Virus record (IMG/VR): IMGVR_UViG_3300025886_000069
Source: a virus
Reading direction: 5' to 3' (one strand)
Length of the DNA stretch: 40,420 bases
The notes under the pieces: generated by a model
The model's input: only the letters and a program-made list of their open reading frames with translations
Database searches by the model: none
What the model was told of the DNA's origin: nothing
Program-made: the position numbers and the translations under genes
Part shown: positions 1 to 40,420 of the stretch, one piece after another
How positions within the stretch are numbered: position 1 is the stretch's first letter
Layout of the letters: the number at the start of each line of letters is the position of its first letter

Positions 1-127
1 AAAAAAGCCAGCTAAGGAGACCCGACATGGCTACTACAAAACGAATTATCGCCGAAGGAACTGTTGAGTGGGTTAAGATTTTCTCGGACCACTTTGATGA
101 TAACATGCAGTATCACGAAAACACTAA
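1..127. repeat. Terminal overlap: identical to 40294-40420 (circular closure or terminal redundancy)
   Basis: Base-by-base comparison of the two ends; unit length is 40293 bp. Confidence 0.95.
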
Positions 128-527
128 GGGCCAATACAACATGATCTTCTATCCGGACAATTTGGAGAAGTTCATTGAAGACGGTTTCCCAGAAGCTAAA
201 GGTGCATTCAAGACTATTAAGGATGGCAACCCGGCTTACGGTTCCGGCAAGTGTGTTAAACTGAAACGCCCGGTCTACAACCCGAACCTCCCAAACGAGG
301 AAGGTGGCAAGGGTGTCTTCATGTCCCCACCCGTTGTCCTTAACCGGACAGAAGATGCTACGGGTTCCGAACAGTGGTCCTTCTCTGAGGACGGTTCTAT
401 TGGGAATGGTTCCCGAGTTAAGGTTCAGGTTTCTGTCTACTACGGTGACCGTGCAACCATCGACACCTTGGAAAAAGTAGCAGTTACAGAGCTCGAAGAG
501 TTTAACGCAGCAGGAGACGACTTCTAA
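27..527 (+). CDS. Single-stranded DNA-binding protein, T7 gp2.5-like
   Basis: AAGGAG Shine-Dalgarno upstream. Acidic C-terminal tail ends in Phe (EEFNAAGDDF), as in gp2.5-type SSBs. Sits beside the exonuclease and polymerase genes. Confidence 0.6.
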   Translation: MATTKRIIAEGTVEWVKIFSDHFDDNMQYHENTKGQYNMIFYPDNLEKFIEDGFPEAKGAFKTIKDGNPAYGSGKCVKLKRPVYNPNLPNEEGGKGVFMSPPVVLNRTEDATGSEQWSFSEDGSIGNGSRVKVQVSVYYGDRATIDTLEKVAVTELEEFNAAGDDF

Positions 528-736
528 TGGATATCAAAATCTCAGTTTCCTTTAACGCCGAAGACGACGGTGTAGACCAGACTCTTTCCCTTGAGGAACT
601 AGACGTAGGCGAGGGCTTGTGTGACACCCTCCGGGTTATGGAAAGTTTCCTCGTATCAATGGGGTTCACTTACGTGGAAACCCTTGTTGCTGAGAAGAGT
701 TCCGGCGGTACGGTAACCTCCCACGACATTTACTAG
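527..736 (+). CDS. Hypothetical acidic protein
   Basis: TAATG overlap with the SSB stop; 69 aa, rich in Asp/Glu. Confidence 0.45.
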   Translation: MDIKISVSFNAEDDGVDQTLSLEELDVGEGLCDTLRVMESFLVSMGFTYVETLVAEKSSGGTVTSHDIY

Positions 737-745
737 GAGCAAGTT

Positions 746-1450
746 ATGAACGGTATCACAAAGACTTTTGTAGATGGGGACATTGTCGCCTATCGGTCAG
801 CAGCTTCCGCAGAGTCAAAGGACCTTAGCCTCCAAGAGGCACAGGACAACGTGGACTCCATGCTGAGTGGGATCGTTCATACTTCCTTGGATTTCCCGGA
901 AGATACAGACTGGGAAGTTTACCTGACTGGAAAGAGTAACTTTCGTTTCGATATTGCCAAGAGCCACCCCTACAAGGGGAATCGAGTCAATAAGGAAAAG
1001 CCAAAGTTCCTTTCTCCCTTACGGGACTACATGGTAGCACGTTGGGACGCCGAGGTCTCCGAGGGGGAGGAAGCTGATGACTTGTGCAGCAAAGCAGCTT
1101 ACAAAAACGGCCCCTCCTCCTGTATTGCCTCAGTAGACAAAGACCTTAAAATGGTCCCTTGTTGGCATTACAACTTTGTAAAAGAAACCTTCACCTACGT
1201 TGAACCCTTCGAGGGTTTGGTGTGGTTCTACACCCAAGTCCTGACCGGAGACCCTGCTGATAATATCAAAGGCATTCACCGGGTAGGGCCTAAGAAAGCT
1301 GCACAAATCCTAGACGGGGCTACCACAGAGGTAGGTCTGTACCGGAGAGTTTTGGAAGCTTACGAGGGTGACCGGGACCGGGTAGTGGAGAACGGGAGAC
1401 TTCTGTGGATGCGTAAGGAAGATAATGAACTGTGGGAGCCACCGGAATGA
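746..1450 (+). CDS. 5'-3' exonuclease / flap endonuclease (T7 gp6 / RNase H-like)
   Basis: N-terminal acidic motif FVDGDIVAY, DKDL, and H3TH segment LTGDPADNIKGIHRVGPKKAAQIL. Confidence 0.8.
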   Translation: MNGITKTFVDGDIVAYRSAASAESKDLSLQEAQDNVDSMLSGIVHTSLDFPEDTDWEVYLTGKSNFRFDIAKSHPYKGNRVNKEKPKFLSPLRDYMVARWDAEVSEGEEADDLCSKAAYKNGPSSCIASVDKDLKMVPCWHYNFVKETFTYVEPFEGLVWFYTQVLTGDPADNIKGIHRVGPKKAAQILDGATTEVGLYRRVLEAYEGDRDRVVENGRLLWMRKEDNELWEPPE

Positions 1451-1806
1451 GTAAGACAGCAACGGCCAAGGCCAAGGGTCGAAATGGGCAACAGGAGGTC
1501 CGTGACGCAATTCTAAAGACCTTCCCCCAACTTGAGCCAGACGACGTCCGTTCTACGGCTATGGGACAGAACGGGGAGGACATTCAACTCTCCCCCACAG
1601 CCCGTAAACTTTTGCCGGTGTCTATCGAAGTGAAACGACGTAAGACTTTTAAGACCCTGTATGACTTTCAAGATCAGGCAAAACAAGACGGCAATTATGA
1701 ACCGGTGGTCTTCCTCCGGGGTGACCGGAAGCCTTGGCTTGTGGTCGTCAACATCGAACACTACTTGGAGCTTGTAGAATGTCACAGTCAGAAGAACAGT
1801 TCATAG
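1447..1806 (+). CDS. PD-(D/E)XK nuclease, Holliday-junction resolvase-like
   Basis: ATGA overlap with the upstream stop (preferred over the 1432 start). E17...D45...E61-V-K63 spacing resembles Hjc / endonuclease I-type resolvases. Confidence 0.55.
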   Translation: MSKTATAKAKGRNGQQEVRDAILKTFPQLEPDDVRSTAMGQNGEDIQLSPTARKLLPVSIEVKRRKTFKTLYDFQDQAKQDGNYEPVVFLRGDRKPWLVVVNIEHYLELVECHSQKNSS

Positions 1807-2015
1807 TTTACGGATGGGCCGAGTTGCCTGAAGGGGGGCTCTACATGACCGTTTGGGACGGTAGTAACCAAGAGTGTCAGGAGTACATCAACTCCCCTCA
1901 AGCACGGCTTGACTTAGAAATGGGAGTGTTTTACGAGTACCTAACTCTCCCGGCTGACTCCGAAGTCACACAGCTGGTGGACACCTACCCATTCGACAAC
2001 CTGACAATTCACTAG
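1779..2015 (+). CDS. Hypothetical protein
   Basis: ATG at 1779 (MSQSEEQF...) inside track ORF 1734..2015; overlaps the upstream gene by 28 nt. Confidence 0.4.
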   Translation: MSQSEEQFIVYGWAELPEGGLYMTVWDGSNQECQEYINSPQARLDLEMGVFYEYLTLPADSEVTQLVDTYPFDNLTIH

Positions 2016-2023
2016 GAGACGAC

Positions 2024-2275
2024 ATGCCCACCGAAAAAGAAGACATCGTGAACCGGCCCTCCCATTACACTAAGTACGTAATTGAGCCCGTCACCTTCAT
2101 CATGACCAACCGTCTCTCGTTTGAGATTGGTAACATTGTGAAGTATGCGTGTCGGGCAGGGGGAAAGCTATACCCTGACCAAGACGAAATCGAATCCCGC
2201 ATCACTGACCTTGAGAAGGTACGACGTTATGCGGAAATGGAAATCAACCGACTGACTGGTAAGGACGTACTGTGA
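2024..2275 (+). CDS. DUF3310-family phage protein
   Basis: GGAG SD upstream. NRPSHY...IEPVTFI...GNIVKYACRAG matches the conserved DUF3310 core as I recall it. Confidence 0.65.
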   Translation: MPTEKEDIVNRPSHYTKYVIEPVTFIMTNRLSFEIGNIVKYACRAGGKLYPDQDEIESRITDLEKVRRYAEMEINRLTGKDVL

Positions 2276-2445
2276 TGATTGAGACATTAAAAGTTGCTGC
2301 ACTGGTGGCTATGGTTTCCCCCTTTATCATTGTTGGAGCCGGAGTACTCTTGGGACTGGTGCTGGGGATTTCTCAAACCTTGCTCGGAGTAGTCTTCGGG
2401 ATGGTCATGGCTTTTCAAGGACTGGACCCGGAAGGTGATGAATAA
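2275..2445 (+). CDS. Small two-pass membrane protein (56 aa, below the ORF-track cutoff)
   Basis: TGATG start-stop overlap. Translation MIETLKVAALVAMVSPFIIVGAGVLLGLVLGISQTLLGVVFGMVMAFQGLDPEGDE. Its stop overlaps the next ATG (TAATG). Confidence 0.4.
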   Translation: MIETLKVAALVAMVSPFIIVGAGVLLGLVLGISQTLLGVVFGMVMAFQGLDPEGDE

Positions 2446-2639
2446 TGAAACTACCACATAGACTTATCATTGATGGCGTAGAGCAATGTGCCTCTGATGA
2501 TGCAGGAGAGTTTTTGAGATTGGCGCATTGGTATCTTGGTAACATGGGGCAGGAGATTGCTGAAAGCGGTATTACTCCGCAATGGGTTAATGATGTTATT
2601 GAAAGGCATAGAGGATATCCGGAAGGTGACGAAGAATGA
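2445..2639 (+). CDS. Hypothetical protein
   Basis: Translationally coupled on both sides (TAATG upstream, ATGA downstream). Confidence 0.4.
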   Translation: MKLPHRLIIDGVEQCASDDAGEFLRLAHWYLGNMGQEIAESGITPQWVNDVIERHRGYPEGDEE

Positions 2640-3076
2640 AACCAGAGTACAATCCAAACGGAACCCTCCGTACTACCTCCGCCCACTACGATGCGGTCAA
2701 AGCATTCACAGTGGCGATGGGTCAACCCGTGGGCGAAGACATCACCTCCCTTGAGACTGGGGGCCTACTCATAATGAGAATGGACCTGATTGAGGAGGAG
2801 GCGTTGGAGATAGCTGACGAACTCCCCGGTGTCTTCACTAACCGAACCCAAGAGGCTATTGACAAAGCAGCCTTTACCAAAGAGTTGGCTGACCTGCTTT
2901 ATGTGACCTACGGGATGGCCGTCACGTTTGGGCTACCACTTGACGAAGTGTTTGAGAGGGTCCATCGGTCCAACATGTCCAAACTAGATGACAACGGTAA
3001 GCCGATTTACCGGGAAGACGGAAAGGTCCTCAAGGGACCTAACTACGAGAAACCAAACTTAGACGACCTTTTCTAG
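2636..3076 (+). CDS. mazG: MazG-like all-alpha NTP pyrophosphohydrolase
   Basis: EEEALEIADE metal-binding helix, ELADLLYVTYG, VHRSNMSKL...DGKVLKGPNYEKPNL C-terminal pattern. Confidence 0.7.
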   Translation: MKPEYNPNGTLRTTSAHYDAVKAFTVAMGQPVGEDITSLETGGLLIMRMDLIEEEALEIADELPGVFTNRTQEAIDKAAFTKELADLLYVTYGMAVTFGLPLDEVFERVHRSNMSKLDDNGKPIYREDGKVLKGPNYEKPNLDDLF

Positions 3077-3195
3077 TGCTGACCCTCTTGCTATTTATCT
3101 TTGCTGCCCCCATCTTAACAGCAGCCCTGCTAGGGGTTGCCGCAGTAGTCTTTAACTTTGTGATGTGGTTACTATGCGAAATCAACAGGCGATAA
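3076..3195 (+). CDS. Putative 39-aa hydrophobic peptide
   Basis: GTG overlapping the mazG stop (TAGTG). Translation VLTLLLFIFAAPILTAALLGVAAVVFNFVMWLLCEINRR; one TM helix. Confidence 0.25.
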   Translation: MLTLLLFIFAAPILTAALLGVAAVVFNFVMWLLCEINRR

Positions 3196-3302
3196 CTTTT
3201 GCCCTGCTTATTGGTTGGTTGGCGGTGGTTATGACCACAGCACTTATGACCGTTCGAACAGAAGAAAACTTGATAAAGGAACTAATTACAAATGTCGGAT
3301 AA
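3174..3302 (+). CDS. Putative 42-aa membrane peptide
   Basis: Translation MRNQQAITFALLIGWLAVVMTTALMTVRTEENLIKELITNVG. It fills the gap before the RNR gene and overlaps its start by 11 nt. Confidence 0.25.
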   Translation: MRNQQAITFALLIGWLAVVMTTALMTVRTEENLIKELITNVG

Positions 3303-5202
3303 TCATTTGCCCACTCCGTATCAGGAGTTTATTGCTAAGTCACGGTATGCCCGTTGGCTAGAATCAGAAGGACGCCGAGAGACTTGGGCAGAGACTGTCT
3401 CACGTTACATGTCCGAGGTTGTTGGGGACAAGCTCCCGGCTCAAGAGAGAGCCAACGTGGAGAACGAAATCCTTGGTCTGGGAATCATGCCGTCAATGCG
3501 TGCAGTCATGACCGCCGGTCCAGCTCTCCACCGTGACAATACCTCGGGCTACAACTGTTCTTATCTCCCGGTGGATGACCCAAAGAGCTTTGACGAAGCT
3601 ATGTTCATTCTCCTCTGTGGGACTGGGGTAGGCTTCTCCGTAGAACGTCAATTCGTGACAAAGCTCCCGGAAGTCCCAGAGGCACTGTTCGAGAGTGAGA
3701 CCACAGTAGTTGTGAAGGATAGCAAAGAGGGTTGGGCAAAGTCCTTCCGTCAAGTTCTGTCCCTCCTGTGGGCAGGAGAGATTCCCCAGTGGGACGTCTC
3801 TAAAGTTCGTCCCTCCGGTGCTAGGCTCAAGACCTTCGGAGGACGTGCATCCGGTCCTGCTCCACTGGTTGACCTGTTCAACTTTGCTGTTGCAGTTTTC
3901 AAGAAAGCCAAGGGACGCAAGCTGACTTCCCTAGAGTGCCATGACTTGATGTGTAAAATCGGTCAGGTTGTAGTTGTGGGAGGTGTCCGACGTTCCGCAA
4001 TGATTAGCCTGTCCAACCTGTCAGATGACCGGATGCGGAATGCAAAGTCCGGCCAGTGGTGGGAGAACGAAGCACAGAGGGCTTTGGCTAACAACTCGGT
4101 TTCTTACACCGAGAAGCCAGACGTTGAGTTGTTCATGAAAGAGTGGGCTTCCCTTATCGAGTCCAAGTCCGGTGAACGTGGTATCTTCAACCGCAAGGCT
4201 GCGGAGGCACAGGCACTAAAGAACGGACGTCGGGAAGGTGGCTACGAGTGGGGGACCAACCCTTGTTCGGAAATCATCTTGCGTCCGTACCAATTCTGCA
4301 ACCTTACTGAGGTCGTCGTACGTTCTGACGACACAGTAGAAACACTTGAGGAAAAGGTACGTCTGGCCACAATTCTAGGGACCGTGCAAAGCACCTTCAC
4401 TAAGTTCCCCTACCTTCGCAAGGTCTGGCAAAAGAACACTGAGGAGGAACGTTTGTTGGGGGTCAGCCTCACCGGGATTATGGACAACCCCTTAATGACC
4501 ACTGCGAACGCAGGGTTGGAGAAAACCTTGGAGCACCTTAAGTCTGTGGCGGTAGCTACAAACAAGGAGTGGGCTGAGAAGCTTGGGGTTCAGCAGTCTG
4601 CTGCAATCACTTGTGTAAAACCTTCCGGGACAGTTTCCCAGTTGGTAGACTCTGCCTCCGGGATTCATGCCCGACACAGTGAGTTTTACATCCGTACTGT
4701 CCGGGGTGACAACAAAGACCCCCTGACAGAGTTCTTGATTGACTCCGGGGTCCCTTGTGAACCCGACGTTATGAACCCGAACACCACTACTGTGTTCTCG
4801 TTTCCGGTTAAGTCACCGGGGGGACATTGGGCTGTTGTACGTGGTGACATGACGGCCATAGAACAGTTGGAGACTTGGTTGGAGTATCAGAGGCACTGGT
4901 GTGAACATAAGCCCTCCATCACTGTTTCTGTCCGAGAGGATGAGTGGTTGGACGTTGGTGCTTTTGTCTACCGTCACTTCGACGAAATGTCCGGGGTTTC
5001 CTTCCTACCTCACTCGGACCATACCTACCAGCAAGCTCCGTATCAGGAGTGTTCCGAAGAGGATTACGAAGAGGCACTGTCTAAAATGCCAAAGCTGATT
5101 GACTGGGGCAAGCTCTCGGAGTATGAGTTGGAGGACAACACCTCCGGAATGCAGACCTTGGCCTGTTCTTCGGACGGATGTGAGATAGTGGACTTAACTT
5201 AA
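3292..5202 (+). CDS. nrdJ: Ribonucleotide reductase, class II (B12-dependent, monomeric RTPR-like)
   Basis: 636 aa with active-site loop GTNPCSEIILRPYQFCNLTEV and a C-terminal Cys pair (ACSSDGCE). No beta-subunit gene in the genome. Confidence 0.85.
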   Translation: MSDNHLPTPYQEFIAKSRYARWLESEGRRETWAETVSRYMSEVVGDKLPAQERANVENEILGLGIMPSMRAVMTAGPALHRDNTSGYNCSYLPVDDPKSFDEAMFILLCGTGVGFSVERQFVTKLPEVPEALFESETTVVVKDSKEGWAKSFRQVLSLLWAGEIPQWDVSKVRPSGARLKTFGGRASGPAPLVDLFNFAVAVFKKAKGRKLTSLECHDLMCKIGQVVVVGGVRRSAMISLSNLSDDRMRNAKSGQWWENEAQRALANNSVSYTEKPDVELFMKEWASLIESKSGERGIFNRKAAEAQALKNGRREGGYEWGTNPCSEIILRPYQFCNLTEVVVRSDDTVETLEEKVRLATILGTVQSTFTKFPYLRKVWQKNTEEERLLGVSLTGIMDNPLMTTANAGLEKTLEHLKSVAVATNKEWAEKLGVQQSAAITCVKPSGTVSQLVDSASGIHARHSEFYIRTVRGDNKDPLTEFLIDSGVPCEPDVMNPNTTTVFSFPVKSPGGHWAVVRGDMTAIEQLETWLEYQRHWCEHKPSITVSVREDEWLDVGAFVYRHFDEMSGVSFLPHSDHTYQQAPYQECSEEDYEEALSKMPKLIDWGKLSEYELEDNTSGMQTLACSSDGCEIVDLT

Positions 5203-5211
5203 GGAAAACTG

Positions 5212-5337
5212 ATGGAACCCGACTTCAAGATGTACGAGTTTATTAAGAAGGTCTTGATTGCAGCTGCCCTCGTAGCTATGTCTGCACCAGTGGTCTTCAC
5301 CTTTTTCTCCGGTGGCCCCAACTTTGTGAATGGATAG
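5212..5337 (+). CDS. Putative 41-aa membrane peptide
   Basis: Translation MEPDFKMYEFIKKVLIAAALVAMSAPVVFTFFSGGPNFVNG; one TM helix. Confidence 0.25.
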   Translation: MEPDFKMYEFIKKVLIAAALVAMSAPVVFTFFSGGPNFVNG

Positions 5338-5339
5338 TC

Positions 5340-5456
5340 ATGATTATTGAAACTCTGCACCTACTCCTCCCTTACGTTGCCGGGGCTTATGCCTCGGTGA
5401 TGTTCCTCGGTTTTGCCGGGATGCTCTTGTCATCGAAGTGGAAAAACAATGTCTGA
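5340..5456 (+). CDS. Putative 38-aa membrane peptide
   Basis: Translation MIIETLHLLLPYVAGAYASVMFLGFAGMLLSSKWKNNV; overlaps the thyX ATG by 8 nt. Confidence 0.25.
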   Translation: MIIETLHLLLPYVAGAYASVMFLGFAGMLLSSKWKNNV

Positions 5457-6090
5457 GATTAAAGCCACCTACATCCACCACTGTGGGGATGACCTAACAA
5501 CCGTGAATGCTGCCCGGGTGTCTTTCGATAAGACAAGCCCGGAACTGACTGACCGGGATAGTAAACTTATCCACTACCTAGCAGACCACCAACACCTCTC
5601 CCCTTTCGGTCATGCTTTTGTGACCTTCAAGGTGGATGCTCCTGTCTTTGTGGCCCGGCAATTGGTAAAACACCAGTACCTCCGGATGAACGAAGTAAGC
5701 CGGAGATACGTGGACAGTTCCCCAGAGTTCTACTCTCCTGATTTTTGGAGAGGGAAAGCACGGGACAAAAAACAAGGTTCCTCCGGGGTCCTTCCTCATC
5801 AGCACTTTCTAAATGGGCAGTACGACGAAGCTATGTCCCGAATGGAGAAGGTTTACGACTTCATGATTTCTCAGGGGGTAGCACCGGAACAGGCACGAAT
5901 GGTCCTCCCTCAATCCATGATGACTTCATGGTGGTGGTCAGGCTCTTTGGATGCTTTCGCCAAAATGTGCAACCTACGCATGGGGGCAGATGCACAAGCT
6001 GAGACACGGGAAGTTGCTTTGCAGGTTGCCGAGACACTGGACGAACTTTACCCGGAGTCCTTCCGGGCTCTTATGAAAGGCCAAAAGTAA
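5449..6090 (+). CDS. thyX: Flavin-dependent thymidylate synthase ThyX homologue with a divergent signature
   Basis: ATG at 5449 preferred over TTG at 5413. HLSPFGHAFVTF..., VKHQYLRMNEVSRRYV, PEQARMVLPQS..., AQAETREVA align with the ThyX fold motifs. Confidence 0.75.
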   Translation: MSEIKATYIHHCGDDLTTVNAARVSFDKTSPELTDRDSKLIHYLADHQHLSPFGHAFVTFKVDAPVFVARQLVKHQYLRMNEVSRRYVDSSPEFYSPDFWRGKARDKKQGSSGVLPHQHFLNGQYDEAMSRMEKVYDFMISQGVAPEQARMVLPQSMMTSWWWSGSLDAFAKMCNLRMGADAQAETREVALQVAETLDELYPESFRALMKGQK

Positions 6091-6317
6091 TGCCCTACAC
6101 AATTATTACCCAACCCAACTGCCCCTCCTGTCAGAAGGCAAAACAGCTTCTTAAGGACCGGGGCCTGTCTTACCAAGAGTTCGACTTAACCGACTACAAA
6201 AACAAGTTTCTCTTGGGGTTAATGCGCAAGTCCAGCCTGAACACTGTCCCACAGATTTGGGGACCAACTGGTGAATATGTCGGGGGCTTTGAAGCCTTGG
6301 AGGGATACCATGATTAA
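6090..6317 (+). CDS. Glutaredoxin
   Basis: 75 aa, CPSC redox motif near the N-terminus, TVPQIW...YVGGFEAL; TAATG-coupled to thyX. Confidence 0.8.
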   Translation: MPYTIITQPNCPSCQKAKQLLKDRGLSYQEFDLTDYKNKFLLGLMRKSSLNTVPQIWGPTGEYVGGFEALEGYHD

Positions 6318-6762
6318 AAGACCTTTTGACCCAGCTCTTTACAAGACCTACGACAAGCCCGGACGGGAGGCTCTTGTCTCTCTTCTGGAACAGTGGGGGC
6401 ATGAAATCCTTAACGTCAAGGAAAACTACAACGCAGACATCACCTCTACAAAAGAGGGCAAGGACCACTACTCCGAAGCTGAGATTAAGACAGCTTGGCA
6501 AGGGGACTGGCCGGAGAAGTGGGCAGAGGTACGGATACCGGGCCGGAAAGCCCGACTGCTCACAAAGCACGATGAAGTAACTTTCTACGTGTTCTCCAAC
6601 GACTGTTCCCGAGTGTGGGTCATCCGGGGGGACCAGTTGGACCCGAGGGGCTTACGTCCTGCGTTCGGCCCTAACATTCACCGGGGAGAGTTGTTCTTCC
6701 ATATCCCAGTTACTGACATTCAAGAGGTTCGTTTTGCGGAAGATACGTGGAAAGAAGTCTAA
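6310..6762 (+). CDS. Hypothetical protein, possible PD-(D/E)XK fold
   Basis: ATG at 6310 overlaps the glutaredoxin stop region. ADITS...x13...EAEIK resembles a D...ExK core (weak). Confidence 0.45.
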   Translation: MIKRPFDPALYKTYDKPGREALVSLLEQWGHEILNVKENYNADITSTKEGKDHYSEAEIKTAWQGDWPEKWAEVRIPGRKARLLTKHDEVTFYVFSNDCSRVWVIRGDQLDPRGLRPAFGPNIHRGELFFHIPVTDIQEVRFAEDTWKEV

Positions 6763-7414
6763 GTCAAGTTTCAACCAAACCTTCCCACAGCTGGAGGCTA
6801 AGACGGAGACACAAAGGGCCTACCTAAATTCCCTAAGTGTTTACGACCAAACAATCGTGCTTGGACCTGCGGGGACTGGTAAGACTTACATTGCTGCGTC
6901 CTTTGCAGCCCTTGCACTCAAGTCCGGGGACATTAGTAAGATTGTCATCACCCGTCCTCATGTCGCAGTAGGAAAGGACCTTGGACACCTTCCCGGAACC
7001 GTGTTGGAGAAAACCGTACCTTGGGCTCTGCCTACTCTGGACGTATTGGAGAAATGGTTGGGCAAGGGTGCAGTGGATACCGGACTCAAGAACGGTAAGA
7101 TTGAGATTGCACCTCTGGCCTTGATGCGGGGGAGGTCCTTTGAGGACTCTTTCATAATCGTTGACGAAGCACAGAACATTTCTGTGGCAGAGGTTAAGAT
7201 GCTGGTCACCCGAGTTGGGCAAGGTTCCAAACTTGTTCTGAACGGTGACGTGCAGCAGTCCGACTTACGGGGGTCCAATGGCTTGGAGACACTTATCAGC
7301 TTGAGTGAGAAGTACAACGTCTCGGCTCCGGTTATTGAGTTCTCTGTGGATGACATTGTCCGGTCTGACATTTGTAAGGCTTGGATTGTAGCTTTCATGT
7401 CGGAAGGAATTTAA
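6734..7414 (+). CDS. phoH: PhoH-like ATPase
   Basis: Walker A GPAGTGKTY, ITRP...LGHLPG..EK..PW, PLALMRGRSF, IVDEAQN, NGDVQQSDL. Start uncertain: TTG at 6734 and no in-frame ATG near it. Confidence 0.85.
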   Translation: MRKIRGKKSKSSFNQTFPQLEAKTETQRAYLNSLSVYDQTIVLGPAGTGKTYIAASFAALALKSGDISKIVITRPHVAVGKDLGHLPGTVLEKTVPWALPTLDVLEKWLGKGAVDTGLKNGKIEIAPLALMRGRSFEDSFIIVDEAQNISVAEVKMLVTRVGQGSKLVLNGDVQQSDLRGSNGLETLISLSEKYNVSAPVIEFSVDDIVRSDICKAWIVAFMSEGI

Positions 7415-7421
7415 TTTAGAG

Positions 7422-7451
7422 AGCCCCCTTGACTTCACGGTTAGGGGGGCT
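7422..7451 (+). other. Hairpin AGCCCCC-N16-GGGGGCT after phoH (possible weak terminator)
   Basis: 7-bp GC stem read directly; no T-run; overlaps the candidate promoter. Confidence 0.3.
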
Positions 7452-7457
7452 TAAGTA
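7429..7457 (+). promoter_or_regulatory. Candidate sigma70-type promoter TTGACT-N17-TAAGTA
   Basis: Read directly. Same architecture recurs at 9185 and 34301, each just before an SD-led first gene. Confidence 0.35.
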
Positions 7458-7485
7458 AGGTGGGTAACAACAAAAGGACTCCCCT

Positions 7486-7575
7486 ATGGGACAGGTTTTA
7501 GCAATCACTTTAATTCTGGCGGTGTTTACACTGTTCATACTTTTCATTTACACCCCCATCTTTCTCCCCCTTTAG
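7486..7575 (+). CDS. Putative 29-aa hydrophobic peptide
   Basis: AAGGA SD 7 nt upstream. Translation MGQVLAITLILAVFTLFILFIYTPIFLPL. Confidence 0.3.
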   Translation: MGQVLAITLILAVFTLFILFIYTPIFLPL

Positions 7576-7610
7576 GAGACAGGCAAACTACAACCCGAAA
7601 GGATAATTCT

Positions 7611-7826
7611 ATGGAACTGTCAAAATCAACCTCAACTATCTACAACCACCTGAAGGTCACCGGCTCCATTAGCCAACGGGAAGCTCTGGTGGAGTACAGC
7701 ACCGGCTCACTGTCCAAGGAAATCTCCCGACTCCGGGAAGCTGGTGTAGCCATTCAGACCGTGACGAAGACTCATCCAATCACCGGCAAAGCTTATGCCC
7801 GGTACGTGCTTTCCGAACAGGAGTAG
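7611..7826 (+). CDS. Winged helix-turn-helix DNA-binding protein
   Basis: GAAAGGA SD. GSISQREALVEY...LSKEISRLREAGVAI...GKAYARYVL fits a wHTH pattern. Confidence 0.5.
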   Translation: MELSKSTSTIYNHLKVTGSISQREALVEYSTGSLSKEISRLREAGVAIQTVTKTHPITGKAYARYVLSEQE

Positions 7827-7830
7827 AAAG

Positions 7831-8226
7831 ATGAAGAACCTTTTAGTTGGGCTGTTACTGGCCCTTACCCCATCCGTAGCTCTTGCTGAGTCCAAAGGTC
7901 AGGAAGCAGCTCGGGGAGAACTGCAAGACCTCGGAGCTCTTATCATGGGCCACACGGTTGGCTGTGGCGAAGCTGACTACGACAACATCCAGTCAAGTGC
8001 TGCGTTGCTCTCCCGACTCTACGGGCTGCTTAACGAAGACAGTATCTCCGACGAGGACTTGCTAGAAATGGTGCAGACTGAACTAGCTACCGGAGTAGAC
8101 TTTGCAAAAACGGTCATCTCCGAGGAAGGTTGTTTTCAGTTTAACAAGTACGTTGTTCAAGCCCGTTACGGCTTCAAGTCAGTAGACGACGTGTTCACCC
8201 TCTACGTCCCAACCTCGGGAGTCTAA
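7831..8226 (+). CDS. Secreted protein of unknown function
   Basis: ATG at 7831 gives a classic signal peptide, MKNLLVGLLLALTPSVALA/ES. Confidence 0.55.
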   Translation: MKNLLVGLLLALTPSVALAESKGQEAARGELQDLGALIMGHTVGCGEADYDNIQSSAALLSRLYGLLNEDSISDEDLLEMVQTELATGVDFAKTVISEEGCFQFNKYVVQARYGFKSVDDVFTLYVPTSGV

Positions 8227-8227
8227 C

Positions 8228-8455
8228 GTGAAAGCCTACAGTTACTCGAAGTTCCGGAAGGCAGTCAAGAAAGCAGACGTGGTTTACGGTTCGGTAAGCT
8301 TGAACGCATCTTGCAACGTCCCGGTAAGAATCAAAAAGGGAGCCTTGCTTACTTACCTAGACCTAATCGACAAGGACTCCCCACAACGTCAAAACCCAAT
8401 CTACGCAACGTCCACCAAATCGGACAAGGGACTCCGGGTCCTCCGGTTGGTTTAA
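8228..8455 (+). CDS. Hypothetical basic protein
   Basis: GTG start 1 nt after the upstream stop; 75 aa. Confidence 0.35.
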   Translation: MKAYSYSKFRKAVKKADVVYGSVSLNASCNVPVRIKKGALLTYLDLIDKDSPQRQNPIYATSTKSDKGLRVLRLV

Positions 8456-8471
8456 TTCTAAAGGTGCTGAA

Positions 8472-9107
8472 ATGAAAAACGTACTTCTCTCTCTCGTTCT
8501 GGTCCTCGGGCTCTCGGGTATCTCCCAAGCCCGTACACTGCCCACTTTCAAAGTTTGTGCTGAACAAGCTAACAACGGCTGGATCCTTTACGGTATCCCA
8601 TCCTCCACTCACGTTGTCTGGGACACCCGGGAAACCGTAGGTCCCCTAATCGGAAACGGTAACTGTCAGGAAGGCTGGTCCGAGGAAGATAAGGTAGACT
8701 TCCGGCTCTCCTCCGAAATGCCACGTAAGTTTTGCCCGAGTGTTCACAGCTGGACCCTCGTATCCCCAGAAGGTGTAGCCGTCCAAGGGGCTACCTCTCC
8801 GGTTTATCCTTGCCGAGTAGCACCGAAGGAAACCGGTGGTAAGCCCTTGGGTAGTCGGGGAAAAGTGAAAGCTGCAAAAACGGGAGACGGCTCAGACACC
8901 GGGTCAGACGATGGAACCGACACCGACACTGACACCGACACTGGTACCGACACTGGTACCGACACTGACACCGACACTGGTACCGGGTCAGACGATGGCT
9001 CAGGTGGTAACCCTTGCGGAGGGAACTGTGGCAACGGTAACGGCAACGGAGGCGGTAACGGGACCGGCAACGAAGGTGGTGGCAACGACTCCCACCCACA
9101 CCGGTGA
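8472..9107 (+). CDS. Secreted Cys-containing protein with a Thr-Asp / Gly-Asn low-complexity tail
   Basis: Signal peptide MKNVLLSLVLVLGLSGISQA/RT. C-terminus GTDTDTDTDTGTDTGTDTDTDTGTG...GNGNGNGGGNGTGNEGGGN. Confidence 0.6.
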   Translation: MKNVLLSLVLVLGLSGISQARTLPTFKVCAEQANNGWILYGIPSSTHVVWDTRETVGPLIGNGNCQEGWSEEDKVDFRLSSEMPRKFCPSVHSWTLVSPEGVAVQGATSPVYPCRVAPKETGGKPLGSRGKVKAAKTGDGSDTGSDDGTDTDTDTDTGTDTGTDTDTDTGTGSDDGSGGNPCGGNCGNGNGNGGGNGTGNEGGGNDSHPHR

Positions 9108-9133
9108 AGCCTAGCCGTTAAGTGACTGTCCAA

Positions 9134-9173
9134 GGGGACACTGGGGTTTTTTGACTCTGGTGTCCCTTTTTTT
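9134..9173 (+). terminator. Rho-independent terminator
   Basis: GGGGACACTGG / CTGGTGTCCC stem (two G-U pairs) followed by T7. Confidence 0.6.
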
Positions 9174-9184
9174 GTTCAGGGGTG

Positions 9185-9213
9185 TTGACTTCCGGGTCAG
9201 CAGTTATTAAATA
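9185..9213 (+). promoter_or_regulatory. Candidate sigma70-type promoter TTGACT-N17-TAAATA
   Basis: Read directly; lies between the terminator and the SD-led ORF at 9241. Confidence 0.35.
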
Positions 9214-9240
9214 CTATTTATCGAAACGAAAGGACTCAAC

Positions 9241-9432
9241 ATGAACAACTCAATCCAGTGGGCTTACACAGCAGGCGGCAACGATGCTTACTACGGTAGG
9301 AACTGCTCTGCTAACTTTTACGTAAACGGTAACGTCCTCCGAGGTACACAGGTCACAAACCTCACAGAGGAAGAACGTGAAGCCTACCTTGAAGGTTACA
9401 ACGACGAAACCGATGGAAAGGACTGGGGCTAA
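9241..9432 (+). CDS. Hypothetical small protein
   Basis: AAAGGA SD upstream. 63 aa of natural-looking composition (…EEEREAYLEGYNDETDGKDWG). Confidence 0.5.
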   Translation: MNNSIQWAYTAGGNDAYYGRNCSANFYVNGNVLRGTQVTNLTEEEREAYLEGYNDETDGKDWG

Positions 9433-9605
9433 TGGTTGACGTCTGGGACCAGAAAACTTGGAAGGACCTCAGGGTCCTCCGTACCGAACTCCGAGAGGAA
9501 CTGTTCGATTGCACAGACCCCAAGCTTGAGGCTTCACTACAAGCCCAGCTGAACTCGGTACAAAGTGATATAGAGCAGGGGTTGACCGTACAGGTCCCCT
9601 TTTGA
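9432..9605 (+). CDS. Hypothetical small helical protein (57 aa, not in the ORF track)
   Basis: TAATG coupling. Translation MVDVWDQKTWKDLRVLRTELREELFDCTDPKLEASLQAQLNSVQSDIEQGLTVQVPF. Confidence 0.4.
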   Translation: MVDVWDQKTWKDLRVLRTELREELFDCTDPKLEASLQAQLNSVQSDIEQGLTVQVPF

Positions 9606-9673
9606 GCTACTACAGCCTCCAGAGAGGCGAGGCTTAAAATTGATACTGCAACCAAGTTTGATACTTTAGGCAC
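9603..9673 (-). repeat. Left arm of a 71-bp imperfect inverted repeat (partner 11353-11423)
   Basis: The reverse complement aligns with 11353-11423 without gaps, 60/71 identical. Encodes VPKVSNLVAVSILSLASLEAVVAQ. Confidence 0.9.
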
Positions 9674-9682
9674 TCTAACGAA
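9656..9682 (+). repeat. 27-bp perfect direct repeat, copy 1 (GTTTGATACTTTAGGCACTCTAACGAA)
   Basis: Identical to 9912-9938. Confidence 0.95.
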
Positions 9683-9747
9683 ATTGGGATTGTCAGACTC
9701 CCTGCCTCTTGGCTAAAGCTCTGGCTCTCTCCTCCTCCCAAACTTAG

Positions 9748-9781
9748 GGCCTCCAGTGGAAACACCGGGGGCCTCTTTTTT
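9748..9781 (+). terminator. Rho-independent terminator
   Basis: GGCCTCCAGTG-GAAA-CACCGGGGGCC stem-loop (one mismatch, one G-U pair) followed by TCTTTTTT. Confidence 0.6.
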
Positions 9782-9911
9782 GTCTAGGCTTCGGTAGCCC
9801 CAGAAGCCCCACACAGGGGCTCTAACTTATGGGTGGTGTGGTTACCCATCTGGAATAGTTAATGGCTGTCAGTGGCCTTTCTAGGGGGCTCTCTAGGGGG
9901 CTGGACTCGGT

Positions 9912-9938
9912 GTTTGATACTTTAGGCACTCTAACGAA
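9912..9938 (+). repeat. 27-bp perfect direct repeat, copy 2
   Basis: Identical to 9656-9682. Confidence 0.95.
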
Positions 9939-9953
9939 CTTTCCAAGGTGTCC

Positions 9954-9988
9954 GGGGGACCAGACGGGGGAAGTGACGGGGAGGGGGG
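9954..9988 (+). other. Canonical G-quadruplex motif G5-N7-G5-N7-G4-N1-G6
   Basis: GGGGGACCAGACGGGGGAAGTGACGGGGAGGGGGG read directly. Confidence 0.5.
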
Positions 9989-10124
9989 TTGTTCTTTTGA
10001 GTCAATGGGTTGGCTTGGGAACTGTGAGTAAAATGCTCACGTTTTTACGAGAGGGGGGCTCTGGTGGGGCTATGGTATTGGCTGCAAAATTGCACCTTGA
10101 GTTGCAAGATTTCTTATGAACTAT

Positions 10125-10516
10125 CGTTTTAGGATATGCCAAAATAGCTAAACTTTGGCTCAAACCAGAGCCTAACCTAAAGTAGTACCCCGACGAGAAA
10201 TAGATAAAATTTTAGTCAAATTGTTTTTCAACTGACACGGGTGTCCCGACGAAAGTTACCTAAAGTTTGACTCAAGTTTTACCACTACTCAAACGGGTGT
10301 CCCGACGGAAGTTACCTAAAGTTTGACTCAAGTTTTACCACTACTCAAACGGGTGTCTCTCCAAAAGTTACCTAAAGTTTGACTCAAGTTTTATCACCAC
10401 CCCAAGGTGTACTCCGACGGAAGATAGCTAAAATTAGAGCTAAAGTTTTCCTCTCGTAAAACGAGTGTCCCGACTAAAGATAGCTAAAATTAGAGCTAAA
10501 GTTTTCCTCTCGTATT
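10125..10516 (+). repeat. Seven tandem 56-bp iterons in two sub-families
   Basis: Units begin at 10125, 10181, 10237, 10293, 10349, 10405 and 10461. Units 10237 and 10293 are 55/56 identical. Shared core ACGGGTGTCCCGACG-AAG-TA(C/G)CTAAA-...-AAGTTTT. Confidence 0.9.
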
Positions 10517-10980
10517 TTGACTACGCAAAAGTCATACCGTTTATTTTGTCTCAAATTTTATGCAACTCTCGATTGAGTCCCAGACACCAGAGCCCTTCCG
10601 CAGTGAAGCCGGGGGTCATTCCAAAAGTACGGGGGGTACTTGAGATAGACTGACTGAACACTGGGGTATCCTTTTCGAATCACTTTCCCTGATCTGAGGT
10701 TGTAGTTTTCCGGAGGGACTCTCGTTTTAACCTAGACTTGTACCGTTCCCAATTAGCTCAAACTTTAGTCTTTACTTTAGCACTGTGACACTGGGGCAAC
10801 ACTGGGGGAACTCCGGTGGGTAGGTTCTACTTTTTGGATACGTCGGAAGACGGGAGTGGGTCCCTCAGGGTTCTAGGGGACGTTGTGGGGGCCTTGGGCT
10901 TACGGTTACATTTCCAAAATAAAAAAATAAGTTGTGACTACACAAAAAAGGAAAGCTGAATTGAACGGTACGAATGCCTT

Positions 10981-11094
10981 ACCAGAGTCCCACCAGAGCC
11001 CCACTAGAGTCCCACTAGAGCCCCACTAGGGGCATACCAGAGTACCATACCAGAGCACCTTACCAGAGTCCCACTAGAGTCATACTAGAGCTAA
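10981..11094 (+). repeat. About ten tandem 11-bp repeats, AC(C/T)AGAG(T/C)CCC
   Basis: accagagtccc accagagcccc actagagtccc actagagcccc actaggggcat accagagtacc ... accagagtccc actagagtcat actagagctaa. Confidence 0.9.
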
Positions 11095-11346
11095 AACCCC
11101 AGTAAAACCGTAGCTAAACCCCAGACCTCCTAACCCTCTAAATCGTAAACCCTTGAAATCCTTGGGTTTTCCCTACCGTAACCATATGTCTAAAAAAAGA
11201 GGTATATATTACTATAGTAAGAACTAGAGTTAAGGCCTCTAGAGTTACAACAAGGAAAACCGGTTAAGGTTAATTCCTAATAATTAATTTGCTAAGAGTC
11301 TTAAGGGTCCTTAAGGAAAACTTTAGTAAGGACTCTTGTAAGGACT

Positions 11347-11910
11347 TTGACAGTGCCTAAAGTATCAAATTTATTTGTAGTATTAATTTTAAGCCTTACC
11401 TCTTTAGGAGCTGTAGTAGCTCAGACTACGAATTATTCAGTAGAGGTTGAGCCTTACGTTATCGTAGTAGACAATGATCTCCGAGACGTAAGCCGAACAA
11501 TCAGCATCGACTCTGACAGTACCAAAAGAACCCTTGTGGTTAATAATCAAAACTTCAAGATTAAATCCAATTCTGGTTTTGTAGTAGAGCTTAGAATGCC
11601 AATGGATTTGGTTAGGGGCTACTGTGTCCCTGTCTTCAGGAATGACTCTAGTAATACCTATGTCAAAGCTGAGTTGATTGTCCGTGCGGGGAAGTCCCTT
11701 TATGACTCCCGTGGCCCTTCGTTCAACCACCTTACAAGAGGCGTTGTCATTGACTGCGACTCATCCGGAGTGGGAAGCCTCCTCATCACTAGACCTGAGC
11801 CAAGCCTTTCCCCTCTGGAATTTACAATCTGGTTAGCATTCCCAGCCGGGGAGCACTTAGCCGGAACCTACGATTTTACCATTCAGGTTTTCCCTCAAGT
11901 TATTGAATAG
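11347..11910 (+). CDS. Secreted beta-rich protein of unknown function (AT-rich moron)
   Basis: TTG at 11347 or GTG at 11353. Signal peptide KVSNLFVVLILSLTSLGAVVAQ/TT. Visibly more AT-rich than its neighbours. C-terminus ...AGTYDFTIQVFPQVIE. Confidence 0.6.
   Translation: MTVPKVSNLFVVLILSLTSLGAVVAQTTNYSVEVEPYVIVVDNDLRDVSRTISIDSDSTKRTLVVNNQNFKIKSNSGFVVELRMPMDLVRGYCVPVFRNDSSNTYVKAELIVRAGKSLYDSRGPSFNHLTRGVVIDCDSSGVGSLLITRPEPSLSPLEFTIWLAFPAGEHLAGTYDFTIQVFPQVIE
11353..11423 (+). repeat. Right arm of the 71-bp inverted repeat (start codon plus signal-peptide codons of the 11347 gene)
   Basis: See the left arm at 9603-9673. Confidence 0.9.
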
Positions 11911-11932
11911 GGCAATTTACGGAAACGAGAAC

Positions 11933-12331
11933 ATGCCAGAAAAACTCCCATACAAAAAGCCGATTGGAAACAAGATCAGACGCCTTATCAAGGCGGGTGT
12001 CTCCATGAAAGACATTTGTGCCGATGTTCAAGGTATGAAGGATGCTCCAAGTTCCCCAACCTCCATCTACAAAATCTACGGTGCTGACATCGCAGAAGCC
12101 CGTTCAGAAATCTTTGAGGCTGTAGGTGACCGAGTGGTCAACCAAGCTCTCCACGGTGACCCCAAGGAAGCAGCTACCTTTAAAAGCCAAGAGCTCTTCC
12201 TCCGGTCTAAAGCCGGTTGGTCTCCTACCAGCACAGTCCAAGAGCAGGAAATCACCGAAGACCCTGACACAGACCTCTCGGCGATTGATGAACTCATGAA
12301 TCTTCTGGGAAAATCTACCTCGGAGGAGTAA
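11933..12331 (+). CDS. terS: Terminase small subunit
   Basis: Lies immediately upstream of terL. N-terminal HTH-like IRRLIKAGVSMKDICADV. ...ATFKSQELFLRSKAGWSPT resembles the conserved TerS segment. ATG at 11933 preferred over TTG at 11903. Confidence 0.6.
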   Translation: MPEKLPYKKPIGNKIRRLIKAGVSMKDICADVQGMKDAPSSPTSIYKIYGADIAEARSEIFEAVGDRVVNQALHGDPKEAATFKSQELFLRSKAGWSPTSTVQEQEITEDPDTDLSAIDELMNLLGKSTSEE

Positions 12332-12346
12332 CCCCGAGGAACCCGA

Positions 12347-13711
12347 ATGACCTATAAGATTCCACCTATCACAGCACAGACTTTAAGAGAGCTCCCGGAC
12401 GAACAAGTCCAAGCAGCACTTACAGCCCTTGGGCCAGAGAAGGTAGCAGAGCTTCAACACTCTTGGGAGTTTTGGGCTAGACCTGACCAGCTAGAGCCTA
12501 GAGGCAAAGACTGGAACATCTGGCTTGCACTTGCTGGACGTGGTTGGGGCAAGACCCGAGCCGGAGCCGAGTGGGTAAGACACCGGGTAAAATCCGGTGA
12601 TAAAATCATTCATGCTGTAGCCCCTACAAAAGGGGACGTCCGGAAGGTTATGGTTGAGGGTGACTCTGGACTCCTAAACGTTTGCTGGTCCGGAGACAAG
12701 ACCTACAAGGGTGTCCCGATGGGGGCTCCGGGATGGTCTCCGACAAACAACACAATCACTTGGGCCAACGGTGCAAGGTGTGTGTTCTTCTCAGCAGAGG
12801 ACCCGGAGAGACTTCGTGGACCTCAGTGTCATTCGGCTTGGACTGATGAGCTTTGTGCTTGGAGAAATGCACAGATGACTTGGGACATGATGATGTTCGG
12901 CCTCCGGTTGGGCAAGCATCCCCAAGTGTTCATCACCACCACCCCGAAGACCACTAAGCTCATTCGAAACATCATCGGTGACCCCAAGACGATAGTTACC
13001 AAGGGTAGCACCTTCGACAACTCGGCTAACCTTGCAGACACCTTCCTTGATGCTGTTAAGGCTACCTACGAAGGGACTCGGTTGGGTAGACAAGAGCTCT
13101 ACGCAGAAATCCTAGACGAAGCCTCCGGTGCTCTTTGGAACCGAACCCTGCTTGCCTCCTGTGAGGTTGAGCCAGACGACGTTCCAGACTTGAACCGTAT
13201 CGTAGTCTCAATTGACCCCGCAGTCTCAGCTAATGCAGAGTCCGACATGACAGGCATTGTTGTTGCTGGTGTCGATATCAATGGCAAGGCTTACGTCTTA
13301 GCAGACCACACTGATCGTTGTAGTCCCCAAGAGTGGGCTGCAAAAGCTATTCACCTTTATCATGAATATTCGGCTGACCGGATTGTCGCAGAGAAAAACC
13401 AAGGTGGGGACATGGTTCGTCACACCCTACACACCGAGGACCCTACCGTCCCGGTTAAATTGGTACATGCTTCCCGGGGCAAGATGGCCAGAGCCGAGCC
13501 GGTGTCTGCCCTGTACGAACAGGGTAAGGTTTACCATGTCAGAGGTCTTAACGACCTTGAGGATCAAATGGTCCAGTGGGAACCTTTGGGGTCTACGGGC
13601 TCCCCTGACCGGTTGGATGCTATGGTGTGGGCAATTACTGACTTGGCCCTTAACGGCTACGCCAAACCCCAGCTAAGGCTTGCTTACAGCTCTGCACAGG
13701 GTTTGAGGTAA
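12347..13711 (+). CDS. terL: Terminase large subunit (GTA/PBSX-like family)
   Basis: WEFWARPDQ..P...W..WLALAGRGWGKTRAGAEWV (Walker A region), TDELCAW (Walker B), C-terminal nuclease half with VSIDPA and DRLDAMVWA. Confidence 0.9.
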   Translation: MTYKIPPITAQTLRELPDEQVQAALTALGPEKVAELQHSWEFWARPDQLEPRGKDWNIWLALAGRGWGKTRAGAEWVRHRVKSGDKIIHAVAPTKGDVRKVMVEGDSGLLNVCWSGDKTYKGVPMGAPGWSPTNNTITWANGARCVFFSAEDPERLRGPQCHSAWTDELCAWRNAQMTWDMMMFGLRLGKHPQVFITTTPKTTKLIRNIIGDPKTIVTKGSTFDNSANLADTFLDAVKATYEGTRLGRQELYAEILDEASGALWNRTLLASCEVEPDDVPDLNRIVVSIDPAVSANAESDMTGIVVAGVDINGKAYVLADHTDRCSPQEWAAKAIHLYHEYSADRIVAEKNQGGDMVRHTLHTEDPTVPVKLVHASRGKMARAEPVSALYEQGKVYHVRGLNDLEDQMVQWEPLGSTGSPDRLDAMVWAITDLALNGYAKPQLRLAYSSAQGLR

Positions 13712-13808
13712 CTAGGGCCACTAAAAACCCAAGGCCCCTCAGTGGGCTTTACCGGGCCATATAAGGGCCTTTTGAGATACAGAGGACCCTTAAAAGGGGA
13801 GTAGAAAA

Positions 13809-15164
13809 ATGACAAAAAAGAACCTTTCCCCTACAAAAGCAGTCAAAGAGCTCGGCGTTTCGGGCAATAATGTCCACAACGGTGGGATTCGTGCAGACGA
13901 GTTCCTTCCGGAGTTGCGTGGTCGTAAGGCCATTAAGAAGTTCCGGGAAATGCGTGAGAATGACTCTACCATTGGTGCTGTCCTCTATTCCGCAGAGCAA
14001 ATCCTCCGGGACGTGGACCTACGGGTCAAGCCCGCAGACGATAGTCCCGAAGCTAAGGCAGGCGTGGATTTCTTGGAGTCTGTTCTAGATAACATGGATC
14101 ACTCTCTGGATGACCATATCTCCGAGAGCCTTTCGTTCTTGTCCTACGGGTTTATGTGGTTTGAGCTTGTCTACTTCCGGCGTCCGGATGGTCGTTTGGG
14201 TGTAAAGAAGATTGCAGCCCGAGCACCTTGGACTATTGACCGGTTCGAAGTGGACCACAAGACGGGTGACGTTTTGGGTGTTTATCAGACGACCTCCCGT
14301 CCCGGATCCACAAACAACTTCATCCCCAAGTCGAAGTCTATCCACTACAAGACTCACACGATTAACGGGGACCCTTCTGGTCGTAGTATCCTCCGGAATG
14401 CGTACACCTCTTACGAGTACCTTAATAATATACAGGCTATTGAGGCCATTGCGGTTGAACGTGAACTTGCTGGTATTCCAGTAGGTCGCCTACCTTCCGA
14501 GTACCTGTCCTCAGATGCTACCGAGACACAGGCAGCTATCAAAGCTGAGTTCGAGACCATCCTCCGGGACGTTAAGTTCAACGAACAGGGTTTCTTGATC
14601 CTTCCTTCCGACATGTACCCGGACAAAGACGGGACTCCTACGAGCAACCCTCTGGTTAGTATCGAGTTAATGAGCTCCTCCGGTTCCCGGAACATCGCCA
14701 TTGACCCAATCATTAGCCGATACCAGCACGACATTGCACGGTCCGTCCTCTCTGAGTTCCTGCTACTTGGTTCTCAACAGTCCGGTGGTTCGTATGCATT
14801 GTCCAAGTCTAAGACGGACATTTATCTCCGGGCCTTGGAGAGCTACATTACGACCATCACCGATGTTCTGAACAAGCAGCTTGTGAAACCTCTTTGGGAG
14901 CTTAACGGGCTCTCCCCTGAGACTATGCCGAAAATCAAGGCTTCCGACGTTGCCCCTCACGACCTCCGGGAAATCTCCGGGTTCCTGAGAAACTTGAACC
15001 AAGCAAACATCACAGTGCACGATCACCCCGAGGTTATTCAAGACCTCATGGATATTGCGGAATTGAGCTATGAACCTAAGAAACCAAGTGTCCAGCCTGT
15101 TCAAGAGCTGGGAGTCTCGAAATCGGCTAAACAAGGATCGTTCAGCTTTAATGGGGATGAGTGA
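13809..15164 (+). CDS. Portal protein
   Basis: 451 aa, directly downstream of terL. GGGAG SD. Expected size and position for a portal; family not resolved by eye. Confidence 0.75.
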   Translation: MTKKNLSPTKAVKELGVSGNNVHNGGIRADEFLPELRGRKAIKKFREMRENDSTIGAVLYSAEQILRDVDLRVKPADDSPEAKAGVDFLESVLDNMDHSLDDHISESLSFLSYGFMWFELVYFRRPDGRLGVKKIAARAPWTIDRFEVDHKTGDVLGVYQTTSRPGSTNNFIPKSKSIHYKTHTINGDPSGRSILRNAYTSYEYLNNIQAIEAIAVERELAGIPVGRLPSEYLSSDATETQAAIKAEFETILRDVKFNEQGFLILPSDMYPDKDGTPTSNPLVSIELMSSSGSRNIAIDPIISRYQHDIARSVLSEFLLLGSQQSGGSYALSKSKTDIYLRALESYITTITDVLNKQLVKPLWELNGLSPETMPKIKASDVAPHDLREISGFLRNLNQANITVHDHPEVIQDLMDIAELSYEPKKPSVQPVQELGVSKSAKQGSFSFNGDE

Positions 15165-15234
15165 CCGGGAGCTCCAAGACATTGGGGTTTCCCGTCTTGA
15201 AATTAACGAGGTACTCCGGAAGGGTCGCAAGTGA
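15070..15234 (+). CDS. DUF1127-type small arginine-rich protein, overprinted on the portal 3' end (54 aa, not in the ORF track)
   Basis: The +1 frame reads MNLRNQVSSLFKSWESRNRLNKDRSALMGMSDRELQDIGVSRLEINEVLRKGRK. W..R.R...L..SDRELQDIGVSR.EI matches the DUF1127 core (LsDreLaDIGLsR.dI). Its TGA overlaps the GTG of the next gene (GTGA). Confidence 0.55.
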   Translation: MNLRNQVSSLFKSWESRNRLNKDRSALMGMSDRELQDIGVSRLEINEVLRKGRK

Positions 15235-15959
15235 GTAGGTACGAGAGGGAGCAGTTTAAGGACAGTCCCCTGTCCATATCTCAGGGGCAGGTCTCAGGGC
15301 ATTCCATCACTTCTAAGTTTGGCTACAACTCGGCGGCTGATACAGTTAAACAGTCCGTCTGGTCAGCTGGTGGACTCTACCCTTGGTCTGCACTAGCTAC
15401 GGCTCAAACCATTTACCTAATTTCCACAAGTGCAGCTGACACCAGTTCGGTAGAAGTTCAGGGGCTGGACGAAAACTACGTCCTCCAGACTGAGACAGTG
15501 GCCCTCACAGGGCTTACAGCAGTCTCTACTACCAGCACCTTTCTCCGGGTCTTCCGGATGATCTACCAAGGCTCTACGGATAACGCCGGGGTAATTACGG
15601 CAAGGGTTACTTCTGGGGTTGGGACTGTAGTTGCCCAAATTGACGCAGCTTACAACCAGACCTTGATGGGTGTCTACACAGTACCAGCCGGACACACTGC
15701 TTACATCACAGCAGTTTCAGTCTCTGGCACTAAAGACCAAGCCCTTGAGTTCGAAGGTTGGCACAGACCAGAAGGACAGACCTTCCGGATTGCTCACAAA
15801 AGCATGGCGTCTAACTTCTACCGTTATGATTTTGTCCTACCTCTGGCTTTCCCTGAGAAGACGGACTTTGATACCCGAGTTATTTCCGGGGCTGCTAATA
15901 CGAAAGTCTCCGTAAACTTCGACATGATCCTCGTAGAGGACTACGCAAACAACCCATAA
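15231..15959 (+). CDS. Conserved phage protein, probable virion or head-associated beta-sandwich protein
   Basis: GTG start, 242 aa, located between the portal and the protease; function unknown. Confidence 0.45.
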   Translation: MSRYEREQFKDSPLSISQGQVSGHSITSKFGYNSAADTVKQSVWSAGGLYPWSALATAQTIYLISTSAADTSSVEVQGLDENYVLQTETVALTGLTAVSTTSTFLRVFRMIYQGSTDNAGVITARVTSGVGTVVAQIDAAYNQTLMGVYTVPAGHTAYITAVSVSGTKDQALEFEGWHRPEGQTFRIAHKSMASNFYRYDFVLPLAFPEKTDFDTRVISGAANTKVSVNFDMILVEDYANNP

Positions 15960-15970
15960 GGGAGACTTTT

Positions 15971-16483
15971 ATGTCCACGAATCGGGGTACTAACATGAAC
16001 CGGACAAAGTTTGACAGAGTGTTCAAGTCAGTCCTTGAACGGACTGGGGATACGGAACGGGCAAAGAACGCAGCCCTGTTTGCTTGCTCCAAAAAGGCCC
16101 CTGTAGAGGGAACCATTCTTAAGGCAGACGAAGAACAACGCCTAGTCTGGGGTTGGGCTTCTGTAGTCACAGAGAACGGAGTGCCTTTAGTAGACCGGCA
16201 AGGGGACGTCATATCGGCTGATACGATGGTCCTTGCAGCAAATAAGTTTATGGAGGATGTACGAGTAGGAAAGCTTATGCATTCCGGGGGTCAGATTGGC
16301 CTCGTAGTACACAGCCTCCCACTAACCAAAGAGATTGGGGACTCCCTTGGGGTTCACAGTGACCGTGAAGGATGGATCGTCGCATTTAAGGTGCAGGATG
16401 ATGAAGTCTGGGAATCGGTTAAGTCAGGCCAACTTAGGGCCTTTTCTATCGGCGGTACAGCCAAACGGGAGACCATCGAATGA
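15971..16483 (+). CDS. XkdF-like putative prohead serine protease
   Basis: EEQRLVWGWASVV...VDRQGDVISADTMVLAANKFM...HSG...GWIVAFKVQDDEVWESVKSGQLRAFSIGG matches the XkdF-type domain pattern. Confidence 0.65.
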   Translation: MSTNRGTNMNRTKFDRVFKSVLERTGDTERAKNAALFACSKKAPVEGTILKADEEQRLVWGWASVVTENGVPLVDRQGDVISADTMVLAANKFMEDVRVGKLMHSGGQIGLVVHSLPLTKEIGDSLGVHSDREGWIVAFKVQDDEVWESVKSGQLRAFSIGGTAKRETIE

Positions 16484-17388
16484 GCACACTACTGATGGAC
16501 TTGGAGTTGGAGGAACTATCTTTGGTAGATCGGCCAGCAAACCAAGCCGCCACAATTTGCCTTGTAAAGAGGGATTCACCAATGCAAGACCAATACCTAA
16601 AGGAACGGCAAGCTTTCTATATGGAAGAAGGCCACTCCGAGGAAGACGCCATTAAGATGGCGGAAGAAGAAATGTCTAAAATGCCCGAGGCACAGCAAGC
16701 AGAGCTGTTCGGGTCCGAGGAAGCTGAAAAGGAAGACGATGCAGAGAAAGCAGAGCATTCCGAGGAAGCAGACAAGGAAGATGACGAAGACGCAGAGAAG
16801 GAAGACGATGCAGAGAAGGAAGACGATGAAGCTGCTAAGGCTGAATCAGAGTTCCTCGCAGAGTTAGATGCATTGAAGGCCGAGAATGACCGTCTCTCTA
16901 AAGCTCTAGAAGACAACGGTTTCACGGTATCCGATGAAGCCATTACGAAGGCTGCTCCGGCACCTGAGTTTATTGAATTGGACGGAGAGAAGATTTCTAA
17001 GTCAGACATTCCTGCCCCCGTCCTTAAAGCACTCGAAGCAGTGGAGATTGAAAAGCAGCAAATTGAGCTACGTAAGCAAGCTGCGGAAATCCTCCCTAAC
17101 TTTGAAAACGAAGTTGCGGCCAACATCCTCAAGGCAGTTGCCAAGGATGACGCAATGTTAGAGGCCCTTAAGTCTGCGGACGCAGCTATTGGGGCTTCCA
17201 TGTCCGAGGTTGGCGAAGCCTCCGTTGAAGCTGACATGGCTTCTCCGAAGGACAAGCTTGACGTTCTAGTCAAAAACCACATGGACGAAAACGCCCTCCC
17301 GAAATCCTCTTTTGCCAAGGCTTACGCAGCTGTAGCTAAGACGGACGCAGGTAAGGCACTTATCAAAGAACTCTACAAAGGAGAGTAA
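16480..17388 (+). CDS. Scaffolding protein (acidic, coiled-coil)
   Basis: ATGA coupling to the protease. ELSLVDRPANQ motif, then long E/D/K/A-rich helical repeats (EKEDDAEKAEHSEEADKEDDEDAEKEDD...). Sits before the capsid genes. Confidence 0.65.
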   Translation: MSTLLMDLELEELSLVDRPANQAATICLVKRDSPMQDQYLKERQAFYMEEGHSEEDAIKMAEEEMSKMPEAQQAELFGSEEAEKEDDAEKAEHSEEADKEDDEDAEKEDDAEKEDDEAAKAESEFLAELDALKAENDRLSKALEDNGFTVSDEAITKAAPAPEFIELDGEKISKSDIPAPVLKALEAVEIEKQQIELRKQAAEILPNFENEVAANILKAVAKDDAMLEALKSADAAIGASMSEVGEASVEADMASPKDKLDVLVKNHMDENALPKSSFAKAYAAVAKTDAGKALIKELYKGE

Positions 17389-17391
17389 AAG

Positions 17392-17757
17392 ATGGCTACT
17401 ATGCATGGCCGTGATTACCGTACTTACGAAGCTGGTTCCTCAGTTTCGCAACATCGTTTCGTAGATTTGGCCGCAGATGGTCAAGTCGATCAATCCGCAG
17501 ATGGTGCCAAAGCCGTTGGCGTTTCCATTACCTCTGGTGCTACTGCTGGTGAAGCTATTACCGTAGCTCGTTCCGGTCAGGTTCTGGTTTACGTTGGCGA
17601 AGCTCTTACCGCAGGTGATGCTGTCGCAGCTACCACCGACGGCAAAGCAGCTACCGCCACAGCCGGTGAAATTATCGTTGGTTACGCAGTCGAAGACGCA
17701 GCAGTTGACACCTTGGGTGCTGTTGAAATCTTCCTCGGCGGCAACGCAGCAGCATAA
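17392..17757 (+). CDS. DUF2190-family head decoration / cement-like protein
   Basis: 121 aa, Ala/Gly/Val-rich beta protein (…GEAITVARSGQVLVYVGEALTAGDAV…), immediately upstream of the major capsid gene. Confidence 0.6.
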   Translation: MATMHGRDYRTYEAGSSVSQHRFVDLAADGQVDQSADGAKAVGVSITSGATAGEAITVARSGQVLVYVGEALTAGDAVAATTDGKAATATAGEIIVGYAVEDAAVDTLGAVEIFLGGNAAA

Positions 17758-17773
17758 TAGGAGAATATAACCA

Positions 17774-18775
17774 ATGCCTTTGCTGACCCCATCTAGTGTG
17801 CATATTGATGCACCACTGTCCAATCTGACACTTGCTTATGCACAGTCTCAGGATAACTTCATCGCAGACAAAGTTTTCCCTACCGTTGGCGTAGATAAGC
17901 AGTCTGACTACTACTACACCTATGACCGTGACAACATGAACCGTTCCGGTGATGTTAAGAAGCTGTCCCCACGTACCGAAGTAGAACGTATCGGTATGTC
18001 GATTTCCAATACTACCTTCACCGCAGACGTCTACGGCTTGGGTATGGACTTCGATGAGCAGACTTTGGCTAACGAAGACGCAGCACTTGACATTCGTTCA
18101 GCTGGTGCTCAGACCCTCGTTAACCGTCTCCTAATTCACCGTGAGAAGCAGTTTGCAAGTAACTTCTTTGCAGACGTTTGGACCTCCAAGCTGACCGGTG
18201 TTTCTGCTACTCCATCCACCAACGAAGTTCTACAGTGGAACGATGCTTCCTCTACTCCTATTCAGGACGTGACGACTGCTTCCCGTACCATTCAGCTGGT
18301 TTCCGGTGGCTTCCGTCCGAACACGATGGTAGTAGGCCGTGAAGTTTACGACGAACTGGTGAACAACCCTGCTGTTCTGGCTCGTTTGAATGGTGGTGCT
18401 ACGGTTAGCAACACTGCTCTCGTAACGAAAGCCAAGCTTGCAGAAATCTTTGAAGTAGAAAACTTCTACGTCATGGAAGCTGTAGAGAACACTGCTGCGG
18501 ACGGTGCTGCTGAGAGTAACTCTTTCATCGGTGGTAAAGCTGCACTGCTTACCTACACACCTTCTACAGCTGGTCTCATGACCCCCGCAGCTGGTTTGAC
18601 CTTTGCTTGGAACAACATGCCGGGTGTAAACAACCTTGGCATTACTGTTGAGTCCTTCTCTGATGAGGCTCTCCGTCGTCAGCAGATTGCTGAGATGATC
18701 CAAGTTAAGATGGCTTACGACATGAAGGTTGTCGGTGGCGATTTGGGTCTCTACTTCGCAAGCATCGTAGCATAA
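17774..18775 (+). CDS. Major capsid protein (HK97-fold)
   Basis: 333 aa. GGAG SD. N-terminal ...FIADKVFPTVGVDKQSDYYYTYDRDN pattern. Codon usage typical of a highly expressed gene. Follows scaffold and DUF2190. Confidence 0.8.
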   Translation: MPLLTPSSVHIDAPLSNLTLAYAQSQDNFIADKVFPTVGVDKQSDYYYTYDRDNMNRSGDVKKLSPRTEVERIGMSISNTTFTADVYGLGMDFDEQTLANEDAALDIRSAGAQTLVNRLLIHREKQFASNFFADVWTSKLTGVSATPSTNEVLQWNDASSTPIQDVTTASRTIQLVSGGFRPNTMVVGREVYDELVNNPAVLARLNGGATVSNTALVTKAKLAEIFEVENFYVMEAVENTAADGAAESNSFIGGKAALLTYTPSTAGLMTPAAGLTFAWNNMPGVNNLGITVESFSDEALRRQQIAEMIQVKMAYDMKVVGGDLGLYFASIVA

Positions 18776-18786
18776 GGCTTTTTGCC

Positions 18787-19194
18787 ATGTCACCCGACTA
18801 CGCAACTTTGCCGTTTCAGGTAGATTGGGATCACTTTGTCGTGGTCCCTTTCACTGCTTCCGGGAAACGATGGGAACGGGGGGAACACTTTGACTGGAAA
18901 CGTCGGAGTATCCCTTGGACCCTCGTTGCCCAGAAGTTCAACCGTGGCGAACTCAATCAAAAGCCTCCGAAAGAAGGGGCTATTCAAACAACCGTTGGGG
19001 ATGGTTTAGATGAGCTCACAGTGGATGAACTCCACCTCGTAGTGAAGGCCATCAATTCCAAGGTTAAGCTCCACACAAAGACGGCCAAAGAATACGGCCT
19101 TAAAAAGTGCAAGTCCTCTACTATCCTAGAGAAGCAGAGAGGACACATTCGACGTTGGAGAAACAGCCCTTGGGCTACTATGGAGTTAAGCTAA
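18787..19194 (+). CDS. Hypothetical protein with a possible HeH/Rho-N-like motif
   Basis: 135 aa; DELTVDELHLVVKAIN segment. Confidence 0.4.
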   Translation: MSPDYATLPFQVDWDHFVVVPFTASGKRWERGEHFDWKRRSIPWTLVAQKFNRGELNQKPPKEGAIQTTVGDGLDELTVDELHLVVKAINSKVKLHTKTAKEYGLKKCKSSTILEKQRGHIRRWRNSPWATMELS

Positions 19195-19653
19195 GTGTCA
19201 GATTTTACCTACGACATTGACGACCTCGGGACCACCACTGCGTCCGGACGAAAGAACGCAGTCCGTTTCCTCGTAGGTGATACCGATGAAGCAGACATTC
19301 AAGTTTATGATGATGAGATCACTTTTGCTCTCTCTCAGAACTCTGATAACATCCACTACACCTCTGCTTACATTTGCCGTGCTATTGCGAGTAAGTTCAG
19401 CCGTAGAGTGGACACCAACATTTCTGGTGCCTTGGATGCTAAATACTCCATGCTCCAAACCCACTACCTGTCTCTCGCAGACACACTTGAGGCCGAGGCC
19501 AAGAAACAGTCCGGCTTGGGTTTCTCAGCCGGTGGTGTCAGTAAGTCCTCCATCACAACGGTTCGACAACTGACTGACCGGGTAGACCCTGCCTTTAGCC
19601 GGGACCAGTTCTGGAACCCTCCGGGCTATGACGGCTCCACCGACTACGAGTAG
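19195..19653 (+). CDS. Head-tail adaptor / head completion protein (putative)
   Basis: GTG start right after the upstream stop. Position and VRFLVGDTDEADIQVYDDEITFAL... pattern. Confidence 0.4.
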   Translation: MSDFTYDIDDLGTTTASGRKNAVRFLVGDTDEADIQVYDDEITFALSQNSDNIHYTSAYICRAIASKFSRRVDTNISGALDAKYSMLQTHYLSLADTLEAEAKKQSGLGFSAGGVSKSSITTVRQLTDRVDPAFSRDQFWNPPGYDGSTDYE

Positions 19654-19661
19654 GAACCGTT

Positions 19662-20006
19662 ATGATTAATTCAGCAGACTTCTCCCGTCTGATTGCCCAC
19701 CACGGGCAAACCTTGACCCTAACGAAAGTCACCACTTCGGGGACTTACTCCCCGTCCACAGGTACGGTGACAGGGTCAGCAAGCACAGCCTACCGGTTTA
19801 CCGGTTTCGTTTATAACACTGTGGGCTCTTCCACAGACGCCTCTAAGACCTTGAAGACTTCCCAGTCCCTCGTAATGTCTGCCCTCAACTTGGGCTTCAC
19901 ACCAGAGGAAGGGGACTCCGTAACAGGGCAAGGCGAAATCATTAGTGTGAAAACCGTCAACACCGGCGGAACTTCTATTGTTTACCTTTGTGAGTTGGAC
20001 GGCTAA
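19662..20006 (+). CDS. Head closure / head-tail joining protein (putative)
   Basis: 114 aa; position; ...EEGDSVTGQGEIISVKTVNTGGTSIVYLCEL ending is typical of this class. Confidence 0.45.
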   Translation: MINSADFSRLIAHHGQTLTLTKVTTSGTYSPSTGTVTGSASTAYRFTGFVYNTVGSSTDASKTLKTSQSLVMSALNLGFTPEEGDSVTGQGEIISVKTVNTGGTSIVYLCELDG

Positions 20007-20425
20007 TGACTACGAGCACACGGGTAGAAATCTCAGCTAGTCTCCAAGAGAAAATCGACTCTCTGGGAGATATGGCCGAGGAAGGTGTGGCCCGTTCCTT
20101 GTACGAAGTCTCACAGACTTTGACTAGCTCTTCTCCGGTAGATACCGGGGCCTTTGTTACGTCTTGGTCATTGTCAGACAAGCCCTTATCTCGTAGGTCC
20201 TACAGTTCCCACGGGAAGTCTCCAGCCGTCTCCCAGAACTCGGAAAAGAACCGGGCCTTGGGGGAGCTTATTGAAGACATTAAGGGGCTCCGGAAACGGT
20301 GGACGTTTAAGAAGGGTGTTGAGGTTTCAGCAGGAACTTTCTACTTCGTGAACGGAGCACCCCACGCAGCACAGGTCAATAAGAACTCAGCAGTTATAGC
20401 TAAGGCTCGGAGGAAACATGGCTAG
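20006..20425 (+). CDS. HK97 gp10-like tail completion protein
   Basis: TAATG coupling; SPVDTGAFVTSW and YFVNGAPHAAQV motifs. Confidence 0.55.
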   Translation: MTTSTRVEISASLQEKIDSLGDMAEEGVARSLYEVSQTLTSSSPVDTGAFVTSWSLSDKPLSRRSYSSHGKSPAVSQNSEKNRALGELIEDIKGLRKRWTFKKGVEVSAGTFYFVNGAPHAAQVNKNSAVIAKARRKHG

Positions 20426-20840
20426 TATTTACAAAGACATTCGGGCAGCATTCGAAACAGAACTATCCGGGACCTCTGGCATTCCAGACATATCTTACGA
20501 AAACTTAAAGTATTCTCGTTCCGCAGGGACACAGTTCGTTGAAGCTCAACTAATCCCCACCGAACGTAAGCCAGCTGTACGGGGGACAAACCCCCAGTAC
20601 CGTTACGAGGGAATATTCCGGGTTATCTGTTACTCCCCAGAGGGAGAGGGACCCGGTGCAGCTGACACCCTTGCGGACTTGGTACTAGACGCATTCCCGT
20701 CTGCTACGGACATTTCCTACACCAACACAGACCCCACCACCTACAAGGTCTCTCTGGACTACTCAGAGAGGGAAGCCGGAGGGATTGAGGGGTCCTTTTA
20801 TTACGTACCCGTGAACATTGGGTTTTACATCTACAACTAA
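20418..20840 (+). CDS. Tail terminator (DUF4128-like)
   Basis: 140 aa, directly upstream of the tail tube gene. ...FVEAQLIPTERKPAVRG...YRYEGIFRVICYSP... pattern. Confidence 0.5.
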   Translation: MASIYKDIRAAFETELSGTSGIPDISYENLKYSRSAGTQFVEAQLIPTERKPAVRGTNPQYRYEGIFRVICYSPEGEGPGAADTLADLVLDAFPSATDISYTNTDPTTYKVSLDYSEREAGGIEGSFYYVPVNIGFYIYN

Positions 20841-20852
20841 GGACAAGAGAAG

Positions 20853-21773
20853 ATGGCTTTTGCACAGGGTTCCCGTTCGGGGCTTTCCTACCTTACCGAA
20901 ACAACTTTCGGCACTACTCCGGCTGGCTCTTTTGCAAGCCTCCCGTACAACTCCCACAGCCTGAACCTGTCCAAGGACCGTGTCTCTGGGAACGAAATGC
21001 AGCCTGATCGTATGGACCGGGTGGACCGTCACGGTAACCGTTCTACTGCGGGTTCTATTGCAGTGGACCTCCGTAATGGCACTTTTGACCCACTTATTGA
21101 ATCGGCAATGTTGTCTTCGTTCTCCACGAACATTTGCAAGGTTGGGACCACTCCCAAGTTCTTCTCAATCGAAGACCACGCAGACGACATTACGCAGTCC
21201 CGGATTTTTACCGGTATGACTGCCTCCACGATGGGCATTTCCATTGCGCCTAACCAGATGGTGACTGCAAGCTTTGACATGGTCGGGAAAGACATGACCA
21301 TCACGGGGACACCTAAGACAGTAACAGCCGCAACTATCGCAGAGCCTTTTGACGCCTACTCCGGTGACATCAAGGTCGCAGACGATGGCGTTACGGCTAT
21401 TGATGCTTCCTCTGCGTTGGCTATCATTACCAGTGTAGACTTTTCCGTAAGCAACTCTTTTGCCCCTACTTTTGTAGTCGGTGATGATTCAGCCCCTGCC
21501 CTTGAGTTCGGTAAGGCAGTTGTAGAAGGCACACTCACAGCCTACTTTGAAGACGCAACCCTAATTAACCGTTTCATCAACGAGACGGAAAGTGGTATTG
21601 AAGTTTCTGTGGCAGACCCTTCCGGTAACAGCATGACGTTCCTTTTCCCTCGGGTTAAGATCAACGGTGCAAACGTACCGGTTTCCTCAGAGTCTTCCCG
21701 TATTATCTCCCTCCCGTTCGTAGCCCTTTACGATGCTACAGAAGGGACCAACCTTACAATTACCACCGCATAG
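20853..21773 (+). CDS. Major tail tube protein
   Basis: 306 aa, between the terminator protein and the chaperone/tape measure; followed by a hairpin. Confidence 0.65.
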   Translation: MAFAQGSRSGLSYLTETTFGTTPAGSFASLPYNSHSLNLSKDRVSGNEMQPDRMDRVDRHGNRSTAGSIAVDLRNGTFDPLIESAMLSSFSTNICKVGTTPKFFSIEDHADDITQSRIFTGMTASTMGISIAPNQMVTASFDMVGKDMTITGTPKTVTAATIAEPFDAYSGDIKVADDGVTAIDASSALAIITSVDFSVSNSFAPTFVVGDDSAPALEFGKAVVEGTLTAYFEDATLINRFINETESGIEVSVADPSGNSMTFLFPRVKINGANVPVSSESSRIISLPFVALYDATEGTNLTITTA

Positions 21774-21790
21774 AATCCGGCAAGCCGGTA

Positions 21791-21830
21791 GGAGGGGGTG
21801 AACTTGTCGGGTGGTTCCCCTCTCCGTTTT
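21791..21830 (+). terminator. Weak hairpin terminator or attenuator after the tail tube gene
   Basis: GGAGGGGG ... CCCC(T)CTCC stem, 18-nt loop, then GTTTT. Confidence 0.3.
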
Positions 21831-21863
21831 AACATCTGTACCCGATAACTAAGGACACTCGAC

Positions 21864-22268
21864 ATGGACTTGAAAGACTTGGCTCCGAAAGCCGATACTC
21901 TAGAGGTTATTCTTAAGCATCCCCTGACTGGGGAAGCTCTTATGAATGACGGAAGAGACGAAGAAATGACCGTCACTATTTGGCTCCCACACACCAAGGC
22001 ATACAAAAAGGCCCTGTACGAGCTGACAGACTCAAACTTAAAGCTTGCTGAACAGGACCCGGAGAAGGTTCGTAAAGCTTCCTACCTAGCCAATGCCTCC
22101 CTAGAGCTTGTCTCGAAGGTGACTAAAGAATGGGACATAACCTTGGACGGAGGTTGCCCCAAGTTTGCTCTGGCAAAGGTCAAGGAAGTTTATGAGAACT
22201 ACCCTTGGATTAAAAAGCAAGTAGAGAAGGCGGTCGAAGACCACCAAAATTTTATCACAACCTCTTAG
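21864..22268 (+). CDS. Tail assembly chaperone (gpG analogue)
   Basis: 134 aa, acidic, immediately upstream of the tape measure gene. Confidence 0.6.
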   Translation: MDLKDLAPKADTLEVILKHPLTGEALMNDGRDEEMTVTIWLPHTKAYKKALYELTDSNLKLAEQDPEKVRKASYLANASLELVSKVTKEWDITLDGGCPKFALAKVKEVYENYPWIKKQVEKAVEDHQNFITTS

Positions 22269-22606
22269 GGGAACTAGTTTCCTTCGCAGATTGGTATTTC
22301 GATATACACGCCGAGGTTAGTGGCACTTCAAAACTAGAGCATCTGAGACAAGTACAGAGGCAGACCGGACGTACTCCAAAGGGACTATTAGGACCAAAGT
22401 TTCCTAGTCTACTAGGTCACGTCTGGTCTGCCTTTCTTAGTTTGAGCATGGGCCGGACGTACACAAGCAGTGGTCCAAGCCCCCTCTCTTACGGGGAGAT
22501 ATTGGCTTGGAAGCACCTTACAGAGGCCACAATTTCTGCAAGGGACATAGATTCCCTTAAGAGGTTAGACAACATGTTCATAAGGAAAGTACATGGCGGA
22601 CATTAA
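21864..22606 (+). CDS. Frameshift-extended tail assembly chaperone (gpGT analogue)
   Basis: The -1 frame after 22253 reads YHNLLGELVSFADWYFDIHAEVSGTSKLEHLRQVQRQTGRTPKGLLGPKFPSLLGHVWSAFLSLSMGRT...DIDSLKRLDNMFIRKVHGGH. It has no start codon of its own and ends 14 nt inside the tape measure gene. Confidence 0.55.
22247..22253 (+). promoter_or_regulatory. Slippery heptamer A_AAT_TTT for -1 ribosomal frameshifting
   Basis: X_XXY_YYZ pattern in the zero frame (CAA AAT TTT). The -1 frame is open from 22214 to 22606. An alternative shifty site, AAA AAG, lies at 22212-22217. Confidence 0.5.
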
Positions 22607-23855
22607 ATTTGTCATCGATGTAGATGACGACGGTAAGATTAAGAAGGCCACAGAGAGCATTGAAGGACTCGGGAGCTCTGCTGAAAAGACTGGAGGTTCT
22701 GCCTTTGACTTGGGCTCTACTTTCTCTCCCAGTGGTGACCTGACAAAGAACACCTTTAGCTTCGGGGAGGCAAGTGACGAAGTTACCGGGTCTCTGGGAA
22801 TGATGTTCGAACAGATGGCCGGAGGTACTCCGCCGATGGACTCCTTTCGGGACATGGTTTCCGGACTTGGCGGTGTCCTTGGTCCCGTTGGAGCTATTGC
22901 CGTTCCCGCCATGATTGCCGGATTGGTAGCCCTTGCACCAATGATTCTTGAGAATACCAACCTTTTCGAAAGTTTTGGGAAGTCTGTGGAAAAGGCAGGG
23001 GAATCTATGGACGGTGCAGTCACCTCCCTTGCGTCTTGGCAGGGAGCTATTGACGACGGGCTTGGTCCAGAGATTAGCAACTTTGCAAAAACTGTCCTCA
23101 AGCAAGACCTTATAGAATCCTCAGAGGAAGCCAACAAGGTAATGACCAAGCTGGCCAAGAACTTTGACAACACTTTCCGGCTTATGAAAAAGGCCGGTAG
23201 ACACACCTACGGTGACGCCGAAGAAATCAAACGTATGACCGCCCTAGAGGAAGCTTCCTTGCGGATTCAGGAACTGGGGGAGCTAGACACCTCCAACGCA
23301 CGGGAGCTTAAGAGCACACTTGAAGTTGTGACCTTTATCCTCGAAGAACAAATGTCCGGTGCTCTGGAAATGAACGGGGACAAGATGGAGAAGCTCATAG
23401 ACTTCGGAGAGAAGCTTCGGGACATGATTGAACAAATCGGCGATGGTCAAGAGGTATTAGACTCTGCCCTCAACGACTCTCTGAGAACAGCCCAACAGAT
23501 TGGGACTGTATCCGGAGGCTCTGCCACAGTACAAGCCTACGCAAACGGTGGTGTCGTAAACCGGGCAACTTCCTTCACCAAAACAGACGGCTCCCTTGGG
23601 GTCATGGGTGAAGCAGGTCCGGAGGCTATCTTGCCCCTCAAACGGGGGTCAGATGGTAAGCTAGGGGTTGCTATGGACGGTGGCTCCTCCTCCGGTGGTG
23701 TAGTGATAAACCAGACGTTTAGCTTCTCTGCCAACGGTGATGACTCCGTTAAGAAGATAATTGCACAGGAAGCCCCACGCATTGCCAAAATGACGGAGCA
23801 GAGTATTATTAACAGCCGTCAAAGAGGCGGAAGCATCCGGAAGGTCTTTGGATAA
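22593..23855 (+). CDS. Tail tape measure protein (short, 420 aa)
   Basis: Helical Ala/Gly/Glu-rich sequence. C-terminal motif YANGGVVNRATSF....GVMGEAGPEAILPLKRGSDGKLGV is typical of tape measure proteins. Confidence 0.8.
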   Translation: MADIKFVIDVDDDGKIKKATESIEGLGSSAEKTGGSAFDLGSTFSPSGDLTKNTFSFGEASDEVTGSLGMMFEQMAGGTPPMDSFRDMVSGLGGVLGPVGAIAVPAMIAGLVALAPMILENTNLFESFGKSVEKAGESMDGAVTSLASWQGAIDDGLGPEISNFAKTVLKQDLIESSEEANKVMTKLAKNFDNTFRLMKKAGRHTYGDAEEIKRMTALEEASLRIQELGELDTSNARELKSTLEVVTFILEEQMSGALEMNGDKMEKLIDFGEKLRDMIEQIGDGQEVLDSALNDSLRTAQQIGTVSGGSATVQAYANGGVVNRATSFTKTDGSLGVMGEAGPEAILPLKRGSDGKLGVAMDGGSSSGGVVINQTFSFSANGDDSVKKIIAQEAPRIAKMTEQSIINSRQRGGSIRKVFG

Positions 23856-24490
23856 TGGCGATAACTTACCCACTAAGCACTCCCACAACTATCGGAATCG
23901 AGAGTATTTCCCTACGTGCTAGGAATGTTGTGGCACTTACTGAATCCCCTTTCACTCTTAAACAGCAAGTAGTTCAGCACGGGGGACAACGGTGGGAAGC
24001 TTCTGTTTCCATCCCGTCCACCCGTAGGGACAAGGCCGAAGAGTGGGCTTCCTTCCTACTGTCCCTCCGAGGACAAGTTGGGACGTTCCTACTCGGGGAC
24101 CCGAATGCTGCTACAGCAAGAGGGACAGCCTCTACGACTCCGGGGACTCCGGTGGTTGCCTCGGCTATGTCCGCAGGGGAGAACTCGGTCCATCTTTCAG
24201 GCCTGCCAGTCAGTCAAACTGGTTACCTAGAAATCGGGGACTACATCCAACTCGGCTCTGGCCTAACTGCTACACTTCACAAGGTTTTGGAGAGAGCAGA
24301 TTCCGACGTTTCCGGAGAAGCAACTTTTGAGGTTTGGCCAGACGTGAGACGGACGGTAAGTCTCTCTGAGGTTGTTGTGGTAGACGATGCTAAGGGCTTA
24401 TTTCGTATTCAAACCTCCGTCTCGGACTGGAGCATAAATTCAAGCAGCACCTACGGCATTTCTTTTGAAGCTGTAGAAGTCATTACGTAA
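23855..24490 (+). CDS. Distal tail / baseplate-type protein (putative)
   Basis: TAATG coupling to the tape measure gene. ...ESPFTLKQQVVQHGGQRWEASVSIPSTRRDKAEEWASFLLSLRGQVGTFLLGDP pattern recalled from phage tail modules. Confidence 0.45.
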   Translation: MAITYPLSTPTTIGIESISLRARNVVALTESPFTLKQQVVQHGGQRWEASVSIPSTRRDKAEEWASFLLSLRGQVGTFLLGDPNAATARGTASTTPGTPVVASAMSAGENSVHLSGLPVSQTGYLEIGDYIQLGSGLTATLHKVLERADSDVSGEATFEVWPDVRRTVSLSEVVVVDDAKGLFRIQTSVSDWSINSSSTYGISFEAVEVIT

Positions 24491-24499
24491 GGACCAGAC

Positions 24500-24841
24500 A
24501 TGACCACCACGATAGTCCACAAGAGGGGTGACACTTTAGAGCTCTCCCTCCAACTCAAATCTAACTCGGTAGCCACTGACATCACGGGTTACACTGTCTC
24601 AAGCCAACTCCGGGACTCTACAGACACCCTCCTAGTGACAGACAACTTCACGGGTAACCTGACTTACACCCTGACCGACGCAGCTACGGGGACCTTTACC
24701 CTCACAGCAACCCCTACACAGACTTCGGAATGGGCCACCCGGACCTATGACTGTGACATTCAAATCACCGAACCAGACTCGGACGTAGCATCTTCGGAGA
24801 CGTTCAAAATCAAGGTTGTTAAAGATATTACGAGGGCTTAA
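24500..24841 (+). CDS. Small Ig/BppU-N-like tail protein (putative)
   Basis: 113 aa; HKRGDTLELSL...DITGYTV....ATGTFTL...TRTYDCDIQIT... Confidence 0.4.
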   Translation: MTTTIVHKRGDTLELSLQLKSNSVATDITGYTVSSQLRDSTDTLLVTDNFTGNLTYTLTDAATGTFTLTATPTQTSEWATRTYDCDIQITEPDSDVASSETFKIKVVKDITRA

Positions 24842-24843
24842 CG

Positions 24844-27393
24844 ATGGCTAAATATGAGCTGGTCTTAGGGACTGCTGAACTAGACACACCAATCACTCTC
24901 TCCGTACTAGAGTCCTCTGGACCCAAGGGAGAGACTGGGGACACCGGCCCACAAGGTCCTCAAGGTATCCAAGGGGATCAGGGGATTCAGGGGGCCACTG
25001 GTCTCACTGGTGCAACGGGTCCTACAGGTGCCACAGGTGCAGGGTTTACCGGAGGCTCCTACTCAGTAGGCACCGGTGTTGTTACCTTCACCTCCGCAGA
25101 TGGCCTTGGCTTTGTTACCGGGGACCTTCGGGGAGCCGATGGCACCAACGGAACAGACGGAACAAACGGGACTGGCTTTACCGGAGGCTCCTACAATGCT
25201 TCCACCGGTGTTGTTACCTTTACCTCTACAGATGGCCTTGGCTTTGTCACCGGGGACCTTCGGGGAGCCGATGGTCTGGGTACAGGTACGGTTGAATCTG
25301 TAGCTACGGGCTCCGGGTTGACGGGTGGCCCTGTCACCACAACCGGCACAATTTCCCATGCTGACACTTCTACTCAGCTTTCCCTTACTGCCCTGACTGG
25401 TGCAGACGTAGTCTCCGACGTAGACCTTGATGATTTCGGACACGTCACAGCACTTGCTACCCGGACCATGCTCCTGTCAGACCTCGGGTACACCGGGGAA
25501 ACCAATGCCACAGCTGACCAAACAGGTGCAGAGATTAAGTCTGCCTACGAAGCTGAGTTGGACACCAACGCCTACACCGATGCAGAGAAATCAAAGCTTG
25601 CTGGTGTAGAAGCTTCCGCAGATGTAACCGATACCGTCAACGTAACCGCAGCCGGTGCTTTGATGGACTCAGAGCTAACGGCTATCTCCTCAGTCAAGGC
25701 TCTGGACCAAGGTGTAGCAACTACGGATAGCCCTGCTTTTGCAGGACTTACGGTAGACACCAACACCATCAAAGTTGACTCCATTAATAACCGGGTTGGT
25801 ATCGTTCAAGCTGTTCCTACTGAGTCTCTGGACGTTGTTGGTAATATCGCAGTCTCCGGTACGGTAGACGGACGGGACCTTGCTACAGACGGCTCCAAGC
25901 TGGACGGTATCGAAGCAGGGGCAACAGGTGACCAGACAGGGGCAGAGATTAAGTCTGCCTACGAAGCTGAGTTGGACACCAATGCTTACACCGACACAGA
26001 GAAATCAAAGCTTGCCGGGATTGAGGCCGCAGCAGATGTTACGGATTCAACAAATGTAACCGCAGCCGGTGCTTTGATGGACTCAGAGCTAACGGCTATC
26101 TCCTCAGTCAAGGCATTAAACCAAGGTGTAGCAACGACGGATAGTCCGGGCTTCGTGAACCTGACTCTCTCAGGTGACCTTACCGTAAACGGTACGACAA
26201 CAACCCTAGACACTGCAAACCTGACAGTAGACGACTCCCTGATTGAGTTATCCCGTAACACCGCAGCAGCTCCTGTAAATGATGCTGGTATTGTTATTGA
26301 ACGGGGAACCTCGGACAATGCTTTCATCGGTTGGGACGAAAGTGTTGACAAGTTCGTAGTAGGAACCGGGACATTTACCGGAGCCACTACAGGAAACCTT
26401 ACAGTTACCACAGGGACACTTGTGGCCAACCTTGAGGGGACCGTGGACGGGCGTAACATCACAACGGACGGCTCCAAGCTGGACGGTATTGAGTCCGGAG
26501 CTACAGCTGACCAGACAGGGGCAGAGATTAAAGCAGCTTACGAAGCTGAACTTAACGCCTTTACCGATGCACAATTCACTAAGCTCTCAGGTATCGAGAC
26601 AGGGGCTACAGCAGACCAAACCGGTGCAGAGATTAAAGCAGCTTACGAAGCTGAACTTAACGCCTTTACCGATGCACAATTCACTAAGCTCTCAGGTATC
26701 GAGACAGGGGCTACAGCAGACCAGACAGGGGCAGAGATTAAAGCAGCTTACGAGGCTGAACTTAACGCATTTACTGATGCACAATTCACTAAGCTCTCAG
26801 GTATCGAGACAGGGGCTACAGCTGACCAGACGGGGGCAGAGATTAAGACTTCCCTGTTTGCCGAGGCTGACACCAACAACCTGACCGATACCCTGCTTAC
26901 CAAGTTGAACGGAGTCGAAGCCTCTGCGGATGTAACGGATTCAACAAACGTAACCGCAGCCGGTGCTTTGATGGACTCAGAGCTAACAGCCATTGCTTCC
27001 GTCAAGGCTCTGGACCAAGGTGTAGCAACTACGGACAGTCCTACCTTCGTGGCCGTGTCAGACAGCACCGGGAACCTTCGGGATATCCCACAGACAACCA
27101 AGACAGCAGCCTATGTTCTGGTCATTGGTGATGCAGGGACTCATATCTCAATCACCACCGGTGGGATCACGGTAAACCCCAACGTCTTCCAAGTGGGTGA
27201 CGCAGTGTCCATCTACAATGACTCTGGTGCTAGTCAAACCATAACACAGGGTACGAACTGCACTCTGCGTCTTGCAGGTACGACCACAACGGGGAACTTA
27301 ACCTTGGCAGAGTACGGGGTGTGTACCATTCTCTGCGTCAAAGACGTAACAGATGCAGACGTGTTTGTAGTTACCGGGGGAGGAATCAGCTAA
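24844..27393 (+). CDS. Tail fibre with a collagen-like stalk and nested repeat modules
   Basis: 13 consecutive G-X-Y triplets (aa 26-65). 44-aa repeat x2 (GFTGGSY...GDLRGADG). About 75-aa module x3 (…VTAAGALMDSELTAISSVKALDQGVATTDSP). 35-aa tandem repeat x3-4. Confidence 0.8.
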   Translation: MAKYELVLGTAELDTPITLSVLESSGPKGETGDTGPQGPQGIQGDQGIQGATGLTGATGPTGATGAGFTGGSYSVGTGVVTFTSADGLGFVTGDLRGADGTNGTDGTNGTGFTGGSYNASTGVVTFTSTDGLGFVTGDLRGADGLGTGTVESVATGSGLTGGPVTTTGTISHADTSTQLSLTALTGADVVSDVDLDDFGHVTALATRTMLLSDLGYTGETNATADQTGAEIKSAYEAELDTNAYTDAEKSKLAGVEASADVTDTVNVTAAGALMDSELTAISSVKALDQGVATTDSPAFAGLTVDTNTIKVDSINNRVGIVQAVPTESLDVVGNIAVSGTVDGRDLATDGSKLDGIEAGATGDQTGAEIKSAYEAELDTNAYTDTEKSKLAGIEAAADVTDSTNVTAAGALMDSELTAISSVKALNQGVATTDSPGFVNLTLSGDLTVNGTTTTLDTANLTVDDSLIELSRNTAAAPVNDAGIVIERGTSDNAFIGWDESVDKFVVGTGTFTGATTGNLTVTTGTLVANLEGTVDGRNITTDGSKLDGIESGATADQTGAEIKAAYEAELNAFTDAQFTKLSGIETGATADQTGAEIKAAYEAELNAFTDAQFTKLSGIETGATADQTGAEIKAAYEAELNAFTDAQFTKLSGIETGATADQTGAEIKTSLFAEADTNNLTDTLLTKLNGVEASADVTDSTNVTAAGALMDSELTAIASVKALDQGVATTDSPTFVAVSDSTGNLRDIPQTTKTAAYVLVIGDAGTHISITTGGITVNPNVFQVGDAVSIYNDSGASQTITQGTNCTLRLAGTTTTGNLTLAEYGVCTILCVKDVTDADVFVVTGGGIS
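24919..25038 (+). repeat. Collagen-like (G-X-Y)13 coding repeat
   Basis: GPKGETGDTGPQGPQGIQGDQGIQGATGLTGATGPTGATG. Confidence 0.9.
26497..26845 (+). repeat. 105-bp tandem repeat, three near-identical copies plus a diverged fourth
   Basis: GCAGAGATTA recurs at 26521, 26626, 26731 and 26836. Each copy encodes GATADQTGAEIKAAYEAELNAFTDAQFTKLSGIET. Confidence 0.9.
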
Positions 27394-28430
27394 TGTCCAT
27401 GATGCAAATGTTAATGATGGGGGGTGCTTCTGCACCTACCGGACTCCTCTACACCTTTGAGATGTGGGGTCCCGGCGGTGGTGGCGGTGGTGGTCACACA
27501 GGGTCTGTTTCTGGCACAGAGGATGGTGGTCCGGGCGGTGCTGGTGCCTTTTTAAGTGGTAGCTTTACCGGCCTGACTTCTGGGACTGTCCTAGAGGTCT
27601 ACAACGGGGCAAAAGGTAACGCAGGAGGGGACGGCTCAACTTCCTCCTCTGCGAGGGGTGGCTCTGGTGGTGGTGCCAGTGCTATCCGCATATCAGGTGG
27701 GGCTGTAATAGCTGTTGCCGGTGGTGGTGGCGGTGGCGGTGGCGGTGGTGCTACTGCCTTGGCCGATGGTACGGGTGGCCGTGGTGGTAACTCCGTGGGT
27801 GGAACCGGTGTCTATGCCACAGACGTTGGGGACGTAAACGGTGGTATAGGTGGACAATCCGGTACATCCACCACAGCCGGGGTATTAACCGGAGAAACCG
27901 GGGCTACTCCCGCAGCAAAGACTGAAGACCTCCAAGATGGCGGCTTTGGTCAAAATGGAGCCCTAACAACTTTCGGAAGTGGACAGACGACAGCATCCCC
28001 TGAAGCTGGTTGGGGAGGAAGAGGGGGAACCTCTGGCCGTATGTCTAGCAGTCTAGGTCCCGGAGGTGGCGGTGGTGCTGGCTACTTCGGTGGCTCCGGT
28101 GGCGGTTCTGCTACGTCAGGTGCCGAATCCGGTGGCGGTGGCGGCGGTGGTGGCTCCTACGTCAACAGCTCCTACGTCTATTCGTACACCTCAGAAGAGG
28201 GAACCTTCGAGTCCAGAACCGCCCACGGTGGTATAGGCATTGACCAACTTGCAGGGTCTACAGCTGTAGCCTACACAACAGATCTCGGTAGGGGTGGGCA
28301 GGGGATGCGGTCTGCAACTAACGCCGCAGACGACGGCAACGACGGAGGAGTCTTCATCTACAATGAGTCTGGAACCTTAGTATACTCTCTTACGAGTAAT
28401 AACGCCGAAGGCTCTTACACCCTCCCATAA
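27393..28430 (+). CDS. Glycine-rich fibre-associated protein
   Basis: TAATG coupling to the fibre gene (ATG at 27393 preferred over 27321). FEMWGPGGGGGGGH and several further G6-G10 runs. Confidence 0.6.
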   Translation: MSMMQMLMMGGASAPTGLLYTFEMWGPGGGGGGGHTGSVSGTEDGGPGGAGAFLSGSFTGLTSGTVLEVYNGAKGNAGGDGSTSSSARGGSGGGASAIRISGGAVIAVAGGGGGGGGGGATALADGTGGRGGNSVGGTGVYATDVGDVNGGIGGQSGTSTTAGVLTGETGATPAAKTEDLQDGGFGQNGALTTFGSGQTTASPEAGWGGRGGTSGRMSSSLGPGGGGGAGYFGGSGGGSATSGAESGGGGGGGGSYVNSSYVYSYTSEEGTFESRTAHGGIGIDQLAGSTAVAYTTDLGRGGQGMRSATNAADDGNDGGVFIYNESGTLVYSLTSNNAEGSYTLP

Positions 28431-28444
28431 AGAAAGGAAAAAGT

Positions 28445-28651
28445 ATGTTTGAAGAAAAGCAATGGTTTCTCTCCCGGACAGTTTGGGCTGTTCTGGTAAT
28501 GATGGCCACAGTTCTCTTAGGTCGTTTTGGCTATGTTATTACCCCAGAGATTCAGGAGGGCATTGTTAGCCTTTCTCTGGACGTTGTAGCAGTTCTCTCC
28601 GGGGCCTTGGCCCTCTGGGGACGTGTCGCAGCTACCAAGCAACTAAAATAA
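28445..28651 (+). CDS. Two-TM small membrane protein, holin-like
   Basis: 68 aa. TM1 TVWAVLVMMATVLLGRFG, TM2 IVSLSLDVVAVLSGALALWG, basic C-terminus. Confidence 0.45.
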   Translation: MFEEKQWFLSRTVWAVLVMMATVLLGRFGYVITPEIQEGIVSLSLDVVAVLSGALALWGRVAATKQLK

Positions 28652-28704
28652 CACTAAGGGGGGTTTACCCGAGGCCCCCACTCACCCCCTTGGAGATTGA
28701 TGGG

Positions 28705-29025
28705 ATGAGCAAAGATTGGTCCAGAGAGGACTACTTGGAAGAGGACTTGCGACGTAACTCCGAAGAAATCAGGCAACTGACTAAGCTGCAACACGAAAAT
28801 GCATCTACTGTCCGGCAACTTACGGGGGAAGTCTCTAGGATGAACTCCAACCTCTCCCAAGAGCTAGACCGTAGACATACCGTAATGGAGAAGCACGAAG
28901 CTAGGCTTAGAGACCTTGAAGGTTGGAGGTCTCGGTCCGGAGCTTATTGGGCAATAGTGGGGACCTTCGCCGGTGCTGCTGCTGCTCTTTTAGTGAAACA
29001 ACTAGGGGGAGAACTTTTACCATGA
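28705..29025 (+). CDS. Tail-anchored coiled-coil membrane protein
   Basis: ATG at 28705. Charged heptad-like N-terminal part and a C-terminal TM, YWAIVGTFAGAAAALLV. Confidence 0.45.
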   Translation: MSKDWSREDYLEEDLRRNSEEIRQLTKLQHENASTVRQLTGEVSRMNSNLSQELDRRHTVMEKHEARLRDLEGWRSRSGAYWAIVGTFAGAAAALLVKQLGGELLP

Positions 29026-29426
29026 CGTCCGTATTCAAAGAGATTCGGGCCATACTCTTTTGGGCCTCACTTTTGGCCCTCTTTTGGGGGTCCCTCTTTG
29101 CGGCTAAGTCCGTAGAGCTATCGGCGTTTCCTGTAGTCAAGGACGTAGTAATAACGAAAGCTATCCCCACATCCGATGGGTCTAGTATGGCCGTCTACCT
29201 GACCTTCCAAAAGGTCCGTTCCTGTGACTTCATGAAAGTTATTTGGTACGATGCAAGTGGACATGCGGCCCCGGTTAGGTTCAACGATAACGTTGGGACT
29301 AGACCACCTTCCGAAAATGAAGTAGGACCTTGGCTAGTGGGACTCACTACGTTGGAGGGCTCCACTCTTTTCGTGCAACACAAGTGTCACCCACTGTGGA
29401 CACAGTTTACAAAAATGTACCCTTGA
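29022..29426 (+). CDS. N-terminally anchored (signal-anchor) protein
   Basis: ATGA coupling. TM ILFWASLLALFWGSLFAA followed by a 100-aa soluble domain with 2 Cys. Confidence 0.45.
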   Translation: MTSVFKEIRAILFWASLLALFWGSLFAAKSVELSAFPVVKDVVITKAIPTSDGSSMAVYLTFQKVRSCDFMKVIWYDASGHAAPVRFNDNVGTRPPSENEVGPWLVGLTTLEGSTLFVQHKCHPLWTQFTKMYP

Positions 29427-29435
29427 GGAATAGAA

Positions 29436-29990
29436 ATGAGTAGAGACCTGACAACTGCCCTAGAGACTGCACTTTCAGCAGACGTAATAGAGCCGTTCTT
29501 TGCTGTAGACCTTAACTTTGACGGTTCCCCTCTCTACGTGTGGTCCGGTCAAGGCGATATCGTTATCGATGGGAAGACCTACGTGGGGTCTGAGGAGCTG
29601 CTAAAGATTGAAACCATAGAGGAGGCAAGTGATGCTTCCGCAAGGGGAGCAGTCCTGACCTTAACCGGAGTCCCCTCGGAGGTTGTTTCCATTGCCCTGA
29701 GCACTGAGTACCAAGGCAGGACCGGTAACATCTACTTCGGGACCTTGAACGACACGTCAAGTTATACGGAACTCTTTTCGGGGTTCATCGACACTATGGA
29801 CATACTTGAGGAGCCCACTGTTTCAACGGTTCGGGTTAGCCTTGAGAGTCGACTCGTACGCCTAGAGGTTCCCTCCGGGATTAAGTACACGTCCTCGTAT
29901 TTAAAAAGTCAGTACGCCGGGGACTTGGGTTTGGACTTCGTTGAGAGCCTGCCTAACAAGAAAATCACTTGGGGAACAGTCTCGGAGTAG
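29436..29990 (+). CDS. Tail tip / minor tail protein (putative)
   Basis: 184 aa, directly upstream of the gpJ-like gene. ...EPFFAVDLNFDGSPLYVWSGQGDIVIDGKTYVGSEELLKIETIEE pattern recalled from tail-tip modules. Confidence 0.45.
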   Translation: MSRDLTTALETALSADVIEPFFAVDLNFDGSPLYVWSGQGDIVIDGKTYVGSEELLKIETIEEASDASARGAVLTLTGVPSEVVSIALSTEYQGRTGNIYFGTLNDTSSYTELFSGFIDTMDILEEPTVSTVRVSLESRLVRLEVPSGIKYTSSYLKSQYAGDLGLDFVESLPNKKITWGTVSE

Positions 29991-30000
29991 GAGAGAAAAA

Positions 30001-32610
30001 ATGTTTGGATTCCTTTTAGGTGCCTTTATCTTGGCACCCCTCCTGTTCGGGAGAAAAAAAGACACCGGGGAAGGTTCACCAGCTGAGACGGACACAGGGT
30101 CCGGAGCAACTACCGGCGGGTATTCCTTTAACTCTAAAGGTGCTGCACTCGGTCAGCAGGTTATCTACGGCCAGCAGAAGGTGGGTGGAGCCGTTGTCTT
30201 TGATGAAGTATCCGGAGCAGGTAGTGAGTACCTGTCCCGAATTGTAGCCTTTGCAGGACACCCCGTAGAGGACTTTGTAGACATCTACTTGGACAACTAC
30301 AAAGTGACCACCTTGGACGCCAACGGTAACGTCTCGCAGGTTCAGGAAGTGGATGAGAAGGGGAACTTAATCGGTGCTACTTCCACTATTTACGACGGGC
30401 TAGTTTCCATTCGGAAGGTAGACGGGTCCCACACTGCTAGTTTAGGCGGTACAGCCTTTTCTAACTTTAGCTCTAACTGGACGGCAAACCACAAGCTCCA
30501 AGGTATTGCCCACCTCGCAGTAACTTTTAAGTACGACGAAGATGCATTCCCCTCCGGGTTGCCCACAATCACCTCTCTGGTAAAAGGGAAGAAGGTCTAT
30601 GACCCTCGGCCAATCACCTCGGGGTCTTTTGTAGTAAGCACCACTTATACCATCCTCTCAGCTGGAACTACAGACTTCACCCTGATTGGTGCAGCAGACA
30701 GTAACGTTGGTACTACCTTCGTAGCCACAGGGGTTGGTACCGGTACAGGGACAGCCGCAGCTACGGAATGGTCCGAGAACCCTGCCTTGTGTCTCCGGGA
30801 CTACCTGACCGACACAGTTTACGGACTTGGGGAAGCTGCCACAGCAGTGGACGACACAGCTATTTCAACTTCTGCAAACGTTTGCGAAGAGGTACTAGCT
30901 ACGGCTCTGGTGTCACGGTACACCTGTAATGGTGCTTTCCTTACCTCCAAGGCTCCTACTGATATCATCGAAGACCTGACCGGTTCAATGGCAGGGACAA
31001 CGTGGTATGCACAGGGTCAGTGGAGAGTTAAGGCCGGGAAGTATGTAGCCCCTACTGTGACACTTACAGAGGATGATTTACGGGGTCCCCTAAGTGTCTC
31101 CACCCGACACAGCCGCAGAGACAACTTTAACGGAGTTCGTGGGATATTCCGAGGGCCTGAGACTAACTATCAGCCCACTGAGTACCCACTAGTTACAGAT
31201 GCAGCCTTTGTAGCAACGGACGGAGGGCAAGAGTCCATTGTTGACTTCCCTACCCCGTTCACAAATGACTCTGACTCGGCTCAAAGGTTGGCAAACATCC
31301 TTCTGGAACGGGTAAGGTCTCAGGTCACAGTCGTAGCAGACTTTGGACTTAACGCATTCAAGGTTCAAGTCGGGGACATTGTAAGCCTTACGAACTCCCG
31401 ACTGGGGTTCTCAAGTAAGCCTTTCGAAGTTTCGGGTTGGGAGTTCACCCTTGGTCCAGATATGGACTTTACGGTAAACCTCACTCTCCGGGAGATAACC
31501 TCCACAACCTACGACGAATTTACAGACGCCACGGTTTTTGAGACGGACAACACTACACTACCTAACCCGTTCGACAACACCACAATCACCTCCGGGTTGA
31601 CGGTGACGGAATCGGGGCAATTAAAGTCCGATGGAACTTTCTTCCTTCTGGCAGATATCTCTTGGACTGCCCCAAGTAACCCGTTCATCACTCGGTATGA
31701 GATTCAATACAAACCTGTCTCTGCTTCGGTATACTCCTCCATGTTTGTGACTGCTACCGAAGGGCAGATTGGTCCAATTGTGGAAGGAATCTCCTACGAT
31801 GTTCGAGTTCGTTCCTTGTCTAACTCTGGTGTAAAGGGGTCCTTTGCCGCAGATACCTTCACGGGAGGGGGAGACACAACGGCCCCAGCTGCCCCAACTG
31901 CACTGTCTGCCTCTGGGGGCTTCCGGTCTATTCGATTGACTTGGACCAACCCCTCCGACTCTGACTTGAAGCATGTAGAAGTCTGGGAACACACTTCGAA
32001 CAACTCGGCTTCGGCTAGTAAGGTTGCAGAGATTGACGGAGACACTTTTGTCCGGGAGAAGTTGGGAACCGGTGTAACTCGGTACTACTGGCTTAAGGCT
32101 GTAGACTACTCCGGCAACACCTCGGGCTTTAGCTCTGTAGCCAGTGGCAGCACTGAGTCTGCAAGTCTGGCAAACGGGGAGCTTGCTACCAACTCCGTCT
32201 CCACGGTCAAAGTTCAGAACGAAGCTGTTTCAGACGGAGGGAGTGCCTACTCCACGTCCACCACAACCATCACCGGAATCGTGACCTACATATCCCTTGC
32301 CTCCGTAACCTTCACAGGGACAGGGGAGAATGCACTGATAAACTTCTCATTCAACGTGAAGCCTCCCGCAGGTTACATGGACAGTGACGCAGCTATGGAC
32401 TACCGTGTCACAAAGGGCGGTACTGTGATATTTGATGCACAGGATATCGGAATGGGACCTAGTGGTGGAGCTTTCGGAGGCTCTATCGTTACCTCTGCCA
32501 CTGCTTCAAGTACGACCTACACACTAGAGGCTAGGCGTTCATCTGCTTACACACCTTCTTCTGTTTCCGTTACACCTAAATCCTTATCCATCCGGGAGTT
32601 TAAAAAGTGA
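30001..32610 (+). CDS. Host-specificity / central tail tip protein (lambda gpJ / GTA g15-like) with FN3-like domains
   Basis: ATG at 30001. ...VIYGQQKVGGAVVF..., HKLQGIAHLAVTFKYDEDAFPSGLPTITSLVKGKKVYDPR, WSENPALCLRDYLTD. FN3-like ...APAAPTALSASGGFRSIRLTWTNPSDSDLKHVEVW. Confidence 0.7.
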   Translation: MFGFLLGAFILAPLLFGRKKDTGEGSPAETDTGSGATTGGYSFNSKGAALGQQVIYGQQKVGGAVVFDEVSGAGSEYLSRIVAFAGHPVEDFVDIYLDNYKVTTLDANGNVSQVQEVDEKGNLIGATSTIYDGLVSIRKVDGSHTASLGGTAFSNFSSNWTANHKLQGIAHLAVTFKYDEDAFPSGLPTITSLVKGKKVYDPRPITSGSFVVSTTYTILSAGTTDFTLIGAADSNVGTTFVATGVGTGTGTAAATEWSENPALCLRDYLTDTVYGLGEAATAVDDTAISTSANVCEEVLATALVSRYTCNGAFLTSKAPTDIIEDLTGSMAGTTWYAQGQWRVKAGKYVAPTVTLTEDDLRGPLSVSTRHSRRDNFNGVRGIFRGPETNYQPTEYPLVTDAAFVATDGGQESIVDFPTPFTNDSDSAQRLANILLERVRSQVTVVADFGLNAFKVQVGDIVSLTNSRLGFSSKPFEVSGWEFTLGPDMDFTVNLTLREITSTTYDEFTDATVFETDNTTLPNPFDNTTITSGLTVTESGQLKSDGTFFLLADISWTAPSNPFITRYEIQYKPVSASVYSSMFVTATEGQIGPIVEGISYDVRVRSLSNSGVKGSFAADTFTGGGDTTAPAAPTALSASGGFRSIRLTWTNPSDSDLKHVEVWEHTSNNSASASKVAEIDGDTFVREKLGTGVTRYYWLKAVDYSGNTSGFSSVASGSTESASLANGELATNSVSTVKVQNEAVSDGGSAYSTSTTTITGIVTYISLASVTFTGTGENALINFSFNVKPPAGYMDSDAAMDYRVTKGGTVIFDAQDIGMGPSGGAFGGSIVTSATASSTTYTLEARRSSAYTPSSVSVTPKSLSIREFKK

Positions 32611-32981
32611 CCTACGTTATTTATAACACTGAAACCGGGGAAATTCTCCGGGCTCTCTCCGGGACCCGGAAGACTCTAGAGGAGAACTTGTGGGCAGGGG
32701 AGTCCTACTTGGAGTCTGAGGAATCTACGGTAGACAAACGGGTAGTGGGTGGGGCGATGGTGTCCCTCCCCTCCGAAGAACTAGAGGCCAGAGACTTAGA
32801 GAGGGCTTGGAATAAGCTTAGGATGGCAAGAGACAAGCACCTAAGCAAGTCAGATTGGACACAGTTCCCGGATACACCGGCTGACACTGTGGCTTGGCAA
32901 AAGTACCGACAAGCACTCCGAGACATTACCAAGGGTCTAGAAGACCCCAGAGACGTAGTCTGGCCAGAACCCCCAAAGTAA
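32607..32981 (+). CDS. Tail fibre assembly / chaperone-like protein
   Basis: GTGA coupling. C-terminal ...RMARDKHLSKSDWTQFPDTPADTVAWQKYRQALRDIT...VVWPEPP pattern. Confidence 0.5.
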   Translation: MTYVIYNTETGEILRALSGTRKTLEENLWAGESYLESEESTVDKRVVGGAMVSLPSEELEARDLERAWNKLRMARDKHLSKSDWTQFPDTPADTVAWQKYRQALRDITKGLEDPRDVVWPEPPK

Positions 32982-32997
32982 CCCGAAAGAAAAAACT

Positions 32998-33891
32998 ATG
33001 AGCTTCACAGCAAAAGATATCTACACCGGCCCTTGGATTTACGACGAATACAACCGTTCCGTTCCAGCCTCAGTCCGGCTCCGTAACATTGGGGCAATTG
33101 GTTCCAGCCGAGACAAACACGAATTTCGTTTCGGAGGTTCCGAGGGCCAAGAGCTTCCCGGCTCCGATGGGAACCCTCTGCCTACTCCGGTGTTCGACTC
33201 TGTTTACGGTGGTTGTGCCTACTGGGGCCACTACGTTGTTCGTAGGGCAGAGGTAAAGCCGGGAGTGGTTACCATCGCCTCAATCCTGAAAGCCTACTCC
33301 ACCGGACATTCTGACACCTACGGGAACACAGTCTCCCGAGAGACTGCTGTAGGGCTGCACGAAGGGATTGACCTTTGGCAGGACCCGGAGGGCTTCACAA
33401 AGGCTTACAAAGTCATGGTAAGCATGGGACGTTGGGAAGCCGGAGCCCGTAACAGCTCACAAAAGGGCTACGAACCGTTCCACTTAGTTTACAACCTTTT
33501 AGACCAGAACGTAGTTGATGAGATGTTTTACGGGATGGTCCACGGGATGAGAGAGTCTTGGAGAGACCAAGGCTGCACCATCGAAAAGACCAAGGAAGAG
33601 CTTGGGTTCTCGGGGAACACAGAGGCCCCTGTGGAAGTTGTGGAAGCCGAGGAAGATGACCGGGACCCATTGCTTCACGGTGGCTTAAAGGGTCTCCGGA
33701 CGATCATCACCGGGGGACTTGGTATCGTTGCCACATTCTTTGCCACAGTCTTCGACCTACTTGGTTTTGAGAAAGCACAGCAGATGGGTTCCGTAGTGGC
33801 CCAAGTCTTTATCGGGCTTGCTGTGTTGTTCCTAGTTGTGAAGTTCTGGGGACGGTTTGAGAAGTTACTAAAGAAGGGACTTAAGAAATGA
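32998..33891 (+). CDS. Membrane-anchored protein of unknown function at the endolysin position
   Basis: 297 aa: about 230 aa of soluble domain with no muralytic motif I recognise, then two C-terminal TM helices (IITGGLGIVATFFATVFDLLGF; VVAQVFIGLAVLFLVVKFWG). ATGA-coupled to the spanin gene. Confidence 0.4.
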   Translation: MSFTAKDIYTGPWIYDEYNRSVPASVRLRNIGAIGSSRDKHEFRFGGSEGQELPGSDGNPLPTPVFDSVYGGCAYWGHYVVRRAEVKPGVVTIASILKAYSTGHSDTYGNTVSRETAVGLHEGIDLWQDPEGFTKAYKVMVSMGRWEAGARNSSQKGYEPFHLVYNLLDQNVVDEMFYGMVHGMRESWRDQGCTIEKTKEELGFSGNTEAPVEVVEAEEDDRDPLLHGGLKGLRTIITGGLGIVATFFATVFDLLGFEKAQQMGSVVAQVFIGLAVLFLVVKFWGRFEKLLKKGLKK

Positions 33892-34127
33892 GTCAAATTA
33901 TTCGGTGGTTAGACACCAGATGGCAAGCCCTGCTTGTCGGAGTGGGACTGATTGCAGGTCTCATTTGGTGGGGCCAGAGAGACGCAGTTGAACGGTATAA
34001 GGACAAACAAGATGAAGACGCCAACCACAGGGCAAAAGATGCGGACAATGCTGCCCGTGATGCTGACCGGCTTTCTGCTGCTGACCGTAGCAGGTTGCTC
34101 GTCAAGAAAGGGTGGTATCGAGATTGA
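33888..34127 (+). CDS. i-spanin (Rz-like), short
   Basis: N-terminal TM ALLVGVGLIAGLIWW followed by a charged helical periplasmic part. Confidence 0.5.
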   Translation: MSQIIRWLDTRWQALLVGVGLIAGLIWWGQRDAVERYKDKQDEDANHRAKDADNAARDADRLSAADRSRLLVKKGWYRD

Positions 34128-34242
34128 AATTGCCTGTAACCAGTGGGACTACATTTACGCCTCACGGTACGACACCCTTGAGACCACAGACCAAATCCTA
34201 GAGTACAACCTCAGAAGGGAAGCTTTCTGCAAGGGTTACTAA
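34012..34242 (+). CDS. o-spanin (Rz1-like lipoprotein), overlapped architecture
   Basis: AAGGA SD 8 nt upstream of ATG 34012, in the +1 frame of the i-spanin gene. Signal peptide with lipobox LLLTV-AG-C; extends 115 nt beyond the i-spanin stop. Confidence 0.55.
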   Translation: MKTPTTGQKMRTMLPVMLTGFLLLTVAGCSSRKGGIEIEIACNQWDYIYASRYDTLETTDQILEYNLRREAFCKGY

Positions 34243-34248
34243 TGAAAG

Positions 34249-34279
34249 GCCTCCGGATAACTCCGGGGGCTTTTTTTTT
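34249..34279 (+). terminator. Strong rho-independent terminator ending the late operon
   Basis: GCCTCCGGA-TAAC-TCCGGGGGC stem-loop followed by T9. Confidence 0.85.
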
Positions 34280-34300
34280 GTCTCTAGTGCATTTTTACTC

Positions 34301-34328
34301 TTGATTTCCTCGGAGGAGGGTTTAAGTT
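34301..34328 (+). promoter_or_regulatory. Candidate sigma70-type promoter TTGATT-N16-TAAGTT (early operon)
   Basis: Read directly; lies just downstream of the strong terminator and upstream of the SD-led ORF at 34366. Confidence 0.4.
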
Positions 34329-34365
34329 AGTTACATACCAACCACCCAAACCGAAAGGCTACCCC

Positions 34366-34554
34366 ATGAAAAACCCATTTGAGACCTTCACCGAAAACAA
34401 AATTGCAGACCTTGTGAACAGGATTGAGAATTTCTCCGGAGACAAAAAGACCCTTGGCTATGTAGGTCTAAAGCAGGAACTTCGTGCTGCAAGAGACTTC
34501 CTACAGTCTTTCCGAATTGAGCAGGAACTTTCCGTAACCAAACCCTCAGTTTAA
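34366..34554 (+). CDS. Hypothetical early protein
   Basis: GAAAGG SD; 62 aa. Confidence 0.45.
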   Translation: MKNPFETFTENKIADLVNRIENFSGDKKTLGYVGLKQELRAARDFLQSFRIEQELSVTKPSV

Positions 34555-34567
34555 GAGGTATAATCCG

Positions 34568-34591
34568 GCGGGTAGGGAAAACCCCTCCCGC
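34568..34591 (+). other. Intergenic GC-rich hairpin (9 bp with one bulge)
   Basis: GCGGG-T-AGGG-AAAAC-CCCT-CCCGC; no T-run. Confidence 0.3.
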
Positions 34592-34606
34592 AACTGAGGA
34601 GCACTA

Positions 34607-34792
34607 ATGAACAGCAGAATGGAAGATTTATTGGTTTCAGTCATTCAGGAAGCAAAGGCAATGACTGAAGACCATATCACCGCAACACACCCTAGCATGG
34701 ACACCGCAGAGAGGTTAGCCAGAGCCGCAGTGGAGTTGCAGTTCGAGATTATAGAGTGGTACTTAGACCGTACAGAGGAAGGTAAGAAATGA
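34607..34792 (+). CDS. Hypothetical early protein
   Basis: GAGGAG SD; 61 aa. Confidence 0.45.
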   Translation: MNSRMEDLLVSVIQEAKAMTEDHITATHPSMDTAERLARAAVELQFEIIEWYLDRTEEGKK

Positions 34793-35052
34793 AGAACTTT
34801 AAAGAGATAGAACAAGCAGCCCGGGACCAGCTGGTAGAAGCCCACCTTAAGACTGTAGGTGCCACGATTTGCCCACCGGCAACTCACTCCGAAACAGTGT
34901 CACCCAAGCTACCCTCTGCGGAGGACCGGGTAATGCGAAGTGACTACTACGCCTCCCTCACGTACCGGGAGCTTAACGGGTTGGAGCTTGCCTCTTGCAC
35001 CGAGGACGGTGTAGACGAAAGCCAGAAGAAAGGTAAGACAGGTGACGAATAA
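34789..35052 (+). CDS. Hypothetical early protein
   Basis: ATGA coupling; 87 aa. Confidence 0.45.
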   Translation: MKNFKEIEQAARDQLVEAHLKTVGATICPPATHSETVSPKLPSAEDRVMRSDYYASLTYRELNGLELASCTEDGVDESQKKGKTGDE

Positions 35053-35065
35053 AGAGCAGACGGAC

Positions 35066-35611
35066 ATGGTGAAGGTTGTAAGCAGCCTGTCATGGAAGTT
35101 CAATGACCCACAGATTCAGCAGGACTTGTTTCAAGTTGGGGCTGTAGCTTGGTTGGAGTCTGTCAACAAAGGGGACGGTAGGGAAGCTGTTGAGGCTTGG
35201 GAAGCAATGAATGACTTTATGTCTAAGTCGAAAATTGCAGTAACTGTGCCGATGCACGAAGGGACCCGGACTGCACTTAAGAGGATCCGTTCTGGCCATT
35301 CTTGGAACGAAGGTGATTGTTTGGACCGAAAGTCCTACGAGAGCCTTGCCACAGTTTTAGGTGGGATGGGGATGGTTGCCGATGAAATGCCTAGAGCATC
35401 TTCTAAGAAGTCTGAGACTACGGTGTATTTTCAGCAGTTGGAGAACTTGGTCTCTCGGAAGTTCGGAGAGCAGTACGTGCAACTTTTCGTGCTACATTAC
35501 GGGGAAATGGGCTACACCTTGCAGGAAGTTGCTAACGAGTCGGGCCTTGGTTTGTCCCTCGTGAAGAAGATGAACAGTCAGCTTAAAGCCTTTTTACGGG
35601 CTAAATCGTAA
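35066..35611 (+). CDS. Sigma-70 family (ECF-like) RNA polymerase sigma factor
   Basis: Region-2-like IQQDLFQVGAVAWLESV. Region-4 HTH-like QYVQLFVLHYGEMGYTLQEVANESGLGLSLVKKMNSQLKAFLRA. ATG at 35066 preferred over GTG at 35042. Confidence 0.55.
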   Translation: MVKVVSSLSWKFNDPQIQQDLFQVGAVAWLESVNKGDGREAVEAWEAMNDFMSKSKIAVTVPMHEGTRTALKRIRSGHSWNEGDCLDRKSYESLATVLGGMGMVADEMPRASSKKSETTVYFQQLENLVSRKFGEQYVQLFVLHYGEMGYTLQEVANESGLGLSLVKKMNSQLKAFLRAKS

Positions 35612-35669
35612 CCAAATCTCGAAAAAAAGAGGTATGGTTTTAACCCAAGTAAACCCGAAAGGAGAGGTT

Positions 35670-37268
35670 ATGTACTTAAACGAAGAACAGTCCCACCAAC
35701 CTTGTCCACACCCAAGCTGTAGCTCTTCCGACGGGTTCAGCTTTAACCCTGAAAAGGGAGTTGGTAAGTGCTTTAGCTGTGATAATGCCTACCCTGCAAA
35801 AGGGGTAAATTACTCAGAGGAAACCCGAATGAACTACCCACTTAAGGACAACGACAACATTTCCTCGTTTGTCCCAAAACACATTCAAGCCAAGGACAAC
35901 GGAAAACTTAAGTCTGGTTTTGTAGCCATGCGGGGGATTTCTGAGAACACTATGGCTTTCTATGGGGTCAAGACTTACTCCGACAACGAAGGCCCTGTTA
36001 AGCAGGAATACACCTACCCCTCCGGTGGTCAGAAGGTCCGGTACTTCCCCAAGGCATTTTCTGCAAACGGGCTCCGCCAAGACGAACTGTTTGGGATGAA
36101 CCTTTGGAACGCAGGTTCGGCTAGGTTTGTGACAGTGACCGAAGGGGAGCTAGACGCCCTCTCAGCCTACCAAATCCTCCAAGGGACCTACACCAACCCT
36201 GTAGTCTCTTTCCCGTCTGCAACTCCGTCTAAAGGTCTTTGGGAGAAGTGTGGTCCTTGGTTGGATAGCTTCGAAAAGATCATTGTTGCCACAGACAGTG
36301 ATGCTCCCGGCAATGCTCTTGCTGAGAAAATCTTTCGTCTGTTCCCGTCCAAGACTTACCGGATGAACTTCGACAAGTACAAGGACCCCAACGAGTTCCT
36401 GTCAAACGGCAAGCAGCAAGAATTTAAGTCTGCTTGGTACAATGCCCGGAAGTTCACTCCGGAGAACGTGCTTACTACCCCAGACCAGCTGCTCTCTCTC
36501 TACCGGGACACACCGGACCACCAGTTCGCCCCTACGGGAATCCAAGCACTAGACGACAAGTTGTTAGGTATCCATCAAGGGCAGTTCCACGTTCTTAAGG
36601 CTGCTACCGGTATTGGCAAAACTGAAGTGATGCGGTTCCTTGAGTTTAGCTTACTTAAGCAGGGGATACCCTTTGCAGCTTGGCACTTGGAGGAAACAAA
36701 GCTCCGGACACTTTTGGGTCTGGTCTCCTACCAGCTAGGTAAGAACGTAACCCGACGTGACTTGATTGAGGACGAAGAGACGAATGCGGAAGTTGAGAAG
36801 GCAATTCAAGAGATTGCAGAAAAGGAGGTCTTCCACCAGTTTTACATGCCGGAGGGCTCTACCATTGATGACTTTATCGAACAAATCCGGTACTTCGCCA
36901 CAGCTGCGGAAGTAAAGTTCATCTTCTTTGAGCCGATTCAGGATGTAGTCTCCGGGATGACTGACGAAAACAAAGAGGCGTTGCTTGCAGACCTGTCTGT
37001 CCGTCTTTCTAAGCTTGCTGCGGAGTTGAACATCGCCCTTGTGACCATCGGCCACACTAACGAAATGGGGGAGGTTAAGTATTGCCGAATGATAACCCAA
37101 CGTGCAGGCGTAGTTATCGACATTCACCGGGACAAAGAGTCCGAGGACCTAGAGGAACGAAACACCACCTACTTGACGATTAAGAAGAACCGTCCTTGCT
37201 CTGAGGAAGGTACAGCCGGTAAGCTCCGGTTTGACCCTCGATCCTTCACCCTACAGGAGATTTTGTGA
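35670..37268 (+). CDS. Bifunctional primase-helicase (T7 gp4-like)
   Basis: Zn finger CPHPSC...x16...CFSC, TOPRIM VTVTEGELDALS and ATDSDAPGN, Walker A KAATGIGKTE, Walker B IFFEPIQD. ATG at 35670 has a GGAGAGG SD; alternative ATG at 35634. Confidence 0.85.
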   Translation: MYLNEEQSHQPCPHPSCSSSDGFSFNPEKGVGKCFSCDNAYPAKGVNYSEETRMNYPLKDNDNISSFVPKHIQAKDNGKLKSGFVAMRGISENTMAFYGVKTYSDNEGPVKQEYTYPSGGQKVRYFPKAFSANGLRQDELFGMNLWNAGSARFVTVTEGELDALSAYQILQGTYTNPVVSFPSATPSKGLWEKCGPWLDSFEKIIVATDSDAPGNALAEKIFRLFPSKTYRMNFDKYKDPNEFLSNGKQQEFKSAWYNARKFTPENVLTTPDQLLSLYRDTPDHQFAPTGIQALDDKLLGIHQGQFHVLKAATGIGKTEVMRFLEFSLLKQGIPFAAWHLEETKLRTLLGLVSYQLGKNVTRRDLIEDEETNAEVEKAIQEIAEKEVFHQFYMPEGSTIDDFIEQIRYFATAAEVKFIFFEPIQDVVSGMTDENKEALLADLSVRLSKLAAELNIALVTIGHTNEMGEVKYCRMITQRAGVVIDIHRDKESEDLEERNTTYLTIKKNRPCSEEGTAGKLRFDPRSFTLQEIL

Positions 37269-38398
37269 TGACTGAATTAAACCTAATGCTTGGCAACTGC
37301 CTAGACAGCCTGAAGACCCTAGAGGACAATTCGGTGGATTCCATCGTGACTGACCCGCCCTATGGTCTGTCATTCATGGGTAAGAAGTGGGACTACGAGG
37401 TCCCTAGTGTAGCAATCTGGGAGGAATGCCTCCGGGTACTGAAACCCGGGGGACACCTGTTGGCCTTTGCTGGCACTCGTACACAGCATAGAATGGCAGT
37501 AAACATCGAAGATGCAGGATTTGAAATCCGTGACATGATTGCATGGGTCTATGGTTCTGGCTTTACTAAGTCTCACAATATCAGCAAGGCTATTGATAAG
37601 ATGGCCGGGGCTAGACGTGAGGTTGTTGGCTTCAAGCGTCAAGGACCGAAGTCCATGTTTCACGACGGTAAGCCACGGCCCGAAACTCTGCCCGAAACTC
37701 TGCCCGAAACTCTGCTTGCCAAGAAATGGGACGGCTGGGGTACTGCCTTGAAACCTGCCCTTGAACCTATCACTGTTGCTCGTAAACCTATCTCGGAAAA
37801 GACCGTGGCAGGTAATGTTCTGAAGTATGGGACAGGGGCTATTAACATCGATGGTTGTCGGGTGGGGGATGAGGGCGGATGTGCAGGTGCAGGTGCAGGT
37901 GCAGGTGCAAGGGTCTACGGGAACGGATTAAACGGGACGTTTGCAAAACCCGTCGAAGGGTTAGGCCGCTTCCCTGCAAACCTAATCCATGATGGTTCGG
38001 ATGAGGTGCTTGAGTTGGCAGGCGATTCCGCCCGTTTCTTCTACTGTGCCAAGGCGTCTAAGAAAGATCGTGATGAAGGTCTAGCTCATATGGAAGAACA
38101 GCAGTTTGTTCAGTGGCAGACAGGAAACGGTGCTAGTGGCAAGCCTTCCTCTATGTCGGAGGGACGTGACACCAAACGGAAGAACACACACCCAACGGTA
38201 AAGCCTACGGACCTCATGCGTTATTTGGTCCGACTTGTCACCCACGAGGGTGGTGTAGTCCTTGACCCATTCATGGGATCTGGCAGTACCGGCAAGGCTG
38301 CAATGCTTGAGGGGTTTAATTTCCTTGGCATGGAGCTTGACGAGGAATATATGGAAATTGCAAAGGCTCGTATCGAGTCCGTAAGGAGTAAAGAATGA
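37268..38398 (+). CDS. DNA methyltransferase (N6-adenine/N4-cytosine, beta class)
   Basis: IVTDPPYG catalytic motif near the N-terminus and VLDPFMGSGSTGKAA SAM motif near the C-terminus; TGATG coupling. Confidence 0.85.
   Translation: MTELNLMLGNCLDSLKTLEDNSVDSIVTDPPYGLSFMGKKWDYEVPSVAIWEECLRVLKPGGHLLAFAGTRTQHRMAVNIEDAGFEIRDMIAWVYGSGFTKSHNISKAIDKMAGARREVVGFKRQGPKSMFHDGKPRPETLPETLPETLLAKKWDGWGTALKPALEPITVARKPISEKTVAGNVLKYGTGAINIDGCRVGDEGGCAGAGAGAGARVYGNGLNGTFAKPVEGLGRFPANLIHDGSDEVLELAGDSARFFYCAKASKKDRDEGLAHMEEQQFVQWQTGNGASGKPSSMSEGRDTKRKNTHPTVKPTDLMRYLVRLVTHEGGVVLDPFMGSGSTGKAAMLEGFNFLGMELDEEYMEIAKARIESVRSKE
37679..37714 (+). repeat. Perfect (CCCGAAACTCTG)x3 in-frame repeat (PETLPETLPETL)
   Basis: Read directly inside the methyltransferase gene. 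Confidence 0.95.
37883..37906 (+). repeat. Perfect (GCAGGT)x4 in-frame repeat (AGAGAGAG)
   Basis: Read directly inside the methyltransferase gene. Confidence 0.95.
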
Positions 38399-40248
38399 TA
38401 CCCGATAACCACATAGTCTTCGACGTGGAGTCCGATGGTCTCCTAGACGTAGCTACTAAAATACACGTACTGTCCTACTACAAAGATGGGGAGGTCCACA
38501 GCACCCACAACTACGACGAAATGCGTGAGGTCCTTACTGGGGCCTCCGTACTTGTGGGACACAACGTCATTCGGTTTGATGCAGTTCTCCTAGAGAAGTT
38601 GTTGGGAGTTAAGCTTGAAGCCCGGATGGTGGACACCCTTGCCCTCTCTTGGTATCTCCGTCCCGAAAGACCCCGACACGGTCTAGAGGGCTACGGGGAG
38701 GACTACGGTATTCCCAAGCCGGTCATTACCGACTGGGACAGCCTGACTCCGGAGGACTACCGCCATCGTTGTGAAGAGGACGTGAAAATAAACGTACGGC
38801 TCTACAAGGAACAGTTGGCAGACCTCAAGTGGTTATACCCGGAGACTGCGGAACTGACACGTTTTGTGGACTACCTGTCCTTTAAGTTGGACTGTTCAGC
38901 AGAGCAGGAAGCTTTGCAGTGGCGTCTTGACGTTACTAAAGCTGAGACCCTGTTTGCTGACTGGACCGAACTTCGCAGGCAGAAAATGGAACAGCTGACC
39001 GAGGCAATGCCAGTGGTCCCGGTCTACCGGAAGGTTTCAAAACCCGTGAAGACCCACAAGCAAGACGGGTCTTTGACTGCTTACGGACAACGGTGGTTTG
39101 CAGTCTTGGAGGAGGCAAAGCTCCCCAGTACGACGGAGGGGCCTATCAACTTAATTAAGGAAATGGTCCCGGCTAATCCCGGCTCCAACTCCCAAGTTAA
39201 GGATTGGCTCTACACGTTGGGTTGGAACCCTACCACGTTCAAGTTCAGCCGAGACGTAGACGGGAATGAGAAGTCCGTAGAGCAGGTCCGGAACGGTTCC
39301 GAGTTGTGTGACAGTGTGAAAGCACTCATCTCCCGCCACCCGGCGGTTGGGATTCTTGACGGGCTTACAGTCCTGAACCACCGCCTCGGTATCATTAAGG
39401 CTTTCTTAGACAAGGAACGTAACGGCTACGTGACGGCAAGCATTAACGGCTTCACCAACACACTGAGGTTCCGACACTTTAAGCCCTTGGTAAATCTGCC
39501 CGGGGTAGACAAGCCTTACGGGGCTGACATTCGGGGTTGTTTGATTGCACCGGAGGGCTACGTTCTGTCCGGGGCTGATATGGTGTCTCTGGAGGACACT
39601 ACCAAACGACACTATATGCAACCGTTGGACCCGGAGTACGTTCTTGAAATGAGTCAGGAAGGTTTCGATCCACACTTGGACTTGGCTAAACATGCCGGGG
39701 CCATTACTCAGGAGGATATCGACAAGCACAACTCTGGGGAGAAACCCTTGGGAGCACTGCGTAAAGCTTACAAGGTTGTAAACTACAGCAGCACCTACGG
39801 GATCGGTGCAATGGCTTTGAGCCGTGCAACCGGTTATTCAACGGCTCAGTGCAAGTCTATGCTAGATTCGTTCTGGAAACGGAATTGGGCTGTGGAAGCT
39901 GTAGCCAAAAACCTCAAGGTCCGGGAACGGTTTGGGCAACAGTGGCTTCAAAACCCTGTCTCAGGTTTCTGGTACTCCCTCCGGTCTGACAAGGACCGTT
40001 TCTCTACCCTTAACCAAGGCACTGGGGTTTACTGCTTCGACTCTTGGGTTAAGCTGTGCCGGTCCAAGGGGATCCAGACTATCGGACAGTTCCACGACGA
40101 AATTATTGCCATAGTCCCAGAAGGGGAGGAAGGTAAAGTAGAAGGACTGATGCAGGAAGCAGCCCAAGAGTTGAACGAACAACTCAAGCTGAACGTCCGT
40201 CTAGGAGTAGACGTGCAGTTTGGGAATAACTACGCAGAAATCCACTAA
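38395..40248 (+). CDS. Family A DNA polymerase with 3'-5' exonuclease domain (T7 gp5-like)
   Basis: Exo I VFDVESDGL, Exo II VGHNVIRFD, motif A SGADMVSLEDT, motif B LRKAYKVVNYSSTYGIG, motif C GQFHDEI. Confidence 0.9.
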   Translation: MIPDNHIVFDVESDGLLDVATKIHVLSYYKDGEVHSTHNYDEMREVLTGASVLVGHNVIRFDAVLLEKLLGVKLEARMVDTLALSWYLRPERPRHGLEGYGEDYGIPKPVITDWDSLTPEDYRHRCEEDVKINVRLYKEQLADLKWLYPETAELTRFVDYLSFKLDCSAEQEALQWRLDVTKAETLFADWTELRRQKMEQLTEAMPVVPVYRKVSKPVKTHKQDGSLTAYGQRWFAVLEEAKLPSTTEGPINLIKEMVPANPGSNSQVKDWLYTLGWNPTTFKFSRDVDGNEKSVEQVRNGSELCDSVKALISRHPAVGILDGLTVLNHRLGIIKAFLDKERNGYVTASINGFTNTLRFRHFKPLVNLPGVDKPYGADIRGCLIAPEGYVLSGADMVSLEDTTKRHYMQPLDPEYVLEMSQEGFDPHLDLAKHAGAITQEDIDKHNSGEKPLGALRKAYKVVNYSSTYGIGAMALSRATGYSTAQCKSMLDSFWKRNWAVEAVAKNLKVRERFGQQWLQNPVSGFWYSLRSDKDRFSTLNQGTGVYCFDSWVKLCRSKGIQTIGQFHDEIIAIVPEGEEGKVEGLMQEAAQELNEQLKLNVRLGVDVQFGNNYAEIH

Positions 40249-40293
40249 TTTTCTGTGACCAAACACCTCCGAACAGAGGTATATCTGAATACC

Positions 40294-40420
40294 AAAAAAG
40301 CCAGCTAAGGAGACCCGACATGGCTACTACAAAACGAATTATCGCCGAAGGAACTGTTGAGTGGGTTAAGATTTTCTCGGACCACTTTGATGATAACATG
40401 CAGTATCACGAAAACACTAA
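40294..40420. repeat. Terminal overlap, second copy (identical to 1-127)
   Basis: Includes the duplicated first 101 nt of the SSB gene (ATG at 40320). Confidence 0.95.

What the first reader, a model, noticed from the sequence alone, without database searches (positions are those of the whole stretch)
9603..11423. 71-bp inverted copy of the start and signal-peptide codons of the 11347 gene brackets the whole non-coding region
The reverse complement of 9603-9673 aligns without gaps to 11353-11423, with 60/71 bases identical. Both arms read as a start codon plus signal peptide: VPKVSNLVAVSILSLASLEAVVAQ versus VPKVSNLFVVLILSLTSLGAVVAQ. Ten of the 11 mismatches are transitions, several of them synonymous, and the right arm is nearly always the AT-richer one. 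Beyond the left arm the minus-strand frame runs antisense into two plausible + strand ORFs, so it is not an intact gene.

Two readings seem testable:
1. The arms are crossover sites of an invertible 1.8-kb segment. Inversion would swap the upstream control region and signal peptide of the secreted protein. No recombinase is encoded here, so a host enzyme or homologous recombination would be needed.
2. The left arm lies in the 3' UTR of the 9241-9605 operon, before the terminator at 9748-9781. That transcript would then carry about 70 nt antisense to the translation-initiation region of the 11347 mRNA, giving a built-in trans-antisense repressor.
Basis: partly seen in the sequence, partly recalled or inferred. 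Interest (0 to 1): 0.75.

Follow-up and report, generated by a model that had tools for sequence, protein, structure and literature searches.

The report
Static inverted copy of signal-peptide codons
A marine phage carries a roughly 74-base backwards copy of the start of one of its secreted-protein genes, inserted just after the upstream gene; it looks like a fixed duplication scar rather than a flip-switch, and whether its antisense potential does anything is untested.

Summary
The repeat is real. 9603-9674 and 11352-11423 are 85% complementary with no gaps, and this is the only inverted repeat in a complete, circularly assembled 40.3-kb lytic phage genome.

Sister lineages (L005 and L006 types) keep both flanking genes, the 3'UTR and the terminator, but lack the left arm. 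The left arm is therefore a lineage-specific insertion of about 74 nt (9606-9679), placed directly after the stop codon of the 57-aa gene. A 27-nt piece of it was later copied again to 9912-9938.

Invertible-switch reading: not supported.
- No recombinase was found.
- The arms share at most 18 identical bases in a row.
- 0 of 26 independent contigs are inverted.
- No chimeric signal peptide appears in 37 contigs.
- The minus-strand ORF is not conserved.

Antisense reading: the anatomy holds. The arm lies between the stop codon and a conserved terminator, next to a sub-threshold mmgR-like sRNA motif. However, the mismatch pattern shows no pairing-preserving bias and no relative carries the arm.

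Best reading: a static duplication scar from a repeat-rich intergenic region, with incidental and possibly exploited antisense potential. Interest is low to moderate.

The parts
9603..9674 (-). Left arm: inverted copy of the start codon plus signal-peptide codons. Read on the minus strand it gives GTG..GCTCA, VPKVSNLVAVSILSLASLEAVVAQ.
9606..9679 (.). The ~74-nt segment that is an insertion relative to the L005 lineage. It lies between the TGA stop of the 57-aa gene and the conserved 3'UTR (CGAAATTGGGATTG...).
   Evidence: Sequences read and aligned by hand; the MAFFT alignment places gaps in this region differently.
11352..11423 (+). Right arm: the functional 5' end of the secreted-protein gene, from position -1 to the signal-peptidase site (AVVA|Q).
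11353..11910 (+). Secreted protein gene of unknown function (185 aa from the GTG start, with an AAGGA Shine-Dalgarno sequence 8 nt upstream). Its family has only three 90% clusters in 5.8 billion proteins.
9912..9938 (-). Copy 2: a 27-nt exact direct copy of 9656-9682. It sits inside a 36-nt insertion (about 9905-9940) relative to L005. It includes CGAA, which at the copy-1 site aligns with the native 3'UTR flank, so it probably derives from copy 1.
9241..9605 (+). Upstream two-gene unit (63 aa and 57 aa). The 57-aa protein is 93% identical to its L005 homologue at 79% nucleotide identity, so the + frame is the real gene.
9362..9673 (-). 103-aa minus-strand ORF that begins with the left arm. 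It is not a gene: the same frame carries a stop codon in L005, and there is no Shine-Dalgarno sequence.
9680..9746 (+). Native 3'UTR conserved in L005. It contains the anti-Shine-Dalgarno-like run CCTCCTCCC at 9731-9739.
9747..9781 (+). Intrinsic terminator of the upstream unit: hairpin of -19.9 kcal/mol followed by U6. L005 has a hairpin plus U-run at the equivalent place, with a different stem sequence.
9717..9788 (+). Sub-threshold match to Rfam RF00519 (suhB/mmgR, the alpha-r8 sRNA family): 24.8 bits against a gathering score of 41. L005 scores 14.3 bits.
10189..10524 (+). Array of 56-bp repeats. Copy number varies among natural variants.
10966..11090 (+). Array of 11-bp repeats (CCAGAG/CTAGAG plus yCCCA). 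An inverted partial copy lies at 10055-10077.
11199..11221 (+). Block GAGGTATATATTACTATAGTAAG, conserved in L005 and L006 upstream of the gene. It may be a promoter or control element.

Best explanation
The left arm is a fixed, lineage-specific inverted partial duplication. About 74 nt were copied from the 5' end of the secreted-protein gene, from just before the GTG start to the signal-peptidase site. The copy was inserted backwards immediately after the stop codon of the upstream 57-aa gene. The event happened after this phage lineage split from the L005 and L006 lineages.

The likely source is illegitimate or microhomology-mediated recombination, or a replication template switch, within a repeat-rich intergenic region; TGA is shared at one junction. 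A 27-nt piece of the new copy was later duplicated again 256 nt downstream.

The copy is not translated, and the DNA between the arms does not flip. Shown: the insertion, its absence in relatives, the fixed orientation, the lack of a recombinase hit and the non-conservation of the minus ORF. Inferred: the mechanism of origin, and that the copy is neutral or nearly so. One built-in consequence follows from position alone: the upstream unit's 3'UTR carries 71 nt antisense to the start region of the 11353 mRNA. No evidence shows that this has been selected.
For: - Insertion. L005 reads TGA-CAGAATCCGGATTGCCCAGTCTCC..., while the window reads TGA-[74 nt]-CGAAATTGGGATTGTCAGACTCC... (hand-aligned). 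Copy 2 is likewise a 36-nt insertion.
- Relatives. The L005 and L006 lineages have a homologous gene with a homologous but diverged signal peptide, and no inverted repeat. None of about 80 related TerS loci has a comparable repeat.
- Repeat-rich setting. The region holds 56-bp and 11-bp arrays. The CTAAAGT core occurs 12 times in 1.75 kb against 3 times in the other 38.6 kb.
- Recombination between copies. L106 carries an exact 256-nt deletion between the two 27-nt direct copies.
- Fixed orientation. All 26 contigs agree, and the arms are identical in all of them. No chimeric signal peptide was found.
- No recombinase hit in the ORFs scanned.
- Minus ORF not conserved, and the sequence shows no Shine-Dalgarno before its GTG.
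- No signal of RNA-level selection. With the same 11 changes placed at random, 5-7% of simulations give an equally good duplex and 22% give an equally stable self-fold.
- Using L005/L006 as outgroup, 4 polarisable changes fall on the left arm and 1 on the right. This fits a relaxed left copy.
Against: - The copied unit coincides closely with a functional module (start codon to cleavage site). A random breakpoint pair would rarely do that.
- The divergence is 10 transitions to 1 transversion, while the genome background is about 1:1 (TerL 121:127; population SNPs 60:61). P is about 0.006-0.03. The changes are also almost all GC(left)/AT(right). Plain neutral decay does not predict this.
- The 18-nt start-codon-proximal core is perfectly kept in all three copies.
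- The arm sits in a transcript that also carries a conserved sRNA-like module with an anti-Shine-Dalgarno motif, which raises the prior for an RNA role.
- All carriers are at least 94% identical, so conservation cannot be tested.
Confidence: 0.5

Rival explanations
1. RNA-level antisense control. The upstream unit's 3'UTR (9606-9781) contains the arm. It could pair in trans with positions -1 to +71 of the 11353 mRNA. Alternatively it could pair in cis on terminator read-through transcripts, forming a long-range 71-bp stem around the intergenic region. Either way the duplex would block initiation and create an RNase III substrate. The secreted protein would then be made only from its own promoter, or only once early transcripts decline.
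For: - The arm lies between the stop codon and a conserved terminator.
- Predicted duplex energy is -101 kcal/mol, with 66 of 71 positions pairable when G:U is counted.
- The pairing covers the start codon and the first codons, and the start-proximal 18 nt are perfect.
- Copy 2 repeats exactly that 18-nt part.
- The same 3'UTR carries a conserved CCUCCUCCC motif plus terminator resembling alpha-proteobacterial Hfq-type sRNAs: RF00519 at 24.8 bits, E = 0.003 on 281 nt. The MmgR description comes from PMC7143759.
Against: - No relative carries the arm, so there is no evidence of conservation or covariation.
- Only 6 of 10 transitions are G:U-compatible, which is about chance.
- Duplex energy is not significantly better than for randomly placed mismatches (P = 0.054 and 0.065).
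- The pairing does not cover the Shine-Dalgarno sequence.
- The arm is partly self-folded (-19 kcal/mol).
- The native 3'UTR has no special affinity for the start region in L005 (z = +1.3) or in the window (rank 10 of 40).
- The Rfam match is far below the gathering score.
- Transcription is inferred, not shown.
Confidence: 0.28
2. Triplicated protein-binding site. The 18-nt core AGTGCCTAAAGTATCAAA overlaps the gene's start codon. It could be an operator for a phage or host DNA-binding protein, for example the HTH_39 protein at 7611-7826. The two extra inverted copies at the left edge would then allow looping or cooperative repression. On this view the remaining 53 nt of the arm are hitch-hiking sequence.
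For: - The core is 100% identical in three copies, while the rest of the arm differs at 11 of 53 positions.
- The core contains CTAAAGT, which is about 88-fold enriched in this intergenic region.
- CCTAAAGT at the gene start is ancestral, being present in L005 and L006.
- An inverted copy of the 11-bp repeat motif sits on the left side of the region (10055-10077 versus 10980-11002, E = 3e-4). By eye a similar motif lies at the aligned position in L005.
Against: - A mismatch-free run of 17 positions at that end has a chance probability of about 0.04 before correcting for multiple choices. This is my own calculation, not a tool result.
- No binding protein is identified.
- Copies 1 and 2 are absent from relatives that retain the same gene and region.
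Confidence: 0.12
3. Invertible promoter and leader segment. Recombination between the arms would flip 9675-11351, switching the secreted protein off and fusing its promoter and signal peptide to the minus-strand ORF.
For: - The geometry is right: the arms face outward and cover the 5' coding end, as in Mycoplasma vsa-type switches (comparison from my own knowledge).
- An 18-nt perfect core could serve as a crossover site without changing the protein.
- L106 suggests the short repeats can recombine.
Against: - 0 of 26 contigs are inverted.
- No chimeric arms appear in 37 contigs.
- No recombinase hit in the ORFs scanned.
- The arms are 15% diverged and not homogenised.
- The alternative ORF is antisense to two conserved genes, has a stop in L005 and lacks a ribosome-binding site.
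- Every gene called here lies on the + strand, so an inversion would also turn any control or origin elements in the intergenic region away from the packaging genes (inference).
Confidence: 0.04
4. The left arm is the start of a real, newly formed minus-strand gene: a secreted 103-aa protein overprinted on the two + genes.
For: The ORF is open for 103 codons and begins with a still plausible signal peptide.
Against: - The same frame carries a stop codon in L005. Even so, L005, which has no signal-peptide copy, has a 110-aa ORF in this frame and a 121-aa ORF in another minus frame over the same region, so long antisense ORFs arise here regardless.
- The + frame is under strong purifying selection (93% aa identity at 79% nt identity).
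- No Shine-Dalgarno sequence, and no promoter-like site was called upstream.
Confidence: 0.02

Closest known systems
Gene-fragment inverted duplications and template-switch scars in phage and bacterial genomes (microhomology-mediated illegitimate recombination)
   Same: A short piece of a resident gene is copied in reverse orientation into a nearby non-coding site. It is absent from sister lineages, is not expressed as protein, and shares a 3-nt microhomology (TGA) at one junction.
   Different: The borders coincide with the start codon and the signal-peptide cleavage site. The divergence is almost purely transitions. The mechanism itself was not observed.
Phage antisense and retroregulation systems: P1/P7 c4 RNA acting on ant, lambda OOP acting on cII, lambda sib with RNase III (from my own knowledge; c4 and ant are mentioned in PMC8201110)
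   Same: An RNA segment made from an upstream or overlapping transcript is complementary to the translation-start region of a phage gene. A read-through-dependent duplex could act as an RNase III site, as sib does.
   Different: Those systems are experimentally shown and conserved. c4 uses short matched segments that cover the ribosome-binding site. Here the pairing is 71 nt at 85% identity, misses the Shine-Dalgarno sequence, is lineage-specific and is untested.
Site-specific DNA inversion switches: Hin/hix, Gin (Mu G segment), Cin (P1), fimS, Mycoplasma pulmonis vsa (from my own knowledge)
   Same: Inverted repeats bracket a segment that contains the control region. As in vsa, the repeats lie in the 5' coding or signal-peptide part.
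   Different: No recombinase was found, no second orientation was seen, the arms are diverged, and there is no functional alternative cassette.
Origin of plant microRNA genes by inverted duplication of target-gene sequence (Allen et al. 2004; from my own knowledge)
   Same: An antisense-capable element is created by inverted duplication of the future target's own sequence.
   Different: That process occurs in eukaryotes and produces a foldback precursor processed by Dicer. Here the copy lies 1.7 kb away inside another transcript's 3'UTR, and no function is shown.
Alpha-proteobacterial anti-Shine-Dalgarno sRNAs (alpha-r8/MmgR, RF00519; alpha-r14, RF02344)
   Same: An unpaired CCUCCUCCC motif is followed by ...ACUUAGGGCC and a Rho-independent terminator, in the 3'UTR next to the arm.
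   Different: The score is 24.8 bits against a gathering score of 41, and the first hairpin of the model is missing. The element is phage-borne and there are too few sequences to test covariation. It is not part of the repeat itself.

Membership tests
Site-specific invertible DNA switch (Hin/Gin/Cin, fimS, vsa type) | A dedicated recombinase (serine invertase or tyrosine recombinase) encoded nearby or in the genome | tested here: not met
   PHROGs and/or Pfam scans of 38 ORFs, including nearly all plausible ORFs of at least 100 aa in the complete genome, found no Resolvase or Phage_integrase hit. The only DNA-processing hits were an FEN-type exonuclease and RusA. A host enzyme cannot be excluded.
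Site-specific invertible DNA switch (Hin/Gin/Cin, fimS, vsa type) | Both orientations occur in natural populations | tested here: not met
   0 of 26 independent contigs are inverted. The interior is collinear with the L005 lineage. Consensus assemblies cannot detect rare subpopulations.
Site-specific invertible DNA switch (Hin/Gin/Cin, fimS, vsa type) | Near-identical inverted crossover sites kept homogeneous | tested here: inconclusive
   An 18-nt perfect core exists, but the arms overall are 85% identical and show no chimeric variants.
Site-specific invertible DNA switch (Hin/Gin/Cin, fimS, vsa type) | A meaningful expression state in each orientation (alternative gene or ON/OFF) | tested here: not met
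   The minus-strand ORF is not conserved and has no ribosome-binding site.
Trans- or cis-acting antisense RNA regulator (c4/ant, OOP, 3'UTR-derived sRNA) | Extended complementarity to the target's translation-initiation region | tested here: met
   60 of 71 Watson-Crick pairs plus 6 G:U. The duplex is -101 kcal/mol and spans -1 to +71. The Shine-Dalgarno sequence is not covered.
Trans- or cis-acting antisense RNA regulator (c4/ant, OOP, 3'UTR-derived sRNA) | The antisense strand is transcribed as a defined RNA | not testable with these tools
   The position between a stop codon and a conserved terminator implies co-transcription. No expression data are available, and no strong promoter was called.
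Trans- or cis-acting antisense RNA regulator (c4/ant, OOP, 3'UTR-derived sRNA) | Pairing conserved or co-varying in relatives; substitutions biased towards keeping pairs | tested here: not met
   The arm is absent in the sister lineages. The randomisation tests are not significant.
Inert partial gene duplication (pseudogene fragment) | Homology to part of an intact parent gene, and an insertion relative to sister lineages | tested here: met
Inert partial gene duplication (pseudogene fragment) | No intact conserved reading frame or translation signals | tested here: met
   no Shine-Dalgarno sequence is visible upstream of the GTG at 9673-9671.
Inert partial gene duplication (pseudogene fragment) | A substitution pattern like the neutral background | tested here: not met
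   The arms differ by 10 transitions to 1 transversion, against a background of about 1:1. The changes also show a directional GC/AT asymmetry. Part of this may reflect selection on the right (coding) arm.
Rfam RF00519 suhB/mmgR (alpha-r8) sRNA, for the neighbouring 3'UTR element | Covariance-model score at or above the gathering threshold (41 bits) | tested here: not met
   24.8 bits in the window and 14.3 bits in L005.

The most novel reading that the evidence does not exclude
An antisense targeting domain was born by inverted duplication of the target's own 5' end. The 74-nt copy landed in the 3'UTR of an early two-gene unit that already ends in an alpha-proteobacterial-style sRNA module with an anti-Shine-Dalgarno motif. 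That transcript, or read-through RNA folding back in cis over 1.7 kb, would now silence the first gene ahead of the packaging genes. This would be a phage analogue of how plant microRNA genes arise from their targets.
Probability: 0.2. Interest if true: 0.6.

Novelty: new member of a known kind. Interest (0 to 1): 0.3.

Why it matters
If the arm is only a scar, it is a tidy example of how repeat-rich intergenic regions of lytic phages generate and keep small inverted duplications, and it warns against reading every gene-flanking inverted repeat as a switch. If the antisense reading holds, it would capture a regulatory RNA-target pair at birth, with the ancestral state still present in sister lineages. 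That is rarely seen in bacteria or phages. The phage group is uncultured and marine; its nearest isolate, Roseobacter phage CRP-6, shares 81% TerL amino-acid identity, so any test needs metagenomic reads, metatranscriptomes or synthetic reporters.

Tried and rejected
- Looked for relatives at intermediate divergence carrying the arm. I scanned viral, metagenome and genome contigs, ran two searches of 5.8 billion proteins and a full HMMER scan of 1.84 billion representatives. Only three near-clonal lineages exist, and only one has the arm. A covariation analysis was therefore impossible.
- Looked for inverted or chimeric variants. I fetched 7 protein variants across about 60 contigs. None was found.
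- Scanned viral contigs for the exact 17-mer. It returned only the same phage plus one hit that I take to be chance; that hit was not examined.
- Tried to identify the secreted protein. Pfam, PHROGs and PDB sequence searches gave nothing. The AlphaFold model had pLDDT 37 and was unusable, so no fold search was run.
- Tested whether the mismatch pattern preserves RNA pairing or builds a left-arm hairpin. Neither was significant.
- Tested whether the native 3'UTR already targets the gene's start region. It does not.
- Considered a decayed large palindrome spanning the whole intergenic region. The centres of a few short inverted matches cluster near 10510-10640. This is weak and confounded by repeats, so I did not pursue it.
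- Considered a T7-like promoter in TATTACTATAGTAAGA. The motif occurs once and I found no RNA polymerase gene. Rejected.
- Nucleotide search of 50,697 phage records returned no match.
Full report
**Context**

The window is a complete phage genome assembled as a circle: its first 127 nt repeat exactly at the end. Every gene I call lies on the + strand.
- Replication and nucleotide-metabolism genes: DNA polymerase I, primase-helicase, methyltransferase, FEN-type exonuclease, RusA, MazG, ribonucleotide reductase, thymidylate synthase, PhoH.
- Packaging and tail genes: a TerS-like gene at 11903-12331, TerL at 12347-13711, portal at 13809-15164, plus tape measure and tail fibres.
- The nearest isolate is Roseobacter phage CRP-6, with 81% TerL amino-acid identity. 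There is no nucleotide match to any of 50,697 phage records.
- The finding sits in the only long non-coding stretch, 9606-11352, between the last small upstream genes and a secreted-protein gene that precedes the terminase genes.

**Observation**

The repeat is as described. 9603-9674 and 11352-11423 are 72 nt, 85% complementary and ungapped.
- Over 71 nt, 60 positions match. The 11 differences are 10 transitions and 1 transversion, and the right arm holds A/T at 10 of the 11 sites.
- Self-BLAST gives E = 8.7e-16, and nothing else in the genome is inverted-repeated at E < 1e-3.
9912-9938 is an exact direct copy of 9656-9682. The 18-nt core AGTGCCTAAAGTATCAAA, which holds the GTG start, is identical in all three copies.

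**What the arms are**

The right arm is the true 5' end of a 185-aa secreted protein. It has a GTG start at 11353, an AAGGA Shine-Dalgarno sequence 8 nt upstream, and a signal peptide ending AVVA|Q. The protein family is tiny: three 90% clusters among 5.8 billion proteins, and nothing more in a full HMMER scan of 1.84 billion representatives. It matches no Pfam, PHROG or PDB family. The structure model was too poor to use, with pLDDT 37.

The two sister lineages keep the gene, with a diverged but alignable signal peptide, MRLRQYLKCFVAGLLSLLPFGAVAD. These are the L005/L004 type and the L006 type, with TerS about 80% identical. The signal peptide therefore belongs natively to the right-hand gene.

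**The left arm is an insertion**

L005 also keeps three neighbouring elements:
- the 57-aa gene, whose protein is 93% identical at 79% nucleotide identity;
- the 3'UTR that follows it;
- a terminator hairpin plus U-run at the equivalent place, with a different stem sequence.

In L005 the stop codon runs straight into CAGAATCCGGATTGCCCAGTCTCC. In the window, 74 nt (9606-9679) lie between TGA and the homologous CGAAATTGGGATTGTCAGACTCC (sequences, aligned by hand; the MAFFT alignment places the gaps here differently).

Copy 2 is also an insertion, of 36 nt, between blocks conserved in L005. It includes CGAA, which at the copy-1 site aligns with the native 3'UTR flank, so it probably derives from copy 1.

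No inverted repeat exists in any L005-type or L006-type contig, nor in about 80 other loci related through TerS.

**The minus-strand ORF is not a gene**

The same frame carries a stop codon in L005. Even so, L005 has 110-aa and 121-aa minus-strand ORFs over the same region with no signal-peptide copy. The + frame is clearly the conserved one. There is no Shine-Dalgarno sequence before the left GTG.

**Reading 1: an invertible segment**

I found nothing in favour of this beyond the geometry.
- No resolvase, invertase or integrase domain was found among the 38 ORFs scanned with PHROGs and/or Pfam, which include nearly all ORFs of at least 100 aa.
- I collected every public contig encoding any of the six sequence variants of the protein. 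Fourteen contigs span both arms and twelve more hold the right arm with part of the interior. All 26 have the window's orientation, with arms identical to the window's.
- All six variants, from 37 contigs, carry the right-arm signal peptide. No crossover beyond the first 18 nt has left a trace.
- The interior is collinear with L005.
- The arms have not been homogenised.
- The only population variation is copy number of the 56-bp repeat, an extra 274-nt gene-bearing insert at 9216 in some variants, and one contig (L106) with an exact 256-nt deletion between the two 27-nt direct copies. That deletion may be real recombination or a small-k assembly join.
- Rare inversion within a sample cannot be excluded from consensus contigs.

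**Reading 2: antisense RNA**

The anatomy is right. The arm starts in the stop codon of the 57-aa gene and lies upstream of a good terminator: hairpin 9747-9774 at -19.9 kcal/mol, followed by U6. Any transcript of the unit therefore carries it.

The predicted arm-to-arm RNA duplex is -101 kcal/mol, and 6 of the 11 mismatches become G:U. The tests for selection are negative, however.
- With the same number and kinds of changes placed at random, the duplex is as good in 5.4% of trials, or 6.5% when change types are matched.
- The left arm's own fold is as stable in 22% of those trials.
- The native 3'UTR shows no special affinity for the gene's start region in L005 (z = +1.3) or in the window (rank 10 of 40 genes).
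- The pairing misses the Shine-Dalgarno sequence.

One point raises the prior. The conserved part of this 3'UTR (9717-9788) gives a full-length but sub-threshold match to Rfam suhB/mmgR: 24.8 bits against a gathering score of 41, E = 0.003 on 281 nt. The shared motif is CCUCCC-A-ACUUAGGGCC plus the terminator. L005 matches more weakly, at 14.3 bits. MmgR is an Hfq-dependent alpha-proteobacterial sRNA with an anti-Shine-Dalgarno motif (PMC7143759). An alpha-proteobacterial host would fit the CRP-6 relationship. This is a lead, not a membership.

**Features that plain decay does not explain**

- The copied unit runs almost exactly from the start codon to the cleavage site.
- The transition excess (10:1) departs from a background near 1:1. 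TerL versus L005 gives 121:127, and population SNPs give 60:61. P is 0.006 at a transition fraction of 0.5 and 0.03 at 0.6.
- The changes are almost all GC on the left and AT on the right. Selection for an AT-rich, unstructured 5' coding end on the right arm may account for part of this. The right arm folds at -8.9 kcal/mol (z = +1.1) and the left at -19.1 kcal/mol (z = -2.3).
- Outgroup polarisation puts 4 changes on the left arm and 1 on the right, but 6 sites are uninformative.

**The surrounding region**

The CTAAAGT core inside the 18-mer occurs 12 times in 9606-11360 and 3 times in the other 38.6 kb. It lies within the 56-bp repeats, and it is ancestral at the gene start. The intergenic region is therefore full of related motifs. 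They are probably protein-binding sites of an origin, packaging or control region. This is a setting in which small duplications arise easily, and it keeps a binding-site reading of the 18-mer alive.

**Verdict**

The repeat is a real, static, lineage-specific inverted partial duplication.
- Probability about 0.5 that it is a neutral or near-neutral scar.
- About 0.28 that its antisense potential is used.
- About 0.12 that the 18-nt core matters as a DNA site.
- About 0.04 for a switch.
- About 0.02 for a new minus-strand gene.

Noticed in passing
window 9717-9788; L005 4483-4554: The conserved end of the upstream unit's 3'UTR resembles alpha-proteobacterial sRNAs with an anti-Shine-Dalgarno motif: CCUCCUCCC-AAACUUAGGGCC plus a terminator. 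Rfam RF00519 (suhB/mmgR) scores 24.8 bits in the window and 14.3 bits in L005, against a gathering score of 41. This may be a phage-borne mimic of a host sRNA.
   Followed up: partly
L106 1-260 versus window 9569-10085: One JGI contig (3300025704, 2538 nt) has an exact 256-nt deletion (9683-9938) between the two 27-nt direct copies. The deletion removes the conserved 3'UTR and the terminator. It is either a natural recombinant or a small-k assembly join.
   Followed up: partly
window 10189-10524: The copy number of the 56-bp repeat array varies among near-identical natural variants. The arm-to-arm spacing is 1603, 1622, 1678, 1777 or 1814 nt. Many short contigs break at 10414 or 10485, inside the array. 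The units carry the CTAAAGT core. The array may be iterons or packaging sites.
   Followed up: partly
window 10966-11090 and 10055-10077; 9880-9902: An array of 11-bp (one helical turn) repeats, CCAGAG/CTAGAG plus yCCCA, lies upstream of the packaging genes. Inverted partial copies sit on the left side of the region. By eye a similar motif lies at the aligned position in L005.
   Followed up: partly
window 10910-10959 and 11199-11221: Two blocks stand out in the alignment with divergent relatives: ATTTCCAAAATAA..GACTACACAAAAAAGG.AGCTGA, seen in four lineages, and GAGGTATrTATTACTATAGTAAG, seen in three. They are probably control elements for the secreted-protein gene and the late genes.
   Followed up: no
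L005 6504-7001; L007 1347-1850: Sister lineages carry an HNH_3/AP2 gene, probably a homing endonuclease, inserted just upstream of TerS. In L007 it stands in place of the secreted-protein gene, of which only the first few bases remain.
   Followed up: no
window 9216 (L082, L098, L104, L107): Some natural variants carry a 274-nt insertion with an extra 68-aa ORF between the 9132-9169 terminator and the 63-aa gene.
   Followed up: no
window 1-127 and 40294-40420: There is an exact 127-nt terminal overlap. The window is therefore a circularly closed assembly of a genome of about 40.29 kb.
   Followed up: yes
window 25042-27051: The 849-aa tail-fibre gene (24844-27393) contains several internal direct repeats of 100-257 nt at 75-94% identity.
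   Followed up: no
window 9715-9960: Several contigs end inside this stretch: L109 at 9715, L110 (a 38.0-kb contig) at 9749, L088 at 9771, L101 (37.9 kb) at 9901 and L112 at 9960. This may reflect assembly trouble or a physical genome end near the terminator.
   Followed up: no
window 8472-9107 and 7795-8226: Two further genes upstream encode proteins with N-terminal signal peptides. One has a (TD)n / GN-rich low-complexity tail whose repeat length differs between contigs. The phage therefore encodes at least three exported proteins of unknown function.
   Followed up: no

Follow-up and report, generated by a model that had tools for sequence, protein, structure and literature searches.

The pac sites of the phages SPP1 and SF6 (pacL-pacC-pacR) are non-coding stretches that open the packaging operon and carry several sets of short direct repeats. 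They overlap the promoters of terS and are read by a ring-shaped small terminase, TerS, whose peripheral HTH domains show little sequence specificity when they bind pac DNA (PMC4737164); a nucleosome-like wrapping model for TerS rings has been reviewed (PMC9611059). In phage P1, pac spans 162 bp inside the terS-equivalent gene and consists of clustered copies of one short element on either side of the cleavage point. Cleavage there is controlled by methylation of sites within the repeats. Iteron origins such as lambda ori, P1 oriR/incA and RK2 oriV place many motif copies of differing spacing beside an AT-rich tract, classical iterons being spaced by ~22 bp, and the T7-type replisome starts in T7 from promoters, not from iterons.

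The locus described here, positions 9606–11346 of a 40,420-nt viral DNA (the window), resembles the SPP1/SF6 pac in being a non-coding stretch that opens the packaging operon and holds several sets of short direct repeats. It differs from SPP1 pac, which measures ~300 bp, overlaps terS and has two to three repeats per set, by its length of 1.7 kb, by a 560-bp gene between it and terS, and by at least 17 strictly phased motif copies, here candidate binding sites. Like the element clusters of P1 pac, these copies are grouped around a centre, in both orientations, whereas neither the small size of the P1 site nor its position inside a terminase gene is shared. A repeat-rich control region before the terminase genes is an expected and known kind of phage element, and the present one is large and well organised, not new. 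We tentatively regard it, with somewhat less than even confidence, as an early terminator combined with a late promoter and with a platform of many sites at which a ring-shaped TerS like that of Sf6 would recognise the DNA for packaging.

Genome context

The source genome is complete and circular and belongs to a CRP-6-type Roseobacter podovirus, a marine roseophage of a group that ranks among the more abundant roseophages in coastal viromes (PMC6918029). Its replisome is T7-like (primase-helicase, family A polymerase and 5'-3' exonuclease). As originally predicted, 9606–11346 is free of genes: mechanically called ORFs reach at most 85 aa and have codon-usage scores of -0.02 to -0.32 bits/codon, compared with +0.06 to +0.50 for real genes. 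The three longest + strand ORF-free stretches of the genome (693, 345 and 256 bp) all fall in this region, the remaining ones being at most 215 bp long, and it is the sole large non-coding stretch of the ~40-kb genome. Nearly all of the predicted repeats were found in their places and above chance. A blastn search with 9400–11500 against 50,697 phage records gave no match, and a search for tRNA and tmRNA genes found none. Apparent gaps elsewhere (22.27–22.59, 28.43–28.69 and 34.24–35.04 kb) look by eye like coding sequence or small genes, and for three ORFs at 34.37–35.05 kb only, codon scores of +0.22 to +0.29 confirm this.

The original prediction named an origin, a pac/cos site and a long ncRNA as candidate functions and made no choice among them. 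The region was correctly placed at a switch between transcription units, with the early-operon terminator on one side and, on the other, the single late operon of 23 kb that starts with an accessory gene, terS and terL. At the opposite boundary, at 34.25 kb, the end of the late operon and the start of the early operon lie within ~120 bp. Because ~120 bp are enough there, 1.7 kb far exceeds the needs of a terminator and a promoter, and since no other sizeable non-coding stretch exists, additional cis functions have to be sought here or inside genes. As a parallel to the methylation-controlled P1 pac, the phage also encodes an N6/N4 methylase, and GANTC is present in half of the repeats of the region. 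An array of GANTC methylation sites was rejected, as the enrichment is modest (~2.4 sd; ~2.4-fold) and the methylase specificity not inferable.

Terminase genes

The accessory gene ('moron'), terS and terL follow the region in the predicted order. The first of them (11347–11910, + strand; probable start GTG 11353) encodes an accessory secreted protein with a signal-peptide-like N-terminus. Its codon score of 0.06 is the lowest among the real genes, its homologues (~55%) are found only in the relatives L001–L003, and in L083 its slot is occupied by an ORF for a putative HNH-AP2-type endonuclease, so assigned from HNH-like sequence motifs. The putative TerS gene (11903–12331, + strand; 142 aa) lies immediately upstream of terL. 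Its product has no match in Pfam, PHROG, NCBIfam or the PDB sequences, and its structural model (pLDDT 76) combines an N-terminal HTH with long helices of the oligomerisation type. The top four fold matches are all Sf6 TerS gp1, weak as they are (probability at most 0.91, E 0.13, TM ~0.33), and are followed by other TerS-like proteins; the modelled fold thus weakly suggests a TerS.

The large terminase TerL (12347–13711, + strand) carries Terminase_6N and Terminase_6C and is 81% identical in amino acids to TerL of Roseobacter phage CRP-6. Its C-terminal part resembles a Methanosarcina virus MetMV protein annotated as gene-transfer-agent terminase (50% identity over 41% of the query), and the portal is Mu-type. 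Portal type and MetMV match would be compatible with headful packaging; TerL had no match among PDB sequences, and the listed phage relatives give no packaging class.

Terminator and CU-rich element

The early operon would end at 9686–9790 (+ strand), where a CU-rich element (CUCUCCUCCUCCCAAACUUAGGG) precedes an intrinsic terminator and forms a candidate small RNA or 3'-end element. The terminator, predicted at 9748–9781, is borne out by a hairpin at ~9746–9774 followed by a U-run (folding z = -2.4). The conserved CU-rich element just 5' of it did not figure in the original prediction. CU-rich boxes, CCCUCCCAACUYAGG and terminator are retained in L002 and L179, and AACTTAGG and the terminator are present also in the CRP-6 subclade. 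The element shares several traits with the alpha-r8/MmgR sRNAs (RF00519), among them MmgR, which has 77 nt, depends on Hfq and carries an aSD motif (PMC7143759): it is a + strand element of ~75 nt with an anti-Shine-Dalgarno-type CUCCUCCC box and ACUUAGGGCC leading into the terminator, it fits the RF00519 consensus over positions 1–77, its CCUCCUCCC-type single-stranded box at 9729–9741 is followed by hairpin and U-run, and the host group is alphaproteobacterial. However, the match at 9717–9788 is weak, its 24.8 bits (E = 0.0035–0.026, depending on search space) staying below the gathering score of 41, and RF00519 had no match in L001 (of the L002 lineage), CRP-6 and four other relatives. Descent of the element from the host was rejected, as a scan of 185,579 genomes for its exact pattern gave no alphaproteobacterial counterpart, only unrelated Firmicutes and other MAGs.

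A second terminator-like hairpin with a T-run lies further inside the region (10023–10050, + strand). Together with short 6-bp stems, this hairpin (10023–10041) lends the 'several GC hairpins' once proposed weak substance, and no excess folding energy was found.

Repeat arrays and conserved core

Seven 56-bp tandem units occupy 10133–10524 (+ strand), in register as predicted; type A accounts for three of them and type B for two, and the remaining two are degenerate. All units contain CTAAAGTTT boxes and the core AAACGRGWGTC, a CGGG-TGT-CCCG palindrome is found at the junctions between type-A units, and AAACTTTAG occurs seven times against 0.56 expected, every time within the region. The homologous units of L002 and L003 measure 70–71 bp, and the otherwise near-identical strain L172 has eight units instead of seven, the extra one being of type B at 10413, a difference absent from the original prediction. 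As whole units are near-identical to each other, the array has no spacers, and a CRISPR array was rejected. Further downstream, about ten phased 11-bp repeats (10977–11090, + strand; consensus C(C/T)AGAG(T/C)CCCA, with one 13-bp phase slip) agree with the prediction, the pattern having 13 matches against 3.4 expected, a number reached by none of 100 shuffles. Two inverted copies of their motif lie at 10052–10077 (- strand; 88% complementary to 10980–11005), and a tandem pair of 12-bp repeats at 9880–9902 (- strand; TCTAGGGGGCTC) resembles, judged by eye, the array motif inverted; at the collinear site L002 keeps a pair of other sequence (CTTCACAGGGG x2).

Both the 'seven iterons' and the 'ten 11-bp repeats' of the original prediction therefore exist, but they are not independent elements. 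The 56-bp units, the 11-bp array and the two inverted pairs all build on a single motif family, ACNRGWGYC, which had escaped notice. Its density is 9.8/kb in the region, where the + strand carries 13 of the 17 copies, compared with 1.6/kb elsewhere, and it is also enriched in the corresponding gaps of L002 and L003 (~5–7-fold) and L083 (~6 vs. 2 per kb). No unit has lost the motif core, which is also retained across three diverged lineages. In L002, L003 and L083, too, the conserved core is followed by an array of the 11-bp type, with drifted units such as CTGGAGTCACA; array sequences drift between lineages whose TerS proteins are 50–80% identical, while the flanking core is fixed.

This core (10847–10976, + strand; GGAGTGGGTCCC ... 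ATTTCCAAAATAAAAAAATAAGTT..GACTACACAAAAAAGGAAAGCTGA ... AATGCCTTACCAGAG) is the best-conserved non-coding part of the region, with 73–80% identity and long invariant runs in L002, L003 and L083, and its GGGWCCC and TTCCAAMATAAAAAAA extend across the wider family, CRP-6 included. Upstream of the 56-bp units, the segment 9800–10130 contains nine runs of at least four G, G-runs being fivefold enriched on the + strand, and includes the predicted G-quadruplex motif (9954–9988, + strand), one of only two in the genome, both inside the region. The L002 segment aligned to this site has different, shorter G-runs, judging by the alignment.

Between the 11-bp array and the accessory gene, an AT-rich tract (11131–11346, + strand) has 34.7% GC compared with 51% genome-wide. 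It contains TATTACTATAGTAAGA, TAAGG, TCCTTAAGGA and two copies of GTAAGGACT, and is the probable late promoter and leader. TAAGG, already noted in the prediction, occurs six times in these 216 bp compared with 1.3/kb genome-wide, and TATTACTATAGTAAGA forms a near-palindrome at 11207–11222. The predicted 10-bp palindrome TCCTTAAGGA was recovered at 11308–11317; it is unique in the genome, contains the sole CTATAG of 40.3 kb and is identical in L002 and L003. Many relatives also have TACTATAGTA, ~90 bp upstream of terS.

Lineage-specific insertions

The region is bracketed by a 72-nt inverted repeat (9603–9674 vs. 11352–11423, 85% complementary) that is absent from the original prediction. Its right arm is the first 72 nt of the accessory gene, and its left arm, with a 14-nt extension, forms a lineage-specific insertion (9603–9688, + strand) that repeats, in inverted orientation, the start of the gene 11353–11910 from -10 to +72. 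This insertion is present and identical in the strains L082 and L172 and missing at the collinear site in L002 and L179; the RNA duplex of the two arms is predicted at -102.8 kcal/mol. A second lineage-specific insertion (9903–9941, + strand), missing at the collinear position in L002, contains a 30-nt inverted gene-start copy that is the direct-repeat partner of 9656–9685. The perfect 27-bp direct repeat predicted earlier was confirmed and extends to 30 bp at 97% identity (9656–9685 and 9912–9941), and its 18-bp core occurs three times against 0.01 expected.

In early read-through transcripts of T4, the start of the lysozyme gene e is paired with a sequence upstream of it, and this pairing controls its translation. 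Similarly, in a speculative and rather unlikely reading, the two upstream copies complementary to a late-gene start could act in cis over 1.4–1.7 kb and silence the accessory gene on early read-through transcripts, and transcripts from the nearer late promoter would be free of the silencing copies. In contrast to the local pairing in T4, the partners here are 1.4–1.7 kb apart, and the copies are confined to one lineage. An invertible DNA switch of the fim/hin type was rejected: the flanking 72-nt arms are present, but the window, L082 and L172 all have the same orientation. No recombinase domain was found among the 35 proteins scanned (part of the ORFs), and a diversity-generating system (DGR), considered on account of the inter-arm substitution pattern, was rejected because this set contained no reverse-transcriptase domain either.

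Conservation among relatives

Almost all relatives, fetched via TerL, possess a non-coding gap of 0.5–0.9 kb directly upstream of terS, and motifs common to 71 non-redundant gaps of this kind were identified. The region is an expanded 1.7-kb version of this family gap. Because it aligns collinearly with the corresponding gaps in its closest relatives (L002 and L179+L003) and contains conserved islands, it is not the variable filler that had been named as a refuting outcome of such an alignment. Three strains from different samples (the window, L082 and L172) differ by two SNPs and one unit in 1.74 kb. In a clade at 83% TerL identity the primase-helicase module lies on the other strand, and the core is still ~400–450 bp from terS; that the gap stays with terS despite the inverted replication module favours a packaging or late-promoter role. 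In this clade the gap lies between divergent genes, and another intergenic region dense in repeats adjoins the primase-helicase gene. Related CCTGG-type repeats are present there too, which fits a regulator or an origin better than TerS.

About 10 of 26 contigs >20 kb end 450–1200 bp upstream of terS (counted from locus tables), at non-homologous positions that are bridged in other contigs. The 105-nt overlap between L179 and L003 falls exactly at the first 70-bp unit, and two loci begin inside 12-bp arrays. As repeats break assemblies, we consider these ends assembly breaks and not termini, and fixed genome ends were rejected. Loci anchored on PhoH, inspected for an early module joined to another packaging module, belonged to the same clade or to unrelated phages, the conserved-core pattern retrieved the same five contigs only, and TerS-based contig look-ups added one more near-identical strain and contigs that end before the gap.

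Proposed function and alternatives

Under the packaging reading, the region would be the main cis-acting hub at the early-to-late boundary. The early operon would stop at the CU-rich element and terminator, and the AT-rich tract with the family-conserved TACTATAGTA and TAAGG would supply promoter and leader of the late operon, driving the accessory gene, terS, terL and the structural genes. Between them, ~1.2 kb with at least 17 ACNRGWGYC copies, mostly in one orientation, would provide recognition sites, laid out as two inverted pairs, seven or eight 56-bp units, the core with its GGGTCCC palindrome and A-tract, and about ten 11-bp-phased repeats. These copies may offer many docking sites to a DNA-binding phage protein that acts as an oligomer, for which we infer a TerS ring as the most likely candidate. 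The ten repeats, one per helical turn, could present one face of ~110 bp of wrapped DNA to successive HTHs of the ring, and TerS binding would then mark where TerL first cuts the concatemer, i.e., a pac-type packaging start, with the nearby conserved palindromes as candidate cut or regulator sites. Like known pac sites, the gap lies at or next to terS across the family, with a 560-bp gene intervening in this lineage, and the short repeats of the region, with roughly ten at 11-bp phase and 17 or more copies of the motif, are of a kind suited to HTH binding. Repeats near terS are no proof of recognition by TerS, since the TerS domains of SF6 and SPP1 are barely sequence-specific. Nor are the arrays essential to packaging in the family, because long arrays are restricted to two clades and CRP-6 has no tandem arrays, only, by eye, one degenerate copy of the site. 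Variation in the number of 56-bp units between strains likewise speaks against a packaging role and is as expected from neutral slippage. The more specific idea that the ~110-bp array and the motif of each 56-bp unit are natural sequence-specific substrates that wrap once around the HTH ring of TerS is speculative and probably incorrect in this form.

The main rival is a replication origin, on balance an unlikely one, in which an initiator of phage or host would bind the motif copies as iterons, the 216-bp AT-rich tract would serve as unwinding element, and transcription from a nearby promoter, possibly with an R-loop over the G-rich + strand segment, would load the T7-type primase-helicase. 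As in iteron origins, many copies of differing spacing adjoin a tract of 34.7% GC. Copies also flank a central array in both orientations, G-runs are enriched fivefold on the + strand at 9800–10130, a T7-like replisome is encoded, and no other large non-coding stretch is available. The divergent gap of the 83% clade, with a second repeat-dense region beside the primase-helicase gene, would suit an origin too. Unlike in those origins, however, no initiator gene (Rep/O/DnaA-like) was detected among the neighbouring and replication-module proteins scanned (small ORFs in part), searches of the region for DnaA boxes (up to one mismatch) and CtrA boxes found none, and the periods of 11 and 56 bp depart from the ~22 bp of classical iterons. 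Moreover, the gap follows terS and not the replication genes when modules are rearranged, the G-quadruplex motif is apparently not retained in L002, and GC skew has only a minor local maximum here. We find it rather improbable that the region is purely a transcriptional switch, whose arrays and palindromes would be bound as operators or enhancers by a regulator or the sigma-like factor of the phage, would time the early-to-late transition and would have no role in packaging or replication. Its position exactly between the early terminator and the 23-kb late operon fits such a switch, as do the short palindromes (CTTAAG-type, TACTATAGTA) that recur at 10–12 bp spacing upstream of terS family-wide and the good sigma-70-like promoters seen by eye in the gaps of relatives. 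No + strand sigma-70 consensus promoter occurs in 9000–12400 of the window, which suggests a factor-dependent late promoter; the ORF at 35042–35611 is weakly ECF-sigma-like, but at 25 bits compared with a cut-off of 42.9. At least 17 sites over 1.2 kb are, however, far more than known phage operators contain, and ~120 bp suffice at the other operon boundary.

Mostly neutral expansion, with a small functional core (terminator, conserved block and promoter) amid functionless slippage repeats and duplication scars, is a doubtful explanation. It would accommodate the differing unit number of near-identical strains, the lineage-specific arrays with their drifting sequences, the two inverted gene-start copies as recent insertions, and the breaking of metagenome assemblies by repeats (L179/L003 at the first 70-bp unit). 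It is difficult to reconcile with a motif core kept in every unit and in three diverged lineages and with the near invariance of the rest of the region in three strains, and a genome of 40 kb, so compact that genes overlap, is unlikely to carry 4% of useless DNA. A long structured non-coding RNA across the region, which the original prediction had allowed for and which the 72-nt arms might close as a terminal stem, is very improbable. The arms could indeed pair, bracketing 1.68 kb, and six of nine inter-arm substitutions would yield G-U pairs on the + strand, but wobble-compatible changes in six of eight transitions are not significant (binomial p ~0.15), and the left arm is a recent insertion missing from the nearest relatives. 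The segment of 56-bp units folds better than shuffles (z = -2.55), this one low value covering the tandem units themselves, whereas other segments do not (z = +1.05, -1.13 and -0.61). RNAalifold gave a weak result on the best-conserved block, with no conserved structure or covariation, two terminator-like hairpins interrupt the region, and a covariance search of the whole window with Rfam models, including GOLLD, ROOL, HEARO, OLE, introns and other known large structured RNAs, returned no match at the gathering score.

Significance for CRP-6-type phages

To our knowledge, no origin, packaging signal or late promoter is known for CRP-6-type phages, and the present analysis almost certainly marks where these signals lie. 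It defines a family-wide core (GGGWCCC, TTCCAAMATAAAAAAA and TACTATAGTA) and one lineage in which a binding-type motif is greatly amplified, and it yields concrete fragments for binding and terminus experiments. Tandem repeats are also the likely cause of the frequent assembly breaks just upstream of terS in this group. If the arrays did wrap around TerS, the 'nucleosome-like' model of recognition by TerS rings, long a matter of dispute, could be studied cleanly in an abundant group of marine phages.

Genome Organization

The first and last 127 nt of the window (1–127 and 40294–40420) are identical, and it therefore represents a circularly assembled complete genome of approximately 40.3 kb, whose assembly was opened within a gene. 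Its TerL (12347–13711; Terminase_6N/6C) shares 81% identity with the homolog in Roseobacter phage CRP-6 and less than 50% with those of the next isolates. The podovirus CRP-6 (marine RCA lineage) is the founder of an abundant “CRP-6-type” group (PMC6918029).

All credible genes are located on the + strand. The early block extends from ~34.3 kb across the junction to 9.6 kb and encodes a sigma-like ORF, primase-helicase, methylase, family A polymerase, exonuclease, MazG, RNR, ThyX, PhoH, and small ORFs. A single late block (11.35–34.24 kb) contains an accessory gene, terS, terL, and the genes for a Mu-type portal, head, and tail. The late-to-early boundary comprises only ~120 bp, with a terminator followed by promoter-like sequence. 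Since this boundary is so short and 9606–11346 is the only large non-coding stretch, the latter must hold cis functions beyond those of a terminator and a promoter. The sigma-like ORF (189 aa; 35042–35611), preceded by three small ORFs near the start of the early operon, has a sub-threshold match to ECF sigma-70 factors (TIGR02937; 25 bits vs. a cut-off of 42.9). The existence of a phage sigma factor might account for the missing consensus late promoter.

GATC occurs at 36 sites in the whole window, with ~158 expected from its length, and the density of GANTC peaks within 9606–11346 (15 sites). For the phage methylase (37265–38398), sequence comparison with the PDB gave CcrM as best match, across 68 residues only. 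An 849-aa collagen-like fiber gene contains a 105-bp tandem repeat (26485–26846; 3.4 copies, 93% matches). Upstream of the control region, a secreted protein (8472–9107) carries low-complexity Thr-Asp and Gly-Asn repeats; in the near-identical strain L082 its gene shows a 42-nt in-frame length difference and holds most inter-strain SNPs. A strong terminator-like hairpin of 17 pairs (9132–9169) lies 3′ of this gene, so that the two small genes at 9241–9605 are flanked by two terminators. Antisense to both runs a 103-aa minus-strand ORF (9362–9673), which begins with a duplicated signal peptide (MPKVSNLVAVSILSLASLEAVVAQ) but probably is no gene, because its codon score is close to zero.

Anatomy of the Control Region

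The observation of an ORF-free, repeat-dense region at 9606–11346 is confirmed and refined by our analysis. Its longest ORF has 85 aa and codon scores are zero or lower, vs. 0.06–0.50 bits per codon for real genes, and the genome's three longest stretches without + strand ORFs all lie here. The terminator (9748–9781) and the 27/30-bp direct repeat are real and located as described. The G-quadruplex motif (9954–9988) is one of two in the genome, both within the region. Seven 56-bp units follow in register (10133–10524), and about ten 11-bp repeats were confirmed, with 13 hits to their pattern (3.4 expected; reached in 0 of 100 shuffles). The AT-rich tract has a GC content of 34.7% with six TAAGG motifs, and the palindrome is present at 11308–11317. 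Weakest were the “several GC hairpins”: apart from another terminator-like hairpin, only short stems are present.

These repeat classes are not independent, but share a common 9-bp family, ACNRGWGYC, which occurs once per 56-bp unit (as AAACGRGWGTC) and in every 11-bp repeat, and also makes up an inverted pair at 10054–10075. By eye, near-matches outside the scored pattern were seen in the conserved block ACGGGAGTGGGTCCC and in a tandem pair at 9880–9902. The 1.74-kb region contains 17 copies, 13 of them on the + strand, vs. 62 in the remaining 38.5 kb. The motif is similarly enriched upstream of terS in the close relatives L002 and L003, and more weakly in L083. The 56-bp array is length-polymorphic: an ENA contig of a near-identical strain (L172) has one additional type-B unit in an otherwise identical region, and L082 differs there by two SNPs only.

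The region is bracketed by a 72-nt inverted repeat of 85% identity (9603–9674 and 11352–11423), the right arm of which corresponds to the initial 72 nt of the downstream gene for a secreted protein (11353–11910). Global alignment with L002 and the sequence of L179 identified the left arm (9606–9688) and a second, 30-nt copy (9903–9941) as lineage-specific insertions. In a + strand transcript, both copies would be antisense to the ribosome-binding and start region of the secreted-protein gene; the computed pairing energy of the long arms is −102.8 kcal/mol.

Conservation Upstream of terS

TerL-anchored searches retrieved 160 related loci. Nearly all relatives with sufficient upstream sequence possess 0.5–0.9 kb without + strand ORFs directly upstream of terS, and a common set of short elements reappears at comparable distances among 71 non-redundant gaps of this kind. 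These are TGGGACCCT (44 of 71 gaps), CAACATAAAAAA, GCTACCCACTTAAGT, TATAAAATAGTT, and, ~90 bp from terS, TACTTAAGTATATACTATAGTA. The region is thus not filler: the closest clade (L001/L002, L179 with L003, and L083; TerL identities 91–94%) is collinear with the window across the entire gap, with conserved islands (73–89% identity) at the unit core, the block 10847–11059, and the palindrome TATTACTATAGTAAGA, which contains the only CTATAG of the genome.

Long tandem arrays are restricted to this clade and to one with 83% TerL identity, where they consist of 12/24/48-bp CCCTGGnnCC repeats in up to 15 copies. In CRP-6, a single degenerate copy of the site was seen by eye. Because the primase-helicase module of the 83% clade lies on the opposite strand, the gap is a divergent intergenic region there, and the conserved core is still found ~440 bp from terS. 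In this clade (L012, 1531–6780), two other genes share the opposite strand with the primase-helicase, and just upstream of the primase-helicase gene is a second repeat-dense intergenic region with 17-bp ATTTCTATCGGGGGCCA repeats and CCTGG arrays.

The slot between gap and terS differs in content. It encodes the secreted protein in the window and L001–L003, and in L083 an ORF (1347–1850) assigned to HNH-AP2-type endonucleases from HNH-like sequence motifs. A remnant of the start region of the secreted-protein gene persists in L083 (~1040–1090). The gap of the L003 lineage (L179, ~11670–11800) contains a micro-ORF for an extremely basic 41-aa peptide (MRQKTRNPVAKAVRTLRPQRTKNRKKYTRKGRGRRKPVDEP), which the window lacks.

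According to the locus tables, about 10 of the 26 contigs above 20 kb have an end 450–1200 bp upstream of terS, far above chance. Physical genome termini were rejected as the cause of this clustering, as these ends lie at differing, non-homologous positions and are read through by other contigs; the clustering thus reflects repeat-induced assembly breaks. Two loci start within 12-bp arrays, and L179 and L003, from one sample, share an overlap of exactly 105 nt ending at the first 70-bp unit. Contig Ga0222717_10000202 (L119/L120; 52.5 kb) contains terL twice, 45.3 kb apart, with 96.5% identity between the copies in the sequence checked upstream of terS; it assembles more than one circuit of a genome via two strain variants and ends 459 bp upstream of terS.

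Possible Functions

The original interpretation was supported in part: a control region that is not filler stands, and a large ncRNA does not. A long structured RNA across the region is highly improbable, as an Rfam search found no family above threshold and the segments, except for the tandem units themselves, fold no better than shuffles. The best-conserved block likewise shows no conserved RNA structure. The 9787 terminator may form the 3′ end of a short RNA of roughly 75–110 nt, although this is less likely than not. Immediately 5′ of this early terminator is a CU-rich element (CUCUCCUCCUCCC AAACUUAGGG), parts of which are kept in L002 and L179 within DNA of only ~60–78% identity; AACTTAGG and a terminator are also present in the CRP-6 subclade. 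The window version has a sub-threshold Rfam match to mmgR/suhB (24.8 bits vs. 41), with none in the relatives tested.

We tentatively favor packaging initiation combined with a late promoter, whose transcription start is predicted at 11200–11340. This reading is based on the linkage of gap and terS, which is maintained across module rearrangements, on the phased repeats (one copy per helical turn along ~110 bp), and on the model of the putative TerS (142 aa; 11903–12331), in which a helix-turn-helix is combined with long helices and which has Sf6 TerS as best, albeit weak, fold match. The documented precedent is SPP1 pac, where three direct-repeat sets extend across the terS promoters and the terS start (PMC4737164). 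Against packaging, however, speak that the arrays are not universal within the family, that related repeats adjoin the primase-helicase gene in another clade, that unit number differs among strains, and that TerS DNA-binding domains can be non-specific (PMC4737164). A replication origin, although less probable, keeps substantial weight owing to the T7-like replisome, the AT-rich tract, and the richness of the + strand in G, but no initiator gene was found among the proteins scanned and no DnaA or CtrA boxes in the region. That the arrays serve transcription exclusively is unlikely, and a mostly neutral expansion surrounding a small core is less likely again.

Repeat-rich control regions preceding the terminase genes are an already known phage feature. 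The region described here is a large and well-organized new example from an ecologically important, hitherto unstudied group.

Follow-up and report, generated by a model that had tools for sequence, protein, structure and literature searches.

How small terminases select viral DNA is still poorly understood, and a tandem array of 11-bp words in the packaging leader of a marine phage raised the question of what such an array is for and which protein would bind it. The window, a stretch of 40,420 nucleotides (IMG/VR virus record IMGVR_UViG_3300025886_000069), is a circular assembly of a lytic phage of the CRP-6 type, a group reported to be ubiquitous in marine viromes (PMC6918029). The array (10981-11094, plus strand) was located in the only large non-coding gap of this compact genome (9606-11346), which separates genes for replication and nucleotide metabolism from the packaging/structural operon; GC content near the array fell to 0.43-0.44. 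No conserved reading frame was detected across 9600-11400, nor was any nucleotide similarity to the gap found among 50,697 phage records. The most economical reading is a protein-binding array, most likely one on which a ring-shaped DNA-binding protein docks, and the small terminase (TerS) is the best single candidate for the binder.

The array consisted of ten head-to-tail 11-bp units with the consensus ACYAGAGYCCC (cross-lineage core AC-NN-GAG-N-C): in order, ACCAGAGTCCC ACCAGAGCCCC ACTAGAGTCCC ACTAGAGCCCC ACTAGGGGCAT (units 1-5) and ACCAGAGTACC(at) ACCAGAGCACC(tt) ACCAGAGTCCC ACTAGAGTCAT ACTAGAGCTAA (units 6-10). Unit starts ran from 10981 to 11084, with start-to-start spacings of 11, 11, 11, 11, 11, 13, 13, 11 and 11 bp, and the description of about ten 11-mers, roughly one per helical turn, given in the first-pass annotation of this DNA was confirmed. 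The same annotation had proposed counting the word genome-wide against expectation: with at most one mismatch, ACYAGAGYCCC was matched 16 times in the window (3.96 ± 1.8 in shuffled sequences, none of 100 shuffles reaching 16), and 11 of the 16 matches fell in 10055-11072, about 2.5% of the genome. The period was 11 by TRF, and the lag-11 identity over 110 bp peaked at 0.62 at position 10970, the maximum of the window (genome mean 0.253, standard deviation 0.046), making the 11-bp periodicity of the array the strongest in the genome. The array is thus real and far beyond chance. A second 11-bp periodic triplet (TAAAACCCCAG three times, 11092-11124, plus strand, by TRF) adjoined it and extended the phased stretch to about 145 bp; this triplet was present only in the lineage of the window, being absent from two other lineages (L003 and L004) in the alignment. 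The array is no assembly artefact: the 230 bp holding the array and the conserved Box 1 (see below) were identical in an independent ENA assembly (L098), and a further independent assembly from a metagenome, which two collections list as L093 and L095, had an identical array. Among independently assembled strains of about 99% identity the array was unchanged, while one strain had gained or lost one of the 56-bp iterons located upstream.

Four lineages of group A (TerL 94% identical) carried arrays of 6-10 units at the same position, in the leader of the terS-terL operon and between the two conserved elements Box 1 and Box 2, and in the same 11-bp register; the array was one of the few alignable stretches in a gap that was otherwise unalignable. 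Across these lineages, positions 1-2 (AC) were invariant in 31 of 31 units, G7 was present in 30 of 31, and the spacing was exactly 11 bp in 24 of 27 cases, while the words and the copy number drifted and positions 3, 4, 8 (0.36 bits) and 11 carried little information. Alternatively, the array could be a minisatellite that arose by slippage and is tolerated in the non-coding leader without itself serving any function. Signs of recent unit duplication (in the window, TRF gave a 22-bp higher-order repeat at 95%; in L004, identical units occurred in runs), the variable copy number and the four poorly informative positions fit this explanation, but it was considered improbable, given that the array was kept at one site in four lineages within a mostly unalignable gap, that the AC and GAG positions (G7 of one unit apart) were invariant and the register maintained, that extra copies of the word in both orientations were scattered only within the gap, and that the genome is compact. 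Two further candidates were rejected: a minus-strand G-quadruplex, since G-runs were missing from the L004 units (by eye), and an array of methylation sites. GANTC was only about 2-fold enriched in the gap and was present in 4 of the 10 window units, and position 8 of the unit is poorly conserved; methylation is therefore not the conserved feature of the array; in group C relatives, GANTC was enriched 7-8-fold in distal arrays.

The array was flanked by conserved elements. Box 1 (ATTTCCAAAATAAAAAAATAA, 10910-10930, plus strand), an A-rich element that occurs once in the genome and is conserved across groups A, B and C, was located 50 bp upstream of the array and was followed by a small palindrome (TTGTGACTACACAA, 10932-10945). 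Box 1 was also considered as a minus-strand intrinsic terminator and rejected, the hairpin being weak and not conserved in L003 (by eye). Further upstream, TGGGTCCCT (10857-10865) was invariant in group A, and its group C counterpart, TGGGACCCT, lay in the spacer of a TTGACA-N17-TATAAT promoter pointing to terS. Downstream of the array, a conserved bipartite element unique in the genome (AACC-N18-GTATATAT, 11180-11222, plus strand) overlapped a 12-bp perfect palindrome (TTACTATAGTAA, Box 2, 11209-11220) and is a probable late promoter/operator. The homologous leader of group C contained sigma-70-type promoters and paired 14-bp palindromes, and is therefore a dense regulatory region; in the window, a sigma-70 consensus scan of the gap gave nothing on the plus strand, and no IHF consensus was seen by eye.

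A rival explanation is an operator or architectural array for the late (packaging/structural) operon, on which a small phage or host protein would polymerise and repress or activate the 11180-11222 promoter/palindrome, much as ParR does on parC and omega on heptad arrays. The conserved promoter-like element and the Box 2 palindrome followed 114 bp after the end of the array, the group C leader is regulatory in character, and 35042-35611 may encode a sigma-like factor of the phage itself. The parC iterons of plasmid R1, ten repeats of 11 bp, also double as operators (PMC2241845). This explanation was nevertheless regarded as fairly unlikely: no candidate regulator was found and no RHH protein was detected in the ORFs scanned; the only clear small HTH protein, a winged-HTH protein (7611-7826), was rejected as the binder because it was absent from L003, which has the array; and in groups B and C this operon is regulated with no array of the kind. 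No word clusters were present in 80 relatives of these two groups, which kept Box 1 and a homologous TerS and had at most about three repeats of about 12 bp between Box 1 and terS.

Other copies of the word were found in the gap. Two tandem inverted copies (ACCAGAGCCCC and ACCATAGCCCC, 10055-10076, minus strand), one perfect and the other with one mismatch, lay in 11-bp register about 900 bp upstream of the array, as had been described earlier, and a direct copy noted near 10586 was found at 10586-10596 (ACCAGAGCCCT, plus strand, one mismatch). An isolated inverted copy missed by the first-pass annotation (ACGAGAGTCCC, 10715-10725, minus strand, one mismatch) overlapped a TTTTCCGGAGGGAC motif at 10706-10719. 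The claims for the two stretches previously listed as related forms were weaker: 9816-9826 matched the word only with two mismatches, and 9881-9904 was a separate 12-bp tandem (TCTAGGGGGCTC twice) having only AGAGCCCC in common with it. About five copies of a 56-bp iteron (10189-10524, plus strand, by TRF) were located between the inverted pair and the array. Every one held a ACGGGTGTCCC-like word, and the inverted core ACNNGAGNC (match ACTTGAGTC) was present once in each of three (10269, 10325 and 10381); 71-bp iterons in L003 and L004 held ACGGGAGTC..ACCTCTGGT. The proposed layout, with the word on both sides of the iterons in opposed orientations, was correct, and in L003, too, inverted words (ACCAGAGCC and ACCAGAGTCC, near 3318 and 3381) preceded the array by about 800 bp.

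This layout could also be that of a replication origin, with initiator sites beside an A/T-rich unwinding element (Box 1) and the 56-bp iterons and inverted copies as further parts. The position in the only large non-coding region, rich in iterons, the word-like sites in each large iteron, the iteron copy number that differs between strains and the low local GC content are consistent with an origin, and phased direct repeats beside an A-rich tract have the form, and the form only, of the classical iteron-origin layout. However, no initiator (Rep/O-like) domain was detected in the ORFs scanned and no DnaA box (at most one mismatch) in 9606-11346, and the replisome is T7-like (a gp4-type primase-helicase and PolA), a kind that usually uses transcription-dependent origins. 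In addition, the conservation of Box 1 tracked that of TerL (81% between the window and CRP-6, more than for any other protein) and not that of PolA or primase (58-59%), and in groups B and C the iteron-rich region was located elsewhere, at a divergent junction, with genes between it and Box 1. An origin was accordingly judged unlikely.

Highly improbable, in turn, is an action at the RNA level, in which the repeats of a 5' leader or non-coding RNA would offer many sites to an RNA-binding protein, as a platform or sponge, or would pair with the upstream inverted copies. The 26 nt at 10052-10077 were 88% complementary to the array, and the group C homologous leader lies downstream of a sigma-70-type promoter and is therefore probably transcribed, but no upstream promoter was found in group A, the fold energy of the array was ordinary on both strands (z = 0.22 for plus, -1.44 for minus), no Rfam family matched over the array, and a strict 11-bp period suits the helical geometry of DNA, not RNA. 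For a weak suhB/mmgR match, an Rfam search of relatives found nothing.

The first gene after the gap (11353-11910, plus strand) encoded 185 aa with a signal-peptide-like N-terminal segment, and was present in the window, L003 and L004 lineages of group A, with no intact copy in the fourth (L087). The array ended 258 bp before this gene and 838 bp before the terS candidate, within their shared non-coding leader; some relatives also had an HNH gene between array and terS. The candidate small terminase (11933-12331, plus strand) was a 132-aa protein with an N-terminal three-helix HTH-like domain, a long helix and an acidic tail. It had no match in Pfam, PHROG or NCBIfam; its AF2 model (pLDDT 71) gave as top PDB fold matches the TerS proteins of PaP3, Sf6, NV1 and E217 (weak, E 0.36-4.5), and several of its BFVD matches carried the name small terminase. 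In 77 of 80 IMG/VR relatives the gene was conserved and immediately preceded terL; the contigs of the other three ended before reaching it. Its position and size are those expected for a small terminase. The assignment as TerS, from position and weak fold matches, is that of a candidate. A putative recognition helix, APSSPTS(I/V)YKIYG, was, like the word, confined to group A, groups B and C having other helices and lacking the word; both helix and word were nearly constant within group A, and their covariation therefore has no discriminating power.

The large terminase (Terminase_6N + 6C, 12347-13711, plus strand) had homologues in R5C, Arthrobacter phages Tank and Wilde, and Gordonia and Microbacterium phages. 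Some of these phages belong to the RcGTA-like TerL group, which is nested within headful packagers (PMC7947584), and this clade points to headful packaging; the genome itself assembled as a circle. Contig ends of relatives were scattered and neither piled up nor coincided at the array or Box 1; for a phage of headful type, this carries no information. In group C, contig ends were in weak excess 300-600 bp upstream of terL (11 vs. about 5 in neighbouring bins), an excess that was not robust.

The array was therefore tentatively read, at well short of even confidence, as the part of a headful pac site that is recognised by the small terminase encoded at 11933-12331, the DNA wrapping around the HTH ring of that protein. 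A TerS docking site was favoured because the array is real, unique and phased and keeps its register while words and copy number drift; because it is conserved in place, stable between strains, and neither coding nor a folded RNA; because the leader has the order conserved box, array, terS, as in lambda and SPP1; because ten times 11 bp matches the reported geometry of TerS rings; because the best fold matches of the candidate protein are TerS structures; because word and putative recognition helix are both specific to group A; and because the TerL homologues point to headful packaging and the conservation of Box 1 tracks TerL. Among the likenesses to terminase, partition and origin arrays proposed at first, that to terminase was supported by the leader position, the TerS-like HTH, the headful-type TerL and the geometry, and that to partition arrays was weakened, no Par or lysogeny genes having been found among the ORFs scanned. 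The intervening gene or genes before terS, the lack of a contig-end pile-up and the low specificity of SF6 TerS count against a pac site. Groups B and C had no comparable array, and a long array is therefore no general requirement of this TerS family; a strict match of one unit per subunit is likewise not conserved, since copy number varied from 6 to 10.

As a pac site, the array would be a maintained cis-acting platform in which about ten direct sites, spread over about 110 bp at one per helical turn, may show the same DNA face to a multimeric binder. The DNA would wrap the TerS ring, successive N-terminal HTH domains each touching one AC-NN-GAG-N-C unit, and TerS on the array would mark phage concatemers for packaging and place TerL for a first cut nearby, Box 1 being a candidate cut or assembly point. 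Headful packaging would then proceed rightwards through terS and terL, with the inverted copies upstream and the word-like sequences of the 56-bp iterons as possible auxiliary sites.

The best-studied ring-shaped TerS proteins show little sequence specificity in DNA binding, and we know of no natural site whose sequence mirrors the TerS ring of the wrap-around model. The more specific proposal, a sequence-encoded wrapping track with one site per TerS subunit, in which about ten tandem 11-bp sites would mirror the HTH periodicity of the ring in a natural pac site beside a deeply conserved cleavage box, is put forward with greater caution still; if true, it would make the debated model in which DNA wraps around TerS directly testable in an abundant marine phage group. 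A conserved array of ten 11-bp units beside a conserved box in a packaging leader would offer a clean substrate for footprinting and cryo-EM. If it were instead an operator or origin element, the array would still show where a 1.7-kb gap with no other annotation has its control region. The comparative map, which covers Box 1, Box 2, the TGGGWCCCT element and the lineage-specific arrays, can serve again when this phage group is annotated.

Several known systems resemble the array. The pac site of P1 is made up of clustered TGATCA/G hexamers, and Dam methylation of these controls cleavage; this pac site shares with the array the clustering of short repeated words, some of which here hold GANTC, a CcrM site, in a phage encoding a CcrM-like methyltransferase, but the few GANTC-bearing units and the variable position 8 set the array apart. 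Iteron origins (lambda ori with the O protein, plasmid iterons bound by RepA, pi or TrfA) also have phased direct repeats beside an A/T-rich tract, distant inverted copies and strain-variable iteron numbers; classical iterons, however, are 17-22 bp long, lie about 22 bp apart and have an initiator gene nearby, in contrast to 11-bp units with no initiator found. In lambda the order is cosN, cosB and Nu1, cosB holding the R3-I1-R2-R1 sites for gpNu1. The array resembles it in the order of candidate cut site, cluster of TerS sites and terS gene, in having several copies of one word, some of them inverted, and in lineage-specific sites that go with a faster-evolving TerS; lambda differs in using three 16-bp sites with an IHF bend and cohesive ends, as opposed to ten 11-bp sites and a TerL of a headful-type clade.

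In form, the array came very close to the type II centromere parC of plasmid R1, which has ten 11-bp direct repeats each bound by one ParR dimer (PMC2241845); in both, the repeats lie beside a promoter, those of parC acting as operators, and a phased array would give a curved or wrapped complex. In parC, however, five plus five repeats flank the promoter (PMC2241845), whereas the ten units here are contiguous and upstream. That the array is a plasmid-type centromere (parC/parS-like) by which an episomal prophage would be partitioned is a reading already nearly refuted: no ParM, ParA, ParR, ParB, integrase or repressor was present among about 50 ORFs scanned, nor were lysogeny or plasmid-maintenance genes found in the scanned ORFs of the window; TerS had no relatives in 185,579 bacterial and archaeal genomes and none in prophages or plasmids; and the cultured relative CRP-6 was obtained on its host as a free phage, with no lysogeny genes described in its functional annotation (PMC6918029). 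The window is from a lytic phage and not from a plasmid. The TerS docking site finds its nearest counterpart in the pac sites of SPP1 and SF6 (Greive et al. 2016, PMC4737164), headful-type phages with direct repeats upstream of terS. In SPP1 the repeats extend over the promoters and the beginning of terS and form three small separate sets (boxes a, b and c), compared with ten contiguous units here, and the array lies about 840 bp from terS with a gene in between and a TerS that is a candidate binder; the DNA-binding domains of SF6 TerS showed little sequence specificity in vitro (PMC4737164). In TerS rings, whose circumference is about 300 Å, the HTH motifs are spaced by about one B-DNA turn, and the ring would take up about 100 bp of wrapped DNA (PMC4737164). 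An array of about 110 bp with one-turn spacing fits this proposed path, and here, unlike in SPP1 and SF6, the periodicity is explicit in the sequence.

The window begins and ends with the same 127 bases (1-127 and 40294-40420), which are part of a gene; it is therefore a circularised assembly of a ~40.3-kb genome, and these ends are not true terminal repeats. All long ORFs were on the + strand. Packaging and structural genes occupied roughly 11.35-34 kb, including TerL (12347-13711; Terminase_6N/6C) and a Mu-type portal (13809-15164); early genes, for replication and nucleotide metabolism, began at 34.3 kb and continued across the junction as far as 9.6 kb, among them those for gp4-type primase-helicase, N6/N4 methyltransferase, PolA, exonuclease, RusA, MazG, B12-dependent RNR, ThyX, glutaredoxin and PhoH. 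The nearest cultured phage was the Roseobacter RCA phage CRP-6 (TerL 81%), described as founder of an uncharacterised group which is ubiquitous in marine viromes (PMC6918029). The sole large non-coding stretch (9606-11346, “the gap”) contained no conserved ORF, tRNA or Rfam family at gathering score, and had no nucleotide match among 50,697 phage records.

Several other features were observed in the gap and elsewhere in the window. An inverted repeat of 72 nt (85%; 9603-9674 and 11352-11423) bracketed it entirely: the left arm, directly 3' of the stop of ORF 9432-9605, was an inverted duplicate of the beginning of the 185-aa gene at 11353 (start codon and signal-peptide-like N-terminus), and its 30-nt core had a third, direct copy at 9912-9941 (97%). 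This repeat was absent from the relatives L002 and L003; it may have been left by an inversion of the gap or may serve as the substrate of one. A weak Rfam match to suhB/mmgR, an sRNA family of alphaproteobacteria (9717-9788, +; 24.8 bits vs. a gathering score of 41, E 0.022), carried a CTCCTCCTCCC motif and had its 3' end within the upstream operon's terminator; relatives yielded no such match. The motif TTTCC-N2-4-GGAGGG occurred once in the gap (10706-10719) and once at 34305-34320, adjoining a probable early promoter just past the late-operon terminator (~34240-34280); group C phages, CRP-6 included, had it iterated 4-5 times (L001 57-159; L054 2140-2250). A 189-aa early protein (35042-35611) may be a phage-encoded sigma factor: it matched sigma-70 regions 2 and 4 weakly and in the right order (Pfam E 0.012 for r2 and 0.12 for r4; E 9e-6, below cut-off, for the NCBIfam ECF sigma superfamily). 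No homologue was found in CRP-6. In-frame coding tandem repeats were present at 26485-26846 (105-bp unit, 3.4 copies, in an 849-aa collagen-repeat protein, 24844-27393) and at 8916-9080 (6-, 12- and 24-bp units, in the 211-aa ORF 8472-9107).

The head-to-tail 11-mer array described in the first-pass annotation at 10981-11094 was confirmed, with ten units starting at 10981, 10992, 11003, 11014, 11025, 11036, 11049, 11062, 11073 and 11084. Self-identity at lag 11 reached its genome-wide peak in the 110-bp stretch from 10970 (0.62 vs. a mean of 0.25, sd 0.05), and the word ACYAGAGYCCC, whose count had been proposed as a check, had 16 genome matches with up to one mismatch (4.0 ± 1.8 in shuffles), 11 of them within 10055-11072. 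The inverted word at 10055-10076, recovered as a tandem pair in this count, and the direct copy at 10586 also stood; the related forms reported at 9816 and 9881-9904 were present, but resembled the word only loosely. A further inverted copy lay at 10715, and three of the 56-bp iterons (10189-10524) each contained an inverted core match. The 230 bp covering the array and Box 1 (see below) were base-for-base identical in an independent ENA assembly of a strain ~99% identical to the window, and the identical ten-unit array was found in another independent metagenome assembly. Between the window and the ~99% identical strain L098 the iterons differed by one copy, the array being unchanged.

TerL relatives fell into three groups: A, B and C. 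Group A (the window, L002/L003/L097, L004 and L087-L090; identity to the window 94% for TerL and 76-87% for TerS) had an array at the same place in every lineage, with 6-8 units in relatives: ACCAGAGTCAC, ACTGGAGTCAC (twice), ACTGGAGTCAT, ACCGGAGTCAT (twice) and ACCGGAGGACA in L004, and ACCAGAGCCCC, ACCAGAGTCAT and ACCTTGGGACC among those of L087. Over 31 units A1 and C2 were invariant, G7 was kept in 30, G5, A6 and C9 were strong, and positions 3, 4, 8 and 11 were loose; spacing was exactly 11 bp in 24 of 27 cases. Strictly phased direct sites whose register is kept while the words drift are the signature of a multimeric protein on one DNA face. That the array is a tolerated minisatellite is quite improbable. 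L003 and L004 carried 71-bp iterons, containing array-like words, at the place equivalent to the 56-bp iterons, and an HNH_3 (+AP2-like) homing-endonuclease gene lay directly 5' of terS in two lineages (L003 5085-5580; L087 1347-1850), being absent from the window and L004.

Coding sequence was rejected (no ORF and no conserved frame across the array), as was an RNA element (no Rfam match, unremarkable fold on both strands); action at the RNA level is very improbable. ParM, ParR, ParA, ParB, integrase and Rep protein were not found among the window ORFs scanned, and a centromere is hardly credible. The array is genuine, conserved and helically phased, is of protein-binding type, and lies in the packaging-operon leader of an abundant but poorly studied phage group.

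Two genome-unique elements framed the array: the A-rich Box 1 (10910-10930, ATTTCCAAAATAAAAAAATAA), 50 bp upstream, and a conserved bipartite element whose 3' end is Box 2, a perfect 12-bp palindrome (11209-11220, TTACTATAGTAA; TACTATAGTA, TATACTTAAGTATA and CTGTATACAG in relatives). Box 1 was recognisable in groups B and C, where the gap was otherwise unalignable. Both boxes are unique non-coding elements kept across phage groups with unalignable surroundings, and are candidates for a pac core, operator or promoter. The group C leader comprised, 5' to 3', a sigma-70-type promoter (TTGACA-N5-TGGGACCCT-N3-TATAAT), Box 1, a covarying small palindrome, about three ~12-bp repeats, a second promoter and two 14-bp palindromes; group A retained TGGGTCCCT (10857) without the promoter hexamers. 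An operator or architectural array for a late promoter would fit so dense a regulatory leader and has a precedent in parC (PMC2241845), but lacks a regulator and is rather doubtful. A part in a replication origin is still less likely: it would suit the many iterons of the gap and the A-richness of Box 1, but the protein scans gave no initiator, the replisome is of T7 type, and Box 1 is conserved in step with TerL, which among all proteins differs least between the window and CRP-6, and not with the replication proteins. No DnaA box was found in the gap.

Long short-period arrays also occurred in group B (12-bp CTATGCTATGGT, at least 15 copies) and group C (11-bp GTTCCTGATTC, 10-12 copies; 16-bp GTGACATTTCTGCAAC; 21-25-bp TTTCCACTGGAGGGG), located elsewhere, at the divergent junction of replication and late modules. 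They are not positional homologues of the window array, and are unlikely TerS sites because they vary between group C sub-lineages sharing one TerS helix. GANTC was 7-8-fold enriched in the group C divergent intergenic region (25-28 vs. 3-4 per kb; L054 2130-2985, L023 400-1400, L030 550-1500, L047 480-1500), mostly as YGATTCG inside the 11-bp arrays; the C-terminal part of the window N6/N4 DNA methyltransferase (37265-38398) was closest to CcrM. A GANTC methylation-site array was rejected for the window, GANTC not being the conserved feature.

The best-supported candidate binder is the small terminase, putatively encoded by ORF 11933-12331, which directly preceded terL in 77 of 80 IMG/VR relatives (the other 3 contigs end before). 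It had no family annotation, and no relatives of it were found among 185,579 bacterial and archaeal genomes. Its predicted fold (N-terminal three-helix domain, long helix, acidic tail) gave weak best PDB matches to TerS of PaP3, Sf6, NV1 and E217 (E 0.36-4.5), and several BFVD matches were named small terminase. Both the array word and the putative recognition helix of this protein, APSSPTS(I/V)YKIYG, were specific to group A. Homologues of the window TerL include phages assigned to the RcGTA-like TerL group within headful packagers (PMC7947584), a kinship which agrees with the circular assembly. TerS would assemble on the array and TerL would cut nearby, perhaps at Box 1, starting a rightward headful series. 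This packaging model is possible but tentative, because groups B and C lack such an array despite having Box 1 and a homologous TerS, the number of array units varies, covariation of word and TerS is uninformative inside group A, the contig ends of relatives gave no terminus signal, and in vitro SF6 TerS shows hardly any sequence preference (PMC4737164).

Everything beyond the anatomy of the array is what we infer. The order of Box 1, array and terS parallels that of cosN, cosB and Nu1 in lambda. In the headful phages SPP1 and SF6, pac consists of direct repeats spanning promoters and the terS start, the TerS ring spaces its HTH motifs by about one turn of B-DNA, and ~100 bp would wrap the ring (PMC4737164), a geometry matched by the ten sites of the window at 11 bp.

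What the first reader, a model, noticed from the sequence alone, without database searches (positions are those of the whole stretch)
10125..10516. Seven tandem 56-bp iterons with internal 11-12-nt phasing
The units keep an exact 56-bp period starting at 10125, 10181, 10237, 10293, 10349, 10405 and 10461. They fall into two sub-families:
- ...GTTACCTAAAGTTTGACTCAAGTTTTACCACTACTCAA
- ...GATAGCTAAAATTAGAGCTAAAGTTTTCCTCTCGTAAA

Both share the head ACGGGTGTCCCGACG. Two adjacent units are 55/56 identical. Inside each unit AAAGTT recurs every 11-12 nt, which suggests phased bending. The array is not coding, because the overlapping track ORF is low-complexity. It is also not CRISPR-like. It looks like an iteron origin or a multi-site landing pad for a DNA-binding protein.
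Basis: partly seen in the sequence, partly recalled or inferred. Interest (0 to 1): 0.7.

Follow-up and report, generated by a model that had tools for sequence, protein, structure and literature searches.

The report
Polymorphic 56-bp repeat array in phage
A marine roseophage-like genome carries a real, non-coding, predicted-curved array of five to six 56-bp repeats whose copy number varies between strains; it looks like a multi-site docking pad for a DNA-binding protein (origin-type or sigma-factor-type), but its function is not established.

Summary
The repeat is real, but it has five clean 56-bp units (10237-10516), not seven. One more unit is decayed (10181) and one is marginal (10125). 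It lies in the only large non-coding region (9606-11352) of a circularly assembled 40,293-bp phage genome. This region sits between the early-operon terminator and the late/packaging operon. TerL is 81% identical to that of Roseobacter phage CRP-6.

Each unit holds three CTAAAR/AAAGTT boxes spaced 10-12 bp, followed by a conserved AACGRGWGTC tail. The array is non-coding, does not fold as a structured RNA, and is among the most curved DNA predicted in the genome. Low-stability AT-rich DNA flanks it.

Near-identical contigs carry 4-6 units. Relatives with 94% TerL identity keep the same core at 70-71-bp spacing. More distant relatives have other arrays in the equivalent region.

The boxes match the sigma-28 -35 element TAAAGTTT exactly, and all seven genome copies lie in this region. 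The phage also encodes a FliA-like sigma factor. However, the -10 part does not match a sigma-28 promoter.

My best reading is an iteron-type landing pad, probably at a replication origin (confidence about 0.3). The rivals are sigma-specific tandem promoters, T7-like terminal-repeat-associated boxes, a late-gene operator array, and a neutral minisatellite.

The parts
9606..11352 (.). The only large non-coding region of the genome, between the last early gene (9432-9605) and the first late gene (11353-11910). It contains every element listed below.
   Evidence: ORF and gap analysis. A terminator-like hairpin lies at 9747-9781. Twelve of the 15 genome copies of CTAAAGT lie here, as do all 7 copies of TAAAGTTT.
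10237..10292 (+). Unit A1 (type A): head ACGGGTGTCCCGACG, boxes AAAGTT / CTAAAGTTT / CTCAAGTTTT, tail ACCACTACTCAA.
10293..10348 (+). Unit A2 (type A), 55/56 identical to A1. This unit is gained or lost between strains.
10349..10404 (+). Unit A3 (type A variant), 47-48/56 to A1 and A2.
10405..10460 (+). Unit B1 (type B): boxes CTAAAG? / CTAAAATT / CTAAAGTTT, then TCCTCTCGTAAA. With the head of the next unit it forms TAAAGTTT-N11-AACGAGTGTC.
10461..10516 (+). Unit B2 (type B, last unit). Its tail is cut short (…CTCTCGTATT).
10181..10236 (+). Decayed sixth unit, 34-35/56 to the type consensus (random 56-mers reach at most 27).
10125..10180 (+). Marginal relic of a unit, 25/56 (99.9th percentile of random 56-mers is 26).
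10715..10781 (-). Decayed copy of a unit in inverted orientation. On the minus strand it reads GCTAAAGTAAAGACTAAAGTTTGAGC…TAAAACGAGAGTCCC.
   Evidence: (I7, I8, I13)
10505..10573 (.). AT-rich, low-stability segment directly after the array. 10474-10573 is the third least stable 100-mer of the genome.
10195..10234 (.). AT-rich segment directly before the first clean unit. It is the fourth least stable 40-mer of the genome.
9656..9685 (-). Isolated CCTAAAGT box inside a 30-nt motif that recurs at 9912-9941 and, inverted, at the start of the first late gene.
   Evidence: (D6, I1, I2)
9912..9941 (-). Second copy of the 30-nt motif with a CCTAAAGT box.
11318..11326 (-). Isolated exact CTAAAGTTT box on the minus strand, just upstream of the first late gene.
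11356..11363 (+). CCTAAAGT box overlapping the start codon region of the first late gene. It is also conserved in L002, although the reading frame there differs.
35042..35611 (+). Candidate trans-acting reader (inferred only): a 189-aa phage sigma-70-family protein that is FliA-like.

Best explanation
The array is an iteron-type landing pad. It consists of five (plus one or two decayed) 56-bp composite modules. Each module presents three CTAAAR/AAAGTT boxes 10-12 bp apart, on roughly one face of the helix, followed by a conserved AACGRGWGTC tail.

**Proposed mechanism**
- A sequence-specific protein binds the phased boxes cooperatively.
- The DNA is already intrinsically curved, and binding wraps it further.
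- This loads stress on the low-stability AT-rich segments that flank the array (10195-10234 and 10505-10573).
- Those segments then mark where replication starts. The phage has a T7-like replisome (primase-helicase, family-A polymerase, 5'-3' exonuclease) and no recognisable initiator.

**Shown**
- repeat structure, phasing, predicted curvature and low-stability flanks
- conservation of the core in related lineages
- restriction of the motif to this region
- copy-number polymorphism
- absence of coding and RNA-structure signals
- in relatives, independence of such arrays from the small terminase

**Inferred**
- that a protein binds
- which protein it is
- that the outcome is origin firing
For: - The array is unique and far beyond chance.
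- The boxes are phased at 10-12 bp.
- With a wedge model, 10422-10522 is the 2nd most curved 100-bp window in the genome and 10271-10421 is the 2nd most curved 150-bp window.
- The flanks rank among the least stable DNA in the genome.
- An inverted decayed unit lies about 200 bp beyond the AT-rich segment.
- The 44-nt core CTAAAATTnGAGCTAAAGTTT..CT.TCGTAAAACGRGWGTC is kept in L002 and L003. Their unit spacing is 70-71 bp instead of 56 bp, and the rest of their non-coding DNA barely aligns.
- The bipartite motif occurs nowhere else in 619 kb of related loci.
- Relatives across the TerL family carry other helically phased arrays with periods of 11, 12, 21, 24 and 48 bp in the equivalent region.
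- In CRP-6-like relatives, array type is uncoupled from the TerS N-terminal domain. That domain is 100% identical in L053 and in L060/L062/L072, which carry different arrays.
- GANTC sites are enriched 2.4-fold in the region, and the phage encodes a PF01555 methyltransferase.
- There is no ORF across the array.
- RNA folding gives z-scores of -0.7 and +0.4.
- No Rfam match lies within the array. The one weak sub-threshold match in the scanned region is at 9717-9788, outside the array.
Against: - No Rep/O/DnaA-type initiator domain was found among the annotated proteins.
- No DnaA-box or CtrA-box consensus lies in the region.
- The units are 56-bp composites rather than 17-22-bp iterons.
- Copy number varies from 4 to 6 among near-identical strains, so the exact number is not critical.
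- T7-type replisomes classically start at promoter-plus-AT-rich origins, not at iterons.
- GC skew is not informative, because all genes lie on one strand.
- The least stable DNA of the genome is at 11184-11400, not next to the array.
- All evidence for protein binding is indirect.
Confidence: 0.3

Rival explanations
1. The units are tandem phage-specific promoters, or docking sites, for the phage's own sigma factor. Each unit's second box (TAAAGTTT or TCAAGTTT) acts as a -35 element. After 11-12 nt, the conserved AACGRGWGTC acts as a divergent -10 or discriminator. The early-expressed 189-aa FliA/ECF-like sigma (35042-35611) directs host core RNA polymerase to fire rightward. Transcription runs into the AT-rich segment and on towards the late operon. 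It serves late transcription, or it primes replication as at the promoter-plus-AT-rich origins of T7 and T4.
For: - TAAAGTTT is the E. coli sigma-28 -35 element, with an 11-nt spacer to the -10 (PMC4183435 Table 2).
- All 7 exact copies in the genome lie in this region. They also give the 7 best -35-half scores with a weight matrix built from 49 of the 52 mapped E. coli FliA sites.
- AAGTTT-N11-12-AACGRG occurs 3 times, only in the array. The same motif is found only in the homologous arrays of L001-L003 across 619 kb. All copies face the late genes.
- A profile of the phage sigma and its homologues hits FliA in the PDB at E = 5e-6.
- Pfam region 2 matches 7 of 8 homologues and region 4 matches 5 of 8.
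- No sigma-70-type promoter was found on the + strand between the terminator and the late genes.
Against: - The -10 half fails. Full matrix scores are 1.7-4.3 bits, against at least 8 (median 16.8) for real E. coli FliA sites.
- Only 3 of the 5 units have the full bipartite motif.
- The exact TAAAGTTT box in type A units is not the one paired with the tail.
- Three boxes per unit are not needed for a promoter.
- Promoters 56 bp apart would occlude each other.
- Arrays with 11-21-bp periods in relatives cannot be promoters.
- In CRP-6 the late operon starts after a terminator in a separate region that has no arrays.
- The sigma's specificity is unknown.
Confidence: 0.2
2. The array is a set of terminus-associated short repeats, like the T7 SRL/SRR boxes. 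On this view the 1.7-kb non-coding region is the concatemer junction of a genome with a short direct terminal repeat, collapsed by the circular assembly. The CTAAAG boxes lie within or beside the repeat and act in end recognition, end pairing or processing.
For: - In T7, 16 of the 25 CCTAAAG copies lie in the terminal 340 bp (left) and 270 bp (right).
- Here, 7 of the 10 CCTAAAG copies and 12 of the 15 CTAAAGT copies lie in the non-coding region.
- The replisome genes are T7-like.
- TerL relatives at 44% identity, Arthrobacter phages Tank and Wilde, have 589-bp direct terminal repeats (PMC5513430).
- This is the only non-coding stretch long enough to hold a short non-coding terminal repeat.
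- It lies just upstream of the terS-terL genes.
Against: - No physical-end information exists. The contig closes on itself with a 127-bp overlap inside a gene.
- Contig ends of relatives and near-identical strains do not coincide.
- Tank's own terminal repeat has no such arrays.
- The function of the T7 boxes is itself unknown (my own knowledge).
- Sharing a 6-7-nt A/T-rich word can be coincidence.
Confidence: 0.2
3. The array is an operator or regulator array for the early-to-late switch. A phage regulator would bind CTAAAGT boxes in the array and also the isolated boxes that flank and overlap the start of the first late gene. A candidate is the 71-aa winged-helix protein at 7611-7826. Binding would loop the DNA and control late expression.
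For: - CTAAAGT boxes also lie at 11320 (-) and 11357 (+), over the start of the late gene. The latter is conserved in L002 despite a change of reading frame.
- Inverted boxes lie on both sides of the array.
- A winged-helix protein (PF14090) is encoded in the early region.
Against: - There is no evidence linking any regulator to the boxes.
- There is no lysogeny or immunity module.
- The arrays are far larger than usual operators.
- The copy-number variation argues against precise looping geometry.
Confidence: 0.12
4. The array is a neutral minisatellite. It would be a by-product of slippage or unequal crossing-over in non-essential spacer DNA, with no function of its own.
For: - Copy number and A/B composition vary among strains that otherwise differ by 0-12 substitutions in 1.7 kb.
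- More distant relatives have unrelated arrays.
Against: - The 44-nt core is conserved across lineages at about 75% genome identity, while the linkers and the surrounding non-coding DNA have diverged or changed length.
- The first and last units are always retained.
- Repeat arrays in this region are a family-wide feature.
- The motif is restricted to this region.
Confidence: 0.08

Closest known systems
Iteron-type origins (ori-lambda with four 19-bp iterons, phased A-tracts and an adjacent AT-rich region; plasmid iteron origins)
   Same: Both have several direct repeats in one orientation, helical phasing, intrinsic curvature and adjacent easily melted DNA. Both have lineage-specific sequences.
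   Different: The units here are 56-bp composites with three sub-boxes, and they come in two sub-types. No O/Rep-type initiator and no DnaA boxes were found. Copy number is polymorphic. The array lies in intergenic DNA rather than inside an initiator gene. The properties of ori-lambda are from my own knowledge.
Short repeats in and beside the terminal repeat of phage T7 (SRL/SRR, CCTAAAG boxes)
   Same: Both show the same core word, (C)CTAAAG(T), clustered in one non-coding region of a phage with a T7-type replisome. T7 has 16 of 25 copies at its ends. Here 7 of 10 CCTAAAG copies lie in the region.
   Different: The T7 boxes are single heptamers at about 13-bp spacing, not organised in 56-bp units. 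Their position relative to physical ends is known in T7 and unknown here. The terminase and the virion module are not T7-like.
Sigma-28 (FliA) class 3 promoters, TAAAGTTT-N11-GCCGATAA
   Same: The -35 element matches exactly and the spacer is 11 nt in type B units. A FliA-like sigma is encoded by the phage.
   Different: The -10 element is AACGRGWG and scores far below real FliA sites. The elements are tandem at 56 bp. No such site stands in front of any other gene.
Small-terminase recognition arrays (lambda cosB R sites, SPP1 pacL boxes, P1 pac hexamers with Dam sites)
   Same: Both are repeated, bent DNA near the terminase genes. The local enrichment of methylation-type sites (GANTC), together with a phage methyltransferase, recalls P1 pac.
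   Different: In related phages the array type does not follow the TerS DNA-binding domain. The array is 1.4 kb and one gene away from terS. Type B units contain no GANTC.

Membership tests
Iteron-type replication origin | Three or more direct repeats in one orientation, helically phased | tested here: met
   There are five clean units at an exact 56-bp period, with sub-boxes at 10-12 bp.
Iteron-type replication origin | Repeat unit of about 17-22 bp at a spacing of about two helical turns | tested here: not met
   The units are 56-bp composites of two sub-types.
Iteron-type replication origin | Adjacent AT-rich DNA-unwinding region | tested here: met
   10195-10234 is the 4th least stable 40-mer and 10474-10573 is the 3rd least stable 100-mer in the genome. 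The genome minimum, however, is at 11184-11400.
Iteron-type replication origin | Cognate initiator (Rep/O/alpha-type) encoded by the element | tested here: inconclusive
   No initiator domain was found in PHROGs or Pfam scans of about 45 ORFs. Several small early ORFs remain unannotated.
Iteron-type replication origin | Host DnaA boxes (or CtrA boxes in alphaproteobacteria) in the origin | tested here: not met
   TTWTNCACA has 5 genome hits and none lies in the region. TTAA-N7-TTAA has 0 hits.
Iteron-type replication origin | Origin activity (initiation maps here; the cloned array interferes with replication) | not testable with these tools
   This needs an isolate or time-resolved sequencing.
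Sigma-28 (FliA) promoter | -35 element TAAAGTTT | tested here: met
   There are 7 exact copies, all in 10261-11325. They give the top 7 -35-half scores in the genome.
Sigma-28 (FliA) promoter | 11-nt spacer to a -10 element GCCGATAA | tested here: not met
   The spacer is 11 nt (type B) or 12 nt (type A). The -10 half scores -5.7 to -15.5 bits. Full scores are 1.7-4.3, against at least 8 for E. coli sites.
Sigma-28 (FliA) promoter | A sigma-28-type sigma factor available | tested here: met
   The phage ORF at 35042-35611 is FliA-like. A profile hits FliA at E = 5e-6. Pfam regions 2 and 4 give weak matches in most homologues.
Sigma-28 (FliA) promoter | Transcription starts downstream of the -10 element | not testable with these tools
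   No transcript data are available.
T7-type terminal-repeat-associated short repeats | Cluster of CCTAAAG-type boxes confined to one non-coding region | tested here: met
   7 of 10 CCTAAAG and 12 of 15 CTAAAGT copies lie in 9606-11400. In T7, 16 of 25 copies are at the ends.
T7-type terminal-repeat-associated short repeats | Position in or next to a direct terminal repeat at the physical genome ends | not testable with these tools
   The assembly is circular with a 127-bp overlap. Contig ends are not consistent.
Small-terminase (pac/cosB) recognition site | Specificity co-varies with the TerS DNA-binding domain | tested here: not met
   This was tested in CRP-6-like relatives, not in the window lineage. 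An identical TerS N-terminal domain occurs with different arrays.
CRISPR array | Constant repeats alternating with unique spacers | tested here: not met
   The whole 56-bp unit is repeated. No cas genes were seen.
Structured non-coding RNA | Stable or conserved secondary structure, or an Rfam match | tested here: not met
   Fold z-scores are -0.73 and +0.37. There is no Rfam match in the array. The CTCTCG/CGAGAG hairpin is not maintained in the other units or lineages (read).

The most novel reading that the evidence does not exclude
The array is a multi-copy docking and promoter module read by the phage's own fast-evolving FliA/ECF-like sigma factor. The phased TAAAGTTT boxes recruit sigma-loaded host polymerase. 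Transcription fires into the adjacent AT-rich DNA and primes replication, and possibly late transcription too. This would be a transcription-activated origin specified by a phage sigma in a phage with a T7-like replisome. Copy number would act as a tunable strength control that varies in natural populations.
Probability: 0.2. Interest if true: 0.75.

Novelty: new variant of a known kind. Interest (0 to 1): 0.45.

Why it matters
The window belongs to the wider relatives of the CRP-6-type roseophages. PMC6918029 reports that group as abundant in coastal oceans. Nothing is known about where these genomes start replication, how they switch to late transcription, or what their ends look like.

This array, together with the equivalent arrays in hundreds of related contigs, marks the one region where those cis-acting functions must reside. 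The coincidence of a sigma-28-type -35 box with a phage-encoded FliA-like sigma gives a concrete hypothesis that is cheap to test.

The array is also a practical problem. It breaks or gaps short-read assemblies, and its copy number differs between strains.

Tried and rejected
- **Structured RNA or known RNA family:** rejected. Fold z-scores are about 0, and there is no Rfam or tRNA match in the array.
- **Coding repeat:** rejected. The period is not a multiple of 3 and no ORF spans the array.
- **Sigma-70 tandem promoters:** rejected. The -35-like TTGACT in type A units has no -10 partner. The consensus scan finds none on the + strand. The phage's own three sigma-70-like promoters read TTGAYT-N16-17-TAARTW (read).
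- **E. coli-type FliA promoters:** the -10 half fails. The best full-matrix hits elsewhere are at chance level.
- **T7-type primase-site cluster** (GTC, GGGTC, TGGTC, GTGTC): no enrichment.
- **DnaA or CtrA box clusters:** none.
- **TerS landing pad:** disfavoured by the uncoupling seen in relatives. The TerS N-terminal domain does evolve faster than TerL.
- **Invertible segment bounded by the 72-nt inverted repeat:** no recombinase was found, the left arm is not a credible gene, and the repeat is absent from L002.
- **Physical ends from contig ends or a terminal repeat on a 38-kb relative:** nothing consistent.
- **Arrays in the terminal repeat of Arthrobacter phage Tank:** none.
- **Neighbour-gene covariation to find the binding protein:** inconclusive.
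- **Pairing sigma alleles with array types:** this failed because sigma relatives in the viral collection are few and lie about 15 kb from the array.
- **GC skew:** uninformative, because all genes lie on one strand.
- **Similar DNA in 50,697 phage records:** none.
Full report
**1. What is there**

- Tandem Repeats Finder reports one array at 10237-10505, with period 56, 4.8 copies, 81% matches and score 299.
- In 56-bp register there are five clean units, at 10237, 10293, 10349, 10405 and 10461.
- The first three are type A and are 55, 48 and 47 of 56 identical to each other. The last two are type B and are 47/56 identical. Identity between types is 28-38/56.
- Self-identity at lag 56 is 0.79. 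The genome mean is 0.247 (sd 0.049) and the highest value away from the array region (outside 9800-10900) is 0.344.
The best score among 10,000 random 56-mers from this genome is 27.
- The shared head is exact only in units 1 and 2.
- Each unit carries three boxes, at offsets 15, 25 and 36/37: AAAGTT, CTAAAGTTT and CTCAAGTTTT in type A; CTAAAG, CTAAAATT and CTAAAGTTT in type B.
- Self-identity rises to 0.34 at lag 11 and 0.38 at lag 12.
- No ORF spans the array and 56 is not a multiple of 3.

**2. Where it sits**

- The first 127 bases of the window equal the last 127. It is therefore a circularly closed assembly of a 40,293-bp genome.
- All genes are on the + strand.
- An early/replication block runs from about 34366 across the junction to 9605. 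It encodes:
  - a sigma-like protein
  - a T7-type primase-helicase
  - a PF01555 methyltransferase
  - a family-A polymerase
  - a 5'-3' exonuclease
  - RusA, MazG, ribonucleotide reductase, ThyX, glutaredoxin and PhoH
  - a winged-helix protein
- It ends with terminator-like hairpins at 9132-9169 and 9747-9781.
- The late block starts at 11353 with a secreted protein. It continues with a small-terminase-like gene (11933), TerL (12347), portal, capsid, tail tube, tape measure and fibres.
- The 1,747 bp between them is the only large non-coding stretch.
- TerL is 81% identical to that of Roseobacter phage CRP-6.
- Nothing in 50,697 phage records resembles the non-coding DNA.
- The same region also holds:
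  - an 11-bp array (ACCAGAGTCCC, 8.8 copies, 10977-11090), with an inverted partial copy at 10052-10077
  - a 12-bp doublet at 9880
  - a 72-nt inverted repeat (9603-9674 / 11352-11423)
  - a 50-nt A-rich block
  - a perfect 12-bp palindrome, TTACTATAGTAA

**3. Physical properties**

- I used a wedge model of my own implementation, with parameters recalled from Bolshoy et al. 1991. With it, 10422-10522 is the second most curved 100-bp window in the genome and 10271-10421 is the second most curved 150-bp window.
- The segments just before (10195-10234) and after (10474-10573) the array are among the least stable duplex in the genome. The absolute minimum lies at 11184-11400, near the late genes.
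- As RNA, neither strand folds better than shuffled sequence (z = -0.73 and +0.37).
- There is no Rfam or tRNA match in the array.

**4. Motif restriction**

- CTAAAGT occurs 15 times in the genome, and 12 of those lie between 9663 and 11363.
- The octamer TAAAGTTT occurs 7 times, all in the non-coding region. Five copies are in the array on the + strand. Two are on the - strand, at 10760 and 11318.
- A bipartite form, AAGTTT-N11-12-AACGRG, occurs three times, only in the array.

**5. Relatives**

- More than 598 viral contigs encode a related TerL.
- Two lineages with 94% TerL identity (L001/L002 and L003) have a syntenic non-coding region. It contains units of 70-71 bp that share a 44-nt core, CTAAAATTTGAGCTAAAGTTTG.CT.TCGTAAAACGGGAGTC. 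The linkers differ in length and sequence, and most other non-coding DNA cannot be aligned.
- The bipartite motif is found only in these lineages among 619 kb of related loci.
- More distant relatives, at 77-83% TerL identity, have other arrays in the equivalent region:
  - 48/24/12-bp CCTGG-rich units
  - 11-bp GTTCCTGATTC, 10-12 copies
  - 21-bp and 16-17-bp units
  - a recurrent ATTTTCCAC..GGGG motif
- Repeat arrays are therefore a family trait and their sequence is lineage-specific.

**6. Population variation**

- Ten contigs from independent samples encode an identical TerS. Across the 1.7 kb they differ from the window by 0-12 substitutions.
- They carry different array alleles:

| Contig(s) | Units |
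|---|---|
| window and five contigs | A A A' B B' |
| L126 | A A' B B' |
| L128 | A A' B B B' |
| L132 | A A A' B B B' |

- Two scaffolds (L130, L131) have N-gaps inside the array.
- The only other indel is a 12-bp unit at 9880. The 11-bp array never varies.
- Short-read assemblers can miscount tandem copies, so long reads are needed to confirm these alleles. The in-register pattern fits unequal crossing-over.

**7. Tests of specific functions**

- *Small-terminase site.* The TerS N-terminal domain evolves faster than TerL (39-50% against 80-83% identity). However, in CRP-6-like relatives an identical N-terminal domain goes with different arrays (L053 against L060/L062/L072; L057 against L029/L035/L047). 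The array there is a swapped cassette between conserved flanks.
- *Genome terminus.*
  - T7 carries 16 of its 25 CCTAAAG copies in its terminal 340 and 270 bp. Here 7 of 10 copies lie in the non-coding region.
  - TerL relatives Tank and Wilde have 589-bp direct terminal repeats (PMC5513430).
  - Tank's terminal repeat has no arrays, and no consistent contig ends were found.
  - This rival remains open.
- *Host initiator boxes.* There are none.
- *Primase sites.* There is no enrichment.
- *Methylation.* GANTC is 2.4-fold enriched in the region and up to 30 per kb in some relatives' arrays. Type B units have none, and the CCTGG-type arrays have none.

**8. The sigma lead**

- ORF 35042-35611 (189 aa) belongs to the sigma-70 family.
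- A profile of it and seven homologues hits FliA in the PDB at E = 5e-6.
- Pfam region 2 matches in 7 of 8 homologues and region 4 in 5 of 8, all weakly.
- The E. coli FliA promoter is TAAAGTTT-N11-GCCGATAA (PMC4183435 Table 2).
- I built a weight matrix from 49 of the paper's 52 mapped sites. The array boxes take the seven best -35-half scores in the genome. Full scores are only 1.7-4.3 bits, against at least 8 for real sites, because the -10 half (AACGRGWG) does not fit.
- The better full hits elsewhere are at chance level.
- The units are therefore not sigma-28 promoters by the E. coli definition. A divergent sigma that reads the same -35 box and a different -10 is not excluded.
- The sigma gene is far more diverged between relatives (48% aa, no nucleotide match) than its flanks (78-84% nt).

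**9. Verdict**

The evidence supports a cis-acting, phased, multi-site protein-binding module. It does not show which process the module serves.

| Reading | Confidence |
|---|---|
| Origin-type iteron pad | 0.30 |
| Sigma-specific promoter or docking array | 0.20 |
| T7-like terminus-associated boxes | 0.20 |
| Late-gene operator array | 0.12 |
| Neutral minisatellite | 0.08 |

It is a new variant of a known kind of element, in an abundant but poorly understood group of marine phages.

Noticed in passing
window 1-127 and 40294-40420: The two ends share an exact 127-bp overlap. The window is a circularly closed assembly of a 40,293-bp genome, cut inside a gene.
   Followed up: yes
window 35042-35611: This ORF encodes a 189-aa phage sigma-70-family factor that is FliA/ECF-like. 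A profile against the PDB hits FliA at E = 5e-6, and Pfam regions 2 and 4 match weakly in most homologues. The gene is much more diverged between relatives than its flanking genes.
   Followed up: partly
window 9603-9674 and 11352-11423 (also 9912-9941): A 72-nt inverted repeat (85% complementary) brackets the whole non-coding region. Its right arm is the start and signal peptide of the first late gene. The left arm opens only an implausible antisense ORF. The repeat is absent from the L002 lineage.
   Followed up: partly
window 10977-11090 (inverted partial copy 10052-10077): An 11-bp array, ACCAGAGTCCC in 8.8 copies, alternates GAGTC and GAGCC. It is invariant in all near-identical contigs, unlike the 56-bp array. 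L002 and L003 have equivalent 11-bp arrays with other sequences.
   Followed up: partly
window 10911-10960 and 11199-11222: Two blocks are conserved. One is a 50-nt A-rich block (ATTTCCAAAATAAAAAAATAAGTTGTGACTACACAAAAAAGG…). The other contains a perfect 12-bp palindrome, TTACTATAGTAA (11209-11220). Both are kept in L002 and L003 and are recognisable upstream of terS in CRP-6. They are candidates for the late promoter or a packaging signal.
   Followed up: partly
window 9606-11352; arrays of L022, L029, L046, L053, L117: GANTC (CcrM-type) sites occur at 8.6 per kb in the non-coding region against 3.5 per kb elsewhere. Some relatives' arrays reach about 30 per kb. The phage encodes a PF01555 N6/N4 methyltransferase at 37265-38398. 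CCTGG-rich arrays in another lineage have no GANTC.
   Followed up: partly
window 9717-9788: There is a sub-threshold Rfam match to the alphaproteobacterial sRNA family suhB/mmgR (RF00519): 24.8 bits against a gathering score of 41, over the full model. It comprises a CUCCUCCUCCC motif plus the terminator hairpin. It was not found in L002, L003 or CRP-6.
   Followed up: partly
window 8472-9107: This 211-aa ORF contains 12-bp ACCGACACTGGT repeats. It is hypervariable in length (174-221 aa) among contigs that are otherwise near-identical, and several assemblies break here.
   Followed up: no
window 26485-26846: A 105-bp repeat in 3.4 copies (93% matches) lies inside the 849-aa tail-fibre gene. 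It is a coding repeat.
   Followed up: no
window 34296-34330, 7427-7460, 9176-9210: Three sigma-70-like promoters share an extended pattern, TTGAYTTCC.CGG…GGG..TAAGT / TAAATA. Part of the pattern resembles the ATTTTCCAYCGGAGGGG motif repeated in the arrays of CRP-6-like relatives. This was read by eye.
   Followed up: no
L053 2252-2379 versus L062 2973-3095: In two relatives with identical TerS, the second array (11-bp GTTCCTGATTC against a 21-bp unit) is swapped as a cassette of about 125 bp between conserved flanks. The genes downstream differ too.
   Followed up: partly

Follow-up and report, generated by a model that had tools for sequence, protein, structure and literature searches.

The 3′ end of a phage portal gene contains the start of a second, much shorter reading frame, which continues beyond the portal stop codon. 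This raises the question of whether the short frame is a gene in its own right and, if so, to which family its product belongs, which of the two overlapping sequences is the older one, and what the product might do. The locus lies in a window of 40,420 nt, by which we mean the whole stretch of DNA analysed here (viral record IMGVR_UViG_3300025886_000069); the coordinates of its features are reported in Table 1.

Table 1. Features of the portal–protease region in the window.
Feature	Position	Strand	Remarks
Large terminase gene	12347..13711		Neighbour of the portal gene
Portal gene	13809..15164	+	451 aa; Portal_Mu PF06074, E = 4e-29; phrog_113, E = 4e-67; stop codon 15162–15164
GGAA, weak Shine-Dalgarno-like element	15059..15062	+	Sole such element 5′ of the DUF1127 ATG
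Portal codons TAT GAA	15069..15074	+	Tyr-Glu of S-Y-E-P; contain the DUF1127 ATG (15070–15072)
DUF1127 (YjiS-like) small-protein gene	15070..15234	+	54 codons; ATG start; TGA stop 15232–15234
Dual-coding stretch	15070..15164	+	95 nt; read as the variable C-terminus of the portal in frame 0 and as the basic N-terminal helix of the small protein in frame +1
phrog_8198 gene	15231..15959	+	242 aa; no assigned function; GTG start overlaps the DUF1127 stop (GTGA)
XkdF-type prohead protease gene	15971..16483	+	Peptidase_S78_2, E = 2e-17

A first-pass annotation had read this short frame as a DUF1127-type gene, and its description of the locus was confirmed on the sequence: the translation was identical, the overlap with the portal 3′ end lies in the portal +1 frame, and the GTGA junction closes the 66-nt interval between the portal stop and the GTG at 15231, which the ORF occupies. 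The conserved portion of the portal protein closes with the motif ...DLMDIAELSYEP at about residue 423, and past the Tyr-Glu pair the portal frame extends across 31 full codons at the start of the small gene. The protease forms the far border of the variable portal–protease junction that houses the ORF, and is followed by a probable scaffold protein and by an E-type major capsid protein. The size of the ORF alone is not significant, because alternative-frame ORFs are abundant in this DNA (51 ORFs of at least 30 aa in the 5 kb around the locus). What sets it above chance is the combination of a Pfam match, a frame conserved in 23 sequences and purifying selection.

[quoted passage not shown] When the window peptide was compared with the Pfam DUF1127 profile PF06568, it scored 34.2 bits, above the curated cutoff of 23.3 (E = 2.1e-8, residues 10–45), and the cutoff was passed independently by all 12 of the diverged clade representatives assayed (best E = 3e-11), so that the proposed family membership was borne out. 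Against a profile built from the family itself the ORF scored 60.9 bits, as a single copy in the window. Published DUF1127 proteins are about 45–75 aa long, with the domain covering most of the length (PMC8034643), have a mean arginine content of about 14% (PMC12501420) and conserve a D-I-G-L motif (PMC11707872). In keeping with these properties, the phage product is a small-domain protein, 54 aa long, with 8 arginines in its 54 residues (14.8%) and a net charge of +5; it carries the motif as D-I-G-V, its relatives as D-I-G-L or D-I-G-I. In clade B orthologs, lysine stands in place of many of the arginines. Among 120 homologs, D32, L35, D37 and R42 are invariant and G39 is nearly so (at least 90%). 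The conserved core of the domain (residues 27–45) falls largely beyond the overlap with the portal gene.

The AlphaFold model (AF2, pLDDT 77.5) predicts a long N-terminal helix (3–28), a short helix (32–37) and a C-terminal one (42–53), and resembles the models of other phage DUF1127/YjiS-like proteins with TM scores of 0.7–0.86. Searches of the PDB returned SAM-domain matches alone by sequence profile, all weak (E above 0.04), and no match below E = 4 by fold; NCBIfam gave no match for the window peptide, and PHROGs gave a weak one to the unnamed phrog_26566 (E = 3e-4). A homolog search started from the single sequence recovered an identical JGI protein alone, and a search by profile recovered 176 matches, cellular proteins included.

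A megablast of positions 13800–16000 against GenBank phages found no match, and relatives were therefore sought by protein search. A portal-based scan of IMG/VR gathered 80 related loci, with portals 67–90% identical to that of the window, and about 35 of them carry an orthologous DUF1127 ORF (23 distinct at the DNA level). Across these 23 sequences, peptide identity to the window is 31–63% and portal identity 67–88%. In every one of them the ATG lies in the +1 frame within the portal motif A-E-L-(S/N/T)-Y-E-P, as T-ATG-AR, and the tyrosine codon is TAT. After Y-E-P the portal tail is wholly different from subclade to subclade, and the variable position of its stop gives overlaps of 56, 62, 68, 86, 95 or 110 nt. 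Without exception, the DUF1127 stop is coupled to the start that follows it (GTGA, ATGA, TAATG or TGATG), even where the downstream gene differs: the window's clade has phrog_8198 at this place, other relatives have a ChaB-DUF5824-protease fusion, and in some relatives the DUF1127 gene is coupled straight to the protease gene. Conservation of the frame in related phages, the check proposed by the first-pass annotation, thus extends to 23 distinct sequences, all of which keep it open.

Around half of the relatives have no DUF1127 gene. These show Y-D-P instead, with TAC or TAT as the tyrosine codon and a +1 frame crowded with stops; most of their portals end 11–16 residues later, usually with TAATG coupling, and a few have longer tails. 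In the portal tree, two DUF-positive clades stand beside one DUF-negative clade, clade C, which includes the complete genome of CRP-6; this topology indicates that the overlap arrangement is older than about 30% portal divergence. One relative, L093, whose portal is 90% identical, carries a stand-alone DUF1127 gene of 51 aa with an AGGA Shine-Dalgarno motif and ATGA coupling to the protease gene. Its portal and DUF1127 genes are separated by two inserted genes, one with collagen repeats and one lectin-like. A second locus, L028, has a similar stand-alone copy. The stand-alone copy of L093, together with the relatives that lack the gene, shows that the DUF1127 gene is autonomous and accessory, and the portal–protease junction is a hot spot for cargo genes.

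The sequences upstream of the gene are alike in L093 (GGATTGAACAATG) and in the window (GGAATTGAGCTATG), and a recombination joint at this position is possible; the GGAATTGAGCTATG sequence of the window is dictated by conserved portal codons.

Selection was evaluated on 22 ungapped sequences joined in a minimum-spanning tree, along which substitutions were classed by their effect in both frames, with rates given per mutational opportunity. In a portal-only control of 297 nt, portal-synonymous changes occurred at 0.22–0.26 and portal-nonsynonymous changes at 0.013–0.019, which corresponds to a portal ω of about 0.07, a value that like all the ω values here is approximate owing to the minimum-spanning tree and the partial saturation of the sequences. 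No constraint was detected in the +1 frame of this control. In the part coding for DUF1127 alone, DUF-synonymous changes occurred at 0.20–0.26 and DUF-nonsynonymous changes at 0.06 (approximate ω 0.23, p = 2e-26). Within the overlap, changes that are nonsynonymous in the portal frame and synonymous in the DUF frame reached 0.255, which is the neutral level, as against 0.115 for portal-synonymous/DUF-nonsynonymous changes (p = 1.4e-4) and 0.112 for those nonsynonymous in both frames. Here the approximate ω is 0.46 for the DUF frame (p = 3e-7) and 1.0–1.3 for the portal frame; given a DUF-nonsynonymous change, the portal ω is 0.98. Compared with the portal-only control, the overlap has a 10-fold higher portal-nonsynonymous rate, and its portal-synonymous rate is 0.110 against 0.217 in the control. 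This suppression of about 2-fold (p = 9e-6) at synonymous sites of the portal 3′ end is the signal that the first-pass annotation had proposed to look for. The DUF frame is therefore under purifying selection both inside and outside the overlap, and the overlapping tail of the portal, an unconstrained segment of variable length, changes at an approximately neutral rate.

These data bear directly on the notion that the frame is open by chance and matches the motif fortuitously, being unexpressed and functionless. Such a frame would fit the abundance of short alternative-frame ORFs and the background level of the Shine-Dalgarno signal, and it is scarcely credible given the score above the Pfam cutoff, the independent matches of the 12 diverged orthologs, a frame that stays open down to 31% identity under an approximate ω of 0.23, and the stops that riddle the same frame in the DUF-lacking relatives. 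The Pfam match, the ω values and the ortholog matches effectively refute it. In conclusion, positions 15070..15234 are shown to form a true accessory gene, whose product is a DUF1127 (YjiS-like) protein of 54 residues.

The same measurements reverse the direction of the overlap that the first-pass annotation had proposed when it described the small gene as overprinted on the portal gene. It is the DUF frame that is constrained, the portal tail being neutral and variable in its stops, and DUF1127 is an old family; from this age and from the asymmetry of selection it follows that the portal frame runs on into the small gene as a tail, and that the small gene was not invented inside the portal gene. 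Stand-alone DUF1127 copies are present in about 40 unrelated viral contigs, and also in alphaproteobacterial genomes. True overprinting would require that the ORF was born de novo in the portal 3′ end and came to resemble DUF1127 by convergence. The position of its start within a conserved portal motif is what such an origin would predict, and yet full-domain homologs occur in many bacteria, stand-alone genes occur in unrelated phages, the domain core lies mostly outside the overlap, and within the overlap it is the portal frame, not the DUF frame, from which constraint is missing. We regard this origin as virtually impossible. A de novo gene was also rejected as a candidate class on two grounds, namely the homologs found outside the overlap clade among the 176 profile matches, in cells and in unrelated phages, and the weaker constraint on the portal frame than on the DUF frame in the overlap.

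In most DUF-bearing lineages the portal tail is acidic (net charge -5 to -11) and the overlapped DUF segment is basic (+3 to +5); the window's own portal tail, with a net charge of +1, is not acidic. The overlap is likely tolerated because acidic GAR codons, when read one base later, become AAG/AGA-type codons.

With regard to expression, the duplex between the DUF1127 ATG region and the anti-Shine-Dalgarno sequence has an energy of -3.5 kcal/mol; the ATGs of the window have the same value on average, and the median for the genes of this phage is -6.2. Similarly weak energies were found in all overlapped relatives, and stand-alone phage copies reach -9. With 95 nt between the ATG and the portal stop downstream of it, the distance is too great for termination–reinitiation, and the RNA fold around the start shows no notable structure (z = -0.29). 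Translation of the gene, suggested by selection rather than by initiation signals, probably proceeds at a low level, since the portal codons permit just a weak ribosome-binding site.

This weak motif, together with the fact that the DUF frame is the portal +1 frame in every relative and that two subclades keep it open for 24–37 codons upstream of the ATG, would also be compatible with a +1 ribosomal frameshift near the portal end, which would place a portal–DUF1127 fusion on some portal subunits without the ORF being translated alone. Several observations make this very improbable. The ATG is kept in 23 of 23 sequences although the tyrosine codon could be TAC; in the window and in most relatives the DUF frame is closed by a stop 3 nt before the ATG; the sequence after the ATG diverges so strongly between subclades that no conserved slippery site is left; and stand-alone copies exist in L093, L028 and other phages. 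A programmed frameshift of the lambda G/GT type was accordingly rejected, as the locus has an independent start and lacks a conserved slippery site.

The window phage is a marine phage whose packaging and head genes are akin to those of Roseobacter phage CRP-6. This closest cultured relative infects an RCA Roseobacter (Rhodobacteraceae) strain (PMC6918029). In addition, the nearest cellular homologs of the small protein are alphaproteobacterial, with Rhodobacteraceae/Paracoccaceae on top. The earlier suggestion of a proteobacterial host is therefore plausible, and the host probably belongs to the Rhodobacteraceae. Among 38 bacterial genome loci, none lay near a portal, terminase or protease gene that would provide a prophage link to a host. 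DUF1127 genes were also found in the unrelated roseophages CRP-603, CRP-2, CRP-212 and CRP-7, as well as in Agrobacterium phage Atu_ph07.

What the protein does can be approached through its cellular counterparts. In R. sphaeroides, CcaF1 is an RNA-binding protein with an effect on the RNase E-dependent maturation of sRNAs (PMC8034643). PhoR, the sensor kinase for phosphate, is the partner bound by the Agrobacterium SDPs and by E. coli YjiS, which keep phosphate uptake in check; direct contact with PhoR and repression of the Pho regulon define this group, and DUF1127 proteins have been proposed to contact the acidic linker of PhoR (PMC12501420). Salmonella YjiS is membrane-associated, and no binding of RNA was seen with it (PMC11707872), which indicates that functions diverge within the family. 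As to the window itself, an Rfam scan of its whole length returned no family at gathering score and no CcsR/cuckoo RNAs, and the cuckoo motif CCTCCTCCC is not enriched in it (15 matches against 18.3 expected, none near the DUF1127 gene). The adjacent CcsR or 'cuckoo' sRNAs with CCUCCUCCC loops that mark a CcaF1 ortholog (CIN1 locus) are thus missing from the window, and we conclude that this is not a CcaF1-type locus.

The best explanation, to which we assign a probability of roughly 70%, is that of a DUF1127 accessory gene, read through by the portal tail, whose product acts as a host-directed mimic of DUF1127 regulators. According to this model, the gene would be transcribed with the late head operon, and its own ATG would serve for translation, probably at a low level. 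The product is basic, with a net charge of +5 and 15% Arg, and three helices are predicted for it. In the infected alphaproteobacterial cell, this protein would most likely behave as a copy or competitor of the small DUF1127 regulators of the host, which by analogy with the studied members may bind anionic partners, either RNA or the acidic PhoR linker. For the phage protein, binding to PhoR would be as possible as the manipulation of host RNA metabolism that the first-pass annotation put forward. Against a host-directed role, the benefit that a phage would draw from dampened phosphate uptake, the effect of the Agrobacterium DUF1127 proteins (PMC12501420), is not obvious.

The main rival to a mimic of host regulators is a virion-associated role, for which placement in the late operon is just as suitable as for a host-directed one. 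The protein would in that case be a virion or packaging accessory that, while heads are assembled or the genome is ejected, binds DNA or the acidic portal tail for which the same stretch codes, rather than host regulators. The gene is always found in the late head module, in the portal–protease interval, and the stand-alone copies of HMO-2011-type phages and of CRP-7 adjoin packaging genes, 0.5–2.6 kb upstream of terL. The opposite charges of most portal tails and of the overlapped DUF segment, reported above, could likewise favour contact, given the acidic PhoR segment proposed as a DUF1127 ligand. However, a core assembly factor would not be missing from about half of the relatives, complete CRP-6 among them, which keep portal, protease and capsid without the gene. 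Furthermore, the portal tail of the window is not acidic, portal tails do not show the sequence constraint that a specific binding site would need, and the junction also receives unrelated cargo genes. On balance, we consider a virion-associated role unlikely.

Starting from the host-directed mimic as the preferred reading, a more detailed version can be put forward tentatively, and we hold it to be possible rather than probable: viral mimics might lock PhoR or redirect RNase E-dependent RNA decay in infected marine Alphaproteobacteria, might have been recruited repeatedly by HMO-2011-type phages, CRP-7-type phages and the present clade, and in this clade might have their expression set low, relative to portal synthesis, by the portal-embedded start.

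Two statements of the first-pass annotation on novelty were too strong. The gene is not hidden from standard gene calling, since the ENA, JGI and Logan pipelines call these ORFs with PF06568, and both overlapping genes are called. Nor are phage DUF1127 proteins undescribed: GenBank lists gp69 of CRP-603 as a DUF1127 domain-containing protein, and UniProt/BFVD list YjiS-like proteins of Agrobacterium phage Atu_ph07 and of uncultured phages. In the literature searched, phage-encoded DUF1127 proteins are not discussed, and the roseophage genome papers are silent on them. What is new here is that the long overlap is conserved and asymmetrically constrained, and that DUF1127 recurs across several roseophage groups.

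The family is under active study, with RNA binding and PhoR binding as competing mechanisms, and several unrelated and abundant groups of marine roseophages carry their own copies. If these copies act on phosphate sensing or on RNA turnover, they would constitute a new class of very small host-takeover genes, in an environment where phage production is limited by phosphate. The locus is in addition a clean natural case of asymmetric dual coding, in which a constrained small gene shares DNA with the unconstrained tail of an essential one, and where single-base edits are possible that disable one product and spare the other. For annotation, it indicates that 60-aa ORF cutoffs and limits on gene overlap may conceal real phage genes.

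Compared with known systems, the phage protein resembles CcaF1 (RSP_6037 of Rhodobacter/Cereibacter sphaeroides) in being an arginine-rich DUF1127 protein, and CcaF1 comes from the Rhodobacteraceae, the likely family of the host. A natural 50-aa variant of CcaF1 is known that has no N-terminal extension (PMC8034643), and the weak SAM-like signals of the phage protein recall the Smaug-SAM prediction for CcaF1. The difference is that CcaF1 is defined by its place in a locus with the CcsR 'cuckoo' sRNAs, whose maturation it assists, and the window is without such RNAs. The SDP1–3 proteins of A. tumefaciens and YjiS of E. coli and Salmonella are likewise short, basic and nearly all domain (PMC12501420, PMC11707872), YjiS having the same length of 54 aa, and they act via partner binding and not catalysis. 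These are chromosomal regulators shown to bind PhoR; the phage protein is instead encoded in a late phage operon.

Among phages, CRP-603 (gp69, UAW59236.1), CRP-2, CRP-212 and CRP-7 offer the nearest parallel, being marine roseophages that also carry a DUF1127 gene near the packaging module, unannotated in CRP-2, CRP-212 and CRP-7, with products sharing the core M-T-D-R-E-L-x-D-I-G with the window peptide. Unlike the window gene, their copies are of 62–72 aa, stand alone upstream of terS/terL and are free of overlap; the proteins are only 34–54% identical to the window peptide over the aligned parts, and the lineages (HMO-2011-type and CRP-7-type) are unrelated to the window phage.

Long out-of-frame gene overlaps are known in phages from lambda Rz/Rz1 and from phiX174. 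Those overlaps and the locus described here have in common that two proteins are encoded by one stretch of DNA, in different frames of the same strand. In the present case, unlike in lambda and phiX174, the overlap takes just the 5′ half of the small gene, the share contributed by the larger gene is a dispensable tail, and the arrangement is reversible without the loss of either gene, as illustrated by L093.

In three unrelated cultured roseophages, CRP-603, CRP-7 and CRP-212, a stand-alone DUF1127 gene precedes the terminase genes by 0.5-2.6 kb and, among these three copies, only that of CRP-603 is annotated as DUF1127. Therefore, phage DUF1127 genes recur beside the packaging module. In the phage group of the window, variable cargo is concentrated at the junction between the portal and protease genes, which represents a hot spot (see table).

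Two related loci, L006 and L028, have in common a long C-terminal extension of the portal protein, unlike that of the others; its sequence, ...AKK(Y/F)QQLELEL...SLEIL.SES, resembles a coiled coil. In both loci the DUF1127 gene is shifted about 3 kb downstream. Since L006 and L028 belong to separate portal clades, the common extension together with the displaced DUF1127 gene suggests module exchange by recombination.

Coordinates of the features described in the text, each in the numbering of its own locus
Feature	Locus	Position (strand)	Content
Junction cargo	Window	15165-15970	phrog_8198 gene
Junction cargo	L093	3121-5979	collagen-repeat and Laminin_G_3 lectin-like genes
Junction cargo	L085-type contigs	L085 3729-4829	ChaB-DUF5824-protease fusion
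Junction cargo	CRP-6 (L081)	3841-6067	hypothetical gene and tail-fibre genes
Stand-alone DUF1127 gene	CRP-603 (L082)	3456-3674	
Stand-alone DUF1127 gene	CRP-7 (L083)	932-1120	
Stand-alone DUF1127 gene	CRP-212 (L084)	3453-3647	
Portal extension	L006	3297-3470	
Portal extension	L028	4261-4422	
Antisense ORF	Window	14763-15230 (-)	155 aa
XkdF-type protease	Window	15971-16483 (+)	
Acidic protein	Window	16480-17388 (+)	302 aa
Antisense ORF	Window	16617-17318 (-)	233 aa
Siphovirus-type tail genes, putative	Window	20418-27393	
Siphovirus-type tail genes	L088 (relative)	11107-12126	

The 155-aa antisense ORF of the window covers the portal/DUF1127 overlap entirely, together with the greater part of the DUF1127 gene. 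This ORF is probably spurious, because no family evidence was found for it and the substitution pattern agrees with the plus-strand frames. Further downstream, a very acidic, low-complexity protein of 302 aa, probably a scaffold, is encoded between the protease and capsid genes, and the 233-aa antisense ORF mirroring its gene is likely an artefact of biased composition. The top PHROG match of the XkdF-type protease is phrog_1530 (E = 1.6e-25), labelled 'DNA methyltransferase'; as the match is limited to profile positions 196-354 of 379, this label was probably carried over from fusion proteins.

The relatives, and probably the window as well, also carry a siphovirus-type tail set, comprising a tail terminator, a tail tube and an 849-aa ORF, which may be the tape measure. 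Among cultured phages, CRP-6 is the nearest in its portal and terminase; it is described as short-tailed and mosaic (PMC6918029), and the common part is limited to the packaging and head module.

In Shimia genomes (L169, L174 and L196), the cellular homologs form pairs of tandem DUF1127 paralogs, about 300-500 nt apart or less, which at 68-75 aa exceed the phage proteins in length (51-54 aa). P0028, a 41-aa protein of the phage DUF1127 clade, is assigned by NCBI to a 'Candidatus Bathyarchaeota archaeon' MAG; its 3.5-kb source is most likely a mis-binned phage contig.

Finally, three or four of the phage DUF1127 peptides gave weak Pfam matches to SAM-like domains (SAM_TNK, E = 9e-4; SAM_SMF, E = 2e-3), and a PDB profile search returned weak SAM-domain matches (CNK2, E = 0.04). 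These signals agree with the resemblance to the Smaug SAM domain reported for CcaF1, a DUF1127 protein of Rhodobacter sphaeroides (PMC8034643).
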